64,000 nucleotides of DNA, taken from IMG/VR virus record IMGVR_UViG_3300013116_000108, positions 62,001-126,000 of that record; one strand, given 5' to 3'. Each line of letters starts with the position of its first letter. Positions within the stretch are counted from its first letter, which is position 1. Both the position numbers and the translations under genes were made by a program. Shown in pieces: positions 1 through 64,000 of this stretch. Below the pieces are notes generated by a model that did no database searches, had not been told where the DNA came from, and saw only the letters and a list, made by a program, of their open reading frames with translations.

Positions 1-549
1 GTTAGTTTCGTATACTTCATTGTGTGCTAAGGCATAGGCTACTAACTGTGTTTTATAATCATCTACCCATTCGTCTTTTTTAGGTTTATTTGTTTGTTTA
101 AAATCAATAATACTAGGTTCGCCGTTAAAAACACCTACAGCATCAGTTGTACCAGCATATAATTCTGGGAAATACATAGGAACTTCTGTTCCCCATATTT
201 CATCAACATCACACATACCTTCATCAATAATAACTTGTGCCATTTTATTTGCTTGTTGGCTAAATGGATTAGATCCAGGAGAATTTAATACACTTTCAAT
301 ACAATAATCTTCTAGGTATTTGTGCATCCTAGTACCGCGTCCTGCCGCCTCAGTAACAATTTCTTGTGCTTTTGCTTCACCTACACGTTTTTTCCAATTA
401 GCAAGTGCTTGACGCTTTTCCTCGCTTTTAGTTTTATCAAGTATAGTCGTAACACTAGGAACGGCTGTGCCGTTAGGAGTCGTGTAAAGGCGTTTGCCTT
501 CAACACTATTTCGTTTTAATTGAGTGTATTGGAACTTTTCTGTGATCAT
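1..549 (-). CDS. PD-(D/E)XK exonuclease, T4-like myophage type (runs off the window edge; absent from the ORF track)
   Basis: Manual translation from ATG at 549: MITEKFQYTQLKRNSVEGKRLYTTPNGTAVPSVTTILDKTK...YAGTTDAVG...IIDFKQTNKPKK...DYKTQLVAYALAHNE; open to base 1. Confidence 0.8.
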   Translation of the reverse strand, partial: MITEKFQYTQLKRNSVEGKRLYTTPNGTAVPSVTTILDKTKSEEKRQALANWKKRVGEAKAQEIVTEAAGRGTRMHKYLEDYCIESVLNSPGSNPFSQQANKMAQVIIDEGMCDVDEIWGTEVPMYFPELYAGTTDAVGVFNGEPSIIDFKQTNKPKKDEWVDDYKTQLVAYALAHNEVYETN

Positions 550-555
550 TTACAA

Positions 556-584
556 AGTATAACAGGTTTACAACCTGCTGTCAA
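556..584 (-). promoter_or_regulatory. sigma70-type promoter; leaderless, 6 nt from -10 to ATG
   Basis: TTGACA (584-579), 17 nt, TATACT (561-556), ttgtaa, ATG (549). Confidence 0.8.
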
Positions 585-601
585 GTCTATTTGACTTTAA
601 T

Positions 602-1060
602 TTACCACTTACGACAACTCCAGTACCTTGCTTTTGTCTTAGGTCCTGGATTATCACAGTTATGCCTTGCTCTAAATGATTTTCTTGCTTTAGGATTATT
701 CTTTCTAATTTTCATAGCCTTGCCCTTAACACTAGAACCGCCATGACCAAAGTTTACTTTTTTAACATTTCCTGTTTTAGGATCTTTAACATAAACTTTA
801 AATTTCTTAACGTCACCTTGCATTGGCTTGTTAAGTTTTACTTTACGACCTTGATACTCTGCTTCAAACGTATCACTTTCATCAATACTATAACCTAAGT
901 ATCCGTAGTCTTCAAAAAATTCGTTATCACTATCGTATGAATATTCAGTTTCGCTAACTTTTACACAGTTATTAACACGTTTACCTTTGTTTTTTCCTGT
1001 GCCGGGTTTAGTTCCTTGTTTTTTGTAACCATCCCAACAATCTATTTCACTTATTCTCAT
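602..1060 (-). CDS. Basic DUF6321-like phage protein, probable head/internal protein
   Basis: C-terminal YQGRKVKLNKP...KKFKVYVKDPKTGNVKKVNFG...RKSFRARHNC...KARYWSCRKW and N-terminal CWDGYKK...NNCVK modules typical of marine T4-like phages; starts MRISEI. Confidence 0.6.
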   Translation of the reverse strand: MRISEIDCWDGYKKQGTKPGTGKNKGKRVNNCVKVSETEYSYDSDNEFFEDYGYLGYSIDESDTFEAEYQGRKVKLNKPMQGDVKKFKVYVKDPKTGNVKKVNFGHGGSSVKGKAMKIRKNNPKARKSFRARHNCDNPGPKTKARYWSCRKW

Positions 1061-1064
1061 AAAT

Positions 1065-1397
1065 TTACCTTCTTTTGTTTAATGCTCGTTTGGCCATATC
1101 ATCTACTTTTTTATCAGCATCTATTTCTGGCTCTTCAGCGTCGATTGAATCATTGTCTATTTCATCAGGGGATTTTAGTATAATACTATCCTGATTTATG
1201 TCAGCGATAAGGTTTTGTAAATTAGGATTTTCGTCGTATGCTTTTTTAATAGCAGGATAACTTAAAGGTATTCCCATTTTTTGACCCATAGCAATAAAGG
1301 CCTTCATAGGCATTTCTTTGTTGTCACCTTCTATTTTGTTGGCTAGGAAAGCCATTAATGAAGATAATTTAGTAGGAGCAAACTCAACGAGTCGCAT
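1065..1397 (-). CDS. Hypothetical protein, probable head protein
   Basis: 110-aa ORF in a late operon; N-terminus MRLVEF. Confidence 0.55.
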   Translation of the reverse strand: MRLVEFAPTKLSSLMAFLANKIEGDNKEMPMKAFIAMGQKMGIPLSYPAIKKAYDENPNLQNLIADINQDSIILKSPDEIDNDSIDAEEPEIDADKKVDDMAKRALNKRR

Positions 1398-2464
1398 TAG
1401 CGTTCCTCTCTGTCTAACCCCGGTTCACCTTCAGTTCCGCCTTCTGGAGCATCTAAGTCCATAGCAGGAATTTCAGCATCTAAATCTAAATCGCCTGCTG
1501 GTTCCATAGCATCAGCACCATCTTCAGGTTCAGCACCTAAGTCAATACCTGTTTCTTCACCAGTTAACATTCTAGCGGCACTATCCATTCCACTTCTTGC
1601 TGATTCAACAGCACTTAAACAAGTTTCAATTGTTCCTTTAGCGGCATTTGAGAATCCATCTGCTTTATCTTGGCCCATTTCATCTCTAATAGCATCTACT
1701 AATGGTGGAAGGTTTTCATTTTGTAATTCGCCTAGTTGCTCTTGCATTTTTTGAAGTTGGTCAACCATATCTTTAGCGGCTAATACTAATTCTGCTGATT
1801 CCATTTCGCCTTCTTTTAAAATGCCTTCTTTAATTTTTAACATTCTTTTACTTCTTTTATCTAACTGTTGCATTATTCTAACGTTAGATAAACTTGCTGA
1901 CATAACGTTTTCTAGTAAGTCTAGTAATGGAACTAGACCTTCCATAAAGTTTGCCGGAACGCTTTTACCTGCTTTTGCCATCTTAAGGGCATTTATGGCT
2001 TTAGCATAGTTTTGGCCGCCAACAAGCAATCTAAGAGCCTGTTTAGCAGTCGCGTTATCACCGAATGCTTCTGTTACAGATTCTTTTGCTTTGCCTTTGT
2101 ATTCGTATCTAGGATCGCCTGCTTTATAACGTTTCCATGCCGGAGTATTTGCTTTTCTATCAGCATCTGTTACTTGCATTTTACGTCCTGGAATGTCGTG
2201 TTCTTTAACTGTAGGCAATTTTTGCTCAGTAAGCCATTTCTCTAATGCTTCTACTGTTAATACAGCATTTAAGTATTTTTGAGATGTCTTAGCATCTTGC
2301 CCACTTAATTTAATTTGTGTGATATCATTTCTAGTTGATTCTAATACTTCCAATGCTACTGCTGGAGTTAACTTGGAAAAATCAATTTCATGATTAAATG
2401 TTTTTTTAAGTTGTTTGTTCACTGCTGAACTAGTAACTCTTTTTTCAATTTCCATTAAATTCAT
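1397..2464 (-). CDS. Coiled-coil protein with acidic tail, probable prohead core/internal protein
   Basis: 355 aa; starts MNLMEI; helical; acidic C-terminus; TATAAATA upstream. Confidence 0.5.
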   Translation of the reverse strand: MNLMEIEKRVTSSAVNKQLKKTFNHEIDFSKLTPAVALEVLESTRNDITQIKLSGQDAKTSQKYLNAVLTVEALEKWLTEQKLPTVKEHDIPGRKMQVTDADRKANTPAWKRYKAGDPRYEYKGKAKESVTEAFGDNATAKQALRLLVGGQNYAKAINALKMAKAGKSVPANFMEGLVPLLDLLENVMSASLSNVRIMQQLDKRSKRMLKIKEGILKEGEMESAELVLAAKDMVDQLQKMQEQLGELQNENLPPLVDAIRDEMGQDKADGFSNAAKGTIETCLSAVESARSGMDSAARMLTGEETGIDLGAEPEDGADAMEPAGDLDLDAEIPAMDLDAPEGGTEGEPGLDREER

Positions 2465-2492
2465 AATTTTAGCCCTTTAATTTTATATAATG

Positions 2493-2500
2493 TATTTATA
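2493..2500 (-). promoter_or_regulatory. T4-type late promoter TATAAATA
   Basis: Exact T4 late consensus 29 nt upstream of the 2464 ATG. Confidence 0.6.
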
Positions 2501-2891
2501 CAATGTTCATTCGTTTTGATATTTCTTTTAATTCACGTAATGCTTTTTCCCACCCGGCCGCACTTAGATCTAGGCGTGTTTGATACAGTAAAATAGCATC
2601 ATTGTCGTGTCTTTTGTGTGCTTCTTTTAAATGATACTGGTGAAACATGGCATCATTCTTGTGTTTTCCTAAATTATCATCAATTCGTTTAATTTCTTCC
2701 GGATAACTATTGGTTTCGTATGCTACAGCATAGGATACAGCACCCAATCTAGAAGAAAATTCCATTTTTAAACCAGGTCTTTTATAACGCCACAGTCCGC
2801 CCTTAACTTGAACCACAATGGAATCGTTAATTCTAGTGAATTTCTCGTGTTTTGTTACAATAGGAAAATGTTTATTTTCTTTTTTTGCCAT
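2496..2891 (-). CDS. Hypothetical protein
   Basis: 131-aa ORF tiling with its neighbours. Confidence 0.55.
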   Translation of the reverse strand: MAKKENKHFPIVTKHEKFTRINDSIVVQVKGGLWRYKRPGLKMEFSSRLGAVSYAVAYETNSYPEEIKRIDDNLGKHKNDAMFHQYHLKEAHKRHDNDAILLYQTRLDLSAAGWEKALRELKEISKRMNIV

Positions 2892-3084
2892 ATATCACAT
2901 CTTCGTTGATTTTCTTACGCCATACTACGCTTTTACTTACCAAAAGGTTAATTGCGGCGAAGTGTTCTTGTTTCATCGACGATCGTGATATTTTATGTTC
3001 GGGTGATTCAGAAATAATACGGAGTACTTCTATCTCTGGTTTTGATAGCCACACTTTAACCATCGGTGAGAGTTTATACCACAT
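2872..3084 (-). CDS. Hypothetical protein (possible small helix-turn-helix)
   Basis: 70-aa ORF tiling with its neighbours. Confidence 0.45.
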   Translation of the reverse strand: MWYKLSPMVKVWLSKPEIEVLRIISESPEHKISRSSMKQEHFAAINLLVSKSVVWRKKINEDVIYGKKRK

Positions 3085-3088
3085 AAAA

Positions 3089-4243
3089 TTATTTTTTATT
3101 CTGTTTTAGCCAGTTTTGGGCTATTTTATTACGAGGCTCTGCTGTTAAAAACTTTCTTAAACTGCTTTCAACTTTTGTAAATGCTTCTGCTCTATTAGGA
3201 TCTTCCAAGCCGCCTGAATTGTCTATAACAATAAACCTATCTGCTCCAAATAGTTGTTGGAACTTCATTATATTTTCTTGTACTGCTCGCCACATTTGTT
3301 CTACTTTTAATATTGGCAATTTTCTAGGACGTTGTAAATTTCTTTCTTGTGCTACTGCTAATTTTGTATTAACAAATAACATCATTGTGCCATAACCTAA
3401 ATCAATCATTTCTTGTCTTATTTTTGCTGTCTTTTCAACATCACGACCAGTGCCGTCAATTACTACACCTAGTTTGCCGTCTAACCACCAGCCTTTTTGC
3501 TTCGCCATTAATTCTTTGCCTTGATCCCTAGTTGCTTGTCCGTCTGGGCTATAAATTTGTTCAGGGTCACCTACGTCCATGCCCTTTTTTGCCATTAAGT
3601 GTTCAAACATTTTATCTGAATCTATTACTTTTAATCCAAATTGTTTTAATACTTCTCGTGCTACATGAGATTTACCAGAACCAGGCCCGCCTGCCATAAA
3701 CACGGCTTTAAAAATATGTTTGTCTTGGGGGCCTTCTTCTATATTTAAACCAGTATCAACTAGTCTTTTTTTTTGAACAGTTTCAATCTGCTTATTGTAT
3801 TTGGCTCTAATTAAACTTGGCTTTAATCCAAGTTCTCTCGTCCTTATATCATCAACAGCGTTTTGGATTCTATATGCTATCTCTTTTGCTTTAGCATTGT
3901 CTGTTCCTTCAGCACTTTTAAATAACATTTCTACATACTCATCTATAGTAGCCAAGTATCCTGCTATATTGCCTTCGTTGTCTACTGAAACTTCTGATTC
4001 TATAGAAACTGTTTGTCCAGGTTTTGCTCCGCCTGGCTTTTTAAGTTTATTTTTATTATCGTGATTTAATTTAATAGATGTTTTACCACCACTTGAACTA
4101 ACATCAATGTTTGGATCTTTATCTAAATCCAAATTCATAGTTTGTCCTGGGCCTGTTTGTACAGATATCTTTTTACCATCCGGAGAAATTTTAGTAACTT
4201 TTCCTTGTTGTGGGTTTGCTTCTATTAATTTATACCAGCTCAT
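3089..4243 (-). CDS. Fusion protein with C-terminal P-loop kinase (zeta-toxin/AAA_33/PNK-like)
   Basis: KAVFMAGGPGSGKS Walker A, VIDSD, VVIDGTG, LAVAQERNLQRPR lid. Confidence 0.75.
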   Translation of the reverse strand: MSWYKLIEANPQQGKVTKISPDGKKISVQTGPGQTMNLDLDKDPNIDVSSSGGKTSIKLNHDNKNKLKKPGGAKPGQTVSIESEVSVDNEGNIAGYLATIDEYVEMLFKSAEGTDNAKAKEIAYRIQNAVDDIRTRELGLKPSLIRAKYNKQIETVQKKRLVDTGLNIEEGPQDKHIFKAVFMAGGPGSGKSHVAREVLKQFGLKVIDSDKMFEHLMAKKGMDVGDPEQIYSPDGQATRDQGKELMAKQKGWWLDGKLGVVIDGTGRDVEKTAKIRQEMIDLGYGTMMLFVNTKLAVAQERNLQRPRKLPILKVEQMWRAVQENIMKFQQLFGADRFIVIDNSGGLEDPNRAEAFTKVESSLRKFLTAEPRNKIAQNWLKQNKK

Positions 4244-4521
4244 TATCTCATTGCCTTATTCATTGATTGTACCCTGCGACTTGCTGGGTTAATACGTTTT
4301 GTTCTTCTAGATTTTAAAGCATTTCTTCTTTTATACTTTGCTTTAGTTATCATTAATTTAATACGTTTTTTAACGTTAGGTGCTTTATAACAAGCACCAG
4401 GTGTAGAGACAATTTTGCCTTTAAGCCTGCCTGTAGAACAGCGGTACTTACGGACAACTTTCTTGCCTGATCTGGCCCATGCCATTGTTGTTTCTAGTTG
4501 TGTAATTTCTTCGACTAGCAT
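4243..4521 (-). CDS. Small, very basic protein, probably virion-associated
   Basis: 92 aa, K/R-rich; starts MLVEEI; TAAATA-N5-ATG. Confidence 0.6.
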   Translation of the reverse strand: MLVEEITQLETTMAWARSGKKVVRKYRCSTGRLKGKIVSTPGACYKAPNVKKRIKLMITKAKYKRRNALKSRRTKRINPASRRVQSMNKAMR

Positions 4522-4526
4522 ACTTG

Positions 4527-4532
4527 TATTTA
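4527..4532 (-). promoter_or_regulatory. Late promoter TAAATA, 5 nt before ATG
   Basis: TAAATA-caagt-ATG (4521); no Shine-Dalgarno. Confidence 0.6.
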
Positions 4533-4542
4533 GTACGCGATA

Positions 4543-4806
4543 TTAATTAAGGATAATTAGTTGATAGGTCAAAAATGCCACTGCAGACACTAATGCTCCT
4601 ATTATACCAACTCCTATAGTCGTTACTTGTTTAGCACGACTTGTCTTATCTTTATACATAGCGTCACGTAACTCTACTAAAACTTCGTCCATTTTAGTCA
4701 TACGCTCGTCAATCGAGTCCAATTTCTCTTCCATTCTCTTATACCTTTCTGCACATAAATCAACGTGTGCCTCGAGGCTTTCTTTTTCAACGTCTAAAAC
4801 TGCCAT
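4543..4806 (-). CDS. Coiled-coil protein with one C-terminal TM helix (holin/XhlA-like architecture)
   Basis: EAHVDLCAERY heptads followed by IGVGIIGALVSAVAFLTYQLIIL. Confidence 0.5.
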   Translation of the reverse strand: MAVLDVEKESLEAHVDLCAERYKRMEEKLDSIDERMTKMDEVLVELRDAMYKDKTSRAKQVTTIGVGIIGALVSAVAFLTYQLIILN

Positions 4807-4844
4807 TGTGTCTTCTCACCTATGTATATCGTTAATTAGTGAGT

Positions 4845-4902
4845 TGCTACTATTACAATGCTATTGTGTTATGCCTATAAAGTTTGCCTATTGTGTTGCC
4901 TA
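4845..4902 (-). repeat. Five TAG(G)CA motifs with 12-14 nt period in the leader of the 4806 gene
   Basis: Plus-strand TGCTA at 4845 and 4859, TGCCTA at 4872, 4885 and 4897; CTATTGTGTT at 4861 and 4888. Confidence 0.7.
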
Positions 4903-4932
4903 CTAGTGTCAACTTGCTCTTCTAACCACAAG

Positions 4933-4938
4933 TATTTA
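4933..4938 (-). promoter_or_regulatory. Late promoter TAAATA
   Basis: Motif at the far end of the 135-nt intergenic leader. Confidence 0.5.
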
Positions 4939-4940
4939 TG

Positions 4941-5462
4941 CTAAACGTCTAAAGCATAACAGAGTGTATTTACTTTAACGCCTGTTGTAGCAAGGGTACT
5001 TGAAGTTAAATTTACTGTTTCTTGTAACCCTGTTAATACAGGTATAATATCTAACTGGTCTGTTAGTAATTTAACAGGATCATTGTCGCTACTAAAGATA
5101 TCAGGGGTTTCAAAGCCAAACTCCATAGTCCATACTTTGTGTTTTCCTTTGTAACCAAACCCTAACGAGCCTATACTAACAGTTTCACTAGTAGGCTCTT
5201 TTAACATAATAGGCTGAGCTCTAATAGAAATGCATTGTACAAGGGTTTCCCAGTTACGTTGCTCGTTCCTACTAATGTTCCATGTTTCTTGATTATTAAT
5301 AATATTTTTTAAATCGTCAACAAACGGCAAAGGTACATCTGCTCTAAATTCTGATATCATACCAGTAGCAGAAATATCTACTAATGTTTTAATTTGATAA
5401 TGGCTTCTTAGTGTTCCAAAATCATATCCTGTAGGTGAGCCGTGTGCTGTTCCTGATGTCAT
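4941..5462 (-). CDS. Hypothetical, probable structural protein
   Basis: 173-aa ORF in the late region. Confidence 0.5.
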   Translation of the reverse strand: MTSGTAHGSPTGYDFGTLRSHYQIKTLVDISATGMISEFRADVPLPFVDDLKNIINNQETWNISRNEQRNWETLVQCISIRAQPIMLKEPTSETVSIGSLGFGYKGKHKVWTMEFGFETPDIFSSDNDPVKLLTDQLDIIPVLTGLQETVNLTSSTLATTGVKVNTLCYALDV

Positions 5463-6547
5463 AATGTATACCTCTGTGAATTAAATGTTCCTTCGGCACT
5501 ACTAAACTCATAATCACTTCCGCATGTTCTTCCGCATGTAAATAACTTTGGATTACTGTCTGCCATTGTATTCTCCCAACTATCATTTAAATCTTTATTA
5601 TAAAAACTATGTTCTAATACTTGTTCTAAAGTGTACTTTTTTAATGAATTAAAATCTTTTCCGTATCTTTCTTGTATTTGTTTTATTTGCTTTTTTTGAA
5701 TATTATCCTCATCATCAAAATATGTAGGAGCACCTACCCAACAACAGGGCCATAAATTCATTTCAAAATCAATGTAAACAGTAGTATCTTTTTTATATTT
5801 ACATGTTATAGGAGTTTGATCGACGTAATTATTAAATGTTCCAAACTTATCTATAATTTGATCATACTTTGTTTTATTTTTATTTTCTTTACTGGAAATA
5901 ATGTTTTTATGTTTTGTTTCTATTTCCATTACTTTGTTAAAGTCACTTACTTTTACAAACCTACTAGTGTTTTTATAGTTAATACTTTTAAACCCCATTT
6001 CTTTTGCTAGTTCTTTTGCTTTTGCTACTTGGTGTATATTATGATCAAATATTAAATAATCCCAATTAGCGTTTCCACCTGCTTCAATAAATGCTGTAAT
6101 ATTTTCTTTTAATTTTTTCCAGTTACTATTAATACGATATAGATGGTTAGTATCTTCTAATCCATCTATACTAAAATCTACTCTATCAGTATCTCTATCT
6201 AAAATGTGTGCTATTCTAGTCCACCAAGCAGGAGATTGGGCACTACCATTTGTAACTACTGTAAGTCCTTGTACACCAGAATGTCTTATAAACTCTAAAC
6301 ATTCTAGAAAATTATTACTAGCAATACTATCACCGTAGTTGCCACACCAAAATATTCTTTTTATTTGTTTAGCAAAATCAGGTGTTAATATTCTTTTATA
6401 ATCATCAATAGTTAATTCACCCATTGGTAATATTGGGTTTTTATTACCGTTATTATCTACCCTAGCACATTGAGGACAAAGTAAATTACATTTACTAGTG
6501 TGTTCAATGTGCAATGTTGTGATTTCGCTAAGATTTAGATAATTCAT
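5459..6547 (-). CDS. Radical SAM enzyme with SPASM/twitch-like C-terminal domain
   Basis: CNLLCPQC (CxxxCxxC), WCGNYGD, VTNGS, FSIDG, WPCCW, CGRTC. Confidence 0.9.
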   Translation of the reverse strand: MNYLNLSEITTLHIEHTSKCNLLCPQCARVDNNGNKNPILPMGELTIDDYKRILTPDFAKQIKRIFWCGNYGDSIASNNFLECLEFIRHSGVQGLTVVTNGSAQSPAWWTRIAHILDRDTDRVDFSIDGLEDTNHLYRINSNWKKLKENITAFIEAGGNANWDYLIFDHNIHQVAKAKELAKEMGFKSINYKNTSRFVKVSDFNKVMEIETKHKNIISSKENKNKTKYDQIIDKFGTFNNYVDQTPITCKYKKDTTVYIDFEMNLWPCCWVGAPTYFDDEDNIQKKQIKQIQERYGKDFNSLKKYTLEQVLEHSFYNKDLNDSWENTMADSNPKLFTCGRTCGSDYEFSSAEGTFNSQRYTL

Positions 6548-6582
6548 TATATATGTACTTATCTAGTGTTGAACATGGGGTC

Positions 6583-6611
6583 AAAAAAATAGGCACTATA
6601 AAAGTGCCTAT
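6583..6611 (-). terminator. Rho-independent terminator
   Basis: Stem ataggcact/agtgcctat with T-run on the minus strand, after the 6642-6935 gene. Confidence 0.8.
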
Positions 6612-6641
6612 TTAAACTTCGGGAGGAAGTTTTAAGTTTTA

Positions 6642-6935
6642 TTAGTTAAAGTATGCAACTACTGCCGCCGTAACACCTGTTACGCCACCAAAGTTAGAAC
6701 CTGCCGCTGGAGCAACACCTTCTGATAGTACATGTACTACGTCTGAAGCGCCTGCGTTAAATCCACCTGTAGTGTCATCACCAATACCAACGATAGTCGC
6801 TGTTAATTGGATGTAAGCGATACATGAATCAAGCTCTGCTTGAGTTAAGTTTGATTTAGATAGGCTTGTAAGTGCTACCTCTTTACCAGCGAAGAATACA
6901 TCACCTGCGCCGTGAACTTTTGTTAAATCTGCCAT
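6642..6935 (-). CDS. Small Gly/Ala-rich probable structural (decoration-type) protein
   Basis: Own late promoter, strong GGAG RBS, own terminator, high-expression codon usage. Confidence 0.55.
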   Translation of the reverse strand: MADLTKVHGAGDVFFAGKEVALTSLSKSNLTQAELDSCIAYIQLTATIVGIGDDTTGGFNAGASDVVHVLSEGVAPAAGSNFGGVTGVTAAVVAYFN

Positions 6936-6989
6936 TTTAAGACTCCTTTTATTTTTGTGAACCCGTCAATAACTTTGCGGGCATACATA

Positions 6990-6995
6990 TATTTA
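6990..6995 (-). promoter_or_regulatory. Late promoter TAAATA followed by a 5' hairpin
   Basis: TAAATA, then CCCGCAA...TTGACGGG hairpin, then GGAG RBS. Confidence 0.55.
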
Positions 6996-7005
6996 GCCAA
7001 AACGG

Positions 7006-7659
7006 CTAATTTCGGATGCCTTTGATTTGATTTTTAATACGTGGATCACGTATTGCTTTATACAATGCCGCACCAGCAACAGCACCCCATACAAGTTTGT
7101 TTTTATGTAGTGGGCTTTTTGCTTGATCTATGCCTAAGTCTTTCTTTCGCATTGTTTTATGATAGCCTGGCATAAAATCACTGCCTTTAGCAGTATGATT
7201 TAAAGCAAAACCTAGTCTAGTAGCCGCTACTTTACGCTCTGATGGTAACATTCTAGGCCAGTCAGCAATAACACGCCTCATTTGATTTGTTGCTCCGCTT
7301 CTAACACCTAGTCCACGTTGTAACATAATTAAATTACGCCTGTCTGCTTGTGTATCTAATCTACCATTAGCAATACCTTGTAAATAACCTCTTACTTGAT
7401 TTTGAGGTGTTTTATCTACACTTGCTATTAAGTTATGTAAGTCTGTAGCACCAGGGCGTACACTATTAAATGGTAAACTTAACGTTTTTCTAGCATAGGC
7501 TTGAGCCGCCTTTGGATTCTCATATTTCATTACTTGTAAACCTAGTAAGTGAGAATATAAAGTATCTGCTAATTGTCCTTGACTAGTTGCCGCTATCCTT
7601 GTTGGATTTTTAAACATTCTTGCTTCTGCTAATTCTTCTTTTATAAATTCAAAAGCCAT
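7006..7659 (-). CDS. Hypothetical, probable head/internal protein
   Basis: Likely start MAFEFIKEELAEA at 7659 (TAATG overlap with the upstream stop). Confidence 0.55.
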   Translation of the reverse strand: MAFEFIKEELAEARMFKNPTRIAATSQGQLADTLYSHLLGLQVMKYENPKAAQAYARKTLSLPFNSVRPGATDLHNLIASVDKTPQNQVRGYLQGIANGRLDTQADRRNLIMLQRGLGVRSGATNQMRRVIADWPRMLPSERKVAATRLGFALNHTAKGSDFMPGYHKTMRKKDLGIDQAKSPLHKNKLVWGAVAGAALYKAIRDPRIKNQIKGIRN

Positions 7660-8921
7660 TACTTGCTCCAACTCTTTGCTTGATTAAAGTTTGCTTTGTT
7701 AAACTCTAATCTATCGTTGAGTTTAACTGCTCCACCTTCCATTCCAAATGCTACAAAACCTTCTGGATTTGTAACTTTATAACCATCATCTGTTTTTAAG
7801 AATGTACCAACACTTTGTTCAATACGTTCTAGTTTCTTTAATAGTTTTAATTTAAGTTGTATAACTTGTTTGTATACTGCCATTACTATTAATATTGTAT
7901 TTAAATTGTCTTCTACAAATTTTTCTGTTGCTAATACTTTTTCTAATCTTTTTTGTGCGGCCGGTCCTTCTGGACCTGTTTTAAGTTTTGAAATTTCGCC
8001 TTCCATTTTTTCTTTAAAATATTCTATAAATTCTTTTACAAACTGTATTGGTTCACCAACACTAGTGCCTGCTGTAATTCTTTTATTAATAAAAGGTTTT
8101 AACCAAGTAGCAAGAGCAGGATCTTCTAAAAATTTATTAAATGTTTCTGGTGTTGCTTTCTTTAATGTAATTTGTGCCTGTCCTAAACCGTTTGAAACTA
8201 CTTTATCTTCTTGGCTAGTAAGTGTTGCTTTACCGCCTACATCTTTATAATAAGCATCATCAACCCAAACACTACTTGTAGGCTTTAAATTACCAACACT
8301 AGCACCAAACGAGGCTTTCATATCTGCTAAAGTTTCGCCTGTGTATGTAGTATGGAATACTACACCTAGTTGTGCTGATTTAATTTTTCTTCCAATGTCT
8401 GAATCTACTGGAACTGAATATGTAATAGTATTAGGTGTAAATGTATGTACTTCCTCACCACTTATTGTAGTAGTTTCTAAATCTTCTGCTGTAAACATCA
8501 TATCGCCTTGTAAAACGCCTTGTATACCTAATTTACTTAACTCTGAGAGTGCTATTTTAAGTTTTTTATTAAGGCCTTCTCCTGGATACCACTTGTCTAC
8601 GTCTGCTGATGTTTTTGCCGCTTTATTTTCTGTTTTACCAAATACTGCTTTAGTGCCTACAAAGAACTTTCCGTCTACTGGATCTGTTCCGCAGAATATC
8701 GCAGGAGCACCGTCCCACTTAACTGTGACTTTACTTTGTCCTTCGCCACCCACGTTCAACATCATTCTTAAAGAATTAATATACTTCAATGCTGTAATGG
8801 CACCCTGATATCCATCATTTAAAATTAAATCTTCTAGATGCTCTAAGTGTAAATTTTTATCAGTGGCTTCTGTAATTGTTTGCCATTTACCGCGTGGTCT
8901 CATTACTTCTGTTATTAACAT
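7659..8921 (-). CDS. DUF6267-like protein with ATP-dependent ligase/nucleotidyltransferase-like motifs
   Basis: KNLHLEHLED; VTVKWDGAP (KxDG); VLQGDMMF; NPEGFV; AVKL.DRLEF. Confidence 0.65.
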   Translation of the reverse strand: MLITEVMRPRGKWQTITEATDKNLHLEHLEDLILNDGYQGAITALKYINSLRMMLNVGGEGQSKVTVKWDGAPAIFCGTDPVDGKFFVGTKAVFGKTENKAAKTSADVDKWYPGEGLNKKLKIALSELSKLGIQGVLQGDMMFTAEDLETTTISGEEVHTFTPNTITYSVPVDSDIGRKIKSAQLGVVFHTTYTGETLADMKASFGASVGNLKPTSSVWVDDAYYKDVGGKATLTSQEDKVVSNGLGQAQITLKKATPETFNKFLEDPALATWLKPFINKRITAGTSVGEPIQFVKEFIEYFKEKMEGEISKLKTGPEGPAAQKRLEKVLATEKFVEDNLNTILIVMAVYKQVIQLKLKLLKKLERIEQSVGTFLKTDDGYKVTNPEGFVAFGMEGGAVKLNDRLEFNKANFNQAKSWSK

Positions 8922-9527
8922 TTATTTTCCTAATTCTGCGGCTATTTCTTTTTTCGCAATTCTACCAGTTTTTGTGCCAACCCATTGGGCACCTTTCCAT
9001 TCGTACTCATTGCCGTCTGATGCTGTTTTCCTAGCACCTACTTGATTTTGAGCCGCTGTTGGATTTTCATCGCCTGCCGGTTTTGGCATAGGCTCACGTA
9101 TTTCTTTTCTTATTTTTTCAGGTAAATGTTTTTCAATTTGGTCTCTAAACAGTTCTGCCTCTTTTTCACTTTTAGGCTTTAATAATATTGCTGTTACAAT
9201 TCTAAATATAGCGTTAGCACCTTTAGTTCCTTGTGTGAAATTAATAGCACCGTTGTTCATTGCTTTTTTGTGATCTATATTAACTGAACTAGTTCCGTAA
9301 AATTTATCGATCCAAGCATTTAGTAATCCTTGAGGATTTACTTTAGCAAATTCTTGGTTCTTTTGAACAGCATGGCTCCAAAAAGCATAATGCTTTTCTA
9401 CCATTGATATTACTTCTCCAATTTGTCCTCCTTTACCAGAAAATCCTCCCGACAACTTTGAAGATTTTTTTTGTGCTTTTTGCCACTTATTAACGTATTT
9501 TTCTACGTCAATTTCACTAATTATCAT
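8922..9527 (-). CDS. Hypothetical, probable head/internal protein
   Basis: Starts MIISEI; short C-terminal module DGNEYEWKGAQWV. Confidence 0.5.
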   Translation of the reverse strand: MIISEIDVEKYVNKWQKAQKKSSKLSGGFSGKGGQIGEVISMVEKHYAFWSHAVQKNQEFAKVNPQGLLNAWIDKFYGTSSVNIDHKKAMNNGAINFTQGTKGANAIFRIVTAILLKPKSEKEAELFRDQIEKHLPEKIRKEIREPMPKPAGDENPTAAQNQVGARKTASDGNEYEWKGAQWVGTKTGRIAKKEIAAELGK

Positions 9528-9765
9528 TTTTTAACTTCCTAATACCTCTAGTAAACTTAATTGGTTCTTGTTTCTTGATTGCCGCTATAAATCTTTTTTC
9601 TAAATCTTGTGATACTTCTTCAGAAAAGTTTTCTTTAATCATTTTAATTAGATTAATTGATGATTGTATCAGGTGAGTTGCTCTACTTTCCACCACATGT
9701 TTTCGGTCTTTGTCGATCGCTATCGCATCTAGCTCTTCTAATAATGATCTAGTCTTATGTTTCAT
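9517..9765 (-). CDS. Hypothetical protein
   Basis: 82 aa; GGAG RBS; TAAATA at 9791-9800. Confidence 0.6.
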   Translation of the reverse strand: MKHKTRSLLEELDAIAIDKDRKHVVESRATHLIQSSINLIKMIKENFSEEVSQDLEKRFIAAIKKQEPIKFTRGIRKLKNDN

Positions 9766-9876
9766 TAAGAGTCTCCCTGTATAGTATAGTTATTTATTTA
9801 ATTTCGGATACTTGTTGAAAGATCTTAAAATTGTTTTTGCTCAATATTGGTTAAATACAAGTATTAAGGAGACCAT

Positions 9877-10605
9877 ATGAACAGAAGTAATCATTTTGCC
9901 AACCTTTCAGGATTGGTATATAGAGATTTTAATGCTGGCTTAACGGCTAAATTAAAAAAACTAGGTTATAGTAAAGTCAAATACGTTGATGTAAACGGTG
10001 CTCAAGCAATGATTTTAACTAATAATAAAGAACAAGTAATTGCTTTTAGGGGAACAGAGCCTAAGCAATTTAGTGATATTGCGGCAGACTTAAAAGCATG
10101 GAAAAGCAAGTCTAAAACAGAGGGCAAAGTACATGACGGGTTTTATGACGAAGTTAATAAAGTCTGGTCAAAAATAACACCGTTATTAAGCAAATCTAAA
10201 CCGTTGTTTATAACTGGACACAGTTTAGGTGGTGCTATGGCTACTATTGCCGCAAGTAGACTAGAAGATCAAACAGAATGCTTATATACGTTTGGATCTC
10301 CAAGAGTAGGTAATAAAAAATTTGTAGAAGGCTTAAAAGTAAAACATTATAGATGGCGTAATAACAATGATTTAGTTCCTACTGTTCCTATGGCTATTAT
10401 GGGATTTAAACATCACGGAACTTATTGCTACATTAACCATTACGGAAACATAAGAAATGGTTTGAGTAAATGGCAGAGATTTAAAGATTGGTGTAGAGGG
10501 CATTGGGCCGCTATTAAAAATCTTGAATTATTTGACGGAATAAGAGATCACGGGATACCCAACTACGTTAAGCATACGGCAAAAAATAAAGAAAGTAGTA
10601 ATTAA
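9877..10605 (+). CDS. Class 3 lipase (alpha/beta hydrolase)
   Basis: VIAFRGTE, VHDGF, ITGHSLGGA nucleophile elbow, YTFGSPRVG, NNNDLVP, terminal DH; AAGGAG RBS; TAAATA at 9852. Confidence 0.9.
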   Translation: MNRSNHFANLSGLVYRDFNAGLTAKLKKLGYSKVKYVDVNGAQAMILTNNKEQVIAFRGTEPKQFSDIAADLKAWKSKSKTEGKVHDGFYDEVNKVWSKITPLLSKSKPLFITGHSLGGAMATIAASRLEDQTECLYTFGSPRVGNKKFVEGLKVKHYRWRNNNDLVPTVPMAIMGFKHHGTYCYINHYGNIRNGLSKWQRFKDWCRGHWAAIKNLELFDGIRDHGIPNYVKHTAKNKESSN

Positions 10606-10609
10606 TTTC

Positions 10610-11359
10610 TTACAAACGGTATAGTACTTTATCAATAGTACCACTAGTTACTGTTCTAGAAAACCTAATATGTGAATAAACTCCATTCCAATTAATATAA
10701 ACATTGTCTGCTTGGTTTGTATAAGTTTTTTCTGTTATAGTAAACCACTCATCTGTGTCTAATTCGCTTATAGCGGCCATACTACCCTCAATTTTTAGTG
10801 TTCCTGTAAAGTTTGTAAAACAAACTTGGGCTGTGTGTAGTGCTTTATTTTCATTTAAATGCGGATAGGCTTGTACTGATACTGGATTAGCGTCTGGTAA
10901 CGTTATTTCTTGAGAAGCTCTAAACTCCGTATACGGTCCATCTATTACTTCAATATTACCCATAGCACCGTGTTGATCATCTACATAAACAACTCCTCGT
11001 TCCCCACTAGTGTTATCTAAAACACTATAGTTTAAAAAAGAGCCACTAACTTTTTGTAAATCACTTTCTGTTATATCAAACTGTACTTTTCCTTTACTAG
11101 CATTAGTAATTGTGCCAGTTTTACTAATAAGTGTTTGACGTTCTTCTTGATCTAGGATATTAAAGACAAATGTTTTACCAGTAATATCCACGGCTTTCTG
11201 ATCATTATTTTTCATTTCTATTACAATAGGGTTTTTAGCACCTTTGTAAACTTTTAAATTACGAGCATACATAGTCATATTCCTGTTCGGTGTTGACCCA
11301 ATAGTGCTATATACTACTGAGTGTGATTGTGTTGTTAAATATGTTGTAGTTTTTAACAT
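10610..11359 (-). CDS. Probable baseplate/virion protein with BppU-N-like domain
   Basis: PIVIEMKNNDQKAVDITGKTFVF...ITNASKGKVQFDITESDL; late promoter 11387-11392. Confidence 0.5.
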   Translation of the reverse strand: MLKTTTYLTTQSHSVVYSTIGSTPNRNMTMYARNLKVYKGAKNPIVIEMKNNDQKAVDITGKTFVFNILDQEERQTLISKTGTITNASKGKVQFDITESDLQKVSGSFLNYSVLDNTSGERGVVYVDDQHGAMGNIEVIDGPYTEFRASQEITLPDANPVSVQAYPHLNENKALHTAQVCFTNFTGTLKIEGSMAAISELDTDEWFTITEKTYTNQADNVYINWNGVYSHIRFSRTVTSGTIDKVLYRL

Positions 11360-11403
11360 TAAAATTACCTTTATTATAGTTATATGTATTTATTGGAGCG
11401 GAC

Positions 11404-11775
11404 GTGAATAAATTTGAGAAGTTAAGAGAGAAGTATCCATTTCTTAGCCATGTGAGATATTCTGGCAATGAGTATATCGGGATAGTTCAAAACTTTGACA
11501 AGCATTGTTTAAGCATTTACGATATTGATAGACTAAAAACACTAGAAGAACGAAAATTATTTTTACAAATGGGAGATGTTTGGTGGAACGAATCAAATCG
11601 AATGATCCCTATTAACATCTTTCTTAAAAAAGACTTTCAATATTTTAAAGTTTGCTTACAGACTTTTATTGCTAAGGATTGTAGTATAATTGCCGGGCCT
11701 CAAGTTAGTTTAAAAAATATTAGTGAAAAGCGTGTTAAGAAAAAGAGTATACAATTAGTTAAAAAGCCTACCTAG
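11404..11775 (+). CDS. Hypothetical protein
   Basis: GGAG RBS with GTG start; YPFLS..EYIGIVQN..WWNESNRMIPINIFL. Confidence 0.6.
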   Translation: MNKFEKLREKYPFLSHVRYSGNEYIGIVQNFDKHCLSIYDIDRLKTLEERKLFLQMGDVWWNESNRMIPINIFLKKDFQYFKVCLQTFIAKDCSIIAGPQVSLKNISEKRVKKKSIQLVKKPT

Positions 11776-12577
11776 GCATCTCTTCATTTAGAAATCGCCA
11801 GCAGTCTTGGTTCATATAATCTAGGCGGTTGTTATCAACTAAATATTTTCTCATTGCTTTAAGATTATTTTCTGCCCAATCAATATAACGGGTTTTATCT
11901 CTAAATTTTAAATCATCTACACTTATCCTAGAATTAGGATATTTTTGGTTATAGTAATTCCTAAAAATGTTTCTTTCTGGGTGCCAAGTTAGTTCTGGAG
12001 ATTCTGTATACCATTCATGTGATATTTCAGCAATATCCTTAGGACAGTTACGGTCTTTGAAAAACATACATACAGACCAATGTATTGTCCAATACGGATT
12101 ATCATAATCTAACCATTTCCAAACTGGCTCTCTAAAAACATTATAATCGTAATGTGTTGGAAACCATTTAGCATTTTCAACAAATACAGTATTAATAGTT
12201 TCGTATTCCCCTTCACCCGGTTGCTCTCTAATAACTTTATCTACATCAGGATTTCCAGTTTCTTGTTTCCATTTATGTTTGGGATCTTGTTCCTTAAGGA
12301 AACGTTTAATTTCCATTTCATTTTTAAAATTAACCCTACATTCTTCAGTCCACTCACCTGCCCTGCTAGGAAGTCGCTGTGCTTCTTCAAATAGTATAGG
12401 ATGTCCAGGAAAAGAGTTATGCGACGAATATCTATTTCTATTAGGAGCCATTTTAGAAAATGAAAAGTCTTGTGATAAATCTTGGGAATTTAAAACGGCT
12501 GTTATGTATTCTCCACCTGCTCCAGGGGGATATACTAACACTCTTTGATGATCTTTAAACCAATCTCTAGGAGTCAC
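11768..12577 (-). CDS. Hypothetical protein, possibly sulfotransferase-like
   Basis: [13 protein letters not shown]-terminal loop; likely GTG start at 12577 (the ORF-track start overlaps the ferredoxin). Confidence 0.4.
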
Positions 12578-12917
12578 CGGGTTCTTCCTTAAAGAACTCC
12601 ATTTTGCCATTTGGGTAATTTTTAGGATCGAATTTTTCATGCTCAGGCATTGGGTCTCCGTTCTCAGTTATTACTGGCCATCCATGTTCGTTAGCATACT
12701 TCCAATTAAAATCTACCCATTTAGCACCATGTTCTGTAGTATCAGAGTGTATCGCATCAACTGGACATTCTGGTTCACATACTCCACAATCAATACATTC
12801 ATCTGGATTAATAACCAGTGTGTTTATTCCTTCATAAAAACAATCAACTGGGCATACCTCCACACAGTCTTTATGTTTACAATTAATACATCCGTCATCT
12901 ACTATATAGGTACTCAT
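12567..12917 (-). CDS. fdxA: 7Fe (3Fe-4S/4Fe-4S) ferredoxin
   Basis: [21 protein letters not shown] and [16 protein letters not shown], FdI-type. Confidence 0.9.
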
Positions 12918-13942
12918 ATTATTTCCTTATTCATACAATTTTCACATATTTGTGATTCTTTATTTTTCCAAACATTGTTTAAATGTTTAGTAAAAAACTT
13001 GTGAGATAAAATCTCTATTAAACTAAATTTATTAATATTATTAAAATCCTGTGGGAATTTTTTTCTAATAGACAGCATTGACCATTCGTTGTCATAAAAC
13101 GCATTATTGGCATTATCTGAAATGAAACAACACGGCCATATCCTGCCTTTAACATCGACTTGTAATGCCAAGTCTTTTAGCCAAGGACAATTAAATTCAT
13201 GTTCAATACTTTTATCTGCCCAAAAATGAACTCCTTCTTTATCAGGATAAAAATCTTCTTGAAGTGATTGTAACTCTTTATAAACTTCATTACTAGGTGC
13301 GGTAATAACTACTTCAGGCATACCTTTATATTCTTTAGCAAATATTTCTTTATCGTAACTTTCACTTATTGTAAAATACCTAAATCCTAAACTACGAGCA
13401 AACTCTTTTGCTTTTTGTACTTGATGTTTATTATGGTCAAATATAATCATACGCCAATGTGCTGTGCCGCCATACGATATAAATTCTTTAGCATTACTTA
13501 TTATCTTTTTAAAGTCAGTTCCTCGCCTATGAATGTAATTAGTATCCTCTAATCCATCAATTGAAAAAACAACTTCGTGCTTTTTAAATTTTTGTAAAAC
13601 AGTTGCTAACTCTCGCCAGTGTTCTAAACTTCTTAACCCCCCGTTAGTATGTATAGAAACCATATCAGTAATATTACCAGTGCTGGCTACTTTGTCAAGC
13701 ATATTAACAATATTAGGATTCATCATAGGGTCACCAAAATTTCCATTTAATGTTAATGCTGATATACTACTATCTTCAAATAACTTTGTCCATGTTTCCA
13801 TACTCATATGCTCTAAGCCAATATGAGGATTAACTTCTCCACCATCAATATTCCTAGAACATCCTGGACAAAACGAATTACAATAAGTTGTCGTTTCTAC
13901 CTGTAAATGTTTAATTACGTTGATGTAAGTTGTACTTGACAT
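12914..13942 (-). CDS. Radical SAM enzyme with SPASM/twitch-like domain
   Basis: [39 protein letters not shown]; paralog of 5459-6547. Confidence 0.9.
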
Positions 13943-14066
13943 TAGTTATACTGTCGACTGTTCTCTTATGTCTTAGATAAGAATTATTAGCATACCAAAA
14001 TCCAGCAACAAAAGATATTGCCATTACTGATACTATTGCTAGTAAGTGCCAAATTATAAAAGTCAT
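13911..14066 (-). CDS. 51-aa single-pass membrane peptide (absent from the ORF track)
   Basis: GGAG RBS; [51 protein letters not shown]. Confidence 0.6.
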   Translation of the reverse strand: MTFIIWHLLAIVSVMAISFVAGFWYANNSYLRHKRTVDSITNVKYNLHQRN

Positions 14067-14067
14067 A

Positions 14068-14610
14068 TTATTCTCCTTCCTTAATTAATCGATCCTTTTT
14101 TAATTGATCTATATTCATTTCTTCGTATTTCTCAAACGGCTGATGTATCCACGGACTTGTTTCTAAATAATCTACATAATACCAAGGTGTAAACTTTGAT
14201 ACACCCTTAACCCATAAAGTTGCTGTACGGAGATCATCTATAAAAAATCCATGATAATGTTCTAACCATTTAACACACTTTTCAAGTGTTAATCCAGAAT
14301 CTGCTAAATCATCAACCAACAAAACTTTATTACCTAAGTTTGGCGAAGTCTTTGCTAATGAATTACCAAATACAATTTGTCCTTGTTTGTCTTTGACGCC
14401 TGCTCCATGGTATGATTCAACCGACATAACTGCTAAAGGTACATCAAAAATACGAGCCAAAACATCTCCTACTCTTAGTCCGCCTTTTGCTATACAAACT
14501 ATTTGATTAAAATCATAACCATCATCTGAGATTTTTACTGCTAAATCTTCTATTGCTTTATTGTATTCATCCCAACTAACATAAAGATGTTTATCGTCCC
14601 ATTCTTTCAT
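14068..14610 (-). CDS. Type I phosphoribosyltransferase (xanthine/guanine PRT-like)
   Basis: VCIAKGGL, PRPP-binding loop VLLVDDLADSGLTL, WIHQPFE. Confidence 0.85.
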   Translation of the reverse strand: MKEWDDKHLYVSWDEYNKAIEDLAVKISDDGYDFNQIVCIAKGGLRVGDVLARIFDVPLAVMSVESYHGAGVKDKQGQIVFGNSLAKTSPNLGNKVLLVDDLADSGLTLEKCVKWLEHYHGFFIDDLRTATLWVKGVSKFTPWYYVDYLETSPWIHQPFEKYEEMNIDQLKKDRLIKEGE

Positions 14611-14611
14611 A

Positions 14612-15175
14612 TTATTCCTCTTCTAATAAGTTAATGTGTAATGCTACTAAATGAGCATAAGCCACCGCATGGGCTTTCTTAAAATAATAACTGCCATCAG
14701 CAGGCTTATCCCATACAGTTTCCGCGATTGTTTTCCAGTCGTATTTTCTAAGGTTTGCTTTGCCTGGTCTCATTACTGCTAAAAACATAGCCATCCTTGT
14801 CATGCTATCTGGTTTTAGTTGCTGTAATAAATCAAAATGATTATTAACGTGAATTACTTTTTCACAAAATTCTTTACTTGTCCACAAACGTTGCCAATTA
14901 GGTTCTTTAGCAAGTAATGTATTCATATGTTCTTCGTTTTTAATACCTTGGTATACGTTTACATTTAAAAAGTCTACTTTAAAATATCCTCGTCCTTCCG
15001 CTGTTTCGTGATCAATACTTGCTTGTCCAGTCATAGGATCAACTGGAATGTCTACAAAATAAGCACCTGTGTTGTGCTTCTTACCGCTGTCTAGTGTAGC
15101 AGGTATGTGTTTTAACTTGCTTAATATATCTTCTCTATTAGCAAAGTCTATATCAATGTCAGGTAATTTTACCAT
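14612..15175 (-). CDS. Minimal DNA polymerase III alpha (C-family)-like catalytic core
   Basis: PDIDIDF, HNTGAY, KVDFLNV, YFKKAHAVAYA match DnaE motifs PDxDxDF, HAAGV, KxDFLGL, FNKSHAxAY; only 187 aa. Confidence 0.75.
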   Translation of the reverse strand: MVKLPDIDIDFANREDILSKLKHIPATLDSGKKHNTGAYFVDIPVDPMTGQASIDHETAEGRGYFKVDFLNVNVYQGIKNEEHMNTLLAKEPNWQRLWTSKEFCEKVIHVNNHFDLLQQLKPDSMTRMAMFLAVMRPGKANLRKYDWKTIAETVWDKPADGSYYFKKAHAVAYAHLVALHINLLEEE

Positions 15176-15912
15176 TAAAACCCTACCTCTTTTAATGTTT
15201 CTTTTACAACTTTAGACTCTCTGTTAAACTTTATAAAATATTGTCTCCAATAGTCTGGATCAATGTATTCGTAAACTAGTTGTATTTGTTCTTCGTTTAG
15301 TTTACCTAAAAATTCTTTACCTGTGTCTGTATTAAAAATCACCCAACAACTAATACGACCATTAATGATATCTTGTACAATTTTATTTGAATTGTTAGCA
15401 AAGAAATAACTACTGCTTTGTATGTTGTCCCCACAACTTTCTGCCCACTTGTCCATAGTAACCAAACTTCTAGTTAAAGCATCTTCCCAATGCTCTGTTT
15501 TAAGGTAACCTGATAACCAGTCTAAGTAATATTGCTCTGTACACCAACGATCTAATTTAAACTTACTGTTAATAACATATTCAATATATCGTTTTGTGTT
15601 TACGACCTTATAGTCAATTAAAAACTTACCAAACTTTACAAAGGCATTATAATAATTGCTCTTAACAAAATCAGCATATTTAAGTTTGTTTGAGTTTGGC
15701 TGTGTTTGTTTAAAGAAAATAATGTATGCTTGTTGCCCTAGCCTAACGTGTGGTTCGTCTTTCTGTTCCCAACGTCTTTTAGATTCGCACATATGAGCCA
15801 GCAATGTAGTTTCTTTTACAAAGCCTCTATCACAATATTTACACATGTGTTTCTTTGGTGCTTTGTAAGTGGTTGCGGCTGTTTTTATTATATCTGCCAT
15901 TGCTAAATTCAC
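15175..15912 (-). CDS. Zn-finger-containing replication-region protein
   Basis: CKYCDRGFVKETTLLAHMC; lies between the clamp loader and the mini-polymerase. Confidence 0.55.
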   Translation of the reverse strand: MNLAMADIIKTAATTYKAPKKHMCKYCDRGFVKETTLLAHMCESKRRWEQKDEPHVRLGQQAYIIFFKQTQPNSNKLKYADFVKSNYYNAFVKFGKFLIDYKVVNTKRYIEYVINSKFKLDRWCTEQYYLDWLSGYLKTEHWEDALTRSLVTMDKWAESCGDNIQSSSYFFANNSNKIVQDIINGRISCWVIFNTDTGKEFLGKLNEEQIQLVYEYIDPDYWRQYFIKFNRESKVVKETLKEVGF

Positions 15913-16379
15913 TTAACCTCTGCCTTTATATCTTTATCATCCCAACCTAACAATTTTAATTGCTCTTTAAGTTCTTTCTTAGTCACAATAGATGCTAATA
16001 GTTGAACCTCATCTTCTTTCATATTAGGATATAATTTCCTAATAGTTTTATCCAATCCACTAGTGCTAGACTTTGCTTTTTTCTTGTGAGGTATCCATTC
16101 GTGAAACTGTGTTCCCATTTTTGGACTAACAGTAGTTAATAACAACCAATGTAACTTAGGATGTTTTGAACTGTTTATATCAAAAAAGTTTTTGTTAGTA
16201 CGTTCATTAGTTGCTCTTAAATACCATTGCTGTAAAAGTTCCTCACCTTTAACACTTGAACTATATCTGTTATACAAAAAAGGCGAGAATGCTTTCTTTT
16301 CTTCATCAGAAAGATTATCCCAAAATTTCCTATCTTTGCGATCAAGTGCCGGTAACACTTTGTTCAATGGTAAACTCAT
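15909..16379 (-). CDS. Clamp loader small subunit (gp62-like)
   Basis: FSPFLYNRYSS, HPKLHWLLL, FHEWIPHKKK; replication context; start MSLPL at 16379. Confidence 0.6.
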   Translation of the reverse strand: MSLPLNKVLPALDRKDRKFWDNLSDEEKKAFSPFLYNRYSSSVKGEELLQQWYLRATNERTNKNFFDINSSKHPKLHWLLLTTVSPKMGTQFHEWIPHKKKAKSSTSGLDKTIRKLYPNMKEDEVQLLASIVTKKELKEQLKLLGWDDKDIKAEVK

Positions 16380-16882
16380 CCCCATGCTTTGCCTACATCT
16401 ACAACTTCATTATTTCTTGTTACTTCTTTTACAAAGTAAGCACACTTAGGTTTAGGACCATCATGTAACGGTACTGCTAATAATTGTCCTGCTTTTAGTT
16501 TTGGAAAAAACCATCTTACTTCTTGATACACGTCTACAATTTCTACTGGGTAAAAGTCAGGTTTAAAATCAGACAACTGATTAAATACAAACGCCTTAAA
16601 ACCCCTATCATTAATACTTGTTAAACTTAATACTTCTAAGTCTCCGTGATCTTCTTCTCCAATAAGCATACACCAATCTAGTGGCATCTTAATTTGGTGT
16701 CCTCCAATTTTTAATACTAGTGCTGGACTATTGAAACTTTCTAAAAATATTAGCGGTATAAAAAAATAATCCGGATCTTCTGGATCTGAATTATCTAATA
16801 CACCAAACCTCATATCTTCTACTTCGTCTGGTACTTCTGTCATTGGAAAACATTTATTATCTAATGTTAATATTTGACTCAT
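16376..16882 (-). CDS. Hypothetical protein, possibly a degenerate Hint-like beta fold
   Basis: ALVLKIGGHQIKMPLDWCMLIG and VEIVDV...FFPKL...LLAVP loosely resemble Hint blocks B and F. Confidence 0.4.
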   Translation of the reverse strand: MSQILTLDNKCFPMTEVPDEVEDMRFGVLDNSDPEDPDYFFIPLIFLESFNSPALVLKIGGHQIKMPLDWCMLIGEEDHGDLEVLSLTSINDRGFKAFVFNQLSDFKPDFYPVEIVDVYQEVRWFFPKLKAGQLLAVPLHDGPKPKCAYFVKEVTRNNEVVDVGKAWG

Positions 16883-16906
16883 ATTTTATCCTTTTATTAT
16901 ATCTGT

Positions 16907-16935
16907 AGTATAGCATTATTTTGCCTCCCAGTCAA
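16907..16935 (-). promoter_or_regulatory. sigma70 promoter with extended -10
   Basis: TTGACT, 17 nt, TGc-TATACT, spanning the uvsW stop. Confidence 0.7.
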
Positions 16936-18382
16936 CTTTTTCTACCTGGAACGGATAGTTTGCTTCTTTGTAAAATTTCTTTCTTGATGTTAAGTGTCTT
17001 TTGGCAAATTTACAAGTGCTAGTAATATCCCATATTTGTACAAAATCCTTATCCTCTGCTTTACGAATACCTCGTCCAATACTTTGTATTACCCTAACAA
17101 AACTCTTACCTGGTTCTAATAATACTAAATTGAAAATACGAGGAATATTAATACCTACTGCCGCTACTCCATATGTTGCTACTATAATCTTACCATCCAC
17201 ATCAGCAATTTCATCATACTCTGTTTTCCTATCAGCACTCTTAGTAGCACCTGAAACAAATACAGCCTTATCACCCAATAGTTCTACTAACTCATTTCCA
17301 GCACTAATCCTATCTACTAGTATAAGTGTATTACCGGACTCTGATATTTTATTAAATAATCTTGACATATACTTTAACCTATCAGCATTAGTTAATAGAT
17401 ATTTAAGTTCTTGCTGATAGTTGCCGTGGTCACCATAGTCTTGTAATTGTACAACATTAACATGACACTTTGCTAATACACCTTGGGCTTGTAGTTCGCT
17501 GGCTTGTATTCTTGCTGTTACATCACCTAAACTAACATGTAAACTTTTCCATTCAAAGTTTTCTTTAGGTATTGTTCCTGTTAATCCCCAACGTATAGGT
17601 ATATGTGCCATTACACCTGTTAATAAAGTTTTTAGCACATCTGCCTTAGCCATATGTACCTCATCTACCATAATACAAACTACATCTTCTAAAAACTCGC
17701 CAATACTTATAGGTGCTTCAGCATTTTTTGTTTTCTTTAGTAATATGTTTAAACTTTGCCATGTACAAATAGTATGTGTTTTACCAAACTCTTTTCTATC
17801 ACCAAAAAACACACCAACATCAAGACCCATATTAATATAATCTTCTTCTGTTTGTGTTACTAGTGACTTATTAGGAACAATTACAATACTTCTACCATAA
17901 GGTTCTACCTTATTACTTAATACAGCCGTTATCAAAGTCTTACCAGCACCTGTGGCAATTTCTTGTATACTTTGTGGGTTCTCTAAAAACTTATTAATTG
18001 TATCTACTTGATAATCTCTTAATACAATAGGTTCACCTGCTACTACATGTCCTTTTGGCCAAGTAAGATGGCTATACGATTCTTCTGTAACTCTATCAAA
18101 ATTAAAGTTAGTTTTATAATCACGTTGATCGTTTAACTCAATGTCATAATTAAGTTCTTCAAGTACCGGGATAATTTCTGGTAACAGATTTGTGTAAGTA
18201 GATCCGCCTAACTGAAAGAATGCTACTTTGCCATCCCACCTTCCTAATCTTACAGCAGGAAGATATCTAGCATAAGGAACTTCATACTTAAACTTATTAG
18301 ACAGTTTTTTACGAGCATGAAGATCTAAACCCTCAATTTTAATATTAACTTCATCTTTAATATGTAGTATACATTTACTCAT
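16916..18382 (-). CDS. uvsW: SF2 DNA helicase UvsW
   Basis: ATGAGKT, DEVH, GLTGT, VATYGVAAVGINIP, QSIGRGIR. Confidence 0.9.
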   Translation of the reverse strand: MSKCILHIKDEVNIKIEGLDLHARKKLSNKFKYEVPYARYLPAVRLGRWDGKVAFFQLGGSTYTNLLPEIIPVLEELNYDIELNDQRDYKTNFNFDRVTEESYSHLTWPKGHVVAGEPIVLRDYQVDTINKFLENPQSIQEIATGAGKTLITAVLSNKVEPYGRSIVIVPNKSLVTQTEEDYINMGLDVGVFFGDRKEFGKTHTICTWQSLNILLKKTKNAEAPISIGEFLEDVVCIMVDEVHMAKADVLKTLLTGVMAHIPIRWGLTGTIPKENFEWKSLHVSLGDVTARIQASELQAQGVLAKCHVNVVQLQDYGDHGNYQQELKYLLTNADRLKYMSRLFNKISESGNTLILVDRISAGNELVELLGDKAVFVSGATKSADRKTEYDEIADVDGKIIVATYGVAAVGINIPRIFNLVLLEPGKSFVRVIQSIGRGIRKAEDKDFVQIWDITSTCKFAKRHLTSRKKFYKEANYPFQVEKVDWEAK

Positions 18383-19593
18383 TAAAATAATTCATCACTA
18401 TCAACTGTCCATTCTTCATTTTTATTAGACGGTACAACGTCTAATACTTTACTACTTTGAAATATATTTCTTTTATTATACAAACCTTGTCCTATTGTTA
18501 CATCGGCTTTAAAATTCCAATGTTTGTTTTGTAGCCTGCTCATCCTATCAGTTATAATGATCCTTGTGTTATCTGTTGGGTCTTCTGATACCTTAAGTTT
18601 ATTAAACACATTATTTTTACTGTTAATCATTACATTATCAACATTGCCATATTCACTTTTATACCATTCAATAAATTTTGTAATTTCTGAAACATTACTA
18701 ACTGAATGGCTACTCAATCCAACAGCAATCTTTTCAAATCCTAATTCTAAACAAGTAACTATTACATCACTTATTGATTCTGTTACACTCAGATAGTCAT
18801 TAGTAAGAATATCTTTTTGTAGTTTATTAAAATTATACTTGTCTAATACTGAATTGTCAAGATCTATTGCCAATAGTCCGCAACTTTTTATTTGTTCAAT
18901 TAATGTTTTTTGTTTAATATTCTCGTCCCAGTATTCTTCTAATTCTTTTGGAGCATTGTGTATCTGTAAAGAGTTTTCATCTTTAAGAGTAGCACGAATT
19001 TCATAATCATGTTTGTTTTGAATAATTTTATCTAACTTATTAAAGTATTCAATGCTCAAATTTGAAAATTCAAAAGTATTTTCTTTTGCCCAATTATACA
19101 ATGTAATAAAATTTCCTTCAGTGTTATTAATTTGCCATCTCTTTTCTTCTTGATCCCAATTTGAATCAGCATTGTGAATTAAAACATTTTCTCTTAGCAT
19201 TGTATTGACTTCTTTAATCATGTCTTGATTATAAGGAAAATATAGATAAACTAAGTTATCGTCACAATCAAATCGTTTGCTTCGGTCTACAGTTCTAATG
19301 TTGGTACGGAATTCTGGTGTTTTTGTAATTAGTGTAACATCAACTCCTAAATTACGGAATTGCTTACGGTATTTAGCAGTGAGTTTTACTGCCAACTCCC
19401 TTTGTCTACTTGTCATACCTAGACCACGATGTATATAACTTGAAACATTATTAACAAAGTTTACATCGTACCTTGCTAGTTTAATATACATACCAATTCC
19501 TGTATGTCTACCTTTAGGAATTTTAGGTGGTGATACAGAACCAGCCATAACTTCTATACAGTATTCTATATCTTTAGGTAAAAGCATCTTCAT
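18382..19593 (-). CDS. Hypothetical protein
   Basis: 403-aa ORF translationally coupled to uvsW. Confidence 0.55.
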   Translation of the reverse strand: MKMLLPKDIEYCIEVMAGSVSPPKIPKGRHTGIGMYIKLARYDVNFVNNVSSYIHRGLGMTSRQRELAVKLTAKYRKQFRNLGVDVTLITKTPEFRTNIRTVDRSKRFDCDDNLVYLYFPYNQDMIKEVNTMLRENVLIHNADSNWDQEEKRWQINNTEGNFITLYNWAKENTFEFSNLSIEYFNKLDKIIQNKHDYEIRATLKDENSLQIHNAPKELEEYWDENIKQKTLIEQIKSCGLLAIDLDNSVLDKYNFNKLQKDILTNDYLSVTESISDVIVTCLELGFEKIAVGLSSHSVSNVSEITKFIEWYKSEYGNVDNVMINSKNNVFNKLKVSEDPTDNTRIIITDRMSRLQNKHWNFKADVTIGQGLYNKRNIFQSSKVLDVVPSNKNEEWTVDSDELF

Positions 19594-19604
19594 AAAATTT
19601 CCTT

Positions 19605-19635
19605 AAAAAAAATGGGCGGGTGTCAAGTCCCGCCC
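19605..19635 (-). terminator. Rho-independent terminator
   Basis: GGGCGGG/CCCGCCC stem with an 8-T run on the minus strand. Confidence 0.85.
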
Positions 19636-19652
19636 TGCTTGGTTAGGAGTAA

Positions 19653-20699
19653 CTATGCCGCCCGTTTCATACAGGTCGATACAGCCAAGCTCTGCCACTT
19701 TTCGGAAATCTTCTTAAGGTCACCAACTTTAAGAGCTGTCCTTAAACTCATTTCACGAAGTCTGTTTTTGTTTTCGTAAATGAAAGCAAGTATTTCACTT
19801 TCTTCTTCTTTACTAAAACCATAGCCTTGAAACAAATCACCTTTGTCAGCAATTTGTTTAATCCTTAAAAACTTATCTCTCATTGTATCAAGAGTAAGAT
19901 CTAAATAGTGACATCTTGACATAAGTGCCTCTAAGTGATCTTGTAGTTTTTTAGATTTAACGTTTTCAAACTTAATGTTTGTAATAAAACAAGCAGAACC
20001 TTTAAACTCAAACTCATTTGGTATACCTTCTGCCCTAAGTTTGGCACTATCGGCACTCCACATTAGTTTACGTTTTTTACCTGAGTCTAAAGCCGCCTTC
20101 AAAATGTTCAACGCCAAGTCGTCTAGCAATACAGAGTCACAGTCGTCAAACACAACAACATTACCCGGATCGCTATACTCATAAAGTTTAGCATAAAGTC
20201 CTAAGGCCGTCATAGCACCTTTAACAACTGTATACTTTCGCTTCGTAGCACTAATATCATCAAACAAACTATGTTCGTCTAATGTTTTCTCAACACCGTA
20301 TGATTTACCAACCCCTGGAGGGCCTGTAACAATCAAAGCACGAATGTCGCCATTTTTAAGACTGGCCGCCATTTCATCTAAAATTTCAAAACGTTCATCA
20401 ATTTCTTTAATACGTTTTTCATCACTAACTTGAGAACTAAACTCGCCTTCTTGTTGGCCTTCGTTCATTCCAAGTGTTTCACATTGTTTTAAATAATCCT
20501 GCTCATCTTCGATAAATTCAAAACCAGTTGGCTTAACTGTAACCCTAATTTTACTAAAATCAGGACCAAATACTTTTGAACCGTCAACAGTAAGAAACAT
20601 TCCTTTTTTACCGGAAGTCATGTTCTTTATGAGTGGGAAAATAATGTTCTCAACAGGTTTGTTTCTGTAAGAACCTTTCTTGATATTTACATATGACAT
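19653..20699 (-). CDS. AAA+ ATPase with a small N-terminal domain
   Basis: TGPPGVGKS Walker A, VVVFDDCD Walker B, FITN sensor 1, ALMSRC arginine finger. Confidence 0.8.
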   Translation of the reverse strand: MSYVNIKKGSYRNKPVENIIFPLIKNMTSGKKGMFLTVDGSKVFGPDFSKIRVTVKPTGFEFIEDEQDYLKQCETLGMNEGQQEGEFSSQVSDEKRIKEIDERFEILDEMAASLKNGDIRALIVTGPPGVGKSYGVEKTLDEHSLFDDISATKRKYTVVKGAMTALGLYAKLYEYSDPGNVVVFDDCDSVLLDDLALNILKAALDSGKKRKLMWSADSAKLRAEGIPNEFEFKGSACFITNIKFENVKSKKLQDHLEALMSRCHYLDLTLDTMRDKFLRIKQIADKGDLFQGYGFSKEEESEILAFIYENKNRLREMSLRTALKVGDLKKISEKWQSLAVSTCMKRAA

Positions 20700-20748
20700 A
20701 TAGTTACTCCTTTTTCATTGTCTATTGTTTTTTTTAACTTACTCTACT

Positions 20749-20776
20749 ATTATACACGAATTAGGCCAAAAGTCAA
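20749..20776 (-). promoter_or_regulatory. sigma70 promoter
   Basis: TTGACT, 16 nt, TATAAT; AGGAG RBS downstream. Confidence 0.7.
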
Positions 20777-20841
20777 CCATTTTGACGTCTTTTTTTCGCT
20801 TGTAAACCATTGATTTTATTAGATTTTTAATCTTTTTTTAA

Positions 20842-21399
20842 TTATTTTTGATTTTGGAGCCAGTTTAGGAAGGCAATTTCGCCGTTTTTGAGTGAAGATT
20901 CCCAGTCATTTTGAGCATTTTCGTTGGCATTGTCTGAAATATACTTAAAGCACCTAAACTTTACACCTAACTTAGCACATACAACGGCTAAAGCATAGCC
21001 TTCCATATCTACTATGTCTATATCAGCATATTTAAACCACGGATCATCAGTATTTACAAAACTATCACCTGTTCCTAGTGTAATATTAGTACCTGAATTA
21101 AGTATTATAGCATGAGCAAAATCATCTTGCTGATAAGGTGTTTCTCCACGTGGTGCTAACGGCTCTGCTACCATATCACGTTGTAGAATTGTATCAACTT
21201 CTACTAGTCCTGTATGTTTACCGTTAACTGATCCTGCTGTACCAAAGTTAATTACTTCAGTTGCTCCTGTTTGTATGATTGCTTTTGTAATAGCAAATGT
21301 GGCATTGATTTTGCCTACACCTGTGTATACTAAAACTGAATCTTGTGGTGAATTTTTACGATTAAACTCTTGCTCAAGAGCGATAGATAGTAATTTCAA
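20842..21399 (-). CDS. mtnN: MTA/SAH nucleosidase (PNP/UDP family)
   Basis: YTGVGKINA, INFGTAGS, GTGDSF, VDMEGYALA, KYISDNA; TTG start with AGGAG. Confidence 0.85.
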   Translation of the reverse strand: MKLLSIALEQEFNRKNSPQDSVLVYTGVGKINATFAITKAIIQTGATEVINFGTAGSVNGKHTGLVEVDTILQRDMVAEPLAPRGETPYQQDDFAHAIILNSGTNITLGTGDSFVNTDDPWFKYADIDIVDMEGYALAVVCAKLGVKFRCFKYISDNANENAQNDWESSLKNGEIAFLNWLQNQK

Positions 21400-21412
21400 T
21401 GCTGTGTTCTCC

Positions 21413-21490
21413 TATAAATACTGTATCATTATAACACACAACAATCGCTGTGTCAAGTATTTACATATGGATAATATGCCCAGATAAATA
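21413..21490 (+). promoter_or_regulatory. Two late promoters: TATAAATA (21413-21420) and TAAATA (21485-21490)
   Basis: Motifs upstream of the plus-strand operon starting at 21512. Confidence 0.55.
21428..21456 (-). promoter_or_regulatory. sigma70 promoter (consensus, extended -10)
   Basis: TTGACA, 17 nt, TGt-TATAAT. Confidence 0.85.
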
Positions 21491-21511
21491 TCATAAAGTA
21501 AGGAAACTCAT

Positions 21512-22354
21512 ATGACACCAAAAGAAGAAAACTGGCTTAAACGCGAAAAGATTAGTAGGCCTCGCGATCACAATATTTACCCTCTAGATAATTTACAAAT
21601 GTACGACTGGCTTAGAGATGGTGAGCATCCACATAGCGGTCATCATCCTTGCTTTATGCCGTGGTTAATGATTAACAAAGAATTCGAAAAACATGCTAAC
21701 TGGCCATATGAAGAGATGTATAAAGAAGCAAAGTCACTAGACGAACGAGGATTAATTCCTAGTTATAATGATTCTAATAATGTTGGTTGGGGTGCTGTTG
21801 CTTTATATGGATTAAGTTCTGACTCTACCCTACCTCCCGAAGAGTACGGTTATGCTAATTACAACGAAGCAAGGGCCGCCGGAGCATTAAACTGGACTGA
21901 AATAGCAGACGAATGCCCTGTTACAGCAAACTTTTTTAAAAACGACTTCCATCATAAACGTTATAATAGAATTAGATTTATGAAATTAGAACCAGGTGGA
22001 ATGATACGCTGGCATCACGACATACCAGAAAACGAAGAACCTACTTTTCCACTAGGTGTATATAATATGGCATTAAATAATCCCGATGGTTGTTATTTTC
22101 ATATGGGCATGTGGGGTAACATTCCAGTTGAAGATGGCAGTATGTGGTTATTTGCCAATGAACATTATCACTGTGTTGTCAATGATTCAGACGAAGCTCG
22201 TTATCACATGATAGTTAGCGGCACACCTGACGAACAGTTTTGGGCGCCGGTAATAGCAAAGAGTTTTAGAAACGAGTCTAAAGGAATTTACTTAGATGAA
22301 GTTGACGGTAAAATTGTAAGTAAAAACGACGGCTACATGCCTGGTCAAGATTAG
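21512..22354 (+). CDS. 2OG-Fe(II) oxygenase (AspH/beta-hydroxylase-like)
   Basis: RIRFMKLEPGGMIRWHHD (HxD), NMALNNP, HYHCVVN, RYHMIV. Confidence 0.8.
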   Translation: MTPKEENWLKREKISRPRDHNIYPLDNLQMYDWLRDGEHPHSGHHPCFMPWLMINKEFEKHANWPYEEMYKEAKSLDERGLIPSYNDSNNVGWGAVALYGLSSDSTLPPEEYGYANYNEARAAGALNWTEIADECPVTANFFKNDFHHKRYNRIRFMKLEPGGMIRWHHDIPENEEPTFPLGVYNMALNNPDGCYFHMGMWGNIPVEDGSMWLFANEHYHCVVNDSDEARYHMIVSGTPDEQFWAPVIAKSFRNESKGIYLDEVDGKIVSKNDGYMPGQD

Positions 22355-22364
22355 GACGTATTAC

Positions 22365-23096
22365 ATGATTAGTTGGAGTTTCATTCGAAATGAAGTTGCT
22401 TTAATACAATGGGATTACAAAGAATTCTTAGATTCAAAGGTTGATACATTAAAAGATTGTGGTGATTTAGGTTCTGAACTTACCACAGCAAATCATAATG
22501 AATTAAAAGACATGTTTGCTTTTAATTATACTGGACCTATTGTAGAACTAGGCATAGTTAAAGCAATTCAAAAAGCAAAATGTAATTTTGCTATTATACA
22601 AATACCAGGTAGTACTATTGCTAGAGAATTTACAATAAGGGCAATGAACTATATGGAAAAAAATCCTAATTGTGCTGTATTAGGGCAAGTCACACACAAA
22701 GTAGATAGCGAAGGTGACCGATGGTGGGGTATTATGCCTTATACAATGGTAGTAAATTTACAACACTTTCAAAAAGCCGGTAGATTGTTTTTTGGAAATA
22801 GAAGAGACAGACCTGAACCGGGGCAACTATTCCCAGAAGTAATAAACAACGACGGAAAATTATCATCAACAGGTACAGATAAAACAATAGACAGTGAAAG
22901 ATTGTTTTATGGTTGGTATTGGGTTTGTAAGTTTTTACAAGAAGGGCAAGAAGTTCATTCTTTTGACGACCGTATTAATCCGTTTAGACAATATGTATAC
23001 TACGAAAACGAAAAAGACTTAAACAAACACCATTGGTTGACGGAAAATATGGCAGAATATGTAGAAGAGGGCGAGGCTCCAGACGAATATGAATAA
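22365..23096 (+). CDS. Hypothetical protein
   Basis: 243-aa ORF in the plus-strand operon. Confidence 0.55.
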   Translation: MISWSFIRNEVALIQWDYKEFLDSKVDTLKDCGDLGSELTTANHNELKDMFAFNYTGPIVELGIVKAIQKAKCNFAIIQIPGSTIAREFTIRAMNYMEKNPNCAVLGQVTHKVDSEGDRWWGIMPYTMVVNLQHFQKAGRLFFGNRRDRPEPGQLFPEVINNDGKLSSTGTDKTIDSERLFYGWYWVCKFLQEGQEVHSFDDRINPFRQYVYYENEKDLNKHHWLTENMAEYVEEGEAPDEYE

Positions 23097-24312
23097 TTAT
23101 ACAGAAAAAAGCCACGATAGTGACACTGATTATGAAAAGTATTTGATAGAAGAAAACGATTATACACGTTATCAAGATAGATTAATAGAAGAAACTCTTC
23201 TAGTCTTAGTAGCACCAAACGAGGAAACAGAATTTTATAGTATTTTAGTAGGCAATGTAGTTGACGAAATTTGTACTATTGATAATATAGAAGATATTAA
23301 TAGTGTAATAGCACAAGGTAAGCACAACTATTATATTATAGTAGAACGTGATGCTAAATTTAGTGAAACTTTGTTCGTACAATTAATGATAAAACTTGAT
23401 ACTTTACAAACTGGTATAAGCACAGGCGATATACACATTATACATGAATTTCAATCATTGGAAAATATAAAAATTGATACTAATTTAAGAAAATTTGAAA
23501 GTGTTGACCGTCCGCATTGTACAGATTTAACAACTTTACGAATTAACGAAATTATTAGTCCTTGGTTAAACAATTTATTTGCCTTTAATACAGAACAATA
23601 CAAAGATCCTTTTGAAAAATTAGATAATAACGACTTTAACCATTATGTATTAGTAAGTTCAGGTTGGTTATGGGCATGGTTACTAGAAAAAAATAATTGG
23701 GATCCAAAAGAAGAATACTTAACATTGTTTAATATTGACGGGCCAGCACTAACATATATTACAAATTTAGTACATTATTGGTCTCCATGGGATCAATCAT
23801 ATGTAGATTTTGTTACAACAAACGAAACAGCAAAATCTATAATGATTAAAGCAGGTATTATATCACCTAAAGATGATCATACAACTATTACCGACGAAGG
23901 CAAACAGCATTTACAAAATATGTGGGATCATGAAATGTTACGATGGGCAAGAATAGACAATAGCGAAGACCCTAAAGTTGGAGAAGAAGCATTTTTACGT
24001 TTCTTTAGAAAATGGCAATGGGCTGAAGCAAATGGTAAACTATCTATTGCTAATTTAAACATCATGTCTGATAATCTTTTAACAAAGAAACTATCTACGC
24101 TTTGTAAAGGCAGAGCATTTTGGTTTGTAAGCAATATTTTTGCTAGTTACGGTAGTAGAATGTGGTCTGGAATGAATAAAGAAGTCGAGTTACAATTTTT
24201 TGAAGACTTTAAGAAAAAATTAAATAGTAATGACGCTGTACACGGTAGTTTACCTTTTATAGATAGCGATAACAAAGTCTATACAGCAAAAAGACCGGTG
24301 GTAATACGATGA
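23089..24312 (+). CDS. Hypothetical protein with Rossmann-like C-terminal domain (paralog 1)
   Basis: VSSGWLWAWLL...LFNID...MWDHEMLRW...AEANG...WFVSNIF...HGSLP. Confidence 0.55.
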   Translation: MNNYTEKSHDSDTDYEKYLIEENDYTRYQDRLIEETLLVLVAPNEETEFYSILVGNVVDEICTIDNIEDINSVIAQGKHNYYIIVERDAKFSETLFVQLMIKLDTLQTGISTGDIHIIHEFQSLENIKIDTNLRKFESVDRPHCTDLTTLRINEIISPWLNNLFAFNTEQYKDPFEKLDNNDFNHYVLVSSGWLWAWLLEKNNWDPKEEYLTLFNIDGPALTYITNLVHYWSPWDQSYVDFVTTNETAKSIMIKAGIISPKDDHTTITDEGKQHLQNMWDHEMLRWARIDNSEDPKVGEEAFLRFFRKWQWAEANGKLSIANLNIMSDNLLTKKLSTLCKGRAFWFVSNIFASYGSRMWSGMNKEVELQFFEDFKKKLNSNDAVHGSLPFIDSDNKVYTAKRPVVIR

Positions 24313-25514
24313 AATATCACGACATATATCAATATCTTAGAGAAAACTATACATTTGTATTAGATAACTCTAGTCAATTAGATAGAAACACATTATTTCT
24401 TATAAAGATAGCCTCATATTGTATAGACGATAAAATAGTACAAGATCCATCTCTTAACGAAACTAAAGGATACTTTATTTGTCATAAAAACAACCACATT
24501 GTTAATGAAGATATATTAATGTTATTAGCAAAGTACCAACTAGATAATGAAATAACTTCTGTTACTACACCTTGTGGGTCTATTACGGCTATAAATGATA
24601 GTTTTAATAATAGTAGCAAATACGGTGTTAATTTAAGATCTCAAGCAGTAATAGATACTCAAGAATATAAAGATGTAGTAGCAATCGTTAAAGATTGGCA
24701 AACAGAAGATTACAGTAGAAATGCTATAACAACTACATTAGGCGGCTACACATTAGTTCACCACATGTATAATACAGAAAAATACGAAAATAAGTTTGTT
24801 AAGAAAGCAAAGTTAAACAAAAAAGAGTTTGATCAATTTGTTATGTTGCCAAGCGGGTTAAAATTTGCTTGGTTGCTACGTGAACTTAATTGGAAACCGG
24901 ATAATAAATTAGTTTTATTTGATGTTAGTAGTTTTCCTATTTGTTTTGCTAAAGAAATGATACTGTCTTGGGACGGTTCATACCCATTACATGATTGGGC
25001 CATGGAACATCCTATTGCTAAAAGCATATTAATAGCCAGCGGGCAAATTAACGAAGGCACACGACCAGGTGCCGGTCCTAAGGAATGGGATAATATGTGG
25101 AAACAAGAAATTAAAAAATGGGGCGGAGTTGAAAATATTGTAGAAACTATGGCTAAACTAAAACAAGCAGAAGTAAATGGTGACATCGCATGGTGTACTG
25201 TTAATATAGCACACGATAATATTGGTCAAGAACTAATATTTTCTAGTTTAGATAACAAACCTACAGTTTTATGGATTAGTAACATATTTGATTCAAGTCC
25301 TATTGCTTCAATTAATGCTACAAGAATCCGTAACGTCTTTATGGTAGAAAGTAGACTAGGATTAATTCAAAAATGGTATAAAAATTTAAAACAGTTATTG
25401 CCTAATAAAAGTCTAATAATAGGTAGTATACCTCCTACTACTAAAAACGGTTTGGAAATTTCAGACGAAGATAATAAAAAAATTGAATTTCTATCAGGGG
25501 AATTTTTAAAGTAG
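24309..25514 (+). CDS. Hypothetical protein with Rossmann-like C-terminal domain (paralog 2)
   Basis: LPSGLKFAWLL...LFDVS...MWKQEIKKW...AEVNG...LWISNIF...IGSIP. Confidence 0.55.
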   Translation: MKYHDIYQYLRENYTFVLDNSSQLDRNTLFLIKIASYCIDDKIVQDPSLNETKGYFICHKNNHIVNEDILMLLAKYQLDNEITSVTTPCGSITAINDSFNNSSKYGVNLRSQAVIDTQEYKDVVAIVKDWQTEDYSRNAITTTLGGYTLVHHMYNTEKYENKFVKKAKLNKKEFDQFVMLPSGLKFAWLLRELNWKPDNKLVLFDVSSFPICFAKEMILSWDGSYPLHDWAMEHPIAKSILIASGQINEGTRPGAGPKEWDNMWKQEIKKWGGVENIVETMAKLKQAEVNGDIAWCTVNIAHDNIGQELIFSSLDNKPTVLWISNIFDSSPIASINATRIRNVFMVESRLGLIQKWYKNLKQLLPNKSLIIGSIPPTTKNGLEISDEDNKKIEFLSGEFLK

Positions 25515-26345
25515 TTTCTTTGCCGCGTTTTGATTTAAAGTTGCTCTCTCATACATCTTTTTATAACTATCTTCAGGGCCAATAACTTCTTCTAAATACT
25601 GAAAGTTAACTTTTCTTTTAGGTGACATAAACATTACGTTAATTACTCCACCGCTACCAAATACATTTTTCGTAAATCCTTTATAATTATCAGGATTAAA
25701 ATTCCTAACAGGGCACCAATACATTTGAGTGTACCCTAACTTATTAAATCTATTCCATAATGGCTTGAGATTTACCTCATCATTACATTCAATAAAGCAA
25801 GTTGGCAAATGTTTTTCTAATGTACGTTTAGCACCTTTAAATACATTTGGCTCCTCACCTTCTACGTCACATTTAATAAGATCTAATCTTTCAAACTGTA
25901 CTTGATCTAATCGCATAGTAGGCACTAGTTCCATCATTTCGCTACTATTGTTTAAACTAGCCTCACCGTAATTGCCCGGTTTTTGAGGATTATAGTTACT
26001 TAGGTACCTATTTCCAGCACTTCTACTTAAAGCATAAGGATATACTGTAGTATTAGTAATTTGATTTTGTAATAAATTACGTTCTAATAAACCTCTAGAT
26101 AATTCATTTGGTTCAAAAGCATGTATATGACCTTTATGTGCTAGTTTACTAAAAGGTACTGAGTGTGTTCCTATGTTTGCTCCAATGTCAGCAATATGCC
26201 ATTCTGGTTCAATTAACTGCTCTAAGCACATTATTTCCCATTCACAATACTCACCGTATGTTGCTAAACTTTTTCCAATGATAACATCATTGTCAAACCA
26301 AGTAAACTTTCCATGTCTACACTTTCCAGTTGATATCATTTCCAA
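25506..26345 (-). CDS. FkbM-family methyltransferase
   Basis: DIGANIGTHS, AFEP, DLIKCDVEGEE. Confidence 0.9.
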   Translation of the reverse strand: MEMISTGKCRHGKFTWFDNDVIIGKSLATYGEYCEWEIMCLEQLIEPEWHIADIGANIGTHSVPFSKLAHKGHIHAFEPNELSRGLLERNLLQNQITNTTVYPYALSRSAGNRYLSNYNPQKPGNYGEASLNNSSEMMELVPTMRLDQVQFERLDLIKCDVEGEEPNVFKGAKRTLEKHLPTCFIECNDEVNLKPLWNRFNKLGYTQMYWCPVRNFNPDNYKGFTKNVFGSGGVINVMFMSPKRKVNFQYLEEVIGPEDSYKKMYERATLNQNAAKKLL

Positions 26346-27043
26346 TTCTCCAATATTAATGGATCATCTAATACATCACCTGGATTGGGTTTACCATGAA
26401 AAACTAATATACTTGTATTGTTATGTAATACAGTCTTATCTGATTTATATTCTGTTGTACCCATACGTTTTAATCCGCCGTTTAATACTTCCCATTTATA
26501 ACTCATAGCCCACTCTTTAGGCCACCATTTTTTTGTATCATTGGGAAATATCCTAGACAACCAATCTTGGTCACCTTTATGTCTTTTAATATTTGTTGTT
26601 TTTTCGTTTTGAAAGTCATTGTAAATATTTGTGTAAGCATTTGCTTGAAATCCTATAACACTACTATTACTTATGCTATAGTCGGCTATGCCATGGCGAT
26701 TAAAGTCTTGACATATTCTAAACTGATCTGTTTCCCATTCAAAGAACTTGTCTAAAGACCCTACAACTACAGTATCTAAATCTAAATATAATACTTGCCC
26801 CGACCATTTATGCTTATTAAACAAGTTACATTTATACCACCACTTTCTAGCATCGTTATCAAACATAGGATCTACTTCTAATACTATTGGTATTATATTA
26901 GGGTTTGTAATTTCTTGCGGGTGTGTTGTTAAACAGTAAAAGTTAAATGACTGTGTTAGATTTCTTTTCACACTATTGTAGAGTGTTTCTACATAAGATA
27001 CATTATACTTAGGCGGAATCCAAACACATGCTACGTTATTCAT
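26336..27043 (-). CDS. GT-A glycosyltransferase
   Basis: WWYKCNLF, VLYLDLDTVV (DxD), NSSV, GDQDW, VFHGKPNP. Confidence 0.8.
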   Translation of the reverse strand: MNNVACVWIPPKYNVSYVETLYNSVKRNLTQSFNFYCLTTHPQEITNPNIIPIVLEVDPMFDNDARKWWYKCNLFNKHKWSGQVLYLDLDTVVVGSLDKFFEWETDQFRICQDFNRHGIADYSISNSSVIGFQANAYTNIYNDFQNEKTTNIKRHKGDQDWLSRIFPNDTKKWWPKEWAMSYKWEVLNGGLKRMGTTEYKSDKTVLHNNTSILVFHGKPNPGDVLDDPLILENWK

Positions 27044-27062
27044 TAAATTTTACTACCTACTG

Positions 27063-27728
27063 TCATTTGATATTTTTAATCAAAGGAAATATATCAGAAA
27101 TAATCTTAGCACAGGCATGTGCTATTTCCATGTGTTCTTTTTGTGTACCATTAGCACTTCGCAATTCAATATAATGTACCCAACTACGAATTGTACCGTT
27201 CATATATAACCTTGTTTTAGTCATGCCTTCTGGCAATACTACACGGGCCTGCTCTTTAGCAATACCATTATCAATAGCCCACTGGTATGCTCTTTCAGAT
27301 GCTTGTTGTACTTCACTTTGTCTTTTAAACCACTCAATAGTTAAGTCTACGTCATCTGTGTCAATACTATTTTGCCTATTAATAGGATCTTGTAAACGTG
27401 CTTCTCTCATAGTATACCAATCTTCCATTGTAGTTGGATCAGCATAACGTTGACTAAATTCTTGGAAACTAAAACTACGATGCCTTACTATTTGATGGGC
27501 AATATCCCTTGTTGTTTCTATTTCTAATGTAGCATTGACCATCTCAAGTGGAGACCAGTGTTGATGTTTGATCAAATACTTGATTAATCTTTCACTTGTT
27601 TCTTTGTTAATTTGATTTGCTGGATTGCTCACTTTGGCACAGTAGGCTATAAGTTCTTGTAAATTATCAAGACCTTCTGCTTCAAAATCCGGAGTTGCTT
27701 TACTGTAACTTACTAGTTTTGCTTTCAT
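27063..27728 (-). CDS. thyX: FAD-dependent thymidylate synthase
   Basis: HWSPLEM, RHRSFSFQEFSQRY signature, QARVVLP. Confidence 0.95.
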   Translation of the reverse strand: MKAKLVSYSKATPDFEAEGLDNLQELIAYCAKVSNPANQINKETSERLIKYLIKHQHWSPLEMVNATLEIETTRDIAHQIVRHRSFSFQEFSQRYADPTTMEDWYTMREARLQDPINRQNSIDTDDVDLTIEWFKRQSEVQQASERAYQWAIDNGIAKEQARVVLPEGMTKTRLYMNGTIRSWVHYIELRSANGTQKEHMEIAHACAKIISDIFPLIKNIK

Positions 27729-28321
27729 AATTTATACTCTTTTACCATTTCTTTAAAATATTCTTGGTGTGCTTTACTTGTAGGATGATCTTTTGGCATC
27801 CTACCTAAATTGTTGTCATCACAATAGTTTACAAGTGATGTTTTTGTGTGCCAGTTATTGCCATGAAATTGTGTTAGTTGAGAATCAGTTGATGCTATGC
27901 TTGTAAAGAAATATATTTTATTGCCTAGTTGTTGACAGTATTGCTCGAGGTGTTTAAATCTCTTATAGTAATAATGTTCTAATGTATGTTCATTATAGCA
28001 AAATTTAACATAATGGTCAAGTGTTTTCTTCAATCCTTGTAAGGGAAACTTGGGTTCCCTTCTGTTACTAATTGATTGACTTTGCATATTATTAGTATCA
28101 ACGTGTGGCCAATATACTCTACTAATATCAGTTATACCTACTAATATAGTATGTCCTAATTTAATATTTTCGTATGCTGTAAAAAGAATCTCTTCGTTAC
28201 TTGAACCTGCTTTGCTATAATTCTCTAGTGGTTCGTTAATGTGCTCAGCAAACAACTTAGGTATAGTTGGTTCTGTTTCTATTTCTTCACCTGCTACAAT
28301 ACTACAACCAAATGCTAACAT
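27725..28321 (-). CDS. SGNH/GDSL-like hydrolase or acyltransferase
   Basis: AFGCS, KAGSSN, DHPTSKAH. Confidence 0.55.
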   Translation of the reverse strand: MLAFGCSIVAGEEIETEPTIPKLFAEHINEPLENYSKAGSSNEEILFTAYENIKLGHTILVGITDISRVYWPHVDTNNMQSQSISNRREPKFPLQGLKKTLDHYVKFCYNEHTLEHYYYKRFKHLEQYCQQLGNKIYFFTSIASTDSQLTQFHGNNWHTKTSLVNYCDDNNLGRMPKDHPTSKAHQEYFKEMVKEYKL

Positions 28322-28959
28322 TTTAAAAACACAGCCTCTTTTTTATACTGTTGCTCTTGCCAAGTATAACCAATTGTTGATAATAGTTCTTTTACTTCAG
28401 TGTGGTACTGTTTTTCTTCTGTGGTTCGTCTAGGTAATTCTACTACTAAACATACGTCATTATTTTTTAATGTTTCTAATGACCCTAATATTACTTCTTT
28501 TTCTGTACCTTGTACATCTATCTTCATGTATCCTACATTAGTTAAGTTGTAACCATCTAATGTCGTGACATCTGTTACTATTTCTGAAATTCTTTTTGCT
28601 TTAGTAGGATCTAATGACGATGCTCCGCACGAACCGCCATTAACATAAACTGGCTGGTCTCTTAGATTTTCCTTACCTAGTGCTACATAATATAATGTAT
28701 AATTCTCACTAGTAACATTTTTTTCTAAACACTCTCTATTATCTGCCATTGGTTCAAAAGCATGGACATGGTTAAATTTTGTACAAAGAGGTTTTGTCCA
28801 AAATCCGATATTAGCACCGACATCTACGGCTACAGTATTAAAGTCTTTTACATATCCGAGAGTAATGTCCCTACCGTATTGTTGATATTGTCCGTTAGAC
28901 ATATAATTTTCAAAATGTGTATCATAATCTGGCATCCACCAACCTTCTACATTTTTCAT
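28315..28959 (-). CDS. FkbM-family methyltransferase
   Basis: VDVGANIGFW, AFEP, YMKIDVQG. Confidence 0.9.
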   Translation of the reverse strand: MKNVEGWWMPDYDTHFENYMSNGQYQQYGRDITLGYVKDFNTVAVDVGANIGFWTKPLCTKFNHVHAFEPMADNRECLEKNVTSENYTLYYVALGKENLRDQPVYVNGGSCGASSLDPTKAKRISEIVTDVTTLDGYNLTNVGYMKIDVQGTEKEVILGSLETLKNNDVCLVVELPRRTTEEKQYHTEVKELLSTIGYTWQEQQYKKEAVFLKC

Positions 28960-29762
28960 TCAACTTCCCCACCTGTATACCAACGTTCAATATCATCTTC
29001 TGTTAAGTGTTCAGTATCACCTTTCCATATCTCAACTATATGTGCTGGCTCATCAGTATTGTTTCTACCTTTGTGCCAATAATTTTTTGGAATGTCAACT
29101 GGATTTTGCGGAGATAATTTCCAGACATTTGCTCCATCAAAAGGATCTCCCATTACTGTCCAGTTAACTAATAACTCAGCATTGCCACTAACTAAGTTCC
29201 AAGTTTCACTTCTATGTTTATGTCGTTGCATTGACAAACTACTTTGCGGATTAATAACTAGTTCTTTAACCATAAAGTTTTTACCTTTATACAAGTTTCT
29301 ATAGTATCCCCAATTACGCTCAACTTTAGGTGATGACCATTCTTTTAATATCCAACTGCTCGAATTCTTTTTATCTTCACCGCCTACACCAAATACAAAC
29401 TCAACATCATCAAAAACCATTTCTGGTATATTGTCTGCTGTCCTGTCACCACCGTTAGCAAAGATTAATTTATATGCTGTAATAGGATAGTGTGCTTTAA
29501 CTTGCTTAATAAAATTAATAGCAGTATCATCGTCATCCATGAACGTGAACACTTCGTCTACTACTTCTAAACTATTTAAAATAGTAAGACGCTCGTTCCA
29601 GGGCATAAAGGCTTTACCCTTTTTACGCTCCAGCCATTCATCAGAATTTAAACCTACAATAAGTATATCCCCTAATGCTTTTGCGGCTTTTAAATAGGCA
29701 ATATGTCCACCGTGTAAGGGGTCAAATCCGCCCGTACACAGCACTATTCTAGAATCTGGCAC
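28956..29762 (-). CDS. Cytidylyltransferase-like domain fused to a cupin (mannose-6-P isomerase-like)
   Basis: TGGFDPLHGGH, VGLNSD, FANGGDR, KKNSSSW; C-terminal LSMQRHKHRSETW...WH. Confidence 0.85.
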   Translation of the reverse strand: MPDSRIVLCTGGFDPLHGGHIAYLKAAKALGDILIVGLNSDEWLERKKGKAFMPWNERLTILNSLEVVDEVFTFMDDDDTAINFIKQVKAHYPITAYKLIFANGGDRTADNIPEMVFDDVEFVFGVGGEDKKNSSSWILKEWSSPKVERNWGYYRNLYKGKNFMVKELVINPQSSLSMQRHKHRSETWNLVSGNAELLVNWTVMGDPFDGANVWKLSPQNPVDIPKNYWHKGRNNTDEPAHIVEIWKGDTEHLTEDDIERWYTGGEVE

Positions 29763-30448
29763 TATTGACTACTGTATAAATTAATGACTTCTTTTTTCCA
29801 AACATCACTGTATTCACACTTTCTCATGTTATCAAACCACGGCCCACCTAATGTATAATGTAACACTTTAGGCTTCGTAGTTTCTGTTTCTGTATAATGG
29901 CCAACTAGCCAATTATAACTATAATCTAATTCGCCTATTTCTGAGTCTTCTAACCAACTAAACCTATGGAGGTATTTTCCAGTTATGTTAGGATCATTAA
30001 CAAGTTCCTTAGTTAACTTTTTATTGCTAGGATGGCCACAATTAAACAAAACCATAGAACTCCAGTTTTTACGTGGATATGGCAGTTGTAATTGTCCGTC
30101 CATTTTCCTTCCTTCTTTAACGTCGTAGTTGTGCTGTACACACATTACAGCAAACTTGTCATCTACTTGATCAAATACTTCCTGAGCATCAATTAAGAAT
30201 ACCATGTCGCAATCACAAAACATGGCCCAACCGCTGTACTCTTGTAAGTGCGGAACTAAGAATCTAGTAAATGTAAATTCCGTACTTCCTAACTTATCTA
30301 TATCTCTAGTATATGTTCCTGAGTCACGTAACTCGTTTTGCTTTAAAGGAATTACGTTTGTAGTTTTAGATCTATTAAGTATACTATGCTCACAAACTTG
30401 ATAAGCAATATCTTCTCTACTATCCCAACCTATATAAATGTTATTCAT
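29762..30448 (-). CDS. GT8-like glycosyltransferase
   Basis: IYIGWDSRE, STEFTFTRF, FCDCD, YPRKNWSS, HYTLGGPW; start MNNIY at 30448. Confidence 0.8.
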   Translation of the reverse strand: MNNIYIGWDSREDIAYQVCEHSILNRSKTTNVIPLKQNELRDSGTYTRDIDKLGSTEFTFTRFLVPHLQEYSGWAMFCDCDMVFLIDAQEVFDQVDDKFAVMCVQHNYDVKEGRKMDGQLQLPYPRKNWSSMVLFNCGHPSNKKLTKELVNDPNITGKYLHRFSWLEDSEIGELDYSYNWLVGHYTETETTKPKVLHYTLGGPWFDNMRKCEYSDVWKKEVINLYSSQ

Positions 30449-31166
30449 GGCCTTTAAATTCTCCACTTCTTCCTGCTTTCTTTCTTCGGGGGCCTTTTGT
30501 ATGATCATATATTTGTCCTAATACACTTCTACATTGTACATGCCCTTTTTGATTATCACCTATATTATAATTTAAAGTGTTAAAAAGTTTTTCAAATCTT
30601 ATTCTTATTACGTCCCATATCCAACTGTCATGCCATTCTTGTTCGTTATATAACATATCTGAATTATACATTTCTTGTACTTCTTCAGCATATTTTTTAG
30701 TATCAGCATGTTTTAAATTAAAATACAAATATCCGCACTCTGTATAATCTGGTCTGCCTAAGTATGTTACCATACACTCATTTCGGTGTATATTCTTTTT
30801 CATCCATTCTATATCAATTGGATTATAAAATACACTATCAGCATCTATACATATTAACCCGTCTGCTTCACCTAATTCTATTTGCCTTAATATTTCATGT
30901 GTATACACATACACTTTGTAACAAAATCGAACAGCATCAAATTTAAAAGTATCTAATTTAAGATCAGGAAGTTCTCTGTCTTTGTTCCTGTTAACAAACT
31001 CTTTACATTTAGGTATAAGATCAAATGTATTAAGAGTTTTTACATTTGATATTTCGTCTTCACTATAAACAATCAACTCAAACGGCCAATTATAAGTCGA
31101 CATAAATCTATGAGCGTATTCTTCATATAACCGGCTATTAAAAGTTGTAACTGTTTTTATAATCAT
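30441..31166 (-). CDS. Glycosyltransferase-like protein
   Basis: DAVRFCYKV, ICIDADS, TECGYL, WHDSWIWD, DHTKG. Confidence 0.65.
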   Translation of the reverse strand: MIIKTVTTFNSRLYEEYAHRFMSTYNWPFELIVYSEDEISNVKTLNTFDLIPKCKEFVNRNKDRELPDLKLDTFKFDAVRFCYKVYVYTHEILRQIELGEADGLICIDADSVFYNPIDIEWMKKNIHRNECMVTYLGRPDYTECGYLYFNLKHADTKKYAEEVQEMYNSDMLYNEQEWHDSWIWDVIRIRFEKLFNTLNYNIGDNQKGHVQCRSVLGQIYDHTKGPRRKKAGRSGEFKGHE

Positions 31167-31648
31167 AAACTATACTCAAAATTTTGTGTCGTATGATTAT
31201 GTTGAATTAGTTTAGCACCATTCCTAATATGAAAGTGTGTAGCCATTGGAGTTAAAGGCGATAACGTAACTACTCGCTCAATGTTTCCTTTTTCTTTTAA
31301 GTGTGCTAGTAATTTTTCCATAATCTCTTTACCTGCTCCTCTTTTACGAGACCATACAGTATAAGCAACTGCTGTATTAAAGTTATCTTGTAAGTGAGCA
31401 TTTTGACTTATTAAATCTAACTCTCTAACACTTTGAGGGACATCATTACAATATGCTACACAAATAATACCCTCTATTTGATCTTCATACTTTAATCCGT
31501 AAATTTTACGGCTATAACTTTTTCTAAATTCCAAACTTAGTTCCGGTCTTACAGGATCTTCTGATACATCTATTTCGTCTAACTCAACTAATTCAGTACC
31601 TTTAACCCATTTAAAAAAGTCGTCTACTCGATGTTTAAATGTTTTCAT
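31163..31648 (-). CDS. Hypothetical protein, possible GNAT-like fold
   Basis: DPVRP, AVAYTVWSRKRGAGKEI, TLSPLT. Confidence 0.45.
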   Translation of the reverse strand: MKTFKHRVDDFFKWVKGTELVELDEIDVSEDPVRPELSLEFRKSYSRKIYGLKYEDQIEGIICVAYCNDVPQSVRELDLISQNAHLQDNFNTAVAYTVWSRKRGAGKEIMEKLLAHLKEKGNIERVVTLSPLTPMATHFHIRNGAKLIQHNHTTQNFEYSL

Positions 31649-31683
31649 GTTACTTTATTCCTAGTGCTACTATTATGTATACA

Positions 31684-32637
31684 CTACACTATTCCTTTCA
31701 ATGTTTGCTGGACTATATTCCATGTTTCTGGTTTTGTCCAATTTAAATTTTCTGTTTTATTAATAAGTTGTTTACAAATATCACTCTCAAATATTGACTC
31801 GTTTGTTTCAACCATCTTAGTAAATTTGTTACTAGTCTGTAGCATTGCCGCAAGACCTTCAATTAAATTTTTAGTATGTAAGTCATCATATTGTGTAACA
31901 TGATATTCTATATGTAATAAAAAATACCACTTTAACATTGTACTATTAAGTACACCTAACATAGGTTTTTTTGTAGCAAAAGTAAATTTACTTTTTTCTT
32001 CATGCTTTCGCCATTCTATAAAAGCAGGAGTATTTTCTAGAGTACAAAAAGCATTTCCGCCATAATCAACCCAACGAGTTTCTCCTGTATTATTGTCTTT
32101 CATATAATTTAACCCACTTACAAGTGTTGAGTTTTTTAAAGGTGCTATTCCAATAAATCCAAAATCATGTATTGCTATATAATTTTCTAACAACTTAGAA
32201 TTTAACCTTGCTAAATTAATAAGTGCTTCAATCCATTCACTTCTATTATTTGTTGGGTCATACTTAAGATATGGTTGTTTACAAGGATATCCCAATACTT
32301 CATACTTTCGGCCATTTGTTTTTATTTCTTTAGGAAAATTAATTGTGTTGCTTAATTCTTTATCTAAATTTGCTTTCTCGATAATATTTTGTATTGTTTC
32401 TGTTCTATGATAAAAACTTTGCCCAAAAGGTGATTGTATTTTTACTATCCATGTACTGTTGTCGTTACTACGTTCACAAAAATAAGTACGGCCGTCTTTT
32501 CCCTGCCCTAATTGTTCTTTAACATAATATACAGTATTTCCACTACTATGAATCTCAAGTATTTTATCATCTTTACCTGTATCTCGATTGAACCCAAGTT
32601 TAAAAACTTTATTTTTAGAAAATCTATCTACTGTCAT
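31684..32637 (-). CDS. Protein-kinase-like fold enzyme
   Basis: LGQGKDGRTY Gly loop, WIVK, IHDFG...NYM, WVDYG. Confidence 0.65.
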   Translation of the reverse strand: MTVDRFSKNKVFKLGFNRDTGKDDKILEIHSSGNTVYYVKEQLGQGKDGRTYFCERSNDNSTWIVKIQSPFGQSFYHRTETIQNIIEKANLDKELSNTINFPKEIKTNGRKYEVLGYPCKQPYLKYDPTNNRSEWIEALINLARLNSKLLENYIAIHDFGFIGIAPLKNSTLVSGLNYMKDNNTGETRWVDYGGNAFCTLENTPAFIEWRKHEEKSKFTFATKKPMLGVLNSTMLKWYFLLHIEYHVTQYDDLHTKNLIEGLAAMLQTSNKFTKMVETNESIFESDICKQLINKTENLNWTKPETWNIVQQTLKGIV

Positions 32638-33503
32638 ATTACCCACTTTTTAATTAACTGCCATGCTTCTCCATTTTTCATTTCACCTAACGTAAATTGA
32701 TGATAAGACAAAGCATTAAAATATTGTTGCCTATTTGGTTCTTCTTTTAACTTACTATGATTTTCTATATCATTCCAATCAAATGCTACAGATTTTGAAG
32801 AAGCATATTCTGTTGAAAATACAGGAACTCCTTCTAGTGTTGCTTTAACTACTGCTCCACTATTATAAGCAACCACACAATAAGCATTTTCTAAATCTTC
32901 TTCAAACGTTGTTTGCCTAATAAGAGGTTCAATCTCACGAAATTCTTTTTCAAATTGTAAACTACCTACTGGAAAACCATTTTCGTCAACGTGTGTTACT
33001 GGAGGTTTATACCTAACAATAACTTTTCTATCTGTAACGTTTTTCAGCCATTCTAATGTAGTGTCTAACCAATCTTCATCTCCTGTATACCAGGCTGTAG
33101 GTTGAGTTGGAGGGAGAACTAATATATGTCCTTTGGTATTTAGACTCCACGGTTTAATATTAACGTGTTGCTTAAAGTATGTATTAAATCTATCTTCAGG
33201 ATAATGCTTTGTTATATCTTTCATGTTTATACCGTTTTTAGTAACACGGTACCACGAATCATCTGTATGTTTATGTCCTGCTAGAAAGTAAGCATGGTCT
33301 ATATGTATATAATTAGGTGCTTTGCGATATACTTCTGCTGTACCTCTTAAAATGCCAAAACTAGTAAAGTAGTCATTGGGATTTGAATTTTGGATGTCTA
33401 TATCTAACTGGTCTAAACGCCTAACTTGACCATTAGCACCCTTACAAAATAATTTTACTACTTTAGATGTTGTTTTACGACTCGTGTCGTACCCGTATAT
33501 CAT
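32634..33503 (-). CDS. GT-B / capsule-synthesis-like glycosyltransferase
   Basis: YIHIDHAYF, IVRYKP, VVAYNSGAVVKATLEGVPV. Confidence 0.6.
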   Translation of the reverse strand: MIYGYDTSRKTTSKVVKLFCKGANGQVRRLDQLDIDIQNSNPNDYFTSFGILRGTAEVYRKAPNYIHIDHAYFLAGHKHTDDSWYRVTKNGINMKDITKHYPEDRFNTYFKQHVNIKPWSLNTKGHILVLPPTQPTAWYTGDEDWLDTTLEWLKNVTDRKVIVRYKPPVTHVDENGFPVGSLQFEKEFREIEPLIRQTTFEEDLENAYCVVAYNSGAVVKATLEGVPVFSTEYASSKSVAFDWNDIENHSKLKEEPNRQQYFNALSYHQFTLGEMKNGEAWQLIKKWVI

Positions 33504-33560
33504 TATCGATTATCTATCCACTTGTTGACTTATTCTACAATATTTATTGTAAATACTTTT

Positions 33561-34445
33561 ATGAAGGTATCTTTCTTTACCAAAAACTCTAGCATCGCAG
33601 GTAAGCCAATATTTGAGGCTATGATGAATGCTGTTAGAAAAACTGATACAGTTGTAGAAAATACACTAGATGCCGATGTTGCTGTAATTTGGTCATTATT
33701 ATGGAACGGAAAAATGGCAGGAAATAGGGCCGTGTGGAATGAGTTTCACAAGCAAGGAAAACCTGTTGTAGTTTTAGAAGTTGGTGGTATAAACAGAAAT
33801 GTTACATGGAAAGTTGGAATAGATGGTATTAACGGTCGTGCTAATTTTTGTAACAAAGAAAACTTAGACATTGATAGGCCTAAACAGTTAGGTATAAAAT
33901 TAAAACCTTGGAACTTGCTTGGGGATAATATTATTATATGTGGGCAACACCAAAAAAGTGAACAATGGATCAACTTACCTCATATAGATCAATACTATGA
34001 AAATAGAATACTTGAAATAAAAAATCACACCGATGCTCAGATATTAATAAGAGATCATCCTCGTCATAAACGAGGAATACACTATAAAGAAGAAATTAAT
34101 TTAAAGAAAAAATATAATGTACAATATACAGATGCTATCCAAATAGAAGGTACATACGATAACTTTGATTTTACTAAAGCATTAGAAAATACAAAGTTAG
34201 TTGTTAGTGAAAGTAGCAATCCAGCAATGGAGGCTACTATAAATGGTGTAGCATCTTGGACTGGTCCTGAAAGTTTAACTTATCCTGTAAGTGTACACCC
34301 TAAGAACTTAGATAATTTAAGGCCTAATAGAGAACAATGGCTAATAGAATTAGCACATACTGAATGGACAGTTGAAGAGATTTCTAAAGGTATACCGTGG
34401 GCTAGATTGTTGAATAGTCTACAAGAGTACCGTCCAACCAACTAA
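33561..34445 (+). CDS. GT-B / capsule-synthesis-like glycosyltransferase (leaderless)
   Basis: IRDHPRH, VVSESSNPAMEATINGV; TAAATA (33550-33555), 5 nt, ATG. Confidence 0.65.
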   Translation: MKVSFFTKNSSIAGKPIFEAMMNAVRKTDTVVENTLDADVAVIWSLLWNGKMAGNRAVWNEFHKQGKPVVVLEVGGINRNVTWKVGIDGINGRANFCNKENLDIDRPKQLGIKLKPWNLLGDNIIICGQHQKSEQWINLPHIDQYYENRILEIKNHTDAQILIRDHPRHKRGIHYKEEINLKKKYNVQYTDAIQIEGTYDNFDFTKALENTKLVVSESSNPAMEATINGVASWTGPESLTYPVSVHPKNLDNLRPNREQWLIELAHTEWTVEEISKGIPWARLLNSLQEYRPTN

Positions 34446-35166
34446 GAAATAAATTCTTATTACTAATGTAACCAAACTTATTAAGTTGATTTACCATTGA
34501 TCCAGGTAGCCTATCCATTTCCATTAAGTCGTATGGTGTAACTTCATCCAAGTCATATATAATGTCTGTATTTTTATATACTACTGCCTTAATTAAGTTA
34601 CTATTTTTTTCTTGCATAAAATAAGCATCACGACAATCGTACCCTGCTAAAGACAAGCCGTAAATTAAATTTACTATATTAATATCTGTATGACACTCAG
34701 GATACAATCTATAATCAGGTTCACTATAAAATATGTTGTGTATTCTTGGAACTGTTATACAAAGCATACCGTCTACTTCTTGTAAACTATTAATTTTTTG
34801 TAACACATTATAAAAGTTGTGATACTTGTGTAATACATTATGACACCAAACAACATCATACTTTGATTCTAATACGGTCCAAAAATCAGTAGGTGTTTGC
34901 AGATACTCTACTCTATCTAGTTCTTTAACTTGTTTGTTTATTTCATGAACTCTACTTATTGCTGTTACATCAATTTCTAAAGGCTTAGGATCTTTTTCAT
35001 CATAATCCATACGTGTTGCCCACCATTCTGAATCTACTCCAGTATTACAATCAATGTCTAAAACTGAATTAATACTTAACATTAAGTCAGGGTGTTGATA
35101 AAGTTCTTCTAAAAATTTTCTAGCGTGAAGGCCTCTAGTTTGATTATTGCTTAATAGTAGATCCAT
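34402..35166 (-). CDS. Class I SAM-dependent methyltransferase
   Basis: VLDIDCNTG, YDVVWCHNVL, GMLCITVP. Confidence 0.7.
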   Translation of the reverse strand: MDLLLSNNQTRGLHARKFLEELYQHPDLMLSINSVLDIDCNTGVDSEWWATRMDYDEKDPKPLEIDVTAISRVHEINKQVKELDRVEYLQTPTDFWTVLESKYDVVWCHNVLHKYHNFYNVLQKINSLQEVDGMLCITVPRIHNIFYSEPDYRLYPECHTDINIVNLIYGLSLAGYDCRDAYFMQEKNSNLIKAVVYKNTDIIYDLDEVTPYDLMEMDRLPGSMVNQLNKFGYISNKNLFLSWLDGTLVDYSTI

Positions 35167-35428
35167 TTGATATTCCTAATATTGTTGATTCATACTTATA
35201 ATTATCAAAATAATCTTTTGCCTTTTTATATTTTGTAATTAATCTGTACAGATTTGTTTTGTTATTAATTCTATTATAGTCGTTACAAGATCTATTCATA
35301 TCTTCCATTAAAATGTTTAATGTAGAGTACATTGAACTTTTCTTTCGTGCTACAAAAAGATCATATGTTGTGTCTTTAATGCTATCCCATTCAGCAAACA
35401 ACTTTCTTGCTTTTTTATAGGCTAACAT
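35144..35428 (-). CDS. Hypothetical protein
   Basis: 94-aa ORF tiling with its neighbours. Confidence 0.45.
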   Translation of the reverse strand: MLAYKKARKLFAEWDSIKDTTYDLFVARKKSSMYSTLNILMEDMNRSCNDYNRINNKTNLYRLITKYKKAKDYFDNYKYESTILGISNGSTIKQ

Positions 35429-35885
35429 CTTCCATACCTGCTGTTCTTAAACGTGTTATATGTCCTAGTTGCCATTGTTTTGCTTCCAGTCCTTTCATAA
35501 TACCTAAGTATCTATTTCGTAAAAGTGCTACTTCATTTATTAACGTTTCAAAGTCAATTACTTCATCTTCACCGTCAACATACTTTTCAGCATCTCTTGT
35601 TGACAATGCTCTAGCATAACTTTCTAAATAATTTTTAAAATGTTTACGTCTGATTTTTCTTAATTGTATATTAAGAAAGTTTAGCACAGCCTCAATTTCT
35701 TGAAGTTCGCTAAACCTTACTTCTGTTTGTGCTGGCAACTCTTTAAGATTTGTTTCTATGTTGCCGTGAATATTTGATTCTTGACGTGCTGTTATTAATA
35801 CACCATTGTAGTAATCTAGGAAATCGGGTAAATTTCCTAGATTATTTACTACTTTAGAATACCAGTTTTGATTATTAATATTCAT
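35415..35885 (-). CDS. uvsY: Recombination mediator UvsY
   Basis: YLESYARALSTRDAEKYVDGE...LLRNRYLGIMKGLEAKQWQL; downstream of uvsX. Confidence 0.8.
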   Translation of the reverse strand: MNINNQNWYSKVVNNLGNLPDFLDYYNGVLITARQESNIHGNIETNLKELPAQTEVRFSELQEIEAVLNFLNIQLRKIRRKHFKNYLESYARALSTRDAEKYVDGEDEVIDFETLINEVALLRNRYLGIMKGLEAKQWQLGHITRLRTAGMEDVSL

Positions 35886-36124
35886 TAATCCTCATACATC
35901 TCGTCGTCATCTTCTTCTTCGTAATTCTCTTCTTCGAGAATTTCAGCAATTGGTGTTTCTAACACATCATCTGCTTCTGCTAGGGCGTCTAACAATTCTC
36001 TGTCGGCCCCGTTGTCTTGTAATATACCTATCCAATGCTCTCCTGCTTTTTCCCTATCTTTTTCGGGTATATATTCTTTAAGCACCGACCAGGTTTCAAC
36101 GATAATATCAGTATCTATTGACAT
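35885..36124 (-). CDS. Small acidic hypothetical protein
   Basis: 79 aa between uvsX and uvsY. Confidence 0.55.
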   Translation of the reverse strand: MSIDTDIIVETWSVLKEYIPEKDREKAGEHWIGILQDNGADRELLDALAEADDVLETPIAEILEEENYEEEDDDEMYED

Positions 36125-36133
36125 CTTTTCTCC

Positions 36134-37222
36134 TTATTCGTTATCAAATTGATCCTCGGGAATTTCTTCTTCCGCACTACTTATATTATCATCTTTTGTA
36201 TTTTTTGCTCCGGAAATGATATCGTTCATTACAACCTGTAATCGTTCTCCGGTCCACTGCTTACGAAATTCTTTAATTTCTTCTCCAGTACTAGATGTAT
36301 ATTTGAGTTTATTGCCGTCTTTAACAACTACACCATTCTTTTCAAACATGTCAAGTAATCCACTATAAGGATCCATTCCTCTATCATAAGGAATTTTAAC
36401 TTGTACACCTTCAAAAGGTTTAGCATATCTTGTTTTCATAACTTTACAACCTGCTCTAATACCTCTTACATCACTAATTTTATTGCCTGCTTCATCTTCT
36501 TTTAGTTTCAATTTCTTCATTGCTACTACAATAGAACTAGCATAGATAAATCCTTGTCCTCCTGATATCTTATCATCTGGGTCAAACATATCTTGTGAAG
36601 CATAAGTGTGATTTGTACATACCATACCTACGTTATAAGCACCAATCATATTAACAGTATTACGAACAAGAGCCGTAAGTGCTTTAGGTTTTCTACCCAT
36701 ATCACCTTTCATATCGCCCTTATCAAACTGATCTACATCTGTTGGTGTTAATAACATACCTAATGAATCAATTACAAACATTACTTTTGTATCTGCCCTT
36801 TCTTCAGGCTCCATGGATTTGTAATCTTTCATAAATGTTGAAATAGTTTTTGCTACATCGTCAATCATGCTCATTGATAACTTTAAAAGTTTTTCAGGTG
36901 AAGTATCTACACCCAAAGCATGAAGCCATGTTTCATCTAAAGCATTCTCAGAGTCAATTAGTACTACAAAAATACCTTGCTCTTGAGCGTGTTTTACAAT
37001 ATTACCAGCCGCAAAATAACTCTTACCTGCTCCTGACTCTCCAGCGAACACGGTTACTTTGCCTAGTGGTACACCTTTATTAAAGTCTCCACTAATTAAA
37101 TAATTTAAACAGTAATTACCTGTTGAGACCCAATCTGTTGGATCGTGAAATCCAATTGACAATCCGTCAATTGATTTTGTTATATCTTTTCTAAACTTAC
37201 TTACGTCAAATGGTTTTGCCAT
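36134..37222 (-). CDS. uvsX: RecA-like recombinase UvsX
   Basis: AGESGAGKS, LIDSENA, FVIDSLGML, TNHTY, SGGQG. Confidence 0.92.
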   Translation of the reverse strand: MAKPFDVSKFRKDITKSIDGLSIGFHDPTDWVSTGNYCLNYLISGDFNKGVPLGKVTVFAGESGAGKSYFAAGNIVKHAQEQGIFVVLIDSENALDETWLHALGVDTSPEKLLKLSMSMIDDVAKTISTFMKDYKSMEPEERADTKVMFVIDSLGMLLTPTDVDQFDKGDMKGDMGRKPKALTALVRNTVNMIGAYNVGMVCTNHTYASQDMFDPDDKISGGQGFIYASSIVVAMKKLKLKEDEAGNKISDVRGIRAGCKVMKTRYAKPFEGVQVKIPYDRGMDPYSGLLDMFEKNGVVVKDGNKLKYTSSTGEEIKEFRKQWTGERLQVVMNDIISGAKNTKDDNISSAEEEIPEDQFDNE

Positions 37223-37243
37223 AATTGCCTTCCTTGATTAATT

Positions 37244-37273
37244 AAAAGTGTAACAGACCGAAGCCTGTTACAC
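37244..37273 (-). terminator. Rho-independent terminator after gp32
   Basis: GTGTAACAG-gcTTCGgt-CTGTTACAC followed by TTTT. Confidence 0.85.
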
Positions 37274-37287
37274 TGACTTACTAAGAT

Positions 37288-38295
37288 TTACTTCTGTTGA
37301 CGATCTCTAATCATTGCTAGAATATCATCTGCCTTTTTAGCAGAAGTTGTTTCAACAGGAGCCTCAGCCTTTGCTACTGGAGCCGGTGCTGGAGTACTAA
37401 CTTCTTCTGTTGTAGTTTCAGCAACTGGCTGTGTTGAAACAGCCGGAGCGGGAGACGGTGTTGCCGTAGTAGAAGTAGTTGTTTGTGTACTGCCTTGAGG
37501 AGCACTAACACCAGCCGGACGATAATAAGCACCAAATTTCTCGGTATCGTAAGGCTTGCCATCAACTGATTCCTCAAACATTTGTTTGATGATGTTAAGT
37601 TCAGTTTCTGACGGTTTCTTAGGTAAGAAGTCATTCAATGTAAACAACCCATGTGTGTCAATTGCTGTTTGTTCTTCAGCACTTAATGGAGTTTCTTTAC
37701 GAGCCCATTTAGATGTTGAATAATCAGCATAGCCACCTTTTGTGGTTTTTGTTACACGAAAATCTAGTCCAGCAGTTGAATCTGTTGGTAATTCGTCCAT
37801 TTCTGGATCCATTAAACTTGCTTTAATAATATTAAAGAGTTGTGGCCCCATAATAAAACGTCTGATTGGATTTTCTGGAGTTGAATCTTCAGTTAGAGGA
37901 TTTTCTCTAACAAATCCTTGGAAAACGTACGAACGTTTCTTCCAGTACTTACGACCCATGTCCTCTAGTGAGCTGTCTTTAAACCAAGGACGAACCTCAG
38001 TCAAGATTGGACATGAACCAACTGGTTCCCACATTTCCATACACGGAACTTGTACCGTACAAGGTTTGCTATTAACGTCGCCTTTAATACCTTGGAAAGG
38101 TAAACGAATCATTTGACGTTCTGCCCAGAAAAATGTATTACTAGAATCTCCATCAGGGAGAAACCTTAATGTAGTACTTTCGTTTTCTTGGATGTTCCAG
38201 TGAGGGAAGATAGCATTATCTCCTCCTGTGCTACTGCCTGATTGGCGTGTTTCTTGAGCTTGTAGCCTAGCTCGTATTTCCGCAAGTGATGCCAT
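37288..38295 (-). CDS. gp32: Single-stranded DNA-binding protein (T4 gp32-like)
   Basis: LRFLPD, CPIL, RKYWKKRSY, DFRVTK, YADYSTSKW, DDILAMIR tail. Confidence 0.9.
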   Translation of the reverse strand: MASLAEIRARLQAQETRQSGSSTGGDNAIFPHWNIQENESTTLRFLPDGDSSNTFFWAERQMIRLPFQGIKGDVNSKPCTVQVPCMEMWEPVGSCPILTEVRPWFKDSSLEDMGRKYWKKRSYVFQGFVRENPLTEDSTPENPIRRFIMGPQLFNIIKASLMDPEMDELPTDSTAGLDFRVTKTTKGGYADYSTSKWARKETPLSAEEQTAIDTHGLFTLNDFLPKKPSETELNIIKQMFEESVDGKPYDTEKFGAYYRPAGVSAPQGSTQTTTSTTATPSPAPAVSTQPVAETTTEEVSTPAPAPVAKAEAPVETTSAKKADDILAMIRDRQQK

Positions 38296-38355
38296 AATAT
38301 ATGCCTCCTATGTGCCTTTGTTAATTGCCTTGATAAAACATAATTCCAATTATGT
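38290..38355 (-). promoter_or_regulatory. gp32 leader: hairpin plus periodic AGGCA repeats
   Basis: ACATAAT-TGGA-ATTATGT hairpin (38338-38355); plus-strand TGCC at 38290, 38302, 38313 and 38326. Confidence 0.6.
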
Positions 38356-38366
38356 CTTAACATTTA

Positions 38367-38466
38367 TATTTATCACTCCTTGCTAAAAATGATAATAAAA
38401 ACTGGCTCCGTTGTTAAATTTTTATTTAACAAGTACATTATTACATAGAACCAGTGTGAAAGTCAA
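38367..38466 (-). promoter_or_regulatory. Tandem sigma70-like and late promoters of gp32
   Basis: TTGACT (38466-38461) with a weak -10 at 38443-38437; TAAATA at 38372-38367. Confidence 0.5.
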
Positions 38467-38473
38467 CCTTTTT

Positions 38474-39067
38474 TTAAAGTTTTTTCCATTCTGAGTATAT
38501 TCTATCACTTTGGGCGTCCCATTTACACTCAAGTACTTCACAACCATATTTTTTAGCCCATTCATAATTAAGTTCAAATGTCCAAGGAAAAAACTGTATT
38601 TCTTCAACACCTTTCCAAGGATGATCTCCTATTCCTGGATTTTGTCGCCAATATAATATACCGCCCGGTTTTACTAGATCAACTGCTTTTTGAACTTGTG
38701 GTTCAACATCTTCTGCTGTGCCAAAATTCAAACTACCTAAAACAAATGCTATATCCCATTGTTTCCCATTTGCTTCAAATTCTTCAATTCCTACTACTTC
38801 GTCTGCTTTATCATTAGCAGGGTCAAAGCCATAAAGTCGGTCACCTAACTTTTCTTTAAATGAATTAAAACCACAACCAATATCAATTACTGTATCGTTA
38901 GGTCCTACTTTGTCTAATAATGCCCAGCCACTGTATTCATAGTGCTTATAATCTGGTTTCCAGTTACTACCAAAATATTTGTTTACTGTATTTTTGTCCA
39001 CTTGGTTTCCCTCCTTGTCTCGTTTCCATTTATGTTTAAAATAATGAACTACTGTTTTATTAACCAA
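38474..39067 (-). CDS. Class I SAM-dependent methyltransferase
   Basis: VIDIGCGFN, YGFDP, FVLGSLNFG, VKPGGILYWR. Confidence 0.85.
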   Translation of the reverse strand: MVNKTVVHYFKHKWKRDKEGNQVDKNTVNKYFGSNWKPDYKHYEYSGWALLDKVGPNDTVIDIGCGFNSFKEKLGDRLYGFDPANDKADEVVGIEEFEANGKQWDIAFVLGSLNFGTAEDVEPQVQKAVDLVKPGGILYWRQNPGIGDHPWKGVEEIQFFPWTFELNYEWAKKYGCEVLECKWDAQSDRIYSEWKKL

Positions 39068-40112
39068 TGTAATCCTCCAATTTTCCTTCTCTATATAAGT
39101 CTTGTGTTATACAATGTATTCCCCCGTCCCAAAAATACCTATGCCTAAAGTTAAATATTATAGGCTCTACTTTATGCTTTTTAAAGTGGTCAAACACTTC
39201 TTTGTTATAGTTGTTACATATAATTGTATTTTGATCAATAGATAACATATTAACATCAAAAACTGTTTCTTCTACATAGCCTACCCAATCCTTTAACCAC
39301 GTGTTGACAAATTCTATTAATTGATCGTTATGCTCTTCTCCTTTTAACCACCAGCGTCCTCCAACTTTCCATTTCATCTGTAAGAACGGATCAACTTTAG
39401 ACCACGATTGGTCTGGCAAATATAATACGTCCCATCCAGGAAATTGTGTTTTGTAGTCTTGTATATCTTTTAACGACACAATACATCCGGGCTTAACTAC
39501 ACAAAAACAACCATCGGAATGATATCCCCTATGTGATCTGTGTACTCTAAATCCTTCTTTGTTCCAGTTTTCAATTAACTCTTTTTCTAAATCAGGTGGA
39601 GCATTTTCGGCCCACCTTTCATGCGAGTCCCAAAATAAATCTTTACCAACTCTACAAATTTGTGCTGAACTTATAAATGGTGTATAACCTTCCCACGGTG
39701 TATCAAGTGTTTGCTCGGTTATGTATATGTCTTTTTTATCAACCTGATTAACAATGTCAATCATACCACCCTTGTTTAAGAACTCGTTTCTTTCACCTAC
39801 ATATAACTTTTCGCCAACAACACAAAAATGATCTCTTGGGGTCATTGGTGGGCGCCATACATCATTTAGTGATTTATATTTGCCGTCACCTTCAATGTTT
39901 AAAAAACTTCTATATGTTTTTACACCACAAGATTCTAGTATGTCAACTAATTTTAAAAAATCTTCTTCGGTTTCATCAGCAATACGTTTAAGGGGATCTA
40001 AAATTTTATTATTCTTAGGAAATAAATCTTCAAACCATTCTGCTTTAAATCCTGATCCGACCCAGCAATGCTTTAAAGGATCAAATGTAGAATATCCTTT
40101 AATTGGAATCAT
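39060..40112 (-). CDS. Amidinotransferase (glycine/inosamine-phosphate amidinotransferase family)
   Basis: YSTFDPLKHCWVG, PMTPRD, HSDG, GGIHCITQDLYR (Cys-His-Asp residues present). Confidence 0.85.
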   Translation of the reverse strand: MIPIKGYSTFDPLKHCWVGSGFKAEWFEDLFPKNNKILDPLKRIADETEEDFLKLVDILESCGVKTYRSFLNIEGDGKYKSLNDVWRPPMTPRDHFCVVGEKLYVGERNEFLNKGGMIDIVNQVDKKDIYITEQTLDTPWEGYTPFISSAQICRVGKDLFWDSHERWAENAPPDLEKELIENWNKEGFRVHRSHRGYHSDGCFCVVKPGCIVSLKDIQDYKTQFPGWDVLYLPDQSWSKVDPFLQMKWKVGGRWWLKGEEHNDQLIEFVNTWLKDWVGYVEETVFDVNMLSIDQNTIICNNYNKEVFDHFKKHKVEPIIFNFRHRYFWDGGIHCITQDLYREGKLEDYIG

Positions 40113-40707
40113 AGACTGCTATCCAAACATCTTTTTGAAATATAAAATCAGCATCAATGTTAAACTCGTTTCTAAGCCATTCACGACCTGGCTTTCGTAA
40201 TGTAAGATTATGTTTATAACAAAAATCTAATATTGCTTTATTTTGTTCTGTTATTTGATGATTCATAGTTGTATTATCTCTGTACCATTCATAACTAGGA
40301 TAACTAATATCCCAACCTCCTGCTTCATGCCACCAGTTGTAACATTCGTCGTCTGGCCTATAACACATTACAATTTTGCTATCAGGAAACGTTTCTTTTA
40401 TATTGTTTAGATAATAAGCAAAGTTATGACTTAGTATTAACTTAATATCGTCATCTTTACCTAAGTAACTTTGTGCTATTTCTTTTTGCCATAGGTTAAA
40501 CGACCCAAACTCCTTATCTAACCATTGTCCGTTAAGCATTCCAGGACCGTAGTAGTTTCCTATGTGTCCACTATACTTGTGATGTGTGTATGTTTTCTCA
40601 GGTACTAAATCTGTGTTGTCTACGTTAGTGCCGTGGTCTCTAATATGTTGACTTACACCACTCCAACGACTGCCAGGTGCTCCTGTAAAGAAAATCCAAT
40701 TTTTCAT
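40099..40707 (-). CDS. Sulfotransferase-like / P-loop fold protein
   Basis: FFTGAPGSRWSG, ILSH, KIVMCYRP. Confidence 0.45.
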   Translation of the reverse strand: MKNWIFFTGAPGSRWSGVSQHIRDHGTNVDNTDLVPEKTYTHHKYSGHIGNYYGPGMLNGQWLDKEFGSFNLWQKEIAQSYLGKDDDIKLILSHNFAYYLNNIKETFPDSKIVMCYRPDDECYNWWHEAGGWDISYPSYEWYRDNTTMNHQITEQNKAILDFCYKHNLTLRKPGREWLRNEFNIDADFIFQKDVWIAVYDSN

Positions 40708-41057
40708 GTGTATACACTTCCTATTATAAAGTAATCAACAACAAATGTCAACTCAGCACCTAAAAATACTGCTATCCAATAGTTGCCTATCCAATTCCAT
40801 AACTGCTTGATAACCCACCAAGCCATTAATACTCTTATTGAGTATAACACATCTGCCCATATGATGTCAAGCCATAGAAACGAATCTGCTTGAAAATAAT
40901 TGTAGAATACAAAGTTATCGTATATAAAACTTAATTGGGCCATAAAGAATACTGCCCAATAGTAAGTTAAATATTTGTTTAAAAATTTAACTAGTGGTCC
41001 TGAAACCACTAGTCGATATATGACATAGGTAAAGTTAGCGATTGCTAACTCAATCAT
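40704..41057 (-). CDS. Small integral membrane protein (3-4 TM)
   Basis: Hydrophobic, aromatic-rich 117-aa ORF. Confidence 0.65.
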   Translation of the reverse strand: MIELAIANFTYVIYRLVVSGPLVKFLNKYLTYYWAVFFMAQLSFIYDNFVFYNYFQADSFLWLDIIWADVLYSIRVLMAWWVIKQLWNWIGNYWIAVFLGAELTFVVDYFIIGSVYT

Positions 41058-41722
41058 TAGCTCACCTTAGTTTCGTCGTGTGGTAAACTACCATCGTTTA
41101 GTAAGCCATTTCGCTTACGTTTATCAAGCCAACTATGTTCAACACTATGTACATACTTGGCATTTGGATCTTTGTTTAGAATATAATGAAGTCTTTCATC
41201 TGTAGCATCTACAGGAATATTAAGCAAAGTGTCTAACGACTTTAAATATTGATGTCTAAACAAATACAGCAATTCTACACTTAAGAAAACGTGAGAATAT
41301 TCTATAATATCTTCAATCTTATTAAGAAAGTTGTGATAACTTTCTACACCTCTTTTTCTTAACTGTCCTTGTGCCATAATATTTTGATCTCTACCAATAA
41401 TGCCAACTTGAAGGTTTCCTACTTTGTTCAATTCACTTAATACTTCTTTGTAGTTAGGATAAACTGTTTGCTTTTGCCCGTCTATAATATCTACATATGG
41501 TCCACTTACACTAAGAACCCAGTTATTACTAGTAGACCAATCATAGTCTTTAATAGTTTCAGGCTTAGACCAAATATCTTTAAACGGTGCCGCATCGTGA
41601 TTTATCCAATACTCTCTTAACAGGTCATCCCAACCTGATACATCATCATGTAATGATAATGCTTTGGAATAAAGGTGATTACCGGACCCTTGAGGCCCGG
41701 TAATTACTAAAATGTTTGTCAT
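41057..41722 (-). CDS. Sulfotransferase-like / P-loop fold protein
   Basis: LVITGPQGSGNH, VGIIGRD. Confidence 0.45.
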   Translation of the reverse strand: MTNILVITGPQGSGNHLYSKALSLHDDVSGWDDLLREYWINHDAAPFKDIWSKPETIKDYDWSTSNNWVLSVSGPYVDIIDGQKQTVYPNYKEVLSELNKVGNLQVGIIGRDQNIMAQGQLRKRGVESYHNFLNKIEDIIEYSHVFLSVELLYLFRHQYLKSLDTLLNIPVDATDERLHYILNKDPNAKYVHSVEHSWLDKRKRNGLLNDGSLPHDETKVS

Positions 41723-42774
41723 TATTTCACTAACTTGTCTTTGTATACTGCTGGAATATTCAAAGCATCATTTGAAAACTTGATTAAATCTTTCAGTGAA
41801 TCTTCTGTAATGAACGACATCAACGTATCTCTTTGATTGTTGCCTGCTTCACCGATAATCCAATCATACTTTCCAACTTTCTTTTGGATAGCCTTGATTG
41901 CTTGAGGATCTTTAGACATCTCTAACAAAGCCGCCTGTAATTTCTCAGCATTAGGATTGCCTTTGTTTACCCAGAACGCTTTTTGTAAAGAGTCACGGAA
42001 TGATTTTACAAGTTTGTAAGCATCATACATTGGACCTGATGGAGCAACACCCCATTTTTCTTCAAATAAGATTTCCATTTGCTTTCCTGGATAGTTAGGA
42101 TCGTCAGCGTGTGATCCGTCTGCTTGTAGAATACCATGATGGAACCAAACTTCTGCTTCTTCATTAGGAGCAATATGCTTTTTAAATGCCGCAGGATTTT
42201 CTCTGTCAACAGTTAGTTCACCACGTTTAAATGCTAAACGTCTAGCACCACCGTTACCAAATCCTGGAACCCAGTTAACGTGTGATTTGAAACAAGCAGA
42301 ATATTCATCAATTGATTTGCCTGGGCCACATAATAACAATGCCATTCCCATAGCGTCAGGTACACGACCTGATTTTGAAGCAAAGATAATGTTTTCCATA
42401 TCAGCATCTAATCTCTTACCAACAATAATGTTTAAGTTCATCATGCCAATTGATTCCCAATCAGCATAGTTATAGTCAACATCTTCTTGTAAGAATGATA
42501 CACCATTACCACCATGCGATACCATAACAATAGTATCATCAAATCTTAGTTCGTTTTGAAAGGCGTTAACTGCAGGAATATCTCTAGCGCCTGGAAAGTT
42601 TCTAAGTTTTAGAGTGTCATTTGGTAAGAATCTTTGTAGTTCTTTGAGAACAATTTCTGTCCATACTGTTGTTCCTGAGCCCGGCTTTTGCGGTACAACA
42701 AACGTAAACGTTTCAGCAAATGCTGATCCTGTAATGCCTAGTGTTAGTACTAGTGCCATTAATAATTTTTTCAT
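41722..42774 (-). CDS. tctC: Tripartite tricarboxylate transporter substrate-binding protein (TctC/Bug-like)
   Basis: Signal peptide (...SAFA), FVVPQKPGSGT, NFPGA; tctA nearby. Confidence 0.7.
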   Translation of the reverse strand: MKKLLMALVLTLGITGSAFAETFTFVVPQKPGSGTTVWTEIVLKELQRFLPNDTLKLRNFPGARDIPAVNAFQNELRFDDTIVMVSHGGNGVSFLQEDVDYNYADWESIGMMNLNIIVGKRLDADMENIIFASKSGRVPDAMGMALLLCGPGKSIDEYSACFKSHVNWVPGFGNGGARRLAFKRGELTVDRENPAAFKKHIAPNEEAEVWFHHGILQADGSHADDPNYPGKQMEILFEEKWGVAPSGPMYDAYKLVKSFRDSLQKAFWVNKGNPNAEKLQAALLEMSKDPQAIKAIQKKVGKYDWIIGEAGNNQRDTLMSFITEDSLKDLIKFSNDALNIPAVYKDKLVK

Positions 42775-42893
42775 TTCTATTTTCCTTTTAATAATCAGAA
42801 TTATACAAGCGAAATGCTTGGATAATTATTTTGTTTTTGATTGTTTGCTACACTAAGAACCCTGACACTCGTCTAAGTTTGTGTATTGTGGAG

Positions 42894-42925
42894 TATAATA
42901 CAGCTCTGTATTACATTTTTATTTA
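42894..42925 (-). promoter_or_regulatory. Late promoter TAAATA and a 5' hairpin upstream of tctC
   Basis: TAAATA at 42925-42920, then TAATACA-GAGC-TGTATTA. Confidence 0.5.
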
Positions 42926-43611
42926 TCGTTTTTTCTTAGCACAAAATAATACCTGACTCCTCTGTCATTTACTTCTTGTTCGAGGGTTAAGATACTACAA
43001 TTTAAAGCACTAGCAGAATTAATAATAAACTCATTAGTCCAATTAAAAAATTCTATCCATTGTGCTTCAGGAGCCTTGTGCTGTTCTCCTGGATTAACTC
43101 TAAAATATAATAAACCGCTAGTCTTTGTTAAGTTTACAGCATTCTTTAATTCAGCATATATTTTATCTACAGTACCAAAATTAATGCTACCTAAACAAAT
43201 AGTAATATCATATTTTTCAGTTGGTTTGTATTCTAATATACTACTGTTAATATCTGCTCTTTCATTGTACGGATCTACACCAGTTAGGTTGTTGATCTTT
43301 CCTTTGAATTCATTATAGCCACAGCCTAAGTCTAAAACTCGTAAAGGCTTTAAGTTATTAACTTCATCTATAATACTTAATCCACTATACTTGTACTTTT
43401 TTGTAATAGGTTGCCAAACAGTAGCAAAGTATTTTTTAAGTACATGATAGTGGATAAGTTCTGTTAAATCTTTAACATTGGTAAAATTAATATCTTTAAT
43501 GTCAACACCAAAAGTTCCATTGATTGCCTGCTGTAAAAGTTTATTGTCATCTAATAGTTGTGGACTAGATTTAAACATAGTACACAGCCTGTCTAAAATT
43601 TTAGTGTTCAT
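42919..43611 (-). CDS. Class I SAM-dependent methyltransferase (paralog of 38474-39067)
   Basis: YKYSG, VLDLGCGYN, GVDP, ICLGSINFG, LLYFRVNPG. Confidence 0.85.
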   Translation of the reverse strand: MNTKILDRLCTMFKSSPQLLDDNKLLQQAINGTFGVDIKDINFTNVKDLTELIHYHVLKKYFATVWQPITKKYKYSGLSIIDEVNNLKPLRVLDLGCGYNEFKGKINNLTGVDPYNERADINSSILEYKPTEKYDITICLGSINFGTVDKIYAELKNAVNLTKTSGLLYFRVNPGEQHKAPEAQWIEFFNWTNEFIINSASALNCSILTLEQEVNDRGVRYYFVLRKNDK

Positions 43612-43618
43612 TAATTAC

Positions 43619-43942
43619 CTATAATGCTTTATGTAGTTGCTTAACTAGTTTATCTTTTGATAAACGTCTATCTAATTCAATACCTTTTTCTCTACCCATT
43701 TCTTCTAACTGTTTTTTAGTTAGTTTAGCAAGAGCTTTTTTTGTAGGTTTAGCAACAGTTTTTTTTGTTGCTGTAGCCTTAGGTGTTGCTTTAGGTTTTG
43801 CTGTAGCCTTAGGTGTTGCTTTTGCTTTAGGCTCTACTTTATATGCTACTGTTGGTGCCTTTTTTGGTTTGGCCGTTTCTTTTGCTTTTTCTTTACCAAA
43901 GAAAATTTCAGTTAGAGTAGGCCATCCTTTGAAAATACTCAT
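43619..43942 (-). CDS. Lys/Ala/Pro-rich histone-H1-like protein with C-terminal Rho-N/HeH-like motif
   Basis: PKAKATPKATAKPKATPKATA; LTKKQLEEMGREKGIELDRRLSKDKLV. Confidence 0.6.
   Translation of the reverse strand: MSIFKGWPTLTEIFFGKEKAKETAKPKKAPTVAYKVEPKAKATPKATAKPKATPKATATKKTVAKPTKKALAKLTKKQLEEMGREKGIELDRRLSKDKLVKQLHKAL
43768..43822. repeat. 25-bp direct repeat with 30-bp period encoding KATPKATA
   Basis: ttgctgtagccttaggtgttgcttt at 43768 and 43798. Confidence 0.9.
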
Positions 43943-43952
43943 TGTATTTCTC

Positions 43953-44660
43953 CTATATGTCTACCACATTATTAAAACTACCAAACTGTACTAGATCTCT
44001 TGTGAGGTCTGTAGTTAGTCCAGTAATTTGTAACATTGGCCTATTGTCCCAACCCATGTTACAAGTGGCGTGTGGTATATCCCGCCACTCCCATGTTATA
44101 CATTGTCCTTTACTCCATTGATGCCAGTTGCTATTACCTAATGAAAACACTTGTCCGTGTTTCCAATCATCTAACATAATAACAAACCTTCTCATAAGCT
44201 CAGGGTTCTTATCTGCTTCTATTTCTACAAAACTATTTCCGCGTTCTTTACGACCCGCAAAATTGTCTATATGCCAATTTAACATTTGTCCTGTTATTTG
44301 GTTATGAAACTTAATTGTTGCTTCTTCCATGCCAAAGTAATTAGCAATTTTTTTAAAAACTTCTATGTCTTCTGCCTTTGTTCTTTTGAATACTTCCATT
44401 TGCGGATTTGCTCCTGCTCTTTCTAAGTCGTATTCTTCTTGATTAGCACTATATATTCTATCTTTGCCATCAACTTTATTTCGTGTAGCCCATGTACTAG
44501 TTACTACTCTTTCTAAGCACTCGTTAACAGCATCTTCCCAATCACCATTAAACGTACAAACTTCTTGATAGTCTTTACTTACTACTTCTGGCCTAAAGTG
44601 CCATTTACTTTGTTTCTTTGTAAAATCCCAACGGCTTTTACCCCAGTCTTCGTTTGTCAT
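43953..44660 (-). CDS. 2OG-Fe(II) oxygenase-like protein
   Basis: KFHNQITGQMLNWHIDNF (HxD), PHATCN, RPMLQITG. Confidence 0.7.
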   Translation of the reverse strand: MTNEDWGKSRWDFTKKQSKWHFRPEVVSKDYQEVCTFNGDWEDAVNECLERVVTSTWATRNKVDGKDRIYSANQEEYDLERAGANPQMEVFKRTKAEDIEVFKKIANYFGMEEATIKFHNQITGQMLNWHIDNFAGRKERGNSFVEIEADKNPELMRRFVIMLDDWKHGQVFSLGNSNWHQWSKGQCITWEWRDIPHATCNMGWDNRPMLQITGLTTDLTRDLVQFGSFNNVVDI

Positions 44661-44672
44661 TTGCTATCCAAT

Positions 44673-44807
44673 CTATTTTATACTTCCGTTTAATACACGT
44701 TTACTATTAGGGTGCCTTTTTGCTGTAAACGTGGCGTGTGACATATTCTTTTTAATTCTTGGGACACCTTTTTTTACTATAATGCCCGGTACTGCTCTTT
44801 TTCCCAT
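44673..44807 (-). CDS. 44-aa highly basic peptide (absent from the ORF track)
   Basis: MGKRAVPGIIVKKGVPRIKKNMSHATFTAKRHPNSKRVLNGSIK*; TAATG overlap with the tctA stop. Confidence 0.65.
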   Translation of the reverse strand: MGKRAVPGIIVKKGVPRIKKNMSHATFTAKRHPNSKRVLNGSIK

Positions 44808-46246
44808 TATGAATACTCCAATTTATTTTTTCTAGAAACACCGTACACAAACAAGCCTACAATCAGTACACACAATACTAAAAAGATAGGTCTTTGTAAT
44901 AATTTATCAAAAGTATAAATGTGTATTAAGTTTAATGTCAGCGATTCAAATTTAGTAGCAAGTATAAATGCCATAAGCATACCTGGTCTACTAAATTTAT
45001 ACTTTTTACAAACAACACCTAGCACCGAACATATTGCTAATATGGCATAGTCTTCCCAACCGCCTGTATATTGTACACAGGCCCAAATTATAAATGCTAC
45101 AATTAAAGGGAAATAATATATGTAAGGCACATAACAGATCTTAGCAATGTATCTATTAAATGTTATACAGATAATACCAACTAATACTGTTGCCCACATA
45201 AAGCCAAATGTTAGACTATCAAAAAACTTTGTGTCGTAAGCAATTTCTTGAGCACCTAGTTCAAACCCTAAGTACATAAACAGTCCCATAAGAACTGCGG
45301 CAAAACTTGCCCCTGGTATACCAAACAATACTGTTGGAATCATACTAGTTGCTTTTTGTGAGTTGTTAGCACCTTCTGGTCCTACTACTCCTCTAATATT
45401 ACCTTTGCCAAATTCTTCGTTAGGATGAGTTGCTACTGTTGAACCATATGCCATCCAGTCTGCCATAGCACCGCCAATGCCTGGTAAGAATCCTATAAAG
45501 GCTCCAATGGCTCCGCCACGTAGGGCGTCCCATTTCATTTTCCATACTACTTTAATACCTTCCCAAGTTTGCTTCATTTGAGTATTTTCTTTCATATGAG
45601 CTACTTGTTGGCCTTTCTTCCAGCCATCTAATATTTCTGGAAAAGCAAATAGTCCAGCAACAAAAGGCATAAGTTGTACACCGTCGCCTAAGTATTCCCA
45701 ACCGCCTGTGTATCTATCAAAGTTTGTTAATGGATCTGTACCTATAAGTCCTATTCCTAGTCCTACAAGAATTGCTATAATACTTCTAAACCAAAATCTG
45801 TTACTAACAAATCCTACACAGGCAAGAGCCATTACCATGAATGCCCATAACTCTGGAATGCCAAAGTACATAATAAGTTGTACATACCAAGGCAATAAAG
45901 CAAAGGTTAGTGTACCCCATATAAGTCCGTTAAGTGTTGAAGTTGTAATTGCGGCCGTTAAAGCATAAGTGGCTTTACCTTGTTTTGCTAACGGGTATCC
46001 GTCAACCATAGTTGCCGCGGCTGAATTGGCGCCTGGTATTCCTAATAATATTCCCGAGTATGTGTCGCCTGTTGTACTGGCGGCTACTACTGCCATACAA
46101 AATATTACGCCTAAGTAAGGATCAAATCCAAAGTAACTGATAAATCCAAATAAGGCTACTAATCCTGTTGTTGCTCCAGCACTAGGTACTAGACCTACAA
46201 TCAAACCATAAAATGTACCTGCTAATAAAGTGTAAATTTCTTCCAT
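44807..46246 (-). CDS. tctA: Tripartite tricarboxylate transporter large permease TctA
   Basis: GILLGIPGANSAAATMVDGYPLAKQGKA, GFLPGIGG, GVVGPEGANN, PTVLFGIPG; about 12 TM. Confidence 0.92.
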   Translation of the reverse strand: MEEIYTLLAGTFYGLIVGLVPSAGATTGLVALFGFISYFGFDPYLGVIFCMAVVAASTTGDTYSGILLGIPGANSAAATMVDGYPLAKQGKATYALTAAITTSTLNGLIWGTLTFALLPWYVQLIMYFGIPELWAFMVMALACVGFVSNRFWFRSIIAILVGLGIGLIGTDPLTNFDRYTGGWEYLGDGVQLMPFVAGLFAFPEILDGWKKGQQVAHMKENTQMKQTWEGIKVVWKMKWDALRGGAIGAFIGFLPGIGGAMADWMAYGSTVATHPNEEFGKGNIRGVVGPEGANNSQKATSMIPTVLFGIPGASFAAVLMGLFMYLGFELGAQEIAYDTKFFDSLTFGFMWATVLVGIICITFNRYIAKICYVPYIYYFPLIVAFIIWACVQYTGGWEDYAILAICSVLGVVCKKYKFSRPGMLMAFILATKFESLTLNLIHIYTFDKLLQRPIFLVLCVLIVGLFVYGVSRKNKLEYS

Positions 46247-46310
46247 GGAGTATTGTCCTTAAAAATTAATATATACTATTAATTATTAAGAAAAGATGTG
46301 CTACAGGCTA

Positions 46311-48539
46311 TTACTGAGTTGTTTTTCTTTTGTGAATAGATCTAGGAGTAGTTTGGTGTTCGTTTTTCTTAGGTCTTAATGCTTTGTTAGATGACATAAC
46401 ACCTGCTAACTTTTTCATATGATTGATAGACTCATCGGCGTCATCTTTTTCATCTTCAATCTCATCTTCAAGTTCTTTAGCAAGAGCGTCTGCCATTCCT
46501 TTTTTAAGAACTTCTTCTGGGTTTTTTGATTCATTAATATCTACACCAAAAGGAGCATCGCCAAAGAAATCTTCTAGTCTGCTTTGAACAATGTGTCTAA
46601 CGTCAAGTACGTCACCGCCATCTTCTGCACTATCTAGATCATCTAATAACTCATCATCAAATACAAAACCAGTTACCATGTTAGTTGTTTCTTCGCCTGG
46701 TGGACGAGGTTTAGACATAAACTCTTTGTATCTCGCTACAGCGTCTTCATGTTCGCCTTCTGGTTGACCATCATATTTCATTAGTCCGCCAATCATAGTA
46801 CCTTCAGCAACTTTTTTTGCTTCAATTTCTTCAACCGCCGCTTCGGCTTCAATTGGTAATTCTTTTGAATCATCTACTGCTTCATTTTTCATAGCCATCA
46901 TTTGATCCATATGTGTTTGGTAAGGTTGTCCATATTCTTTCATACCTGCTAACCAATTCCATATAGTAGGCCTAGCATCAGCATTAGGGTCAAGTTCACT
47001 TAATTGGTCATATAACTCATCATCACCAAATATTTCACCAATTTCATCTGTTGCGGCTTGACCTTCTTCGCCTGCTATAACAGGTGTTGACATAATTTCT
47101 TTAAACCTTGCTACATGTTCATCGCTTGATGGTAAATGCCACGTGCCTTCTTTTACAACTGAATCTGTCCATTTTTTAAATTCTGCTGATTCTTCTTGTG
47201 GCTTCATTTTATATTTAGGATCAAAGTCTTGTACTTCTACATCACCTTTAAGCCACTTACTAGCAATAGCAATCGCCATTTCTTTATCATGCTTATTATT
47301 AAAACTGTCATCAATATTAAAAATTGCTCTTGCTAAATCATCGTCTTTTGTACGAACTGAAATTGTTGCTAAGATTCTTCTAACTAAAGCATGTAATGGG
47401 TTTTCTGTATGATCTAAGCCTTGTGAATCGTTTGGCTTTTTAAACTTGTTTGCTTTAACAAAGGCAAGTTGCTTTTTAATTAAAGCATCTTCTTCTTCGT
47501 TTGGTGTTACAACAATTTTCTTTTTACCTTGAATAATATCATGAATTGGGCCCATGTCTTCGTGTACTTTTCTTCTTGCTTTAAGTACTGTAGGTAACAA
47601 ACTTTCTAGTTCTGTTTGATCAACTGTTCTAACTAATTGACTCTTTAGTTCGTTAATGTCTGATTCGTCATATACTGATTCTGTAGGCTGAAAGTTTTCA
47701 GCATAAGTCTTATAACCTTTTGGTTTTGAAAGAGTGTTAACTGTTGCTTTCAAACCTTGGTAACGTTTCTTAGCATCAGAAATAATATCAGCAGAATCTT
47801 CGTTAACAAACCCGTCAGCACGATTTAATTTTTTAACAAAGTTTCTTAATTCATACATTTCTTTAACACATTCAATAATGTGAGAACCTAGTTCGTCATG
47901 TGGATTGCCTCCTGCATGAACATGTCTTGCCATTGCTCTAGCACCTGGTAAATATTTGAAAGGAAATTTAAATCTTTCCTTGGCACTATTCTCAATAAAG
48001 ACTGATTGTATTTGTCTACTTCTAGATCCCATTTTATCTTCATCTACTGCTGATCTGTGTTTTATAATTAACCTTGCTGACTCAACTGTTTGGTAACTTG
48101 TTTTAGTTGAACCATATAATTTGCTGACTGATTCCATTGTAATTTCATCCGTTGTATATTGAGAACTATTTTTAGTAATAGCCTCATAATCTCGTTTGTC
48201 TAACTGATTTTTGCCTATGTTTCTTACATCAAAATTCATCATGTTTTTCTTAGCAAACATTCTCATTTCTTTTAAGAAATCAAACCAACTACGTTGTATT
48301 GAATCTGGTAAGTCACCGCTCAAACTTTCAGCAAAATAAATTGTAAAGTTAGCAGGATCAATAATACTAATTGTTACAGGTCCGTACTTTTCTCCTTCAA
48401 CAACATAGTTAAAATCAAACAATCTTGCTTGTTCTGACTCTAATACAGCACCTGCACCTTCATCTGCTATGTTTACTTCACCAAATTTACTGGCTAAATT
48501 TTGATATAATGTGTCGGCTATTTTTTTAATCAGTTCCAT
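46311..48539 (-). CDS. Large modular late protein, probably head/internal
   Basis: 742 aa; leaderless late promoter; next to the terminase; acidic modules. Confidence 0.55.
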   Translation of the reverse strand: MELIKKIADTLYQNLASKFGEVNIADEGAGAVLESEQARLFDFNYVVEGEKYGPVTISIIDPANFTIYFAESLSGDLPDSIQRSWFDFLKEMRMFAKKNMMNFDVRNIGKNQLDKRDYEAITKNSSQYTTDEITMESVSKLYGSTKTSYQTVESARLIIKHRSAVDEDKMGSRSRQIQSVFIENSAKERFKFPFKYLPGARAMARHVHAGGNPHDELGSHIIECVKEMYELRNFVKKLNRADGFVNEDSADIISDAKKRYQGLKATVNTLSKPKGYKTYAENFQPTESVYDESDINELKSQLVRTVDQTELESLLPTVLKARRKVHEDMGPIHDIIQGKKKIVVTPNEEEDALIKKQLAFVKANKFKKPNDSQGLDHTENPLHALVRRILATISVRTKDDDLARAIFNIDDSFNNKHDKEMAIAIASKWLKGDVEVQDFDPKYKMKPQEESAEFKKWTDSVVKEGTWHLPSSDEHVARFKEIMSTPVIAGEEGQAATDEIGEIFGDDELYDQLSELDPNADARPTIWNWLAGMKEYGQPYQTHMDQMMAMKNEAVDDSKELPIEAEAAVEEIEAKKVAEGTMIGGLMKYDGQPEGEHEDAVARYKEFMSKPRPPGEETTNMVTGFVFDDELLDDLDSAEDGGDVLDVRHIVQSRLEDFFGDAPFGVDINESKNPEEVLKKGMADALAKELEDEIEDEKDDADESINHMKKLAGVMSSNKALRPKKNEHQTTPRSIHKRKTTQ

Positions 48540-48544
48540 ATTAT

Positions 48545-48550
48545 TATTTA
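48545..48550 (-). promoter_or_regulatory. Late promoter, 5 nt before ATG
   Basis: TAAATA-ataat-ATG (48539). Confidence 0.6.
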
Positions 48551-48554
48551 TCCT

Positions 48555-50132
48555 TTAAATGATTACAAACGGCATAGGCTCTATATAGTCGTCTTCAGTT
48601 GATCTCATGTCTTGTTGAATTTTTGGGTCGTATGTACCTAAAAATGTTGCTATTCTTAATGCTAGTACCGTTGCCATAACTAAATCATCATGCTCACCCG
48701 GCTTACCTTGATAACTATTGCCACTTGCTACAAAAGTTTTTAATTGTGTTATAAGAGGTTTACTATACACTACCAGTTTTTGATTTTCTACTAGTTCTTT
48801 TAACTTGGCACAAGAAGCCAATTTACTTTTGTGTGTTGTATTAAATCCTTTTCTAAAGCGCCTAACGTGTCCACTCCTAGCAGGTTCACTCATAAAATAT
48901 CCATGAATTGCTTCTTCCCCTACTTCTGCTATAGAAACAAGTGCGGCTTCACCTAATGTGTTGTTCTCTACACTATAATAAATGTTATTATTGTCATTTG
49001 TAATACCATAAATGTATTTTGTAATTTGCTTTAATATTGTAATTTGTTCTTGTATTGTAGTTTTATTATGTTGCCATTCAGCACATTGTTTCATACCAGG
49101 CAATTCAAAAACTTGTATGGCTGAATAGTCGCCTCCTGTTCCTAAACTAGGATCTAAACCTACAACATACGTTTTTCCTTTTTTAGGTTTATGATACCAA
49201 CGAACTTGACCTTGTTTATATAAAGGGTCATTGCCTTCTAAACTTGCTAATATAATAGGGTTAATTAATGTTTCATCAAATATGATTGGTTCACATTCGT
49301 GTTCACGTTTGAATCGTTCAATGCCAATCCTTCCGCGTTCTTCGTCTGCCCAATCTTTATCTCTATCAGGATGTTCACTCCATAGTGCCTTAAAGGCATG
49401 AAAGCCATTAACACCTACACCGCCTTCGTTTTCATTACCAAAGTTGTCTAATGTTTTATTTGCTTCTGTCCATAATAACCAAAACTGATCTTCGTCTGAG
49501 TTAGGTGTTGAAGTAATAATCGCTTTACCACCTGTTGCTAGTGTAGGTGATATCGATGTCCAAAACTCTGTAGCAATGTTATTCCTCACAAAAGCAAACT
49601 CATCACAGTATAGCATTGTAATGGACATACCTCTTCCTGTGTTTTCTGTAGTTGCTTGTGATACAATTCTACTACCATTCTCAAATTCTATCGATCCTCT
49701 GTTGTAATTTGTAACACCTGCTCTAATAAAATCAGGACAAAGTTCATATCCGTATCTAACACGTTGCATAATTTCTTGAGCGCCGGCGTGTTTATGTGCC
49801 GCAACTAGTATTACACTATCAGGAACAAACATAGCATACCAAAGCAAGTATCCAGCCGCTGTGGTAGTTTTACCCATTTGTCTGCTTACTAAGTTAATAC
49901 TAAATCTGTTTTTATGGTAACTGTCTAGTAATGTTTCTTGGAAATCATAAGGATCGTATTTAATTTTACCTTGTGTAGGATGTTGTATAAAGAAATAATG
50001 TTCAAGAAAGTACGTTGGCCCAGATACTGGATCAGCACACTTCATAAATTCTTCAAGTTGCTCTTCAGTAAACTGCTGGCCTTTATTGGCTTTTTTGATT
50101 AATACACCATCTAGTGATTTATTAGTAGACAT
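48555..50132 (-). CDS. terL: Terminase large subunit (T4 gp17-like)
   Basis: SRQMGKTT, YCDEFAF, ITSTPN, VGLDPSLG, HDDLVMA. Confidence 0.95.
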   Translation of the reverse strand: MSTNKSLDGVLIKKANKGQQFTEEQLEEFMKCADPVSGPTYFLEHYFFIQHPTQGKIKYDPYDFQETLLDSYHKNRFSINLVSRQMGKTTTAAGYLLWYAMFVPDSVILVAAHKHAGAQEIMQRVRYGYELCPDFIRAGVTNYNRGSIEFENGSRIVSQATTENTGRGMSITMLYCDEFAFVRNNIATEFWTSISPTLATGGKAIITSTPNSDEDQFWLLWTEANKTLDNFGNENEGGVGVNGFHAFKALWSEHPDRDKDWADEERGRIGIERFKREHECEPIIFDETLINPIILASLEGNDPLYKQGQVRWYHKPKKGKTYVVGLDPSLGTGGDYSAIQVFELPGMKQCAEWQHNKTTIQEQITILKQITKYIYGITNDNNNIYYSVENNTLGEAALVSIAEVGEEAIHGYFMSEPARSGHVRRFRKGFNTTHKSKLASCAKLKELVENQKLVVYSKPLITQLKTFVASGNSYQGKPGEHDDLVMATVLALRIATFLGTYDPKIQQDMRSTEDDYIEPMPFVII

Positions 50133-50137
50133 ATATG

Positions 50138-50143
50138 TATTTA
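50138..50143 (-). promoter_or_regulatory. Late promoter, 5 nt before the terL ATG
   Basis: TAAATA-catat-ATG (50132); no SD. Confidence 0.6.
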
Positions 50144-50149
50144 CTCAAG

Positions 50150-50178
50150 AAAAAGCCAGGTATATTACAACCTGGCTT
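50150..50178 (-). terminator. Rho-independent terminator
   Basis: AAGCCAGG/CCTGGCTT stem with T-run on the minus strand. Confidence 0.75.
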
Positions 50179-50200
50179 ATGTTTTATAGATTAAAAACTG

Positions 50201-51580
50201 TTAATCTCTGTTGTCGTATGCTTTTTTAAGTTTCATAACTAAATCGTTATGTCCTTGGTTACCAACAGCCGGCATAGCCTTTGGTCTGTTAATTCCGCCT
50301 GACATTTTGTTAAGTTGTGTATCAGCGTCAGCATATTCTTCATCTGGTGAGTTAGAATATTCTTCAACTTGGTTAATATCTGCGTCTGTTACAACTTTTA
50401 GTCCTGCTAATTTTAAAAGTTGCTGTAAAGTGCCAGTTTCTGAATCTTCAGATGTTGCTTCGTTAAAAACTATATCGTAAGCACCATGCATTGTTTCTTC
50501 TTCATCGTCGCCCATGATATCAATAAATTCTTGTTTCATAGCATCTGTAATTGGTAATGGATCTACTTCATAATTTAGATCTAATTCGCTTTGTTCAATT
50601 CCATCAGTAGTAACACCACTGTCTAAAGAAGCCTTGAACCAACCTTGAGGTAATGGATCACCGTTGCCTCCTTTATACTTAGACCATTTATTAACCCATG
50701 CTTTAAGTCTTTCATCAGTACTTTCAGTTACTGATCCTTCACTTGTTGGAGCACCCATTTTTGCTTGACGAATTAACATTTCTAGCCCTTCTTGGTCCAT
50801 AGTTTTTTCTACTTCATCACCCGAATACTTGTCTTGTGTATCGTCCATGACACCCATTTCTGCTTTATGTTCTTTGCCATTTTCATCTTTAACAATATAT
50901 GTATATTCGCCTACTCTCTTATATGATAGTTTACCATTATATGTGTCGCCATCAATTTCATCTGGTGGTGTTATCCATTTACCATCATCTGATTCACCAA
51001 GTTTTGATAACTTTTGCTGTAATGCTGTCATTTCACTTGAACGTTCAATGCTATAAGCCTTATTGCTGTCACCAGCGTCTCTGGCATCTTTTGCCATTTG
51101 CATTAGTTTTTGAATTCGTGCTTTAACTTTTTCTTTATCATTAGGAACATTAAGTTCGCTTATTTGTTCTTCATCTAAATCGCCTTCTCTTACTGGAGCA
51201 CCCATTTTTGCTTGACGAATTAGCATCGCTAATCCTTCTTGGTCCATGGTTTTTTCTACTTCATCGCCTGAATAGTTGTCTTGTGTATCGTCCATGACAC
51301 CCATTTCTGCTTTGTATTCTTTGCCATTTTCATCTTTAACGATATATGTGTATTCACCTATTCTCTTGTATGTTAGTTTACCGTTATATGTGTTGCCATC
51401 AATTTCATCTGGTGCTTTTTTCCAATTAGCATCAAGTTCATTAACGCTTTGTTCCATTTCTTTTATTGTTTTTTTAAATTCTGATTCTTTGTTTGCTTCT
51501 TCTTTAGCGAATTCTTCGGTTTGTATTTCTCTAAAAAGTCCCGCAACTTTGTGTAAATCAATTAGTTTATTGTCGCTCAT
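50201..51580 (-). CDS. Acidic modular late protein with an internal ~75-aa duplication
   Basis: Two copies of PDEIDG.TYNGKL.YKR.GEYTYIVKDENGKE.KAEMGVMDDTQD.YSGDEVEKTMDQEGL.MLIRQAKMGAP. Confidence 0.6.
   Translation of the reverse strand: MSDNKLIDLHKVAGLFREIQTEEFAKEEANKESEFKKTIKEMEQSVNELDANWKKAPDEIDGNTYNGKLTYKRIGEYTYIVKDENGKEYKAEMGVMDDTQDNYSGDEVEKTMDQEGLAMLIRQAKMGAPVREGDLDEEQISELNVPNDKEKVKARIQKLMQMAKDARDAGDSNKAYSIERSSEMTALQQKLSKLGESDDGKWITPPDEIDGDTYNGKLSYKRVGEYTYIVKDENGKEHKAEMGVMDDTQDKYSGDEVEKTMDQEGLEMLIRQAKMGAPTSEGSVTESTDERLKAWVNKWSKYKGGNGDPLPQGWFKASLDSGVTTDGIEQSELDLNYEVDPLPITDAMKQEFIDIMGDDEEETMHGAYDIVFNEATSEDSETGTLQQLLKLAGLKVVTDADINQVEEYSNSPDEEYADADTQLNKMSGGINRPKAMPAVGNQGHNDLVMKLKKAYDNRD
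50748..51414. repeat. ~220-bp direct repeat (50748-50967 and 51195-51414)
   Basis: Near-identical copies offset by 447 nt. Confidence 0.9.
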
Positions 51581-52132
51581 TTATTTTCTCCCTGCCACTG
51601 GTGATGTTGTACCTTGTGGCAAATCACTAGTTGTTTTTGCTTTTTCTGTTTTACCTCCAGCAATTTCTACCTCAGGTGTTTCTTTTTGTAATTCTTTAAG
51701 AAAGCCTAATTTCGCTTCTGCTGGTGCTTCGCCCGAAGCATAATCTGAACCAAGATTTGGAATATAATCTTCGCCTTGAGTTTTTACAAACTCTTCTCTA
51801 GCAACTTCTTCTGGATGATCACTGTTAATAACAACTACGTGGTTACCAGGAAGACCTGCTAAATTTACTAAATCACTATGTACAACTTGCGGTGTACTAG
51901 GATATGTCAATGTAATTTCAAAAATAGAAACTTCGCTATTGCGAAGATTTTGAAAATCCATTGGATGTTCTTGAATTGGTGTTGTTTTAGGAGATGTAAT
52001 ATCCTTAACATCATACTTGCCTAATACTCTTTCAATAACGTCCATTAATTCTGGCTCGGCTTTCATGGCCAATTTAACCTTGAATTTATATTCTTTTACT
52101 GACTCTGCCAAGTATTCATTAAATAATTTCAT
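51581..52132 (-). CDS. Hypothetical protein, probably virion-associated
   Basis: GGAG RBS before MKLFNEYLAES at 52132; TAAATA at 52156-52161. Confidence 0.6.
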   Translation of the reverse strand: MKLFNEYLAESVKEYKFKVKLAMKAEPELMDVIERVLGKYDVKDITSPKTTPIQEHPMDFQNLRNSEVSIFEITLTYPSTPQVVHSDLVNLAGLPGNHVVVINSDHPEEVAREEFVKTQGEDYIPNLGSDYASGEAPAEAKLGFLKELQKETPEVEIAGGKTEKAKTTSDLPQGTTSPVAGRK

Positions 52133-52154
52133 TTTACTCTCCATTGTATTATAA

Positions 52155-52664
52155 CTATTTATTATCTTTTGTGTCATTTTTGTTGAGTATTCTATCGAGT
52201 AATTCATTGCGACTTAATACTGTTGCTTCGCCATTTTCGGCACCATCTATTTTGCCCATATCCCTGTCAATCCTAGCATCAAGGGCCTTCTTTCGCAGTT
52301 GTAATTCAACCATTTTTAATTTTTTATCTATTTTTGCCTGCTTGGCATTAAGTTTAATTTGAAGCATTTTACTTGCTGTATCAAATATTTGTCCACTAAA
52401 CCTTGCTTCAACATTCATACCTAAATCCATTAAGTTATCAAATGTATCATCAGCCTTGGTGGCTATTTCGTCCATTTCTTTATCATTCGCTGTTAAATTT
52501 TCAACGCCTGCTAGAGCAGATTCAATATTATCTACTTCTTCTAATTCTTTTTCTACTTTATCAACTACTTCAATTGCCTTTGACGGCTCAACTTCTTCAG
52601 GGAGTTCTTCTGTACTATCGTCTAAAGGTGCGATATTAAGTAGTTCTTCTAATTTTTTTGTCAT
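52155..52664 (-). CDS. Probable terminase small subunit (gp16-like)
   Basis: Helical oligomerisation-type core, SRNELL tail, packaging-gene context. Confidence 0.55.
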   Translation of the reverse strand: MTKKLEELLNIAPLDDSTEELPEEVEPSKAIEVVDKVEKELEEVDNIESALAGVENLTANDKEMDEIATKADDTFDNLMDLGMNVEARFSGQIFDTASKMLQIKLNAKQAKIDKKLKMVELQLRKKALDARIDRDMGKIDGAENGEATVLSRNELLDRILNKNDTKDNK

Positions 52665-52691
52665 GTTAGATTGCCTTATAATATAAGGTAT

Positions 52692-53138
52692 TTAGCGACG
52701 CTTCTTACCTTGATGGTATAAATCGTTTTCTGTTACAACTCTAAAAGTTATACGTTTTTGCTTACACCAGCGTGTTGCGGCTTCCCATTTGGCCATATTT
52801 TGTACTACAGCCATTTGCCTATTTCTACTTCTACCAGCACCTTCCATAGTAGATTGATTACTAGGCTTAATTTCAACTAATTCTGATTTTCTATTTCCAT
52901 TTTTATCTTGGTATTGTACAAAAAAATCAGGTACATATGAACTTTGTTTTCCTGTTAGTGGATTTTTGTATGGAATTCGTACTGCTTCGCTGGCCCAACC
53001 TATAACTGCTGGATTATTATCACAGAATGTCATAAATGTGTGTTCCCAACTGGAACGATAAATTGGATTTTTTGTGCCGGCGTATTTGTCTGGGTTTTTA
53101 AGTGTGTATCGACCGCGGGCAACTCCCTTGCCTATCAT
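52692..53138 (-). CDS. gp4: Head completion nuclease (T4 gp4-like, TnsA-like)
   Basis: YRSSWE, CDNNP, WASE, YVPDFFV, LVEIKP. Confidence 0.85.
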   Translation of the reverse strand: MIGKGVARGRYTLKNPDKYAGTKNPIYRSSWEHTFMTFCDNNPAVIGWASEAVRIPYKNPLTGKQSSYVPDFFVQYQDKNGNRKSELVEIKPSNQSTMEGAGRSRNRQMAVVQNMAKWEAATRWCKQKRITFRVVTENDLYHQGKKRR

Positions 53139-53518
53139 TCGATAATATTCCTCACTACAGATGGATTAGGAACTCTGCTTGTAGCAAAGCCTAATATACT
53201 AGTTTGTTTTCTATTTTGATTTATCATAGTTATTAACGTTAATTGAATGTCATCTATTGTGTCACTACGAAGTTTATCAACTAATTCCATAACATTAACA
53301 CCTTCCATAGCACTTATCTCGAAAAGTGTATCTGTTAATGTATTTGCTGAATCATTGTCGTTGTTTGTTTTGCCTAAGAAAAAACTTTTTACTGTTTGGT
53401 GTTCACTAGAATTAATGTTAATACTTTCAACATAATGTCCATTAAAAAATTTTCTAGTTTCTAATTTTTTATCTATTGTTTGATCTATGTTACTTGAAGC
53501 ATATAAATTTTCAGACAT
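53135..53518 (-). CDS. Hypothetical structural-region protein
   Basis: 127-aa ORF coupled to gp4. Confidence 0.5.
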   Translation of the reverse strand: MSENLYASSNIDQTIDKKLETRKFFNGHYVESININSSEHQTVKSFFLGKTNNDNDSANTLTDTLFEISAMEGVNVMELVDKLRSDTIDDIQLTLITMINQNRKQTSILGFATSRVPNPSVVRNIIE

Positions 53519-53527
53519 AATTTATTC

Positions 53528-54619
53528 CTAATCTACATGAGGATTTCCGGCCATATCTTTTACAGTACCAACATTATTACCACTTGGCACTGATTTATTT
53601 GATACACCGTTATCTGTATGTGGGTTTGGTCTAGTTGAGCCCGGGAAAGCATGTTGTTGATTGCTTTTTTTAGACTTAGCAACTTCATTATTTGTATATG
53701 TTTTTTTGCTGTTTACATCGCTTTTATATTCTTTTCTCTCTGTTTCAGGACCGCTATATATTCCAGCATCTTGTTCCATCATATACTGCTCATATCTTTT
53801 TTTCTTATGGGCATCAACTATGCTCTGTGTATGTTTTTCCCATTCACTATTATTAACAGAATCGTTTGGCGAATAATCTTTATCGTAATGTAAATCACCA
53901 AAGCCTTTAGGACCAAACTCTAAAGCATTTGGCTGGCCGCCACTCATAGTACCTGTAGCATATTTTACTGTTTCGAATTGAATTTGCATTGTGTTTTCTA
54001 ATACATCACTTTGAGAGTGATCATGATTATCGTGACTAAAGTTTGTAATTATAGGATTAATTAATGTGTATTCTGAAAACTGTTTTTTTCCGTAGATACT
54101 ATACAACTGAATGCTCTCAAAAAATGGTTGGTCCTCAGGCTCTGCTATGCCAAAATTAAAATCTTGATCTTCACTTGTATAAGTATTTCGGGTAGTATAT
54201 ACACTTGATGTAGGTGGACCTGCTTTTTGATCGGAATAATACCAATCTAAATAAGCATACCATAGCGTTTTAGAAATATCTGCCATGTCGTCATGTAAAC
54301 GTATTTGAACTGGATTATAGTTTATTTTTGTTTGTACTGCTCTCCAACGATTATACTCATTCATTAATTGAGTATCAAACGTGTATGATGGCAAGTCTAC
54401 TGACTTAACCAACATACTTGCTTCTCGTTTAATAGAGTCTGGAAGTGCTTTTGAAACTTCTGGTGTAAAATTAAACACTACAAAAAATAGAAATTTTTGT
54501 TTTGGTGCTAATCTATAATCGCCATCTCTAAAGGTTCTAGCGGCGTGTTGATAATCACGCAATAGTTTCTTACTCGACCATGCTTTTGGATCTACTATCT
54601 GACCTTTAAAATCAGCCAT
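53528..54619 (-). CDS. Tail-tube-like / baseplate tube initiator protein
   Basis: VKSVDLPSY...YNPVQIRLHDD...LINPIITNF...MQIQFE; follows the tail tube gene. Confidence 0.65.
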   Translation of the reverse strand: MADFKGQIVDPKAWSSKKLLRDYQHAARTFRDGDYRLAPKQKFLFFVVFNFTPEVSKALPDSIKREASMLVKSVDLPSYTFDTQLMNEYNRWRAVQTKINYNPVQIRLHDDMADISKTLWYAYLDWYYSDQKAGPPTSSVYTTRNTYTSEDQDFNFGIAEPEDQPFFESIQLYSIYGKKQFSEYTLINPIITNFSHDNHDHSQSDVLENTMQIQFETVKYATGTMSGGQPNALEFGPKGFGDLHYDKDYSPNDSVNNSEWEKHTQSIVDAHKKKRYEQYMMEQDAGIYSGPETERKEYKSDVNSKKTYTNNEVAKSKKSNQQHAFPGSTRPNPHTDNGVSNKSVPSGNNVGTVKDMAGNPHVD

Positions 54620-54623
54620 TTAA

Positions 54624-55250
54624 TTAACCTGTAATTGTCTGGCTTCTTGTTTTAGATACTGCTGATCCTATACCTGCTCCGTTATTACCAACCGGTAACT
54701 GTACAGCATTGTCAAATCTAATTGACATAGTAATATTTGCTGGCTCCGAAGATGCATAGTTTAAATCGTTATAGTTTACGTTCTCAATGTAACAACCGTA
54801 TAGTTCCCACTCTTCTAAAGTAATTGGAGCCGCTGAACCGTTGCCACCATCTAATAACTCAAAACGTGTTAAGAACTTATAATCAATACCAGAAGAAGCA
54901 GATGCTTGTTCCATAAAGTCAAATTGTCTTTGAACTTGTTCGCCAACTAATTTTGATACGTTGCTTGAAACATCATCTCTGATGTTAACTGATACTGGAT
55001 CCCAGGTATGCTTACCAATAATGTTAACTTTTGAGTTATAAACATCTACTGGAATTTGTTCAAAGTTGACACTTGGTCTTGTAATGTCCATAACTTGCTT
55101 AGTAAGTTCTGATCTTGACGATGTTACCCCAAAGTTTTCAAAACTCACTCTAAAGCGATATTTTAGTTTTGGCATTAACAGACCTTGTGAACTAGCACTT
55201 TGTCCGCCTGCTATAGGAACTGTAAACTTACTTAATGAACCTACTGACAT
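54624..55250 (-). CDS. gp19: Tail tube protein (gp19-like)
   Basis: YRFRVSF, RPSVNF, GKHTWDPVSVNIRDD, EEWELYGC, IRFDNA. Confidence 0.88.
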   Translation of the reverse strand: MSVGSLSKFTVPIAGGQSASSQGLLMPKLKYRFRVSFENFGVTSSRSELTKQVMDITRPSVNFEQIPVDVYNSKVNIIGKHTWDPVSVNIRDDVSSNVSKLVGEQVQRQFDFMEQASASSGIDYKFLTRFELLDGGNGSAAPITLEEWELYGCYIENVNYNDLNYASSEPANITMSIRFDNAVQLPVGNNGAGIGSAVSKTRSQTITG

Positions 55251-55301
55251 AATATGTCTCCTTTATTATTAATACAATATTATTTATCTTATCAACTGAC
55301 C

Positions 55302-55330
55302 AAAAAAATAGGGCGGTTTAAACGCCCTAT
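55302..55330 (-). terminator. Rho-independent terminator after the sheath gene
   Basis: ATAGGGCG/CGCCCTAT stem with 7 T; TAAATA at 55281-55286 restarts transcription. Confidence 0.8.
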
Positions 55331-55350
55331 TTCAATGTTTTTGTTAATTA

Positions 55351-58300
55351 TTACCCGGATATAGAACCTGTGTTTTGGATTCTAACAGGTATGTAAATAA
55401 ACTCTACTGATTTAACAGGTTCAACAGCAACGTCTAGATATAATTCATTTCTGTCTATTCTTGCTGATGTGTTATTAGTTTCATCACATACTACCAAGTA
55501 ATCATATAAACCTCTTTTAGAAACTAAGTCGTTCATTAGTGATTCTACAACACCTTTGATTTCGTCCCTAGTTAACTTGTCATTTGGTTCAAATACAAAT
55601 GGTTTTGTAATTTCGCCTAGTCTTTCTCTGATATATGCTACAAGTCTTGCTACGTTGATTCTATCTAACGCTGAAGCAGAACCATGTCTAGTTTTGTTAC
55701 CAAAGTTAAGTATACCAACACCTGGGAAGAATGCGATTGGATTAATCTTATTCTCATATAAAGTATCTCTTAAAGATTCTTTAATACCAACTGTTTGGAA
55801 TTCACCAGTAGCACTATCAATGTGTCCTAACGCTGTAGCATTATCTACGCCACCTCGTCTTGTGCCTGCTGGAGCAAACCATGGAAAACTAGCATCATCT
55901 GAACGTAACATTGTTCTCAATGCCATGTGTGTTGGAGGAACAACAATTCCGTTACCATCTAAGTCTGTAGTTCTACCCGATGGATAAAACACACCTAAAT
56001 ATGTATCTGCTGTTACTAGTCCATTTTCATTGTTATCAATAGCAAGTTTTGTGTTATTAGCCCAATTTTGTATATCAGTACTATTTGGTGCTAGTCTCAT
56101 TGGAGCATCTCCAAGAACAAAGCCTGTATTTCGTCTTTCATTATTAAGTGCTACTAAGTTAGCCATTAGTTCTGGATATCCAGGAGCAACTAATAAGTTA
56201 AAGTTACGTTGTTCTTCACGTATCTCATCTGATGAAGTTACCGCTGACTTCATTGCGGAAACAATAGTATTACGCTGAGCATGTCTACCTACAAACGGAG
56301 CACCGTCATTTTGTATTCCTGATACAGTTACCCAAGCATTTGTTTCTGTTGGTAAAGTTTTACCTGGGAAGTCAGTAGCATTAAAGTACGCTTTCTTGTA
56401 TTCTTTAACGTTATTTGAGCTACGTCTTAAGTTAAATGCTAACATACCTCTTGGATACAATGCGGCACTTGGAGCATCAATATCTGTGTAGTCACTTGTT
56501 AACAATGTTTTAATTGGTGTCATAGTTGATGTTGTTACATCATCTGTAGCACTATCATGGAACCTAAAGTCAGCAAATAAAATACCATCTTCTGACGTTT
56601 GGTCTGTAGTATCAATTGCTACCCATTTATCTTCTGAAGCAACTGATTCCCATCTACTAATTTTAAAAGTATCTGGGTCAGAGGTGTCAATCCAAAGGTC
56701 GCCATATACAAGTGCTGTATTATCAGACTGTACTAGTGGCTCTGTTGCTGACACAATTGGTCCATCTGGTGAAGTGTTAGATAAGTTAAATCCTCTAGCA
56801 TCTGTAGTAACACCTTGGTATCCTTTCCAAGTAACACCATCATGTATCATAATATCCGCATCACTAACTGCGGCGTTAAACCATTTAGTTCCGTCTGCCG
56901 GATCTGCTGTTGGTTGTGTAGTACTTGCTGAGTAAGTGTAAGTTTGCCAATTAGATACAATTATATCTGAATTGTTGCCTGCTCTTGCTGTAGTTAAAGA
57001 AGCAGTAATACCAGCATCAACAACTGGAGTTCCAGTAGCATCTTTAAGAACAATAACACCACCTAAGTCGTGTGTTAATGTAATAGCATTTGTTGTAGTA
57101 TCTCTCGAAACTGACAAGTTAGCAATATTTGCCGCTGTTACACCACTTACAAAATCTTCGGCAGTTTTTGCTCCAGATCCTGGTATAGTAACTGTTACCG
57201 CTGATGTTAATGTTGCCGTTTTGTCTGACATTTGAATAGTAAATGTTTCACCGCCTGTAAATGCCGGACTTGCTGTACCTGTTACACTAGTAACACCTTT
57301 AGCAATTCTCTTGAAGAATTTATAACTTCCTCTACCATTATCTTCAGCGTCTTGCTTAACGTATATTGTATCAGCCGCTACATTAATTCCGCCACCTGCT
57401 TTATCTAAACCATAGTTTGCTGACTCGTCGTTAGCATATATTGGAGCCGCATTTGCTTCAAATAGTTTAGTATTAGCGTTATAAGTTTTTAGACTAAAGT
57501 CAGCACCTTTATTAGGTGTTGTTGTTTTAATCCAAACAGACCCTGTTGGTCTTGTATAAGTGTCTGCTGTTTTCCATTCCGGAATTGATGTGTGTTCTGC
57601 AAAATCAAATTTTGGAGACCAATATCTTCCAGCAGTTAATCCACAAACTGTGAGGATAGTTCCTGTACCATTTGCTATTAATACTGATCCAGTGTTGCCA
57701 CCGCCTCCGCCATCAGCAGTGGCATTAGCATAAATTTCTAATTTGTTATTAACAACTGCCGCTGAAACGCCTGCTTCGCCGGCACCTGAAATATCAGCCG
57801 CTAGTGATGTTGCTGAAGTACCTGAGGCTGTAACTGTAGTTCCGTTAATAACAATAGTGTGTCCAGCAACAATAGTTGGTGAACTTTCTGTTCCTGTTAC
57901 AGTTGGGTGTGATGTTTGCCAAGCAGGTGAACCTACGTGTACCCAAATATTTCCGCTGTTTTTGTAAAACAATGGATTTTTAGTGTTTGTAGCATCAATG
58001 GCATATTCGCCAATTGAACCATAAGAACTCTTAGGAACTGATGCTGAAATATCATTTGAGTCAGTAATTATTTTTGGTACTACGTTAGCAAACTTTTGTG
58101 TGGACTCGTTCCAAACATGAACTCCAAATAAAGTCTTGCTAATATCAAACCATGCCGTTCCTGCCGCAGGTGCCCCAGAAGGTCTACCTGAAGAAGTAGA
58201 TAGTTGACCTAAATCAACATCTGCCCTTGTTACATACGCTCTATTACTGACACCTAGTACGCTGTAGGCCGCCATAAGTCCGTATTCGTTAACTTCACTA

Positions 58301-58557
58301 CCGTGTAGTGCTGTTCCACTTGTATTTTTATGGAAAGTAGGCTCTCCATAAGTTGTTACTAATTCTCTTTGCGAACCTATTAAATAAGTCTTTCCCGCAT
58401 TTGCTTTTGTAGTACCTGCCGCTGTTCCTGTGCTAGTACCACTTGTTTTGTCTTGGGCTGTTGCGATAACAATTAGAGGAATCGTTCCAACTGCCGTTGG
58501 AGCGTATTGCGATTCGTCTGTAATTGTAACGTCAATACCTGGTGATATAAGTGCCAT
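55351..58557 (-). CDS. gp18: Contractile tail sheath protein (gp18-like)
   Basis: MALISPGIDV, PWFAPAGTRRG, INPI, DRINVARL, FVFEPND, AVEPVKSVEFIYIP. Confidence 0.95.
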   Translation of the reverse strand: MALISPGIDVTITDESQYAPTAVGTIPLIVIATAQDKTSGTSTGTAAGTTKANAGKTYLIGSQRELVTTYGEPTFHKNTSGTALHGSEVNEYGLMAAYSVLGVSNRAYVTRADVDLGQLSTSSGRPSGAPAAGTAWFDISKTLFGVHVWNESTQKFANVVPKIITDSNDISASVPKSSYGSIGEYAIDATNTKNPLFYKNSGNIWVHVGSPAWQTSHPTVTGTESSPTIVAGHTIVINGTTVTASGTSATSLAADISGAGEAGVSAAVVNNKLEIYANATADGGGGGNTGSVLIANGTGTILTVCGLTAGRYWSPKFDFAEHTSIPEWKTADTYTRPTGSVWIKTTTPNKGADFSLKTYNANTKLFEANAAPIYANDESANYGLDKAGGGINVAADTIYVKQDAEDNGRGSYKFFKRIAKGVTSVTGTASPAFTGGETFTIQMSDKTATLTSAVTVTIPGSGAKTAEDFVSGVTAANIANLSVSRDTTTNAITLTHDLGGVIVLKDATGTPVVDAGITASLTTARAGNNSDIIVSNWQTYTYSASTTQPTADPADGTKWFNAAVSDADIMIHDGVTWKGYQGVTTDARGFNLSNTSPDGPIVSATEPLVQSDNTALVYGDLWIDTSDPDTFKISRWESVASEDKWVAIDTTDQTSEDGILFADFRFHDSATDDVTTSTMTPIKTLLTSDYTDIDAPSAALYPRGMLAFNLRRSSNNVKEYKKAYFNATDFPGKTLPTETNAWVTVSGIQNDGAPFVGRHAQRNTIVSAMKSAVTSSDEIREEQRNFNLLVAPGYPELMANLVALNNERRNTGFVLGDAPMRLAPNSTDIQNWANNTKLAIDNNENGLVTADTYLGVFYPSGRTTDLDGNGIVVPPTHMALRTMLRSDDASFPWFAPAGTRRGGVDNATALGHIDSATGEFQTVGIKESLRDTLYENKINPIAFFPGVGILNFGNKTRHGSASALDRINVARLVAYIRERLGEITKPFVFEPNDKLTRDEIKGVVESLMNDLVSKRGLYDYLVVCDETNNTSARIDRNELYLDVAVEPVKSVEFIYIPVRIQNTGSISG

Positions 58558-58601
58558 ATTATTTTTTCCTCACTTTAAAAAGTTTAAATTATTATACATT
58601 G

Positions 58602-58607
58602 TATTTA
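58602..58607 (-). promoter_or_regulatory. Late promoter of the sheath gene
   Basis: TAAATA 45 nt upstream of the ATG; GAGG RBS. Confidence 0.55.
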
Positions 58608-58674
58608 GCGATTAATGGTAAAAAACGTCAAAATAGATGCCCTTTATAAAGGGCACCAGCGTATAAATACTCGT

Positions 58675-59007
58675 ATGGGCAGGCCTATATGTATCACTTG
58701 TAACGCTCCAGCGGCGGTTAATTATAAAAGAAAAGATAAAACTTATTATCGTAGGTTTTGTGATAGTTGTATACGAGAGCAAAAAAAGCCTAATAGATTT
58801 AAATTACATGGTTATCAAAAACAAAGCACATGTGACCATTGCGGATATCACAGCAAATTTCCTGAAGTTTTTTTAATATGGTATTTAGATGGGAATAAAA
58901 GTAATACTAGAATAGCCAACCTTAAAACAGTATGTAAAAACTGCGAAGTTACTCTAGCGAGGCTTGGATGGTCAAAGATTGCTGGCGATCTAACACCTGA
59001 TCAATAG
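58675..59007 (+). CDS. Zn-finger/HNH-like protein (leaderless; HNH His apparently replaced)
   Basis: CITC...CDSC...CDHC...WYLDGNKSN...NLKTVCKNC; TATAAATA (58662-58669), 5 nt, ATG. Confidence 0.65.
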   Translation: MGRPICITCNAPAAVNYKRKDKTYYRRFCDSCIREQKKPNRFKLHGYQKQSTCDHCGYHSKFPEVFLIWYLDGNKSNTRIANLKTVCKNCEVTLARLGWSKIAGDLTPDQ

Positions 59008-59611
59008 AAGTATATAATGTTTTTATTGTATCTTGATTCATAATAGTAAAGTCAAAATCCCAGCCTGCCCAACGCCATTCACTACGATGTACATCAGGAT
59101 ATGCTCTAGATATAGGATTGTCTTCTGGTGGTGGATTTTGTTCTCTATTTAATTTACCTGCTTCTTTCCAGTATTCAGGTTCTGCTTCTCGCCACACTTC
59201 CCAAGTAAAACCTTTAAGCCCTTTAACCATTTCAAGTTCATTAAAGAATCTACAGTCAGGTATTACAAAGTTTTTATTAGGATTTTCTAATATTTGTTGC
59301 TTAACCAAACTAACCCAAATACCATCAAAAAACCCACGTCTTAAACATTCAGTTCCATAAAGTTGTAATACTGTTCTAGGAGTTATTTCTTTACCTGTTT
59401 CAGCAGACCAGTACTTGTCAATTTTTTCTCTAAATTCTCTAGACTCAACTGTGTCGCCTTCAAGCAATGCTCTATCCCAACCAAAAAGAGTTGATACGCC
59501 ATCTTTTAATCGGTCAGCGAAACTTAGTTTTGTAAAATTGTGTTGTTCTACTAGATAGTCAGCAACTGTACCTTTACCGTTACCTATTAACCCACATATA
59601 CCTATAATCAT
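58949..59611 (-). CDS. Deoxynucleoside monophosphate kinase (T4 gp1-like)
   Basis: IIGICGLIGNGKGT, SFADRLK, PRTVLQLYGTE, VIPDCRF.NE. Confidence 0.9.
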   Translation of the reverse strand: MIIGICGLIGNGKGTVADYLVEQHNFTKLSFADRLKDGVSTLFGWDRALLEGDTVESREFREKIDKYWSAETGKEITPRTVLQLYGTECLRRGFFDGIWVSLVKQQILENPNKNFVIPDCRFFNELEMVKGLKGFTWEVWREAEPEYWKEAGKLNREQNPPPEDNPISRAYPDVHRSEWRWAGWDFDFTIMNQDTIKTLYTSIDQVLDRQQSLTIQASLE

Positions 59612-59617
59612 ACTTGT

Positions 59618-59647
59618 ATTATACTACAAAGTCTTAGGCATTGTCAA
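59618..59647 (-). promoter_or_regulatory. sigma70 promoter; leaderless
   Basis: TTGACA, 18 nt, TATAAT, acaagt, ATG (59611). Confidence 0.8.
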
Positions 59648-60106
59648 CCTTTTTGAGGCAAGAGAATGTATTATCCAAAATACGCCTGTGTAAAACAATG
59701 TGCCTAATAACGTATTACCAAAGAAAGGTATAGCCATAACATAACAAGTCCAAAGCCCTGCTAGTGTTAAACCATAATAACCACTTAACCACACACTAAA
59801 GTTTGTAATTAAAAAGAATATTATACTTGCCAATAAGGCATTGCCAAACACATTTCTAAACTGTAATTGTGTTGCTAACAATACAGCACCGTATGTCCAG
59901 AACATATAACTATGAAATCCCCAATACAAATCGCCTATTAACATAGCACCTAATGTTACAGGAATTGCTAGTAAATTGTTCTTCATAATAAAAGGAACAA
60001 ATACCGCTACTGCTAGTATTGGTGTAAAGTTAGGAGGATGTGGGATAATTCTACTTAATCCAAGTAAACATGTGAAAAATAAAACCCAAAGTATTTTTTC
60101 TACCAT
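59624..60106 (-). CDS. DUF6580-like membrane protein (putative ECF S-component / cobalamin transport)
   Basis: RIIPHPPNFTP signature, ITNFSVW, CYVMAIPFF; about 5 TM. Confidence 0.7.
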   Translation of the reverse strand: MVEKILWVLFFTCLLGLSRIIPHPPNFTPILAVAVFVPFIMKNNLLAIPVTLGAMLIGDLYWGFHSYMFWTYGAVLLATQLQFRNVFGNALLASIIFFLITNFSVWLSGYYGLTLAGLWTCYVMAIPFFGNTLLGTLFYTGVFWIIHSLASKRLTMPKTL

Positions 60107-61866
60107 AATGTAACTTTTACTCCTGCTTGAACATTAATACCCATTTGATTATATCCATCTGGTTGTTCGTATTGTTCGTCTGTAATATTATACACACCTA
60201 AATAAAATAACTTATTCTCAACTGACTTATTAAGTACAAAATCAAATGTTGTTATAGCATCTTTATCTATTCTGCTATATGTAGAACTGTCAATGTCTTT
60301 GTGTTTTCCGTAATAGTTCATTGTAACTGTATAACTTAAATCATCTATAATTTTAGATATACTAGAATTATTAGTCCATGTAGGTCGACGTAATTTCTCA
60401 GCACCAGTATTTAACTTTGCTTCAGTGTAAGTTGTATTAGAATTAAACATATAACCATTATATACTTTATTTAACCCTACTTCTATACCCTTACTAGTTC
60501 CGCCTTCTGCTACATTACTATATGTTGAATTACCATAAGTTATACTATCTTTTTCTGTAATATAGAATAATGCTGTATCTAACCAATCATTATTATATCC
60601 TATTTCATACGAATCAAGTGTTTCTGGAGTCAAGTTAGGATTACCTGTATAACCATAACTATCAATTCCATACATTTCGTAAAGTGTTGGCAGTCTATAT
60701 CCTTGAGAGTAACTTGCTCTATAATTATTATATGCCCAACCTATCCTAGAACTTTGTTTTGTATCAAAATCGCTTATATTATCAACCCTAGTACTAAAAC
60801 TTAAAATATTATTATTATACACTTTATCTAATTCAAAAAATAACCCTGTTACATATCTATTTTCATTTACAGAACTATTGTAACTATTAATATTAGTTTG
60901 AAAATTAGCATTTGCTTCGTTGTATTCTAAACCTAATGTGTAGTCGTAACTTTCTTTATTAAAAGTATGCTGTGATAAAAACGTATCATTTGTGCTTTCA
61001 TAAGAATCAACTACACCTGATTTATTATAAGACCTATCATGTGTACTGTTATTCAATACTACTTTAGACCCGTTAAATGTTTGTAACTCTAATTGATTAT
61101 TATTCCATTCCCAGTCACTAGTATAGTTTAATACGTCTGCTGATCCACTATCTAAATTACTATTGTTTATATCTTTTATTTTATTAAATTTTAAAATATA
61201 CCCGCTACCTATGTAATCATAGTTTATATTAAACGTGTTTGTTTCTAAAGGGTCTTTTTCTGTTCCTTCAGGGTAAACACTTATACCGTCAGTAGATGTT
61301 TGATTTGCTACAATTTTAAAATTATGATTATCGGTAACATCTTTATCTGTTATACTAATTTCTTTACTAATATAATTGTTTGATCCTATAGATACATCAA
61401 TATAAGAATCACCATATGTGTTAGTATTCATATCAATAACACCTGCCGCGGCATTAGGGCCAAATGTATTGCCCATTGGACCTTTTATAACTGTTACATG
61501 ATTTATTCCAACCATATTATGTTGACTTAAATCATCTGCTCCGCTTGGAGTACTATTGTCTTTTATAGATATACCGTTTAATGTAATTAAACTATGGTCA
61601 CTTTCTGTTCCCCTAATAAACAAACTACTAGATTGGCCTGGTGGACCATTTTGTATTATGTTTACGCCTTCAACTTGCTGTACACTATTACTGTCAATTA
61701 TATCATACGAATATGTTGATGTTGCTAAGTCACTTGCTGTACGAGGAATAATTATTGTTATTTCAAGATGTTTGATTTCTTTATCTAATGTTTCCAGCAC
61801 TAAATCCTCCGCTTTTACTATATTCGCGAAAAGCAGAGTAAAAACGAATAGTATCATTTTTATCAT
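60100..61866 (-). CDS. btuB: TonB-dependent outer-membrane receptor, BtuB-like
   Basis: Signal peptide; plug motifs GPPGQSSSLFIRGTE and VIKGP...FGPNAAAGVI; YSQGYRLPTLYEMYG; NPNLTPE; aromatic C-terminal W. Confidence 0.75.
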   Translation of the reverse strand: MIKMILFVFTLLFANIVKAEDLVLETLDKEIKHLEITIIIPRTASDLATSTYSYDIIDSNSVQQVEGVNIIQNGPPGQSSSLFIRGTESDHSLITLNGISIKDNSTPSGADDLSQHNMVGINHVTVIKGPMGNTFGPNAAAGVIDMNTNTYGDSYIDVSIGSNNYISKEISITDKDVTDNHNFKIVANQTSTDGISVYPEGTEKDPLETNTFNINYDYIGSGYILKFNKIKDINNSNLDSGSADVLNYTSDWEWNNNQLELQTFNGSKVVLNNSTHDRSYNKSGVVDSYESTNDTFLSQHTFNKESYDYTLGLEYNEANANFQTNINSYNSSVNENRYVTGLFFELDKVYNNNILSFSTRVDNISDFDTKQSSRIGWAYNNYRASYSQGYRLPTLYEMYGIDSYGYTGNPNLTPETLDSYEIGYNNDWLDTALFYITEKDSITYGNSTYSNVAEGGTSKGIEVGLNKVYNGYMFNSNTTYTEAKLNTGAEKLRRPTWTNNSSISKIIDDLSYTVTMNYYGKHKDIDSSTYSRIDKDAITTFDFVLNKSVENKLFYLGVYNITDEQYEQPDGYNQMGINVQAGVKVTLW

Positions 61867-61871
61867 TCTGT

Positions 61872-61900
61872 ATTATAGTGGAAAAACTTAACAGAGTCAA
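61872..61900 (-). promoter_or_regulatory. sigma70 promoter; leaderless btuB
   Basis: TTGACT, 17 nt, TATAAT, acaga, ATG (61866). Confidence 0.8.
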
Positions 61901-61917
61901 GTTTTTTTTTGGATGTT

Positions 61918-62679
61918 TTATCCTATAACAAAACTTAGCGGTAAACTACCTTCAACGTAATTTAATAAATCTTGTTCTAGTTTTTCAAGTTCGGCCATTG
62001 CTTCTTGTTTTAATTGATCACCGTTCATTGTAGTTCCGCCTTGTGGACCAGCAATAGTGGCAAATTTACTTCTTGCTTCTCCTAGCATATACTTACATTG
62101 TGCTTTTGTGTAATCGTATATCCAAGGTTTAGTTCTGTGATCTTTTAAAAGTGTTACATCTGGCTTATGGTTGTATAACCAAAGAAGTACACTTTCGCCT
62201 GTAGAATTTACTTTTCTAACTATTGTTAGTTTTTTACTTACAGGGTTAAATGTAAAATTAATATGTCCACCAAACATTCTAGCAGTTAATTCTTGATATT
62301 GAGTAAACAATTCGTATGTTGCTAGGCCGCCTACTCGTCCTGCCTGCATTAAGTAAACATTAACATAGCCTGCTTCGAATGGCTCAAAACTATTAGCACC
62401 ATCTCCGTCGCTAGATCCTATTGTTCTACGAAATACTTGTCTTACTTCTGTAACTTGGCTAGGTAACGTGTACTCTTGTGTATCTGCTACTAGTTCTAAA
62501 AAGCCGTAACTTTCTTCAACGCTATTCGAACTACGTTGTCTGTATACATCTGCCGCCTTGTTAAAAGCAATATCATAATGTTGTGGATCTAACTCCACAT
62601 CTACCATGCCATCACCTAAACTATATCGCACATAATCAAAGCATTTTTGCTTTTCAGTTTGGAGTTCTGTGTTTGCCAT
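61918..62679 (-). CDS. gp13: Neck protein (T4 gp13-like)
   Basis: LGDGMVDVELDPQHY, WIYDYTKAQCKYMLGEARSKF...PQGGTTMNG; TAAATA at 62704-62709. Confidence 0.85.
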   Translation of the reverse strand: MANTELQTEKQKCFDYVRYSLGDGMVDVELDPQHYDIAFNKAADVYRQRSSNSVEESYGFLELVADTQEYTLPSQVTEVRQVFRRTIGSSDGDGANSFEPFEAGYVNVYLMQAGRVGGLATYELFTQYQELTARMFGGHINFTFNPVSKKLTIVRKVNSTGESVLLWLYNHKPDVTLLKDHRTKPWIYDYTKAQCKYMLGEARSKFATIAGPQGGTTMNGDQLKQEAMAELEKLEQDLLNYVEGSLPLSFVIG

Positions 62680-62706
62680 TTTTTGTTCCTACTTTAATAG
62701 TAGTAT

Positions 62707-63975
62707 TTAGCTCGTTAGCAATAGTATTGTTTCGGGATTTAAACGGCCGTTAAGTTTAGTTTCTGTTACTTTGAGGTTTTCGAAGAACTTTTTACGTTGT
62801 ATTTTACCACAATTATTAAACTCTTTAAGTTGTTCTTCTGGTTTTCTTAGTGTTTTACACACACTTTGCTTTTCGTCATACCTAATTAGTGTAGTACCTT
62901 TAACTTCTAATCCTGTGCCGTCACGTTTTTGTTTAAGCGGATCTATTGAAGAAGTGATGTAATACCCTAACTTTCTAGTTTTTGTGTTATATACCCAAAG
63001 CTCGTTAGCCTTAATAATGTCTACAGGGTTAATACTTACAAGTGCTAGTTTCTCATCAGACTTCTTATATTTTACTCTTGTTACTAGTTTTTCAGCACTT
63101 TTAGGTTTAACTTTACGAGGTTTACGAGTAAGTTTTGCTTCTGACATTAGCATATCACAAGCGTCGCAAATCAATTTATATGCTTGGTACCTACTTTTTA
63201 TTTCTTCATCAGTAAAAACAGCAAAACCTTCCTCAAGTTGACTACGCCAATCTAATTCTTGTTCTGTCATTTTTGCTTTTTGTTTTGCTGTAGGTGGGTT
63301 TAGTAACTCATGTAACTCATTATACCCTGGTTCATAAAAAGTTTTAATAATTTTAGCATGATTACCTTTACATTGATGTACTCTTAACCATTTTAGAGGA
63401 GTAAAAGTTTTTAAATCTATAAGTTCTACTCCAGATTCCATAACGTCATCAATTTCAACTGTCATTCTAATAGCCGCGGCATATAGGCGTTGTTGAATTG
63501 TAGGTTGATATACTTGGACTTTTTCTGCTTCTTCTTTTGCTTTTTCTTCTACAAGAGTTTTACCTTTCTCAATAGCACCTGCTATCTGAACTTTAATCCA
63601 ATCTTTTGTTGGCTTAATAACACCCATTGTACCTGGCAATGATTGCCAGTGTTCATCTTCTTTTTTATTATAATCTGGCATTCCACGTAACAGCATACGG
63701 CAATTTATAGATGTTGTTGTACCTATAACGTAACTAGGAACAGCCTTAGCACACTTAATATCGTCTTTGCTATAGCCATTTTGGTTCATCCATTCGTATG
63801 TATGCTTAACTAATTCATCTGGTTTAAACGTATGGTAATACCAAGAACTAGTTCCTTGCTTAAAACGGTGGTATTGAGCTCCGTCCCATTCTTCCCAACC
63901 ATCCCACTTGGGTTCTAGCAACTTATCAGCCGCTGTTATTCTAGTTGATTTTCGTAGTTGTTTACGTTTTGCCAA
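62707..63975 (-). CDS. Hypothetical protein of the type seen in marine T4-like phages
   Basis: TTG start with AGGAG; C-terminal KPRK...LWVYNTKTRKLG...VKGTT...KTLRKPEEQL. Confidence 0.6.
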   Translation of the reverse strand: MAKRKQLRKSTRITAADKLLEPKWDGWEEWDGAQYHRFKQGTSSWYYHTFKPDELVKHTYEWMNQNGYSKDDIKCAKAVPSYVIGTTTSINCRMLLRGMPDYNKKEDEHWQSLPGTMGVIKPTKDWIKVQIAGAIEKGKTLVEEKAKEEAEKVQVYQPTIQQRLYAAAIRMTVEIDDVMESGVELIDLKTFTPLKWLRVHQCKGNHAKIIKTFYEPGYNELHELLNPPTAKQKAKMTEQELDWRSQLEEGFAVFTDEEIKSRYQAYKLICDACDMLMSEAKLTRKPRKVKPKSAEKLVTRVKYKKSDEKLALVSINPVDIIKANELWVYNTKTRKLGYYITSSIDPLKQKRDGTGLEVKGTTLIRYDEKQSVCKTLRKPEEQLKEFNNCGKIQRKKFFENLKVTETKLNGRLNPETILLLTS

Positions 63976-64000
63976 AGGTTTCTCCTGTTTAACGCTTATA

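Follow-up and report, generated by a model that had tools for sequence, protein, structure and literature searches.

Bacterial tripartite tricarboxylate transporters (TTT; TctABC) combine a TctA permease with a binding protein of the Bug/TctC family (BugD, BugE, MatC, AdpC, TphC) that is encoded adjacent to it and often translationally coupled. Among phages, cyanophage PstS, an auxiliary phosphate-binding protein, presumably raises nutrient uptake by the infected cell, and it is annotated in Synechococcus phage S-SCSM2R. As a viral auxiliary gene, tctA has so far received only passing mention: Roux et al. (2014, PMC4164917) counted it, from a TctA domain hit, among the putative auxiliary metabolic genes of SUP05 viral contigs and described no binding protein, cassette or distribution. 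The locus described here lies in a 64,000-nucleotide stretch of viral DNA (the window) and, as in bacterial TctABC, pairs a TctA permease with a binding protein of predicted TctC fold. Unlike the bacterial systems, the pair is phage-encoded, its binding protein belongs to a family that was found on phage-like contigs only and falls outside the Pfam TctC model, it has no recognisable TctB, and it is linked to methyltransferase, sulfotransferase-like and oxygenase-like proteins. It shares with PstS a phage-encoded periplasmic binding protein, but the present phage also brings a membrane permease and so does not need to plug into a host transporter, and the system is a secondary transporter and not an ABC transporter. 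Literature searches returned no characterised phage system of such make-up, in agreement with the first-pass annotation of this DNA. We favor, with moderate confidence, the interpretation that large marine T4-like phages carry this region as an auxiliary cassette, in which a TTT-type importer core is accompanied by tailoring enzymes acting on the solute. Its invariant heart is the TctA permease together with a phage-specific, signal-peptide-bearing binding protein of predicted TctC fold.

The phage is a marine jumbo T4-like phage. Positions 38474-46246 were filled by ten minus-strand ORFs (o1-o10), or eleven with an extra 44-codon ORF present in public gene calls (44673-44807). The row is bordered on one side by gp32 (37288-38295, PHROG ssDNA-binding protein, E 1e-68) and on the other by a gene for a 742-aa virion-protein-like product, beyond which lies TerL (48555-50132, E 2e-116). 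These matches and the coordinates bear out the first-pass description of a contiguous same-strand row of ten genes between gp32 and the packaging genes. The overlapping stop and start codons reported earlier were found at five junctions (o1/o2 8 nt, o2/o3 14 nt, o3/o4 4 nt, o4/o5 1 nt and o5/o6 1 nt). The genes are as follows.

44807-46246, minus strand: o10, TctA, large membrane permease of TTT, 479 aa (Pfam PF01970)
44673-44807, minus strand: small basic ORF, 44 codons, start overlapping the TctA stop, doubtful gene (public assemblies and reading frame)
43953-44660, minus strand: o9, 2OG/Fe(II)-oxygenase-like, 235 aa (invariant motif and weak hits)
43619-43942, minus strand: o8, lysine/alanine-rich, 107 aa, short C-terminal helix-extension-helix-like motif, lineage-specific
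42919-43611, minus strand: o7, class-I SAM-dependent methyltransferase-like, 230 aa, core methyltransferase of the cassette
41722-42774, minus strand: o6, secreted solute-binding protein, predicted TctC/Bug fold, 350 aa, N-terminal signal peptide
41057-41722, minus strand: o5, P-loop-like, 221 aa (G-P-Q-G-S-G-N-H motif, without the Walker lysine)
40704-41057, minus strand: o4, small aromatic-rich hydrophobic protein, 117 aa, candidate TctB stand-in
40099-40707, minus strand: o3, sulfotransferase-like P-loop-fold protein, 202 aa (AlphaFold2 model and weak hits)
39060-40112, minus strand: o2, amidinotransferase family (AGAT/StrB1 type), 350 aa, accessory here (profile search)
38474-39067, minus strand: o1, second methyltransferase-like, 197 aa, o7 paralogue lacking the N-terminal ~40 residues

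All core genes and o4 were under purifying selection (dN/dS 0.03-0.2) and the core recurred in dozens of viral contigs, excluding chance as the source of the row.

The TctA label given to o10 was certain, with a nearly full-length match to Pfam PF01970 (E 1e-97, model positions 3-421 of 423, 419/423). Relatives at 55-100% identity were detected on ~60 IMG/VR contigs, and TctA dN/dS was 0.03-0.16. The Pfam search with o6 was empty, as it was for 25 relatives, missing the TctC model entirely, and the sequence match to BugD reached E 0.065. The earlier TctC label was nevertheless upheld by structure prediction. The top 17 PDB matches of the AlphaFold2 model (pLDDT 90.6, pTM 0.86) were all TctC/Bug-family binding proteins (E 1.6e-10 to 1.7e-7) at 11-15% identity, confirming the TctC/Bug assignment by predicted fold and not by sequence. 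Because o6 misses the Pfam TctC model entirely, its ligand class may differ from that of known Bug proteins; no riboswitch or other ligand clue was present in the region. The binding protein was encoded within 6 kb of TctA in 24/25 lineages (18/18 of those that were well flanked) and was its immediate neighbor in 19/25, and the TctA stop overlapped the binding-protein start in many lineages (e.g. L018, L019, L020). Lineages L011-L013 and L022 carried the pair without any of the enzymes, indicating that the pair can stand alone. The binding-protein family is phage-specific: a search of 185,579 species-representative genomes recovered it on three MAG contigs only, all with phage gene order.

The claim that the phage encodes its own transporter thus held for a TTT-type permease and a binding protein, while TctB was not recognised by sequence. 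The small protein o4 had no Pfam match at E <= 0.01, TctB model included. Its hydropathy profile contained 2-3 membrane-like segments, its dN/dS was 0.08-0.15 and it followed the binding protein in four lineages, making it a candidate replacement for the small TTT subunit. No small membrane ORF was seen near the pair in several lineages. During infection the binding protein would be exported to the host periplasm, where it would capture a small organic solute, probably an anion of the carboxylate type that all characterised TctC/Bug proteins bind, and pass it to TctA, with the membrane gradient driving import. The place of TctB may be taken by a small hydrophobic protein, o4 here and a DUF6552-type protein in other lineages. 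The pair could instead serve in sensing (Bug-type proteins can signal), in export or in keeping out competing phages at the envelope; such roles would fit the strong divergence of the binding protein from cellular TctC and the unrecognised TctB. However, the TctA permease is full-length and strongly conserved, translation of the two genes is frequently coupled in the manner of cellular uptake operons, and the row contains no signalling or exclusion domains. We regard these non-import roles as very unlikely.

The enzymes of the cassette core were assigned from subthreshold hits and motifs, with a predicted fold in addition for o3 only. The assignments of o3, o7 and o9 are biochemically uninformative on substrate. 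The o7 protein matched Pfam Methyltransf_23 under the curated cut-off (E 4e-4), as did 21/24 of its relatives, subthreshold but consistently (best E 7.6e-6), and a D-x-G-C-G motif was invariant in the family. Alignment of o1 with o7 (38% identity, E 9e-36) indicated that the two are paralogues, in keeping with the two methyltransferases annotated earlier. No member of this family was found in cultured phage genomes.

Two sulfotransferase-like proteins had also been proposed, and this proposal stood for o3 and not for o5. Like the PAPS-dependent sulfotransferases (Sulfotransfer_3/_4; Stf0, Cpz8), o3 has a predicted P-loop-type fold and weak recurrent model hits. Its AlphaFold2 model (pLDDT 94.4) had a close structural twin as top BFVD match, an uncultured Caudovirales phage entry that is named 'Sulfotransferase family' (TM 0.87, E 5e-17). 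Weak Sulfotransfer_4 and Sulfotransfer_3 hits were found in 16 and 10 of its 67 relatives, and there were no kinase-family hits among them. In contrast to the known enzymes, all o3 hits fell under the curated threshold, PDB folds matched nucleotide kinases equally well (weak NMP-kinase and Cpz8 and Stf0 matches only, E >= 4e-3), and its P-loop sequence is neither a classical Walker A nor, by reading, the usual PAPS 5'-phosphosulfate loop. The o5 protein aligned with o3 through its N-terminal P-loop segment alone (~40 residues). It had 158 representative relatives in 1.84 billion proteins and no significant or recurrent match to Pfam or the PDB. The annotation of o9 as a 2OG oxygenase is plausible: H130-x-D132, H197 and R207 were invariant across 44 relatives, 9/44 gave weak 2OG-FeII_Oxy_3 hits, and the best PDB match, to the 2OG dioxygenase AtsK (E 0.1), covered the second-His/Arg motif.

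Co-occurrence was counted among 18 well-flanked non-redundant viral lineages (25 lineages in all), using a distance of 6 kb from TctA for the binding protein and the amidinotransferase. TctA was accompanied by the binding protein in 18, the methyltransferase in 16 (directly beside TctA in most), the sulfotransferase-like protein in 13, the oxygenase-like protein in 11 and the amidinotransferase in 2; o5 and o8 were each present in 2/18. Co-occurrence in related phages therefore held for TctA and the first four of these partners and failed for the amidinotransferase, o5 and o8. The cassette was also shown to be mobile. In L068 the five-gene cassette was inserted between two genes that are adjacent in L067, and L072 carried a single unrelated gene at the same site. 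The cassette also adjoined TerL in two lineages whose TerL proteins are no more than about 30% identical.

The arrangement of the enzymes around the transporter varied from lineage to lineage, which also fits independent accessory genes sharing one hypervariable island, with enzymes whose target is not the solute but a macromolecule: virion proteins, host envelope glycans or phage DNA. Several observations agree with this: enzymes occurred on either side of the pair, sometimes on the opposite strand (L034), and were missing from L011-type lineages; an amidinotransferase homologue and a 2OG oxygenase of S-SCSM2R were present in the purified-virion proteome (PMC12801897); and the window elsewhere encodes relatives of a protein cluster with a match to Pfam FkbM methyltransferase in its representative, a type common in glycan modification. 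However, the methyltransferase stayed near TctA despite differing phage backbones, and the five genes of L068 moved jointly as a single insert. The sulfotransferase-like and methyltransferase families were also not found in any cultured phage genome (the former matched only in an uncultured single-virus genome), arguing that these are not generic phage tailoring genes. We consider independent genes a possible but doubtful explanation. Under the favored importer cassette, the methyltransferase, sulfotransferase-like and 2OG/Fe(II)-oxygenase-like proteins would transform the imported compound or a derived metabolite in the cytoplasm, and the amidinotransferase, second methyltransferase, o5 and o8 would be lineage-specific additions to the same accessory island.

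The first-pass annotation had centred all ten genes on guanidino chemistry, an imported precursor becoming a guanidinylated, methylated, hydroxylated and possibly sulfated product as in creatine-type chemistry or cyanobacterial guanidinium-toxin clusters. Its amidinotransferase label was correct. The o2 family profile matched L-arginine:glycine amidinotransferase in the PDB (E 4e-14), then SxtG, HsvA and StrB1, over both fold halves, and the family keeps the active-site histidine (H-S-D-G) and cysteine (G-G-x-H-C), confirming from sequence an AGAT-type member of the amidinotransferase family. These best matches include enzymes of secondary-metabolite pathways, in line with a single pathway, and the ends of o2 overlap the sulfotransferase-like gene and the o1 methyltransferase. 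Amidinotransferase-like and sulfotransferase-like genes also adjoin in the single-virus genome AG-345-D19, and a 34%-identical o2 homologue adjoins 2OG oxygenases in S-SCSM2R. The similarity of o2 to AGAT is distant even at its best profile match. Against a single pathway, the o2 family has Ser/Thr where AGAT aligns its triad aspartate, the catalytic cysteine is missing from the AG-345-D19 copy, and o2 is not a constant member of the cassette. In the closest relatives (L004, L007, L010), whose neighboring genes are 84-99% identical, an unrelated 233-aa gene occupied the o2 slot and the flanking sulfotransferase-like and methyltransferase genes stayed, with o1 kept beside gp32. In L067, L071 and L072 the amidinotransferase occurred without TctA, binding protein or o7-type methyltransferase within 10 kb. 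Given the rare linkage to TctA, the slot replacement and this separate block, the amidinotransferase and methyltransferase are not a conserved creatine-type pair. The synteny weakens the single-pathway reading, which we judge unlikely, and points to a mobile uptake cassette with tailoring enzymes to which the amidinotransferase is an occasional add-on.

Of the smaller genes, o8 gave weak PHROG hits only, to its C-terminal 40 residues, and the 44-codon ORF was restricted to the window's own lineage and L004 (86% identity).

Ten minus-strand open reading frames (o1 to o10) fill positions 38474 to 46246 of the window, as the first-pass annotation had described. Stop and start codons overlap at five junctions of this row, and two gaps of about 145 bp are present, one before o6 and one before o9. 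Public gene calls contained one additional short ORF in the row:

44673-44807, minus strand, basic ORF of 44 codons, its start overlapping the stop of TctA

This ORF is kept only in the nearest relative (86% identity). Single-sequence scans against Pfam, NCBIfam and PHROG returned nothing useful for eight of the ten row proteins, and family alignments built from viral loci were needed for their assignment. Megablast of the region against GenBank phages gave no match, an Rfam scan found no riboswitch that would name a ligand, and a promoter and terminator scan gave a signal not above background.

The genes surrounding the row include UvsY, UvsX and gp32 (35415-38295), a 742-aa virion-protein-like gene, TerL, tail tube and tail sheath. 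Because TerL (48555-50132) is nearest to that of PA5oct-type Pseudomonas jumbo phages (51.6% identity), along with Atu_ph07 and Phosso, the element is a large, distant T4-like myovirus. The parent contig (3300013116_000108) is 204 kb, and lengths of up to 291 kb among contigs that encode an identical TctA mark the element as a jumbo phage, not a T4-like cyanophage or pelagiphage of the usual kind. GC content of the window is about 34% and no tRNA genes were found in it. Relatives of the phage occur in marine metagenomes, Tara Oceans included, and the labels of the MAGs holding related contigs contradict one another and indicate no host.

Synteny provided the decisive evidence on the interpretation of the row. 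IMG/VR was scanned with TctA, yielding 60 loci at 55-100% identity, and with the amidinotransferase, yielding 11 loci. All window proteins were searched against these loci and the ORFs of all loci were clustered into families. Collapsing TctA at 95% identity gave 25 lineages, 18 of which had at least 3 kb on both sides, and in these we counted the genes that lie within 6 kb of TctA.

Lineages, out of 18, with each gene within 6 kb of TctA
Binding protein (o6): 18
Methyltransferase (o7 type): 16
Sulfotransferase-like (o3): 13
Oxygenase-like (o9): 11
Small hydrophobic protein (o4): 4
P-loop-like protein (o5): 2
Lysine-rich protein (o8): 2
Amidinotransferase (o2): 2

An o6-type gene is linked to TctA in 24 of the 25 lineages, and in many of them the TctA stop overlaps the binding-protein start. 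At locus L068 (12383-16802) TctA, the binding protein and the sulfotransferase-like, oxygenase-like and methyltransferase genes are inserted between two backbone genes (families c22 and c23). This five-gene insert splits genes that are adjacent in L067, indicating that the cassette moves as a unit; in L072 the same site holds one unrelated gene. In two lineages with TerL proteins only about 30% identical the cassette lies directly beside TerL, and dN/dS was 0.03-0.2 across all core genes. We consider it somewhat probable that what is conserved and moves here is an uptake cassette, in which a TTT permease operates with its own secreted binding protein and the enzymes convert the imported solute. 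The main rival reading takes the enzymes to be independent accessory genes that act on a macromolecule. In some phages (L011-type) the TctA and binding-protein pair stands alone, and elsewhere, as in the L068 insert, the enzymes travel with the pair; we regard this rival as possible and doubtful.

The first-pass annotation had read the row as a transport-and-modify cluster that makes a guanidinylated product, likened to creatine-type or guanidinium-toxin chemistry. The enzyme itself was correctly named. A profile of eight o2 relatives matched L-arginine:glycine amidinotransferase (AGAT) in the PDB at E 4e-14, followed by SxtG, HsvA and StrB1. The match to AGAT covers two stretches, the N-terminal 200 and the C-terminal 66 positions, and AGAT/StrB1 family membership was found across the whole fold. 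The family histidine (H198, in H-S-D-G) aligns to the AGAT residue in all eight sequences and the family cysteine (in G-G-I-H-C) in seven of eight. The column aligned to the Asp of the AGAT triad holds Ser/Thr, Cys or Asn, and the alignment there could be shifted. The toxin-like pathway was not borne out, since the amidinotransferase is near TctA in just the two lineages tabulated and is not conserved with tailoring partners. In the nearest relatives (L004, L007 and L010) an unrelated 233-aa gene occupies its slot while the sulfotransferase-like gene and the o1-type methyltransferase on either side are kept, and elsewhere it occurs without methyltransferase, sulfotransferase-like or transporter genes. 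Since the amidinotransferase comes and goes between lineages, a single guanidino pathway is very unlikely.

In other lineages (L067:5084-13266, L071:5169-13913, L072 and L068) the amidinotransferase lies within a conserved block, composed of GTP cyclohydrolase I, GMP reductase, a Vut_1/YhhQ-type transporter, a small cupin, the amidinotransferase and a 299-aa protein (c22) that is weakly QueE-like (E 1e-3). L071 carries two amidinotransferase copies with the cupin gene alone between them. Apart from the amidinotransferase itself, none of the block genes was found in the window. The arrangement of the block points tentatively to nucleotide or deazapurine metabolism, and away from the transporter, as the context of the enzyme there, and the AGAT-type enzyme of these lineages might guanidinylate a nucleobase precursor or DNA. 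The block was considered as a clean 7-deazaguanine cluster and this was rejected, as family c40 proved to be an RNase H/flap endonuclease, c58 a GMP reductase and c43 a cupin. In the single-virus genome of Marine virus AG-345-D19 (L002, MH319720.1, about 9344-11281) sulfotransferase-like and amidinotransferase-like genes adjoin on opposite strands, the latter encoding a longer protein (431 aa) without the catalytic cysteine. Synechococcus phage S-SCSM2R encodes an o2 homologue (34% identity, annotated as glycine amidinotransferase) that adjoins 2OG oxygenases and has been detected in the virion proteome (PMC12801897).

The two parts of the importer were identified by different means. The TctA label of o10 was confirmed by Pfam PF01970, which matched positions 3-421 of 423, nearly the whole model, at E 1e-97 (327.8 bits, cut-off 28.9). 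Tblastn of TctA against GenBank phages gave seven records only, at 26-32% identity; these were rejected as copies of the cassette, as they resemble bacterial or unannotated fragments. The binding protein o6 carries a signal peptide. Pfam, TctC model included, gave no match for o6 or 24 relatives, and an o6 profile searched against the PDB barely touched BugD (E 0.065). An AlphaFold2 model of o6 built on 49 sequences was confident (pLDDT 90.6), and a fold search of the PDB with this model returned TctC/Bug proteins as all of the top 17 matches (E 1.6e-10 to 1.7e-7, TM 0.5-0.68), among them the terephthalate-binding TBP and TphC, BugE, BugD, Bug27, MatC, AdpC and Polaromonas TctC. On its predicted structure o6 is a divergent TctC, so that the earlier TctC label holds through fold and not through sequence. 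The pair has the large TctA permease of a TTT and, recognized by fold, a co-encoded periplasmic protein of TctC/Bug type.

Pfam detected no TctB among the row ORFs. One candidate for this small subunit is o4, a 117-aa small hydrophobic protein under purifying selection. Many lineages lacking o4 have a DUF6552 protein after the binding protein or the oxygenase-like gene (family c9, e.g. L015:13275-13538), which is a 72-88-aa membrane protein with two to three hydrophobic segments (Pfam DUF6552, E 7.5e-11). Either o4 or, in other lineages, the DUF6552-type protein may serve as a TctB-like small subunit; in several lineages neither was seen.

Among the enzymes, o1 and o7 are paralogues (38% identity, E 9e-36) and the D-x-G-C-G motif is invariant in their family. 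Methyltransf_23 was matched by 21 of 24 relatives, all below the curated cut-off (best E 7.6e-6). These signatures are consistent with class-I SAM-dependent methyltransferases, of which the first-pass annotation had named two. No match to o7 was found in GenBank phages, and profile searches of the PDB with o3, o5 and o7 were uninformative. The same annotation had listed two sulfotransferase-like proteins, of which we retain one. The predicted model of o3 was confident (pLDDT 94.4) and its fold class is compatible with a PAPS-dependent sulfotransferase, although in the PDB it matched nucleotide kinases mixed with sulfotransferases (Cpz8, Stf0), weakly (best E 4e-3). A near-twin in BFVD carries the name 'Sulfotransferase family' (TM 0.87, E 5e-17), and scans of o3 relatives gave weak, subthreshold sulfotransferase Pfam matches in 26 of 67 and kinase matches in none. 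In GenBank phages the o3 family matched the AG-345-D19 genome only. The P-loop-like protein o5 has 158 representative relatives, with no family match in Pfam or the PDB and no support as a sulfotransferase; hhalign joins it to o3 over the P-loop only, and it was rejected as a second sulfotransferase. All 44 sequences of the o9 family share H130, D132, H197 and R207, giving the iron triad and basic residue of a 2OG/Fe(II) oxygenase, and the segment with the second His and the Arg aligns with that of AtsK. 2OG-FeII_Oxy_3 was weakly matched by nine of the 44 (best E 0.011), and the motif and these matches together agree with the proposed assignment of o9 as a putative 2OG oxygenase. The lysine-rich o8 has no assigned function.

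We searched one genome per species from 185,579 bacterial and archaeal species for exact occurrences of two peptide patterns, those best conserved in the binding protein. Three relatives were found, all on MAG contigs (Weeksellaceae, Polynucleobacter and Legionellales); exact patterns miss distant cellular relatives. The three contigs (L074, L075 and L076) share gene families and order with the viral loci, with the methyltransferase, TctA and binding protein in each, and the longest, L076, also has PhoH, a sulfotransferase-like gene, c10, c8 and c6. Since they follow the phage gene order, they look like phage contigs mis-binned into MAGs. Cassette contigs were also seen binned as Euryarchaeota and Betaproteobacteria TMED156. 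At E <= 0.001 the binding-protein family comprises 1,503 cluster representatives; among the best 120 of these none had a Pfam domain or an informative name.

Taken as an uptake cassette, the unit would operate as follows. The binding protein would be exported in the infected Gram-negative host and would there capture an anionic organic solute; TctA, with o4 or elsewhere a DUF6552-type small membrane protein replacing TctB, would import this solute and cytoplasmic enzymes would convert it. A more speculative proposal, which we think unlikely, is that this self-sufficient, virus-specific importer with its tailoring steps (methylation, oxygenation and possibly sulfation) lets the infected cell take up and convert an organic anion from its surroundings that goes unused in the uninfected host. 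If true, the importer and tailoring pathway would add a new class to viral auxiliary metabolism.

Viral auxiliary uptake is a known theme, on which a phage-borne secondary importer with linked enzymes and a binding-protein family of its own is a variant. The known phage uptake genes mainly encode a lone binding protein that depends on transporters of the host, whereas the cassette brings permease, binding protein and enzymes together. One paper on SUP05 viral contigs lists tctA among putative auxiliary genes, marked 'protein domain hit only' (PMC4164917), a mention repeated in a review (PMC6359870). Full-text searches turned up no further paper that names the transporter family alongside 'viral contigs' or 'AMGs', and within the literature that could be searched a phage importer with its own binding-protein family and tailoring enzymes is essentially undescribed. 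Permease, binding protein and linked enzymes form a mobile cassette, which is present in at least 25 different lineages of large phages from the sea, Tara Oceans material included. If the cassette works as proposed, infected cells would gain a transport-and-conversion capacity invisible in host genomes, which would affect the attribution of dissolved organic matter fluxes in the ocean. The binding-protein family, with more than 1,500 representatives and no Pfam model, offers a clearly delimited target for structure determination and ligand studies.

The window holds more candidate tailoring genes beyond the o1 to o10 row. Two minus-strand ORFs are related to a cluster whose representative matches the Pfam FkbM methyltransferase, and two further ORFs of about 350 aa are paralogues (cluster c35):

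25506-26345, minus strand, FkbM-related ORF
28315-28959, minus strand, FkbM-related ORF
5459-6547, minus strand, c35 ORF
12914-13942, minus strand, c35 ORF

The c35 ORFs also recur beside the cassette in L011-type and L055-type loci.

What the first reader, a model, noticed from the sequence alone, without database searches (positions are those of the whole stretch)
40704..46246. Split tripartite tricarboxylate transporter with no recognisable TctB
Seen in sequence: tctA (44807-46246) and tctC (41722-42774) are separated by four genes, and tctC has its own late-type promoter. Established: TTT systems need TctA, TctB and TctC. Inference: the 117-aa membrane protein (40704-41057) may be a divergent TctB, or the phage borrows host TctB. 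A phage-coded secondary transporter would change nutrient uptake in infected cells.
Basis: partly seen in the sequence, partly recalled or inferred. Interest (0 to 1): 0.6.

Follow-up and report, generated by a model that had tools for sequence, protein, structure and literature searches.

The report
Phage two-gene tricarboxylate-type transporter module
An uncultivated marine jumbo phage carries a real TctA membrane transporter and a very divergent TctC-type binding protein, a pair that hundreds of related phages keep as adjacent genes without any recognisable TctB; the 117-aa membrane protein is a new phage-only family tied to TctC-type genes but shows no detectable homology to TctB.

Summary

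The two genes are separated by three real genes plus one doubtful 44-aa ORF. The split is secondary: in about 70 related viral loci tctA sits directly upstream of the binding-protein gene, often overlapping it by 4 bp. The "late promoter" is not supported.

No TctB was found in the 204-kb record, which is 56% complete. None was found in a complete 328-kb relative that carries two TctA/binding-protein pairs. Another relative does carry a canonical tctB-tctA, so TctB is recognisable when present.

The 117-aa protein is a conserved four-helix protein with an internal repeat, found only in phages. It shows no profile similarity to TctB and its fold leans weakly towards GtrA. In 32 of 39 informative loci it follows a TctC-type gene, from either of two sequence families. 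Most TctA/binding-protein loci lack it.

Verdict: a phage-specific two-gene TTT core; the 117-aa protein is a plausible but unproven small subunit.

The parts
44807..46246 (-). tctA, 479 aa, about 12 TM, large TTT membrane subunit
   Evidence: PF01970 E 1.1e-97 over the full model. The G-x3-G-x3-G-x2-P-x-x-G motif is present in TM1 (G10..G24) and TM7 (G244..G258) and invariant in 35 homologues. 12 hydrophobic segments. dN/dS 0.03-0.16.
44673..44807 (-).
   Evidence: The frame is kept in L008, L009 and L024 at 76-98% identity. No TM segment.
43953..44660 (-). 235-aa soluble protein with an HxD...H pattern, probably a cupin / 2OG-Fe(II) oxygenase; often lies between tctA and the binding-protein gene in relatives
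   Evidence: No Pfam hit. The nearest named Atlas cluster carries PF05118 Asp_Arg_Hydrox, score 0.96. Synteny in L002-L006, L019, L025, L026 and L035.
43619..43942 (-). 107-aa lysine-rich protein with a conserved C-terminal motif; an insertion between tctA and the binding-protein gene
   Evidence: Weak PHROG hits only, E about 2e-4. Present in L024, L036, L038 and L039.
42919..43611 (-). 230-aa class I SAM methyltransferase-like gene; lies upstream of tctA in most relatives and between the two genes here
   Evidence: PF13489, E 4e-4, below the cut-off. Synteny.
42775..42918 (-). Conserved 144-nt leader upstream of the binding-protein gene with three predicted hairpins
   Evidence: An 85-nt block is nearly invariant in 5 loci; 28 predicted pairs, 6 with compensatory changes. 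No Rfam family. The TATAAT is not conserved.
41722..42774 (-). Divergent TctC/Bug-fold periplasmic solute-binding protein, 350 aa, Sec signal peptide (residues 1-20, ...SAFA/E)
41057..41722 (-). 221-aa P-loop protein (kinase- or sulfotransferase-like); overlaps both neighbours by 1 nt
   Evidence: Walker-A-like GPQGSGNH near the N-terminus. No significant family hit. Travels with this binding-protein type in L011-L013 and L018.
40704..41057 (-). 117-aa four-helix membrane protein with an internal 2+2 repeat; phage-restricted family; candidate small subunit
   Evidence: AF2 pLDDT 90.5, helices 2-26, 32-55, 62-90 and 93-113. The two halves are 35% identical, E 9e-6. Invariant R15/R75, Q41, D47/D108; the Q41 counterpart in the second half, E102, is Glu or Gln. 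Only 20 clusters in 1.84 billion representatives. dN/dS 0.07-0.15. Neighbourhood.
40099..40707 (-). 202-aa P-loop sulfotransferase-like protein; 4-nt overlap with the 117-aa gene
   Evidence: PF13469, E 0.04 only. Syntenic downstream of the 117-aa gene or of the binding-protein gene in many loci.
39060..40112 (-). 350-aa amidinotransferase-like enzyme (C-terminal GG-x-HC motif)
   Evidence: phmmer against PDB: HsvA 1.3e-4, SxtG 2.9e-4, AGAT 1.2e-3, C-terminal 65 residues only. phrog_25854, E 3e-11.
38474..39067 (-). 197-aa second methyltransferase-like paralogue at the end of the tightly packed gene run
   Evidence: 35-40% identical to the 230-aa methyltransferase-like genes in the loci. No Pfam hit.

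Best explanation
The region holds a phage-specific, essentially two-gene TTT-type uptake module.

Shown:
- tctA is a full-length TctA under purifying selection.
- The gene at 41722-42774 encodes a secreted, highly divergent TctC/Bug-fold binding protein.
- Across related uncultivated jumbo phages (the SSB is 58% identical to that of the Pseudomonas phage PA5oct group) the two genes are ancestrally adjacent and often overlap.
- In this lineage three genes were inserted or moved between them, and the binding-protein gene together with the 221-aa gene appears to have been swapped in from another cassette.
- No canonical TctB is coded in the available 204 kb. None is coded in a complete 328-kb relative with two TctA/binding-protein pairs.

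Inferred mechanism:
- During infection the binding protein is exported by Sec to the periplasm of a Gram-negative host.
- There it captures a carboxylate-type solute and delivers it to phage TctA, which carries out ion-coupled uptake.
- This works either without a small subunit or with the host's.
- The flanking methyltransferase-like, P-loop, cupin-oxygenase-like and amidinotransferase-like genes, which travel with the pair, may process the solute.

The 117-aa protein is shown to be a conserved, phage-only, internally duplicated four-helix membrane protein. It usually sits right after a TctC-type gene. I infer that it is an optional small subunit without detectable homology to TctB, standing in the tctB position. 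I put about 40% on that sub-claim.
For: - TctA.
- Binding-protein fold and remote homology; weak sub-threshold BugD and 6hke hits.
- Adjacency of tctA and the binding-protein gene in about 70 of 80 IMG/VR loci, many with a 4-bp overlap. In all, 425 viral contigs carry the binding protein.
- Only 5 MAG contigs among 185,579 species genomes carry it, and all have the same phage cassette genes.
- Phage identity of the window: T4-type terminase, virion protein, SSB like PA5oct, virus record.
- No TctB. The complete relative G306 has 2 TctA, no TctB, no 117-aa homologue and no PF03401.
- TctB is detectable in phage when present (G307).
- 117-aa gene neighbourhood: 24 loci with this binding-protein type, and 8 loci directly after or near a canonical PF03401 TctC (E 1e-20 to 2e-29), making 32 of 39 informative loci in three gene orders.
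- Purifying selection on all three genes.
- Mosaic ancestry: the binding protein is 89% identical to L011 but 67% to L019, whereas TctA is 77% and 84%.
Against: - No transport or binding assay exists and the substrate is unknown.
- The record is 56% complete, so a canonical tctB (as in G307) could lie in the missing part.
- About three quarters of TctA/binding-protein loci lack the 117-aa gene within 8 kb. A complete genome lacks it altogether. It is therefore not required by the pair.
- Seven 117-aa loci have neither TctA nor a binding protein within 8 kb.
- Five contigs of 56-126 kb with canonical TctC plus the 117-aa gene have no TctA.
- There is no profile similarity to TctB.
- The fold searches lean weakly towards GtrA/DPMS-type four-helix domains rather than TctB.
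Confidence: 0.6

Rival explanations
1. The 117-aa protein has nothing to do with transport by TctA. It is a GtrA-like small membrane protein, for example handling a lipid-linked intermediate or anchoring enzymes. It belongs to the flanking cluster of methyltransferase-like, P-loop, oxygenase-like, radical SAM and carbamoyltransferase genes, and its adjacency to binding-protein genes is cassette synteny.
For: - Atlas shape search: 4 of the top 6 rows are PF04138 GtrA_DPMS_TM, TM 0.58-0.66 over 112-117 residues.
- Its stop overlaps the next enzyme gene.
- Seven loci carry it beside a radical SAM gene without any TTT gene.
- It is absent from most TctA/binding-protein loci.
Against: - No Pfam GtrA hit at E<=10, and hhalign to a GtrA alignment gives 0.66%.
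- The fold scores lie in the range that unrelated helical bundles reach (notes).
- No glycosyltransferase was seen next to it.
- 32 of 39 loci place it after a TctC-type gene of two different families and in three gene orders. Synteny alone explains that poorly.
Confidence: 0.3
2. The phage pair depends on the host's TctB ('borrowing'), or in loci with only a binding protein plus the 117-aa gene, on host TctA. The phage supplies only the parts that set specificity or abundance.
For: - A complete phage genome has two TctA/binding-protein pairs and no small subunit.
- Contigs with canonical TctC plus the 117-aa gene have no TctA.
- Orphan TctC genes that use shared membrane parts are common in bacteria (PMC5812351).
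Against: - The host is unknown, so its TTT content is untested.
- The phage TctA is only 30-33% identical to the best cellular TctA in 301 sampled genomes, so a fit to a host TctB is not obvious.
- The contigs are 16-35% complete.
Confidence: 0.25
3. The split means the two genes no longer work together here: the binding protein is an orphan used for another purpose, or tctA is a decaying passenger gene.
For: Three genes and two intergenic spacers of about 145 nt separate them. The binding-protein gene and tctA have different ancestries.
Against: - Both are intact and under purifying selection: dN/dS 0.03-0.21.
- The TctA motifs are invariant.
- Every close relative with the split keeps both genes.
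- The pair is adjacent in about 70 other loci.
Confidence: 0.08

Closest known systems
Bacterial tripartite tricarboxylate transporters (TctCBA of Salmonella, BctCBA of Bordetella; TC 2.A.80)
   Same: A full-length TctA with the duplicated glycine-rich motif. A secreted binding protein with the TctC/Bug fold. The two genes are adjacent in most relatives.
   Different: No TctB gene. The binding protein escapes PF03401 and NCBIfam models. TctA is only 30-33% identical to the sampled cellular TctA. Gene order is tctA then the binding-protein gene, instead of tctC-tctB-tctA. The module is coded by phages and embedded in a cluster of modifying enzymes.
Archaeal and orphan bacterial TctA without TctB or TctC (Winnen et al. 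2003, as reviewed in PMC5812351)
   Same: TctA is present without a recognisable TctB.
   Different: Here a dedicated binding protein is kept next to TctA, so the system is binding-protein dependent by design.
Fused TctA-TctB proteins of bacteria
   Same: The best cellular matches to the phage TctA (32-33% identity, about 230-250 bits) include open frames of 625-708 aa. In G132 the same 683-aa frame also holds a TctB domain behind TctA; TctA-TctB fusions also occur at other loci (G116, G002).
   Different: The phage TctA stops at 479 aa and has no TctB domain.
GtrA / DPMS transmembrane domain family (PF04138)
   Same: The 117-aa protein has the same size, four helices as two hairpins, and an internal duplication. 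These are the best shape matches.
   Different: No sequence or profile similarity. No glycosyltransferase partner was seen. It is linked to TctC-type genes instead.
Viral tctA noted as an auxiliary metabolic gene (SUP05 viruses, PMC4164917; OMZ myovirus scaffold, PMC8115048)
   Same: tctA or 'tricarboxylate transport' genes on marine viral contigs.
   Different: Those papers report a domain hit only. They do not analyse partners, binding proteins or TctB.

Membership tests
TTT large subunit TctA (PF01970) | Full-length match to the family model above the curated cut-off | tested here: met
   327.8 bits against a 28.9 cut-off, model positions 3-421 of 423; the same in six frames.
TTT large subunit TctA (PF01970) | Duplicated G-Hy3-G-Hy3-G-Hy2-P-G-Hy-G motif in TM1 and TM7 (PMC5812351) | tested here: met
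   G10, G14, G18, P21, G24 and G244/245, G248, G252, P255, G256, G258 are all invariant in 35 homologues. The TM1 copy reads P-S-A-G.
TTT large subunit TctA (PF01970) | About 12 transmembrane helices | tested here: met
   12 hydrophobic segments by a crude hydropathy scan. No dedicated topology predictor was run.
TTT binding protein TctC/Bug (PF03401) | Match to the family's sequence model | tested here: not met
   No hit at E<=10. No NCBIfam hit. None of the 120 listed homologues carries a Pfam domain.
TTT binding protein TctC/Bug (PF03401) | TctC/Bug type II periplasmic binding fold, closer to TTT binding proteins than to other binding-protein classes | tested here: met
TTT binding protein TctC/Bug (PF03401) | Remote sequence homology to bona fide TctC | tested here: met
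   hhalign of A1 against five phage TctC that pass PF03401 gives probability 94.8%, E 5e-8. It covers only the N-terminal 104 columns, signal peptide included.
TTT binding protein TctC/Bug (PF03401) | Secreted, and encoded next to tctA | tested here: met
   Signal peptide seen in the sequence. Adjacent to tctA in about 70 related loci, though not in this window.
TTT binding protein TctC/Bug (PF03401) | Binds a carboxylate ligand | not testable with these tools
   Needs a ligand screen with purified protein.
TTT small subunit TctB (PF07331), for the 117-aa protein | Sequence or profile similarity to TctB | tested here: not met
   No Pfam hit at E<=10. hhalign of A2 against 23 cellular TctB domains gives probability 0.7%. 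TctB is poorly conserved, so this is weak evidence against.
TTT small subunit TctB (PF07331), for the 117-aa protein | Small protein with 4-5 TM helices | tested here: met
   Four helices, pLDDT 90.5.
TTT small subunit TctB (PF07331), for the 117-aa protein | Gene linked to tctC and tctA | tested here: inconclusive
   32 of 39 informative loci have a TctC-type gene upstream. Most TctA/binding-protein loci lack it. A complete genome lacks it. Eight loci have it with TctC but no TctA.
TTT small subunit TctB (PF07331), for the 117-aa protein | Physical complex with TctA | tested here: inconclusive
   The complex prediction gave no verdict. This counts neither for nor against.
GtrA/DPMS TM family (PF04138), for the 117-aa protein | Sequence or profile similarity | tested here: not met
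   No Pfam hit. hhalign of A2 against 27 GtrA domains gives 0.66%.
GtrA/DPMS TM family (PF04138), for the 117-aa protein | Four-helix, two-hairpin fold | tested here: inconclusive

The most novel reading that the evidence does not exclude
The 117-aa family is a phage-invented small TTT subunit with no detectable homology to TctB. Together with a phage binding protein, of either the divergent or the canonical TctC type, it docks onto TctA. In phages that carry only the binding protein and this gene, it would retarget the host's own TctA to a solute the phage needs. Phages would then have a minimal, modular kit (binding protein +/- small subunit +/- TctA) for rewiring secondary uptake in infected marine bacteria.
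Probability: 0.25. Interest if true: 0.75.

Novelty: new variant of a known kind. Interest (0 to 1): 0.55.

Why it matters
Phage auxiliary genes for nutrient uptake are mostly single binding proteins such as PstS. Here a complete secondary-transporter core, a membrane carrier plus a dedicated periplasmic receptor, is widespread in uncultivated jumbo phages: 425 viral contigs carry the receptor. It has diverged so far that standard annotation misses the receptor.

The case bears on an old open question in the TTT field, namely what TctB does and whether it is needed. Nature offers TctA/receptor pairs with no TctB in a complete genome. It also offers a new four-helix protein that stands in the tctB position in some lineages. 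Both can be tested directly by heterologous expression.

The linked enzyme genes and the exchange of receptor alleles between cassettes suggest that phages tune which solute infected cells import.

Tried and rejected
- Complex prediction of TctA (alignment A3) with the 117-aa protein (A2): score 0.00, verdict 'no answer'. It is no evidence either way.
- hhalign of the 117-aa family against TctB (0.7%) and against GtrA (0.66%): neither membership is supported.
- Foldseek PDB search with the 117-aa model: nothing at E<=0.001.
- Exhaustive profile search of 1.84 billion representatives with A2, used because the claim rests on absence of relatives: only 20 small clusters, none with a known function. 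Feature search in the Atlas found only the protein's own viral cluster.
- Search for another small multi-TM gene near TctA/binding-protein pairs in loci without the 117-aa gene: no recurrent family.
- Whole-record hydropathy scan: the only other small multi-TM gene is a DUF6580 protein next to a TonB-dependent receptor, not TctB.
- Cultured phages: megablast of the region and tblastn of the binding protein found nothing. TctA gave only 7 records below 33% identity: six unannotated, mostly short records and one Salmonella genome scaffold.
- No solved TctA structure exists to compare with.
- Rfam on the leader: nothing.
- One search listed an unpublished genome (G044).
- The idea that the contig is cellular was rejected: terminase, virion protein and SSB are present, it is a virus record, and the cassette occurs on 425 viral contigs.

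Full report
**Setting.** The window is bases 62001-126000 of a 204.1-kb IMG/VR virus record that CheckV rates 56% complete. It is a tailed phage. A T4-type large terminase lies at 48555-50132 and a virion structural protein at 46311-48539. An SSB at 37288-38295 is 58% identical to that of the Pseudomonas jumbo phage PA5oct group. GC is about 34%. All genes of the finding lie on the minus strand and exist at the stated coordinates.

**The large subunit.**
- The 479-aa product of 44807-46246 matches PF01970 (TctA) over the whole model, E 1.1e-97.
- It has about 12 hydrophobic segments.
- It carries the duplicated glycine-rich motif that the TTT review describes for TM1 and TM7. All motif residues are invariant in 35 homologues.
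- dN/dS against relatives is 0.03-0.16.
- There is no solved TctA structure to compare with.

**The 'tctC'.**
- The 350-aa product of 41722-42774 starts with a Sec-type signal peptide.
- It has no Pfam hit even at E<=10, no NCBIfam hit and no PHROG hit.
- More than 1,500 homologues exist, and none of the 120 listed carries a Pfam domain.
- An AF2 model built on 49 of them is confident: pLDDT 89.9, pTM 0.86.
- Its 16 best Foldseek matches in the PDB are all TTT binding proteins: BugE, MatC, terephthalate-binding proteins, a Polaromonas TctC, BugD, Bug27 and AdpC.
- A profile of the family aligns to five phage proteins that do pass PF03401, with 94.8% probability (E 5e-8) over the N-terminal 104 columns.

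**The 'split'.**
- Between the two genes lie three genes of at least 100 aa: a 235-aa soluble protein, a 107-aa lysine-rich protein and a 230-aa methyltransferase-like protein.
- There is also a 44-aa basic ORF that overlaps the tctA stop and is kept only in close relatives.
- A scan of IMG/VR found 425 viral contigs with a relative of the binding protein.
- In the 80 loci fetched, tctA lies directly upstream of it wherever the sequence reaches that far, often with a 4-bp overlap.
- The window's arrangement is confined to its closest relatives. Intermediate forms exist: tctA-235-binding protein, tctA-107-binding protein and tctA-235-methyltransferase-binding protein.
- The binding-protein gene and the following 221-aa gene are most similar to those of one group (L011: 89% and 90%). 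TctA and the 117-aa gene are closer to another group (L019: 84% and 91%, against a binding protein at 67%). The receptor was therefore probably exchanged between cassettes.
- Only five contigs among one genome each of 185,579 species carry the receptor. All are MAG contigs with the same phage cassette genes.
- The nearest cellular TctA in 301 sampled genomes is 30-33% identical.

**The promoter.**
- Upstream of the binding-protein gene there is a TATAAT, not the T4 late TATAAATA.
- It is not conserved in the four relatives that share this spacer.
- Sigma-70-like matches in the region are at the level of shuffled sequence.
- What is conserved is an 85-nt block and three predicted hairpins, some with compensatory changes. 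Only five sequences support this, and no Rfam family matches.

**TctB.**
- No PF07331 match at E<=10 exists in six frames of the 204-kb record.
- A relative with direct terminal repeats, rated 100% complete (G306, 328 kb), has two TctA genes. Each is followed by a signal-peptide protein of 320-350 aa. G306 has no TctB, no canonical TctC and no 117-aa homologue.
- Another relative (G307) has a canonical tctB (148 aa, E 1.3e-17) overlapping a second, canonical tctA (503 aa). This lies 45 kb from its pair of the window's type.
- Hence TctB is recognisable in these phages when present. The pair of the window's type is encoded without one. The missing 44% of this record could still hold one.
- The review states that TctB is poorly conserved, of unknown function, absent from archaea and possibly accessory. 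'TTT systems need all three' is therefore too strong.

**The 117-aa protein.**
- It is modelled with confidence as four helices (pLDDT 90.5).
- It is an internal duplication of a two-helix unit: the halves are 35% identical, E 9e-6. Arg and Asp are invariant at equivalent places in both halves; Gln41 is invariant and its second-half counterpart (E102) is Glu or Gln.
- It is under strong purifying selection (dN/dS 0.07-0.15).
- The family is tiny and viral: 46 clusters at 90% identity, and 20 representatives in an exhaustive profile search of 1.84 billion proteins, all at most 119 aa.
- It shows no profile similarity to 23 cellular TctB domains (0.7%) nor to 27 GtrA domains (0.66%).

**Neighbourhood of the 117-aa gene.** A scan with its own alignment gave 43 viral loci.
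- 24 have the window's type of binding protein upstream, with TctA wherever the sequence reaches, in the orders tctA-receptor-117 or receptor-tctA-117.
- 8 have a canonical PF03401 TctC upstream, 3 nt away in three of them, and no TctA within 8 kb. No TctA was found anywhere on five such contigs of 56-126 kb.
- 7 have neither gene and lie beside a radical SAM gene.
- 4 are cut off.
- Conversely, about three quarters of the receptor loci lack the 117-aa gene within 8 kb. No other small membrane gene recurs there.
- I read this as a real functional tie to TctC-type receptors, in the place where tctB stands in tctCBA operons, but not as a requirement of the TctA/receptor pair.
- The rival reading, that it belongs to the surrounding enzyme cluster, is not excluded.
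- The complex prediction gave no verdict and is listed only among the things tried.

**Conclusion.**
- The finding is real in its core and ordinary in its parts, but unusual in its make-up.
- It is a phage-specific, bipartite TTT module: TctA plus a divergent TctC-fold receptor. The module is widespread in uncultivated jumbo phages, rearranged in this lineage, and accompanied in some lineages by a new four-helix protein that may stand in for TctB.
- The literature held here mentions viral tctA only as a domain hit.
- Substrate, host and the role of the small protein remain to be tested.

Noticed in passing
window 59624-61866 (minus strand): A phage-coded TonB-dependent receptor (588 aa, Plug plus beta-barrel, E 5e-23) is followed by a 160-aa six-TM DUF6580 protein (E 9e-38) and a dNMP kinase-like gene. 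This is a second putative uptake module in the same phage. Relative G307 also has a Plug-domain receptor near its canonical tctB-tctA.
   Followed up: partly
window 42775-42918: The spacer upstream of the binding-protein gene holds an 85-nt block that is nearly invariant in five loci, and three predicted hairpins with some compensatory changes. No Rfam family matches. It could be a leader RNA, a processing site or a terminator/antiterminator.
   Followed up: partly
window 39060-40112; paralogues in G000 at 23523-24707, 51211-52251, 54411-55652: An amidinotransferase-like enzyme whose C-terminus resembles HsvA, SxtG and AGAT. There are at least three distant paralogues (27-31% identity to a common homologue) in the record.
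   Followed up: partly
window 38474-44660 and loci L087-L131: The TctA/receptor pair travels with a recurring set of methyltransferase-like, P-loop sulfotransferase-like, cupin/2OG-oxygenase-like and P-loop kinase-like genes. In relatives the set also includes carbamoyltransferase, class I glutamine amidotransferase and radical SAM genes. This looks like a small-molecule modification cluster of unknown product.
   Followed up: partly
L209:8986-10919 (G307) and L210:3172-5687 (G306): Relatives carry further TTT genes. G307 has a canonical tctB-tctA without a canonical tctC. G306 has a second TctA followed by another unrecognised 320-aa signal-peptide protein and three tandem cupin-like paralogues.
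   Followed up: partly
window 44673-44807: A 44-aa very basic ORF overlaps the tctA stop codon (TAATG). Its frame is kept in L008, L009 and L024. It may be a small gene or a chance frame.
   Followed up: partly
proteins P0179-P0187: Proteins of 52-88 aa match only one half of the 117-aa profile. They may be single-hairpin relatives that would have to pair up, or fragments.
   Followed up: no
L002 (285-kb ENA contig), positions 1-2260: A related large contig codes ClpX, IF3, ribosomal protein S21 and ClpS close to its TctA/receptor pair.
   Followed up: no
window 40704-46246 versus L009: Neighbouring genes differ greatly in divergence from the same relative (dS 0.18 for tctA, 0.32 for the receptor, 0.64 for the 117-aa gene). 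This indicates recombination within the cassette.
   Followed up: partly

Follow-up and report, generated by a model that had tools for sequence, protein, structure and literature searches.

What would a large uncultured marine phage gain from carrying a TonB-dependent outer-membrane receptor gene that overlaps a gene for a small membrane protein of unknown function, DUF6580? We addressed this question in a 64,000-nt stretch (hereafter the window; positions 62,001 to 126,000) of the IMG/VR virus record IMGVR_UViG_3300013116_000108, a 204-kb record that is about 56% complete. An earlier note, made from the sequence alone, had described an apparently intact BtuB-like receptor overlapping a DUF6580 gene, behind a strong early promoter, without a riboswitch and between neck and dNMP kinase genes. 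It proposed a two-membrane vitamin B12 uptake module that escapes B12 feedback and boosts dNTP or SAM supply or, alternatively, remodels the cell surface against competing phages. What the note saw in the sequence is confirmed by our analysis. Its interpretation is only partly supported: import of vitamin B12 is the best-supported reading, but the proposed benefit through a class II ribonucleotide reductase is not.

Coordinates of the gene pair and its surroundings (positions in the window)
Feature	Position	Strand	Size	Assignment
Promoter-like site of the receptor gene	61872..61900	-		Sigma-70 type, TTGACT-17-TATAAT, 11 of 12 consensus positions
TonB-dependent receptor gene	60100..61866	-	588 aa	BtuB-like; Pfam Plug 7e-14 (52.7 bits), TonB_dep_Rec_b-barrel 5e-23 (83 bits)
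DUF6580 gene	59624..60106	-	160 aa	PF20221, 9e-38 (130.5 bits against a cut-off of 27; residues 4-154)
Upstream flank	61918..62679	-	253 aa	gp13-like neck / head-tail adaptor; phrog_211, 6.8e-34; PF26809 (Phage_T4_gp13) in syntenic relatives
Downstream flank	58949..59611	-		dNMP kinase; phrog_139, 1.8e-40
Promoter of the dNMP kinase gene	59647..59618			Sigma-70 type, 12 of 12 consensus positions; inside the 3' end of the DUF6580 gene
Tail sheath gene	55351..58557

Both open reading frames are intact, and they overlap by 7 nt, with the ATG of DUF6580 lying inside ...TTATGGTAG at the stop codon of the receptor gene, which suggests translational coupling. The -10 box of the promoter-like site ends 5 nt before the receptor ATG, within an upstream gap of only 51 nt, so that the transcript would be leaderless or nearly so. 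The full promoter pattern occurs six times in the window against 0.3 expected by chance, always on the coding strand, and five of the six sites lie no more than 50 nt upstream of a start codon. That it is an early promoter is an inference by analogy with T4. We found no riboswitch at Rfam gathering score anywhere in the window, and none at E<=1 in positions 59400-62900. The same arrangement recurs in independent IMG/VR contigs at 100, 98 and 94% identity, and is therefore not an assembly artefact. Both genes are under purifying selection, with dN/dS of 0.09-0.18 for the receptor and 0.08-0.34 for DUF6580, where values are 0.08-0.18 between the closest phage copies and reach 0.34 for more distant DUF6580 pairs.

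The receptor has a signal peptide (residues 1-19, MIKMILFVFTLLFANIVKA), a TonB-box-like segment LEITIIIPR (residues ~33-41), a plug domain, a predicted 22-strand barrel and a C-terminal aromatic residue. Both Pfam domains score above their cut-offs, which places it in the TonB-dependent receptor superfamily. Among all NCBIfam TonB-receptor models, only the two BtuB models (TIGR01779 and PRK10641) are significant (5.6e-44 and 2.7e-31), the next model being at E 6e-4. However, their scores (150.7 and 108.8 bits) fall far below the equivalog cut-offs (599.7 and 836), and we therefore call the protein BtuB-like rather than BtuB. The only PDB sequence hits are BtuB. An AF2 model (pLDDT 87.6) gave E. 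coli BtuB as its top 11 Foldseek hits (E 1e-35, TM 0.82-0.84 over about 580 columns), ahead of siderophore receptors at E 4e-28. The plug motifs are conserved, and the TonB-box-like segment aligns with DTLVVTANR of BtuB and is conserved in the phage homologues, although this is evidence at the sequence level only.

In phylogenetic analysis, the phage receptors form a clade with Pelagibacteraceae receptors (SH-aLRT 100), and three of these four cellular receptors (loci L033, L047 and L059 of our set of cellular DUF6580 loci) sit behind AdoCbl-II riboswitches. In contrast, no riboswitch was found at E<=1 before the closest clearly cellular receptor (locus L094). E. coli BtuB lies in a different clade, and the backbone of the tree is unresolved. 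Grouping with siderophore or heme receptors, which had been set beforehand as the outcome that would count against a B12 function, was not observed in the profile searches, the structural comparison or the tree.

DUF6580 carries the invariant PHPPNFTP, TNF..W and CY..A.PF motifs of its family, and its AF2 model (pLDDT 88) has six/seven helices and an ECF S-component-like fold. A Foldseek search of the model against the PDB gave only weak E-values. However, an exhaustive structural search (VIA) ranked BtuM, a solitary B12 transporter, first (8ovv_A, Z 13.4, rmsd 2.7 over 147 residues), followed by 14 further S-components at Z 9.7-12.7. Since the Z-scores of BtuM and the other S-components are within about 1 of each other, the fold alone does not name the substrate. 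Neither the single sequence nor a profile of DUF6580 gave any PDB sequence hit at E<=10, and there is no detectable sequence similarity to BtuM. No EcfT (CbiQ) was found in the phage record or in five DUF6580-bearing genomes, which include a complete SAR86 genome but are mostly incomplete.

In cells, DUF6580 is strongly linked to cobalamin riboswitches and B12 genes. In 15 of 28 cellular loci scanned, DUF6580 lies within 6 kb of a cobalamin riboswitch, including six of 12 loci chosen because they showed no tblastn match to the phage receptor. About half of the cellular loci show no riboswitch (for example SAR86 and Leptospira). Neighbours include BtuB-like receptors, PduO adenosyltransferase, MetH and DUF4430 proteins, in operons of the types riboswitch>TBDR>DUF6580, riboswitch>DUF4430 proteins>DUF6580>PduO adenosyltransferase, and riboswitch>TBDR>DUF6580>MetH. 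The Rfam scans of the DUF6580 loci found no other riboswitch class at gathering score, apart from a glutamine riboswitch in one phage locus (L002).

Which enzyme might use the imported vitamin? The ribonucleotide reductase of the phage is class Ia NrdA/NrdB, above the equivalog cut-offs, and needs no B12, and no nrdJ was found in the 204-kb record. Moreover, tblastn searches of the phage genome gave no hits for MetH, PduO adenosyltransferase or DUF4430 proteins, and we did not find CobS_N, MotA/ExbB or TonB_C in this incomplete record. A likelier consumer lies outside the window and could not have been seen from it: a B12-binding radical SAM methyltransferase with a CxxxCxxC motif that matches the KedN5 family at 270 bits. 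It is part of a cassette with an adenylating (AMP-binding) enzyme and a SAM methyltransferase, at positions 155,847-159,726 of the record, about 34 kb from the gene pair.

We found the receptor on nine IMG/VR contigs and DUF6580 on at least 92; of the 80 examined, 37 have an adjacent TBDR. Receptor-DUF6580 pairs occur in several phage lineages, in different positions and in both gene orders. B12-binding proteins occur in seven of 20 other DUF6580-bearing viral records. The four whose ORFs we checked all combine B12-binding and Radical_SAM domains, and tblastn places those of five of the 20 records, plus those of the relative G001, in the same family as the phage's own enzyme. In two records the radical SAM gene lies 1.5-2.3 kb from DUF6580. 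By contrast, in 50,697 GenBank phage records DUF6580 has no hit and this radical SAM enzyme a single weak one. Megablast of the region against GenBank phages gave no match, and a protein search with the receptor hit only bacterial BtuB in mislabelled records. In the literature searched, no paper mentions DUF6580 and none combines phage, TonB-dependent receptor, auxiliary metabolic gene and vitamin B12.

Taken together, we consider that the two genes most likely form a phage-carried, riboswitch-free module for the import of vitamin B12 (corrinoid), with a probability of about 0.68. In this view, the module would be transcribed by host RNA polymerase from its sigma-70-type promoter; the receptor would be exported through its signal peptide, inserted in the host outer membrane and energised through its TonB box by the host TonB-ExbBD system; and the translationally coupled DUF6580 protein would work like BtuM, moving the corrinoid across the inner membrane without an ECF module. 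As the cobalamin riboswitch that gates many cellular versions is missing, uptake would continue whatever the B12 status of the cell. The most likely beneficiary would be the radical SAM methyltransferase cassette, and host B12 enzymes such as MetH may also benefit. Our data establish the integrity of the genes, their families, folds (from AF2 models) and genomic context, their purifying selection and their co-occurrence, whereas cobalamin binding, the substrate, transport itself, expression and its timing, the dependence on host TonB and the link to the radical SAM enzyme are inferred. An alphaproteobacterial-type tmRNA hints at an alphaproteobacterial host, although this remains unproven; TonB_C was not detected in five DUF6580-bearing cellular genomes.

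Other readings appear less likely. The receptor might remodel the surface of the infected cell by crowding, masking or replacing host receptors, so that competing phages adsorb less and transport would be incidental. Indeed, large-genome phages encode many beta-barrel outer-membrane proteins, including a 22-strand TonB-dependent receptor in Lak phages, and receptor interference has been proposed for them by analogy with lambda Lom (bioRxiv 10.64898/2026.10.24.761521). Moreover, close relatives carry a small OMP-like gene in place of the receptor, which is therefore dispensable within the lineage. This 115-aa ORF is not supported as a deleted remnant of the receptor, as only the signal peptides are alike, and we treat it as a different protein, for which an ESM-Atlas search gave Phage_OMP as a lead. 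Surface remodelling is not excluded, but nothing specific favours it, and we regard it as unlikely: it does not explain the conserved inner-membrane partner, the conserved TonB box and plug, the B12-specific cellular context of both genes or the co-occurrence with B12-radical SAM enzymes.

It is similarly unlikely, though possible, that the same architecture imports another compound, such as a corrin precursor or analogue (cobinamide, pseudocobalamin), cobalt, or an unrelated vitamin. The low equivalog scores, the separate clade and the loci without riboswitch leave room for this, DUF6580 matches biotin, riboflavin, folate, thiamin and cobalt (CbiM, Z 9.7) S-components nearly as well as BtuM, and cobalamin riboswitches also control cobalt transporters. 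However, cobalamin was the only riboswitch class found at gathering score at the cellular loci, and the neighbouring PduO adenosyltransferase, MetH and DUF4430 proteins all act on complete corrinoids. Cobalt alone would be of no use to a phage or host that lacks the biosynthetic pathway, and corrinoid analogues would still count as B12-type uptake. Finally, GC content dips to 0.296 across the module against about 0.34 elsewhere, and the locus is variable among relatives, as might be expected of a recently captured, non-functional host fragment or of an assembly chimera. This reading is very unlikely and already largely refuted by the purifying selection, the same junctions in independent samples and the occurrence of the pair in several phage lineages; both ORFs are also intact and the module has its own consensus promoter.

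A broader hypothesis, which we hold only tentatively, is that a set of uncultured marine myophages, many of them very large, runs its own cobalamin supply. A riboswitch-free importer, made of a BtuB-like receptor or a small phage OMP plus DUF6580, would feed phage-encoded B12-dependent radical SAM methyltransferases that make a phage-specific product, for example a modified nucleotide or metabolite. DUF6580 would then represent a previously unrecognised and widespread family of solitary ECF-S-like B12 transporters, occurring in about a fifth of the sampled Pelagibacteraceae genomes and also in SAR86, SAR116, Leptospira and candidate-phyla bacteria.

Vitamin B12 is scarce in the ocean, is made by few microbes and shapes plankton communities. 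If phages install deregulated B12 importers in infected cells and carry B12-dependent enzymes themselves, viral infection becomes a sink and redistributor of B12, and vitamin piracy would join phosphate and carbon as a class of phage auxiliary function. The same evidence gives a testable function to DUF6580, which is found in many abundant marine bacteria that lack BtuCDF-type annotation, and points to B12 uptake in part of SAR11. The pairing with a conserved B12-radical SAM cassette also gives a handle on an unknown phage biochemical pathway.

How does this module compare with known systems? E. coli BtuB (PDB 1NQE/1NQH/2GSK) is similar to the phage receptor in size (614 against 588 aa), in its plug and 22-strand barrel, in the position of the TonB box and in the plug motifs, but the two are only 20-24% identical, and the phage gene has no cobalamin riboswitch leader and is coupled to DUF6580 rather than to BtuFCD. 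BtuM of Thiobacillus denitrificans, a solitary ECF S-component-like B12 transporter/decyanase (PMC6072759), is likewise a small inner-membrane protein with an S-component fold that occurs without an ECF module and is co-localised with btuB-like genes. However, the cobalt-ligating Cys80 of BtuM sits in loop 3, where DUF6580 has a near-invariant His65; PHPPNFTP lies in loop 1 and the invariant Cys121 in a later helix. DUF6580 is a different Pfam family, predicted to work like BtuM without being a member of its family.

The closest cellular counterparts are the riboswitch-controlled TBDR-DUF6580 operons of marine bacteria (Pelagibacteraceae, SAR116, SAR324 and Gammaproteobacteria; loci L033, L047, L059, L091, L073 and L024), which combine the same two families, usually in the same order, and of which L033, L047 and L059 hold receptors of the sister clade. 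These sit behind AdoCbl-II or classical cobalamin riboswitches, whereas the phage version sits behind a bare sigma-70-type promoter, and identity to the phage proteins is only about 26-30% for the receptor and 40-47% for DUF6580. That large phages carry host-type nutrient-acquisition or outer-membrane genes, presumably expressed during infection, is already known, as for cyanophage pstS and the TonB-dependent receptors of huge phages (Lak phages, and the SusC-like protein of Mar_Mega_1). The papers on phage receptors that we consulted mention neither B12 nor an inner-membrane partner, whereas the module described here is predicted to span both membranes and co-occurs with a phage enzyme predicted to need the imported cofactor.

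On the minus strand of the window, bases 62,001-126,000 of a 204,100-bp linear IMG/VR virus record which CheckV estimates to be about 56% complete, two intact ORFs overlap by 7 nt, the ATG of the downstream one lying inside ...TTATGGTAG, an arrangement that is typical of translational coupling. Pfam identifies a Plug domain (7e-14) and the TonB-dependent receptor (TBDR) barrel (5e-23) in the first ORF, and DUF6580 (9e-38, 130.5 bits) in the second. The pair is preceded by a 253-aa gp13-like neck/head-tail adaptor gene (phrog_211; PF26809 in syntenic relatives) and followed by a dNMP kinase gene (phrog_139), then by an HNH-like ORF on the other strand and a 1068-aa tail sheath gene. The HNH-like ORF, whose Pfam and PHROG matches are weak, overlaps the 3' end of the kinase gene by 59 nt and may be a homing-endonuclease-type insertion. 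The 51-nt gap before the receptor gene holds TTGACT-17-TATAAT, which matches 11 of 12 consensus positions. The full pattern TTGACW-N16-18-TATAAT occurs 6 times in the window against 0.3 expected, always on the coding strand, and five of the six copies lie no more than 50 nt upstream of a start codon. The promoter-like motif is therefore real, whereas its designation as early is an inference by analogy with T4. Its -10 box ends 5 nt before the ATG, so the mRNA would be leaderless or nearly so, and at three consensus sigma-70-type promoters of this phage, this one included, that distance is only 5-15 nt, which suggests leaderless or very short-leader transcripts. No Rfam family reaches gathering score anywhere in the window, and no riboswitch appears even at E<=1 in positions 59400-62900. 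Every part of what the earlier note had observed, namely an intact receptor overlapping a small membrane gene behind a strong promoter, between neck and dNMP kinase genes and without a riboswitch, is confirmed.

Location of the features discussed in the text (G000:C1, coordinates in the phage record; L numbers, loci of DUF6580-bearing or related contigs and genomes, or segments of the record itself; TBDR, TonB-dependent receptor)
Feature	Location	Strand	Description
BtuB-like receptor ORF	window 60100..61866	-	588 aa
DUF6580 ORF	window 59624..60106	-	160 aa
Sigma-70-type promoters with -10 box close to the start codon	window 59618-59647, 61872-61900, 40723-40751	-	61872-61900 precedes the receptor gene
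HNH-like ORF	window 58615-59007	+	130 aa, between the sheath and dNMP kinase genes
Low-GC segment	window 60001-62000		GC 0.296
tmRNA	G000:C1:54041-54378 (L128:1041-1378)	-	permuted, alphaproteobacterial type; outside the window
tRNA-Ala and tRNA-Thr	22.7-23.5 kb		carried by the phage
Three-gene cassette	G000:C1:155847-159726 (L123:7847-11726)	-	AMP-binding enzyme (470 aa), SAM methyltransferase (209 aa), B12-binding radical SAM enzyme (618 aa); outside the window
B12-binding radical SAM gene	G000:C1:155,847-157,703		618 aa, within the cassette
Small secreted OMP-like protein	L129:3663-4007, L120:1160-1507, L008:5666-6028, L011:5645-6007		114-120 aa, directly upstream of DUF6580 in sibling phages and in an unrelated phage group
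Glutamine riboswitch	L002:5442-5489		RF01739, 51.7 bits; related T4-like contig
Tetrapyrrole-pathway genes	L098:3322-4149; L012/L013:10876-11682		porphobilinogen deaminase; coproporphyrinogen oxidase
Pelagibacteraceae TBDR-DUF6580 pair	L065:4024-6432		single-cell genome, no riboswitch
Gammaproteobacterial DUF6580 operon	L024:3399-7031		AdoCbl-II riboswitch, DUF4430 proteins, DUF6580, PduO adenosyltransferase

The same receptor-DUF6580 junction is present in IMG/VR contigs from other samples at 100, 98 and 94% identity, and versions of about 70% identity sit in a different place, after gp23, in further T4-like contigs. Against these copies, dN/dS is 0.09-0.18 for the receptor and 0.08-0.34 for DUF6580, indicating a real phage gene pair rather than an artefact. 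GC falls across the module against about 0.33-0.37 in the neighbouring 2-kb windows, consistent either with a foreign origin or with membrane-protein composition. The phage has a T4-type portal, baseplate and sheath, and its sheath is closest (35-46% identity) to those of jumbo phages such as PA5oct, SCTP-2, Atu_ph07 and the Rak2-like E. coli phages.

Concerning the receptor, a search against all NCBIfam models returned only the two BtuB equivalogs as significant, TIGR01779 at 5.6e-44 (150.7 bits) and PRK10641 at 2.7e-31, the next receptor model being at 6e-4. However, both BtuB scores are far below their equivalog cut-offs, and we therefore refer to the protein as BtuB-like. The only PDB sequence hits are E. 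coli BtuB, at about 1e-19. An AF2 model (pLDDT 87.6, pTM 0.86) has E. coli BtuB as its top 11 Foldseek matches (E 1e-35 to 1e-30, TM 0.82-0.84, rmsd about 3 A), while siderophore receptors start at E 4e-28 with lower target coverage. The plug motifs and a TonB-box-like strand (LEITIIIPR, aligned with BtuB DTLVVTANR) are conserved among the phage homologues. In a maximum-likelihood tree rooted on FepA/CirA, the phage receptors form a clade (SH-aLRT 100) with four Pelagibacteraceae receptors, three of which lie directly behind AdoCbl-II riboswitches scoring 84-101 bits. E. coli BtuB, a Xanthomonadaceae BtuB and another riboswitch-controlled receptor form a second clade (SH-aLRT 97), and the backbone between the two clades is unresolved. 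Grouping with siderophore or heme receptors, which had been set beforehand as the outcome that would speak against a cobalamin receptor, did not occur.

The AF2 model of DUF6580 (pLDDT 88) has an ECF S-component fold. In an exhaustive structural search its top match is BtuM, the solitary B12 transporter of Thiobacillus (8ovv_A: Z 13.4, rmsd 2.7 A, 147 of 160 residues), followed by biotin, riboflavin, folate, thiamin, pantothenate and cobalt S-components at Z 9.7-12.7. The predicted fold is therefore clear, but alone it does not name the substrate, for which the indication comes from genomic context. Of 28 cellular DUF6580 loci scanned with Rfam, 15 have a cobalamin riboswitch within 6 kb, including 6 of 12 loci that were chosen because they showed no tblastn match to the phage receptor, and no other riboswitch class appeared at gathering score in the cellular loci. 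Several operon arrangements were seen: a riboswitch followed by a TBDR and DUF6580 (SAR116, Pelagibacteraceae, an alphaproteobacterium); a riboswitch followed directly by DUF6580 (SAR324, a Pseudomonadota MAG); a riboswitch followed by two DUF4430 proteins, the second with an alpha-alpha toroid domain, then DUF6580 and a PduO-type cobalamin adenosyltransferase (a gammaproteobacterium); a riboswitch followed by a TBDR, PduO adenosyltransferase, ROK and DUF6580; and a riboswitch followed by a TBDR (in fragments), DUF6580 and MetH (Ignavibacteriota). In the gammaproteobacterial operon, the pairing of DUF4430 and alpha-alpha toroid domains resembles transcobalamin, and it may represent a B12 capture system without a receptor. 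By contrast, in one Pelagibacteraceae single-cell genome the TBDR-DUF6580 pair lies inside a sugar-nucleotide/glycosyltransferase island and has no riboswitch, although other loci of this family have AdoCbl-II riboswitches. DUF6580 is present in 24 of 121 sampled Pelagibacteraceae genomes, which suggests B12 uptake in part of SAR11.

As reported for BtuM (PMC6072759), DUF6580 occurs where no EcfT is detectable, none being found in the phage record or in five DUF6580-bearing genomes, including a complete SAR86 genome. However, DUF6580 is not a member of the BtuM family: there is no sequence similarity, and where BtuM has its cobalt-ligating Cys, in loop 3, DUF6580 has a near-invariant His65, together with an invariant PHPPNFTP motif in loop 1 and an invariant Cys121 elsewhere. 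We infer that it works like BtuM without belonging to its family.

As for what the phage might use B12 for, the earlier note had proposed dNTP supply through a B12-dependent class II ribonucleotide reductase, but this fails for the phage's own enzymes: its reductase is class Ia, with NrdA at 1170.7 bits and NrdB at 511 bits, both above the equivalog cut-offs. No MetH, PduO or DUF4430 homologue is present in the record either. Outside the window, the phage encodes a protein with a B12-binding domain, a Radical_SAM domain and a CPYACSFC cluster motif, whose best family match is the KedN5-type methylcobalamin-dependent radical SAM C-methyltransferases (270 bits, below the subfamily cut-off). It sits in a cassette with a SAM methyltransferase and an AMP-binding enzyme, next to Rad50/Mre11-like genes.

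Relatives show the same combination: a 122-kb contig has the radical SAM enzyme at 92% identity and DUF6580 at 79%, and a 182-kb contig has the receptor (72%), DUF6580 (53%) and a 31%-identical B12-radical SAM enzyme. More broadly, at least 92 IMG/VR contigs encode DUF6580, and of the 80 examined 37 have an adjacent TBDR (in either gene order), 9 have a small secreted OMP-like ORF directly upstream, and 34 have neither. Of 20 further DUF6580-bearing viral records, 7 have a B12-binding domain protein, including 5 of the 7 records that are at least 90% complete. The four whose ORFs were checked with Pfam all combine B12-binding and Radical_SAM domains, and in two genomes the radical SAM gene lies 1.5-2.3 kb upstream of DUF6580 on the same strand. 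At the database size of the GenBank phage collection, the phage's own radical SAM enzyme detects those of five of these 20 records, plus that of the relative G001, at E<=1e-32, whereas in the 50,697 GenBank phage records it finds one weak hit and DUF6580 finds none. This is a strong, though not phylogenetically corrected, association between the predicted importer and a phage-encoded enzyme predicted to depend on B12. Tetrapyrrole-pathway genes also sit near the module in other phage contigs, with porphobilinogen deaminase next to a DUF6580-TBDR pair, and coproporphyrinogen oxidase a few kb from a lone DUF6580.

The locus itself is variable. The closest relatives by DUF6580 (79-88% identity) keep the same arrangement of neck, variable gene, DUF6580, dNMP kinase and sheath, including the 7-nt overlap, but the variable gene codes for a 114-118-aa secreted protein rather than the receptor. 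This protein is 42-43% identical to the 120-aa ORF that precedes DUF6580 in an unrelated group of marine phage contigs, and the conserved protein of both groups ends in ...TETWVGxTYxW. Its signal peptide resembles that of the receptor, and by language-model features (ESM-Atlas) it resembles the cyanophage Phage_OMP (PF24653) beta-barrel family with a score of 0.95, which we regard as a lead only. DUF6580 is therefore the constant part, and the outer-membrane partner is exchangeable. In a related T4-like contig, a glutamine riboswitch lies upstream of a 50-aa ORF that precedes the receptor-DUF6580 pair; glutamine riboswitches have been reported in Melnitz-like marine myophages (PMC9004378).

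Three observations together hint at a low-GC marine alphaproteobacterium as host: the record encodes a permuted tmRNA of alphaproteobacterial type (RF01849, 117 bits; tag ANDNVFHEDFALAA), the genome GC is about 34%, and the sister clade of the receptor is Pelagibacteraceae. TonB_C was not detected in five DUF6580-bearing cellular genomes, although this domain is short and most of those genomes are partial.

Taken together, uptake of B12 is well supported by comparative evidence and is our best explanation, with a confidence of about 0.68. The gene pair, its families and its contexts are direct observations, while the substrate, transport, expression and early timing are inferred. The interpretation of the earlier note is hence supported in part: B12 uptake stands as the favored reading, but the class II reductase rationale is not supported for the phage's own enzymes, and a phage B12-radical SAM enzyme is the better candidate consumer. 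Among the alternatives, import of a different substrate appears unlikely, as does, slightly more so, a role in surface remodelling or superinfection exclusion, whereas inert cargo or an assembly artefact is very improbable.

We found no report of a phage BtuB-like/DUF6580 module or of a function for DUF6580, a family that no paper in the library searched mentions, although this library covers only open-access papers and preprints. Phage-encoded TonB-dependent receptors have nevertheless been noted before, namely a transcribed 22-strand receptor in Lak phages, a SusC-like one in the marine megaphage Mar_Mega_1, and a gene annotated as a TonB-dependent receptor in the pelagiphage Skadi. In those papers, none of which mentions B12 or an inner-membrane partner, they are read as envelope remodelling, carbohydrate uptake or an adsorption clue. 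Auxiliary uptake genes of phages are already known, and what the present pair adds is a BtuB-like receptor coupled to a predicted inner-membrane partner, together with a functional prediction for a DUF family.
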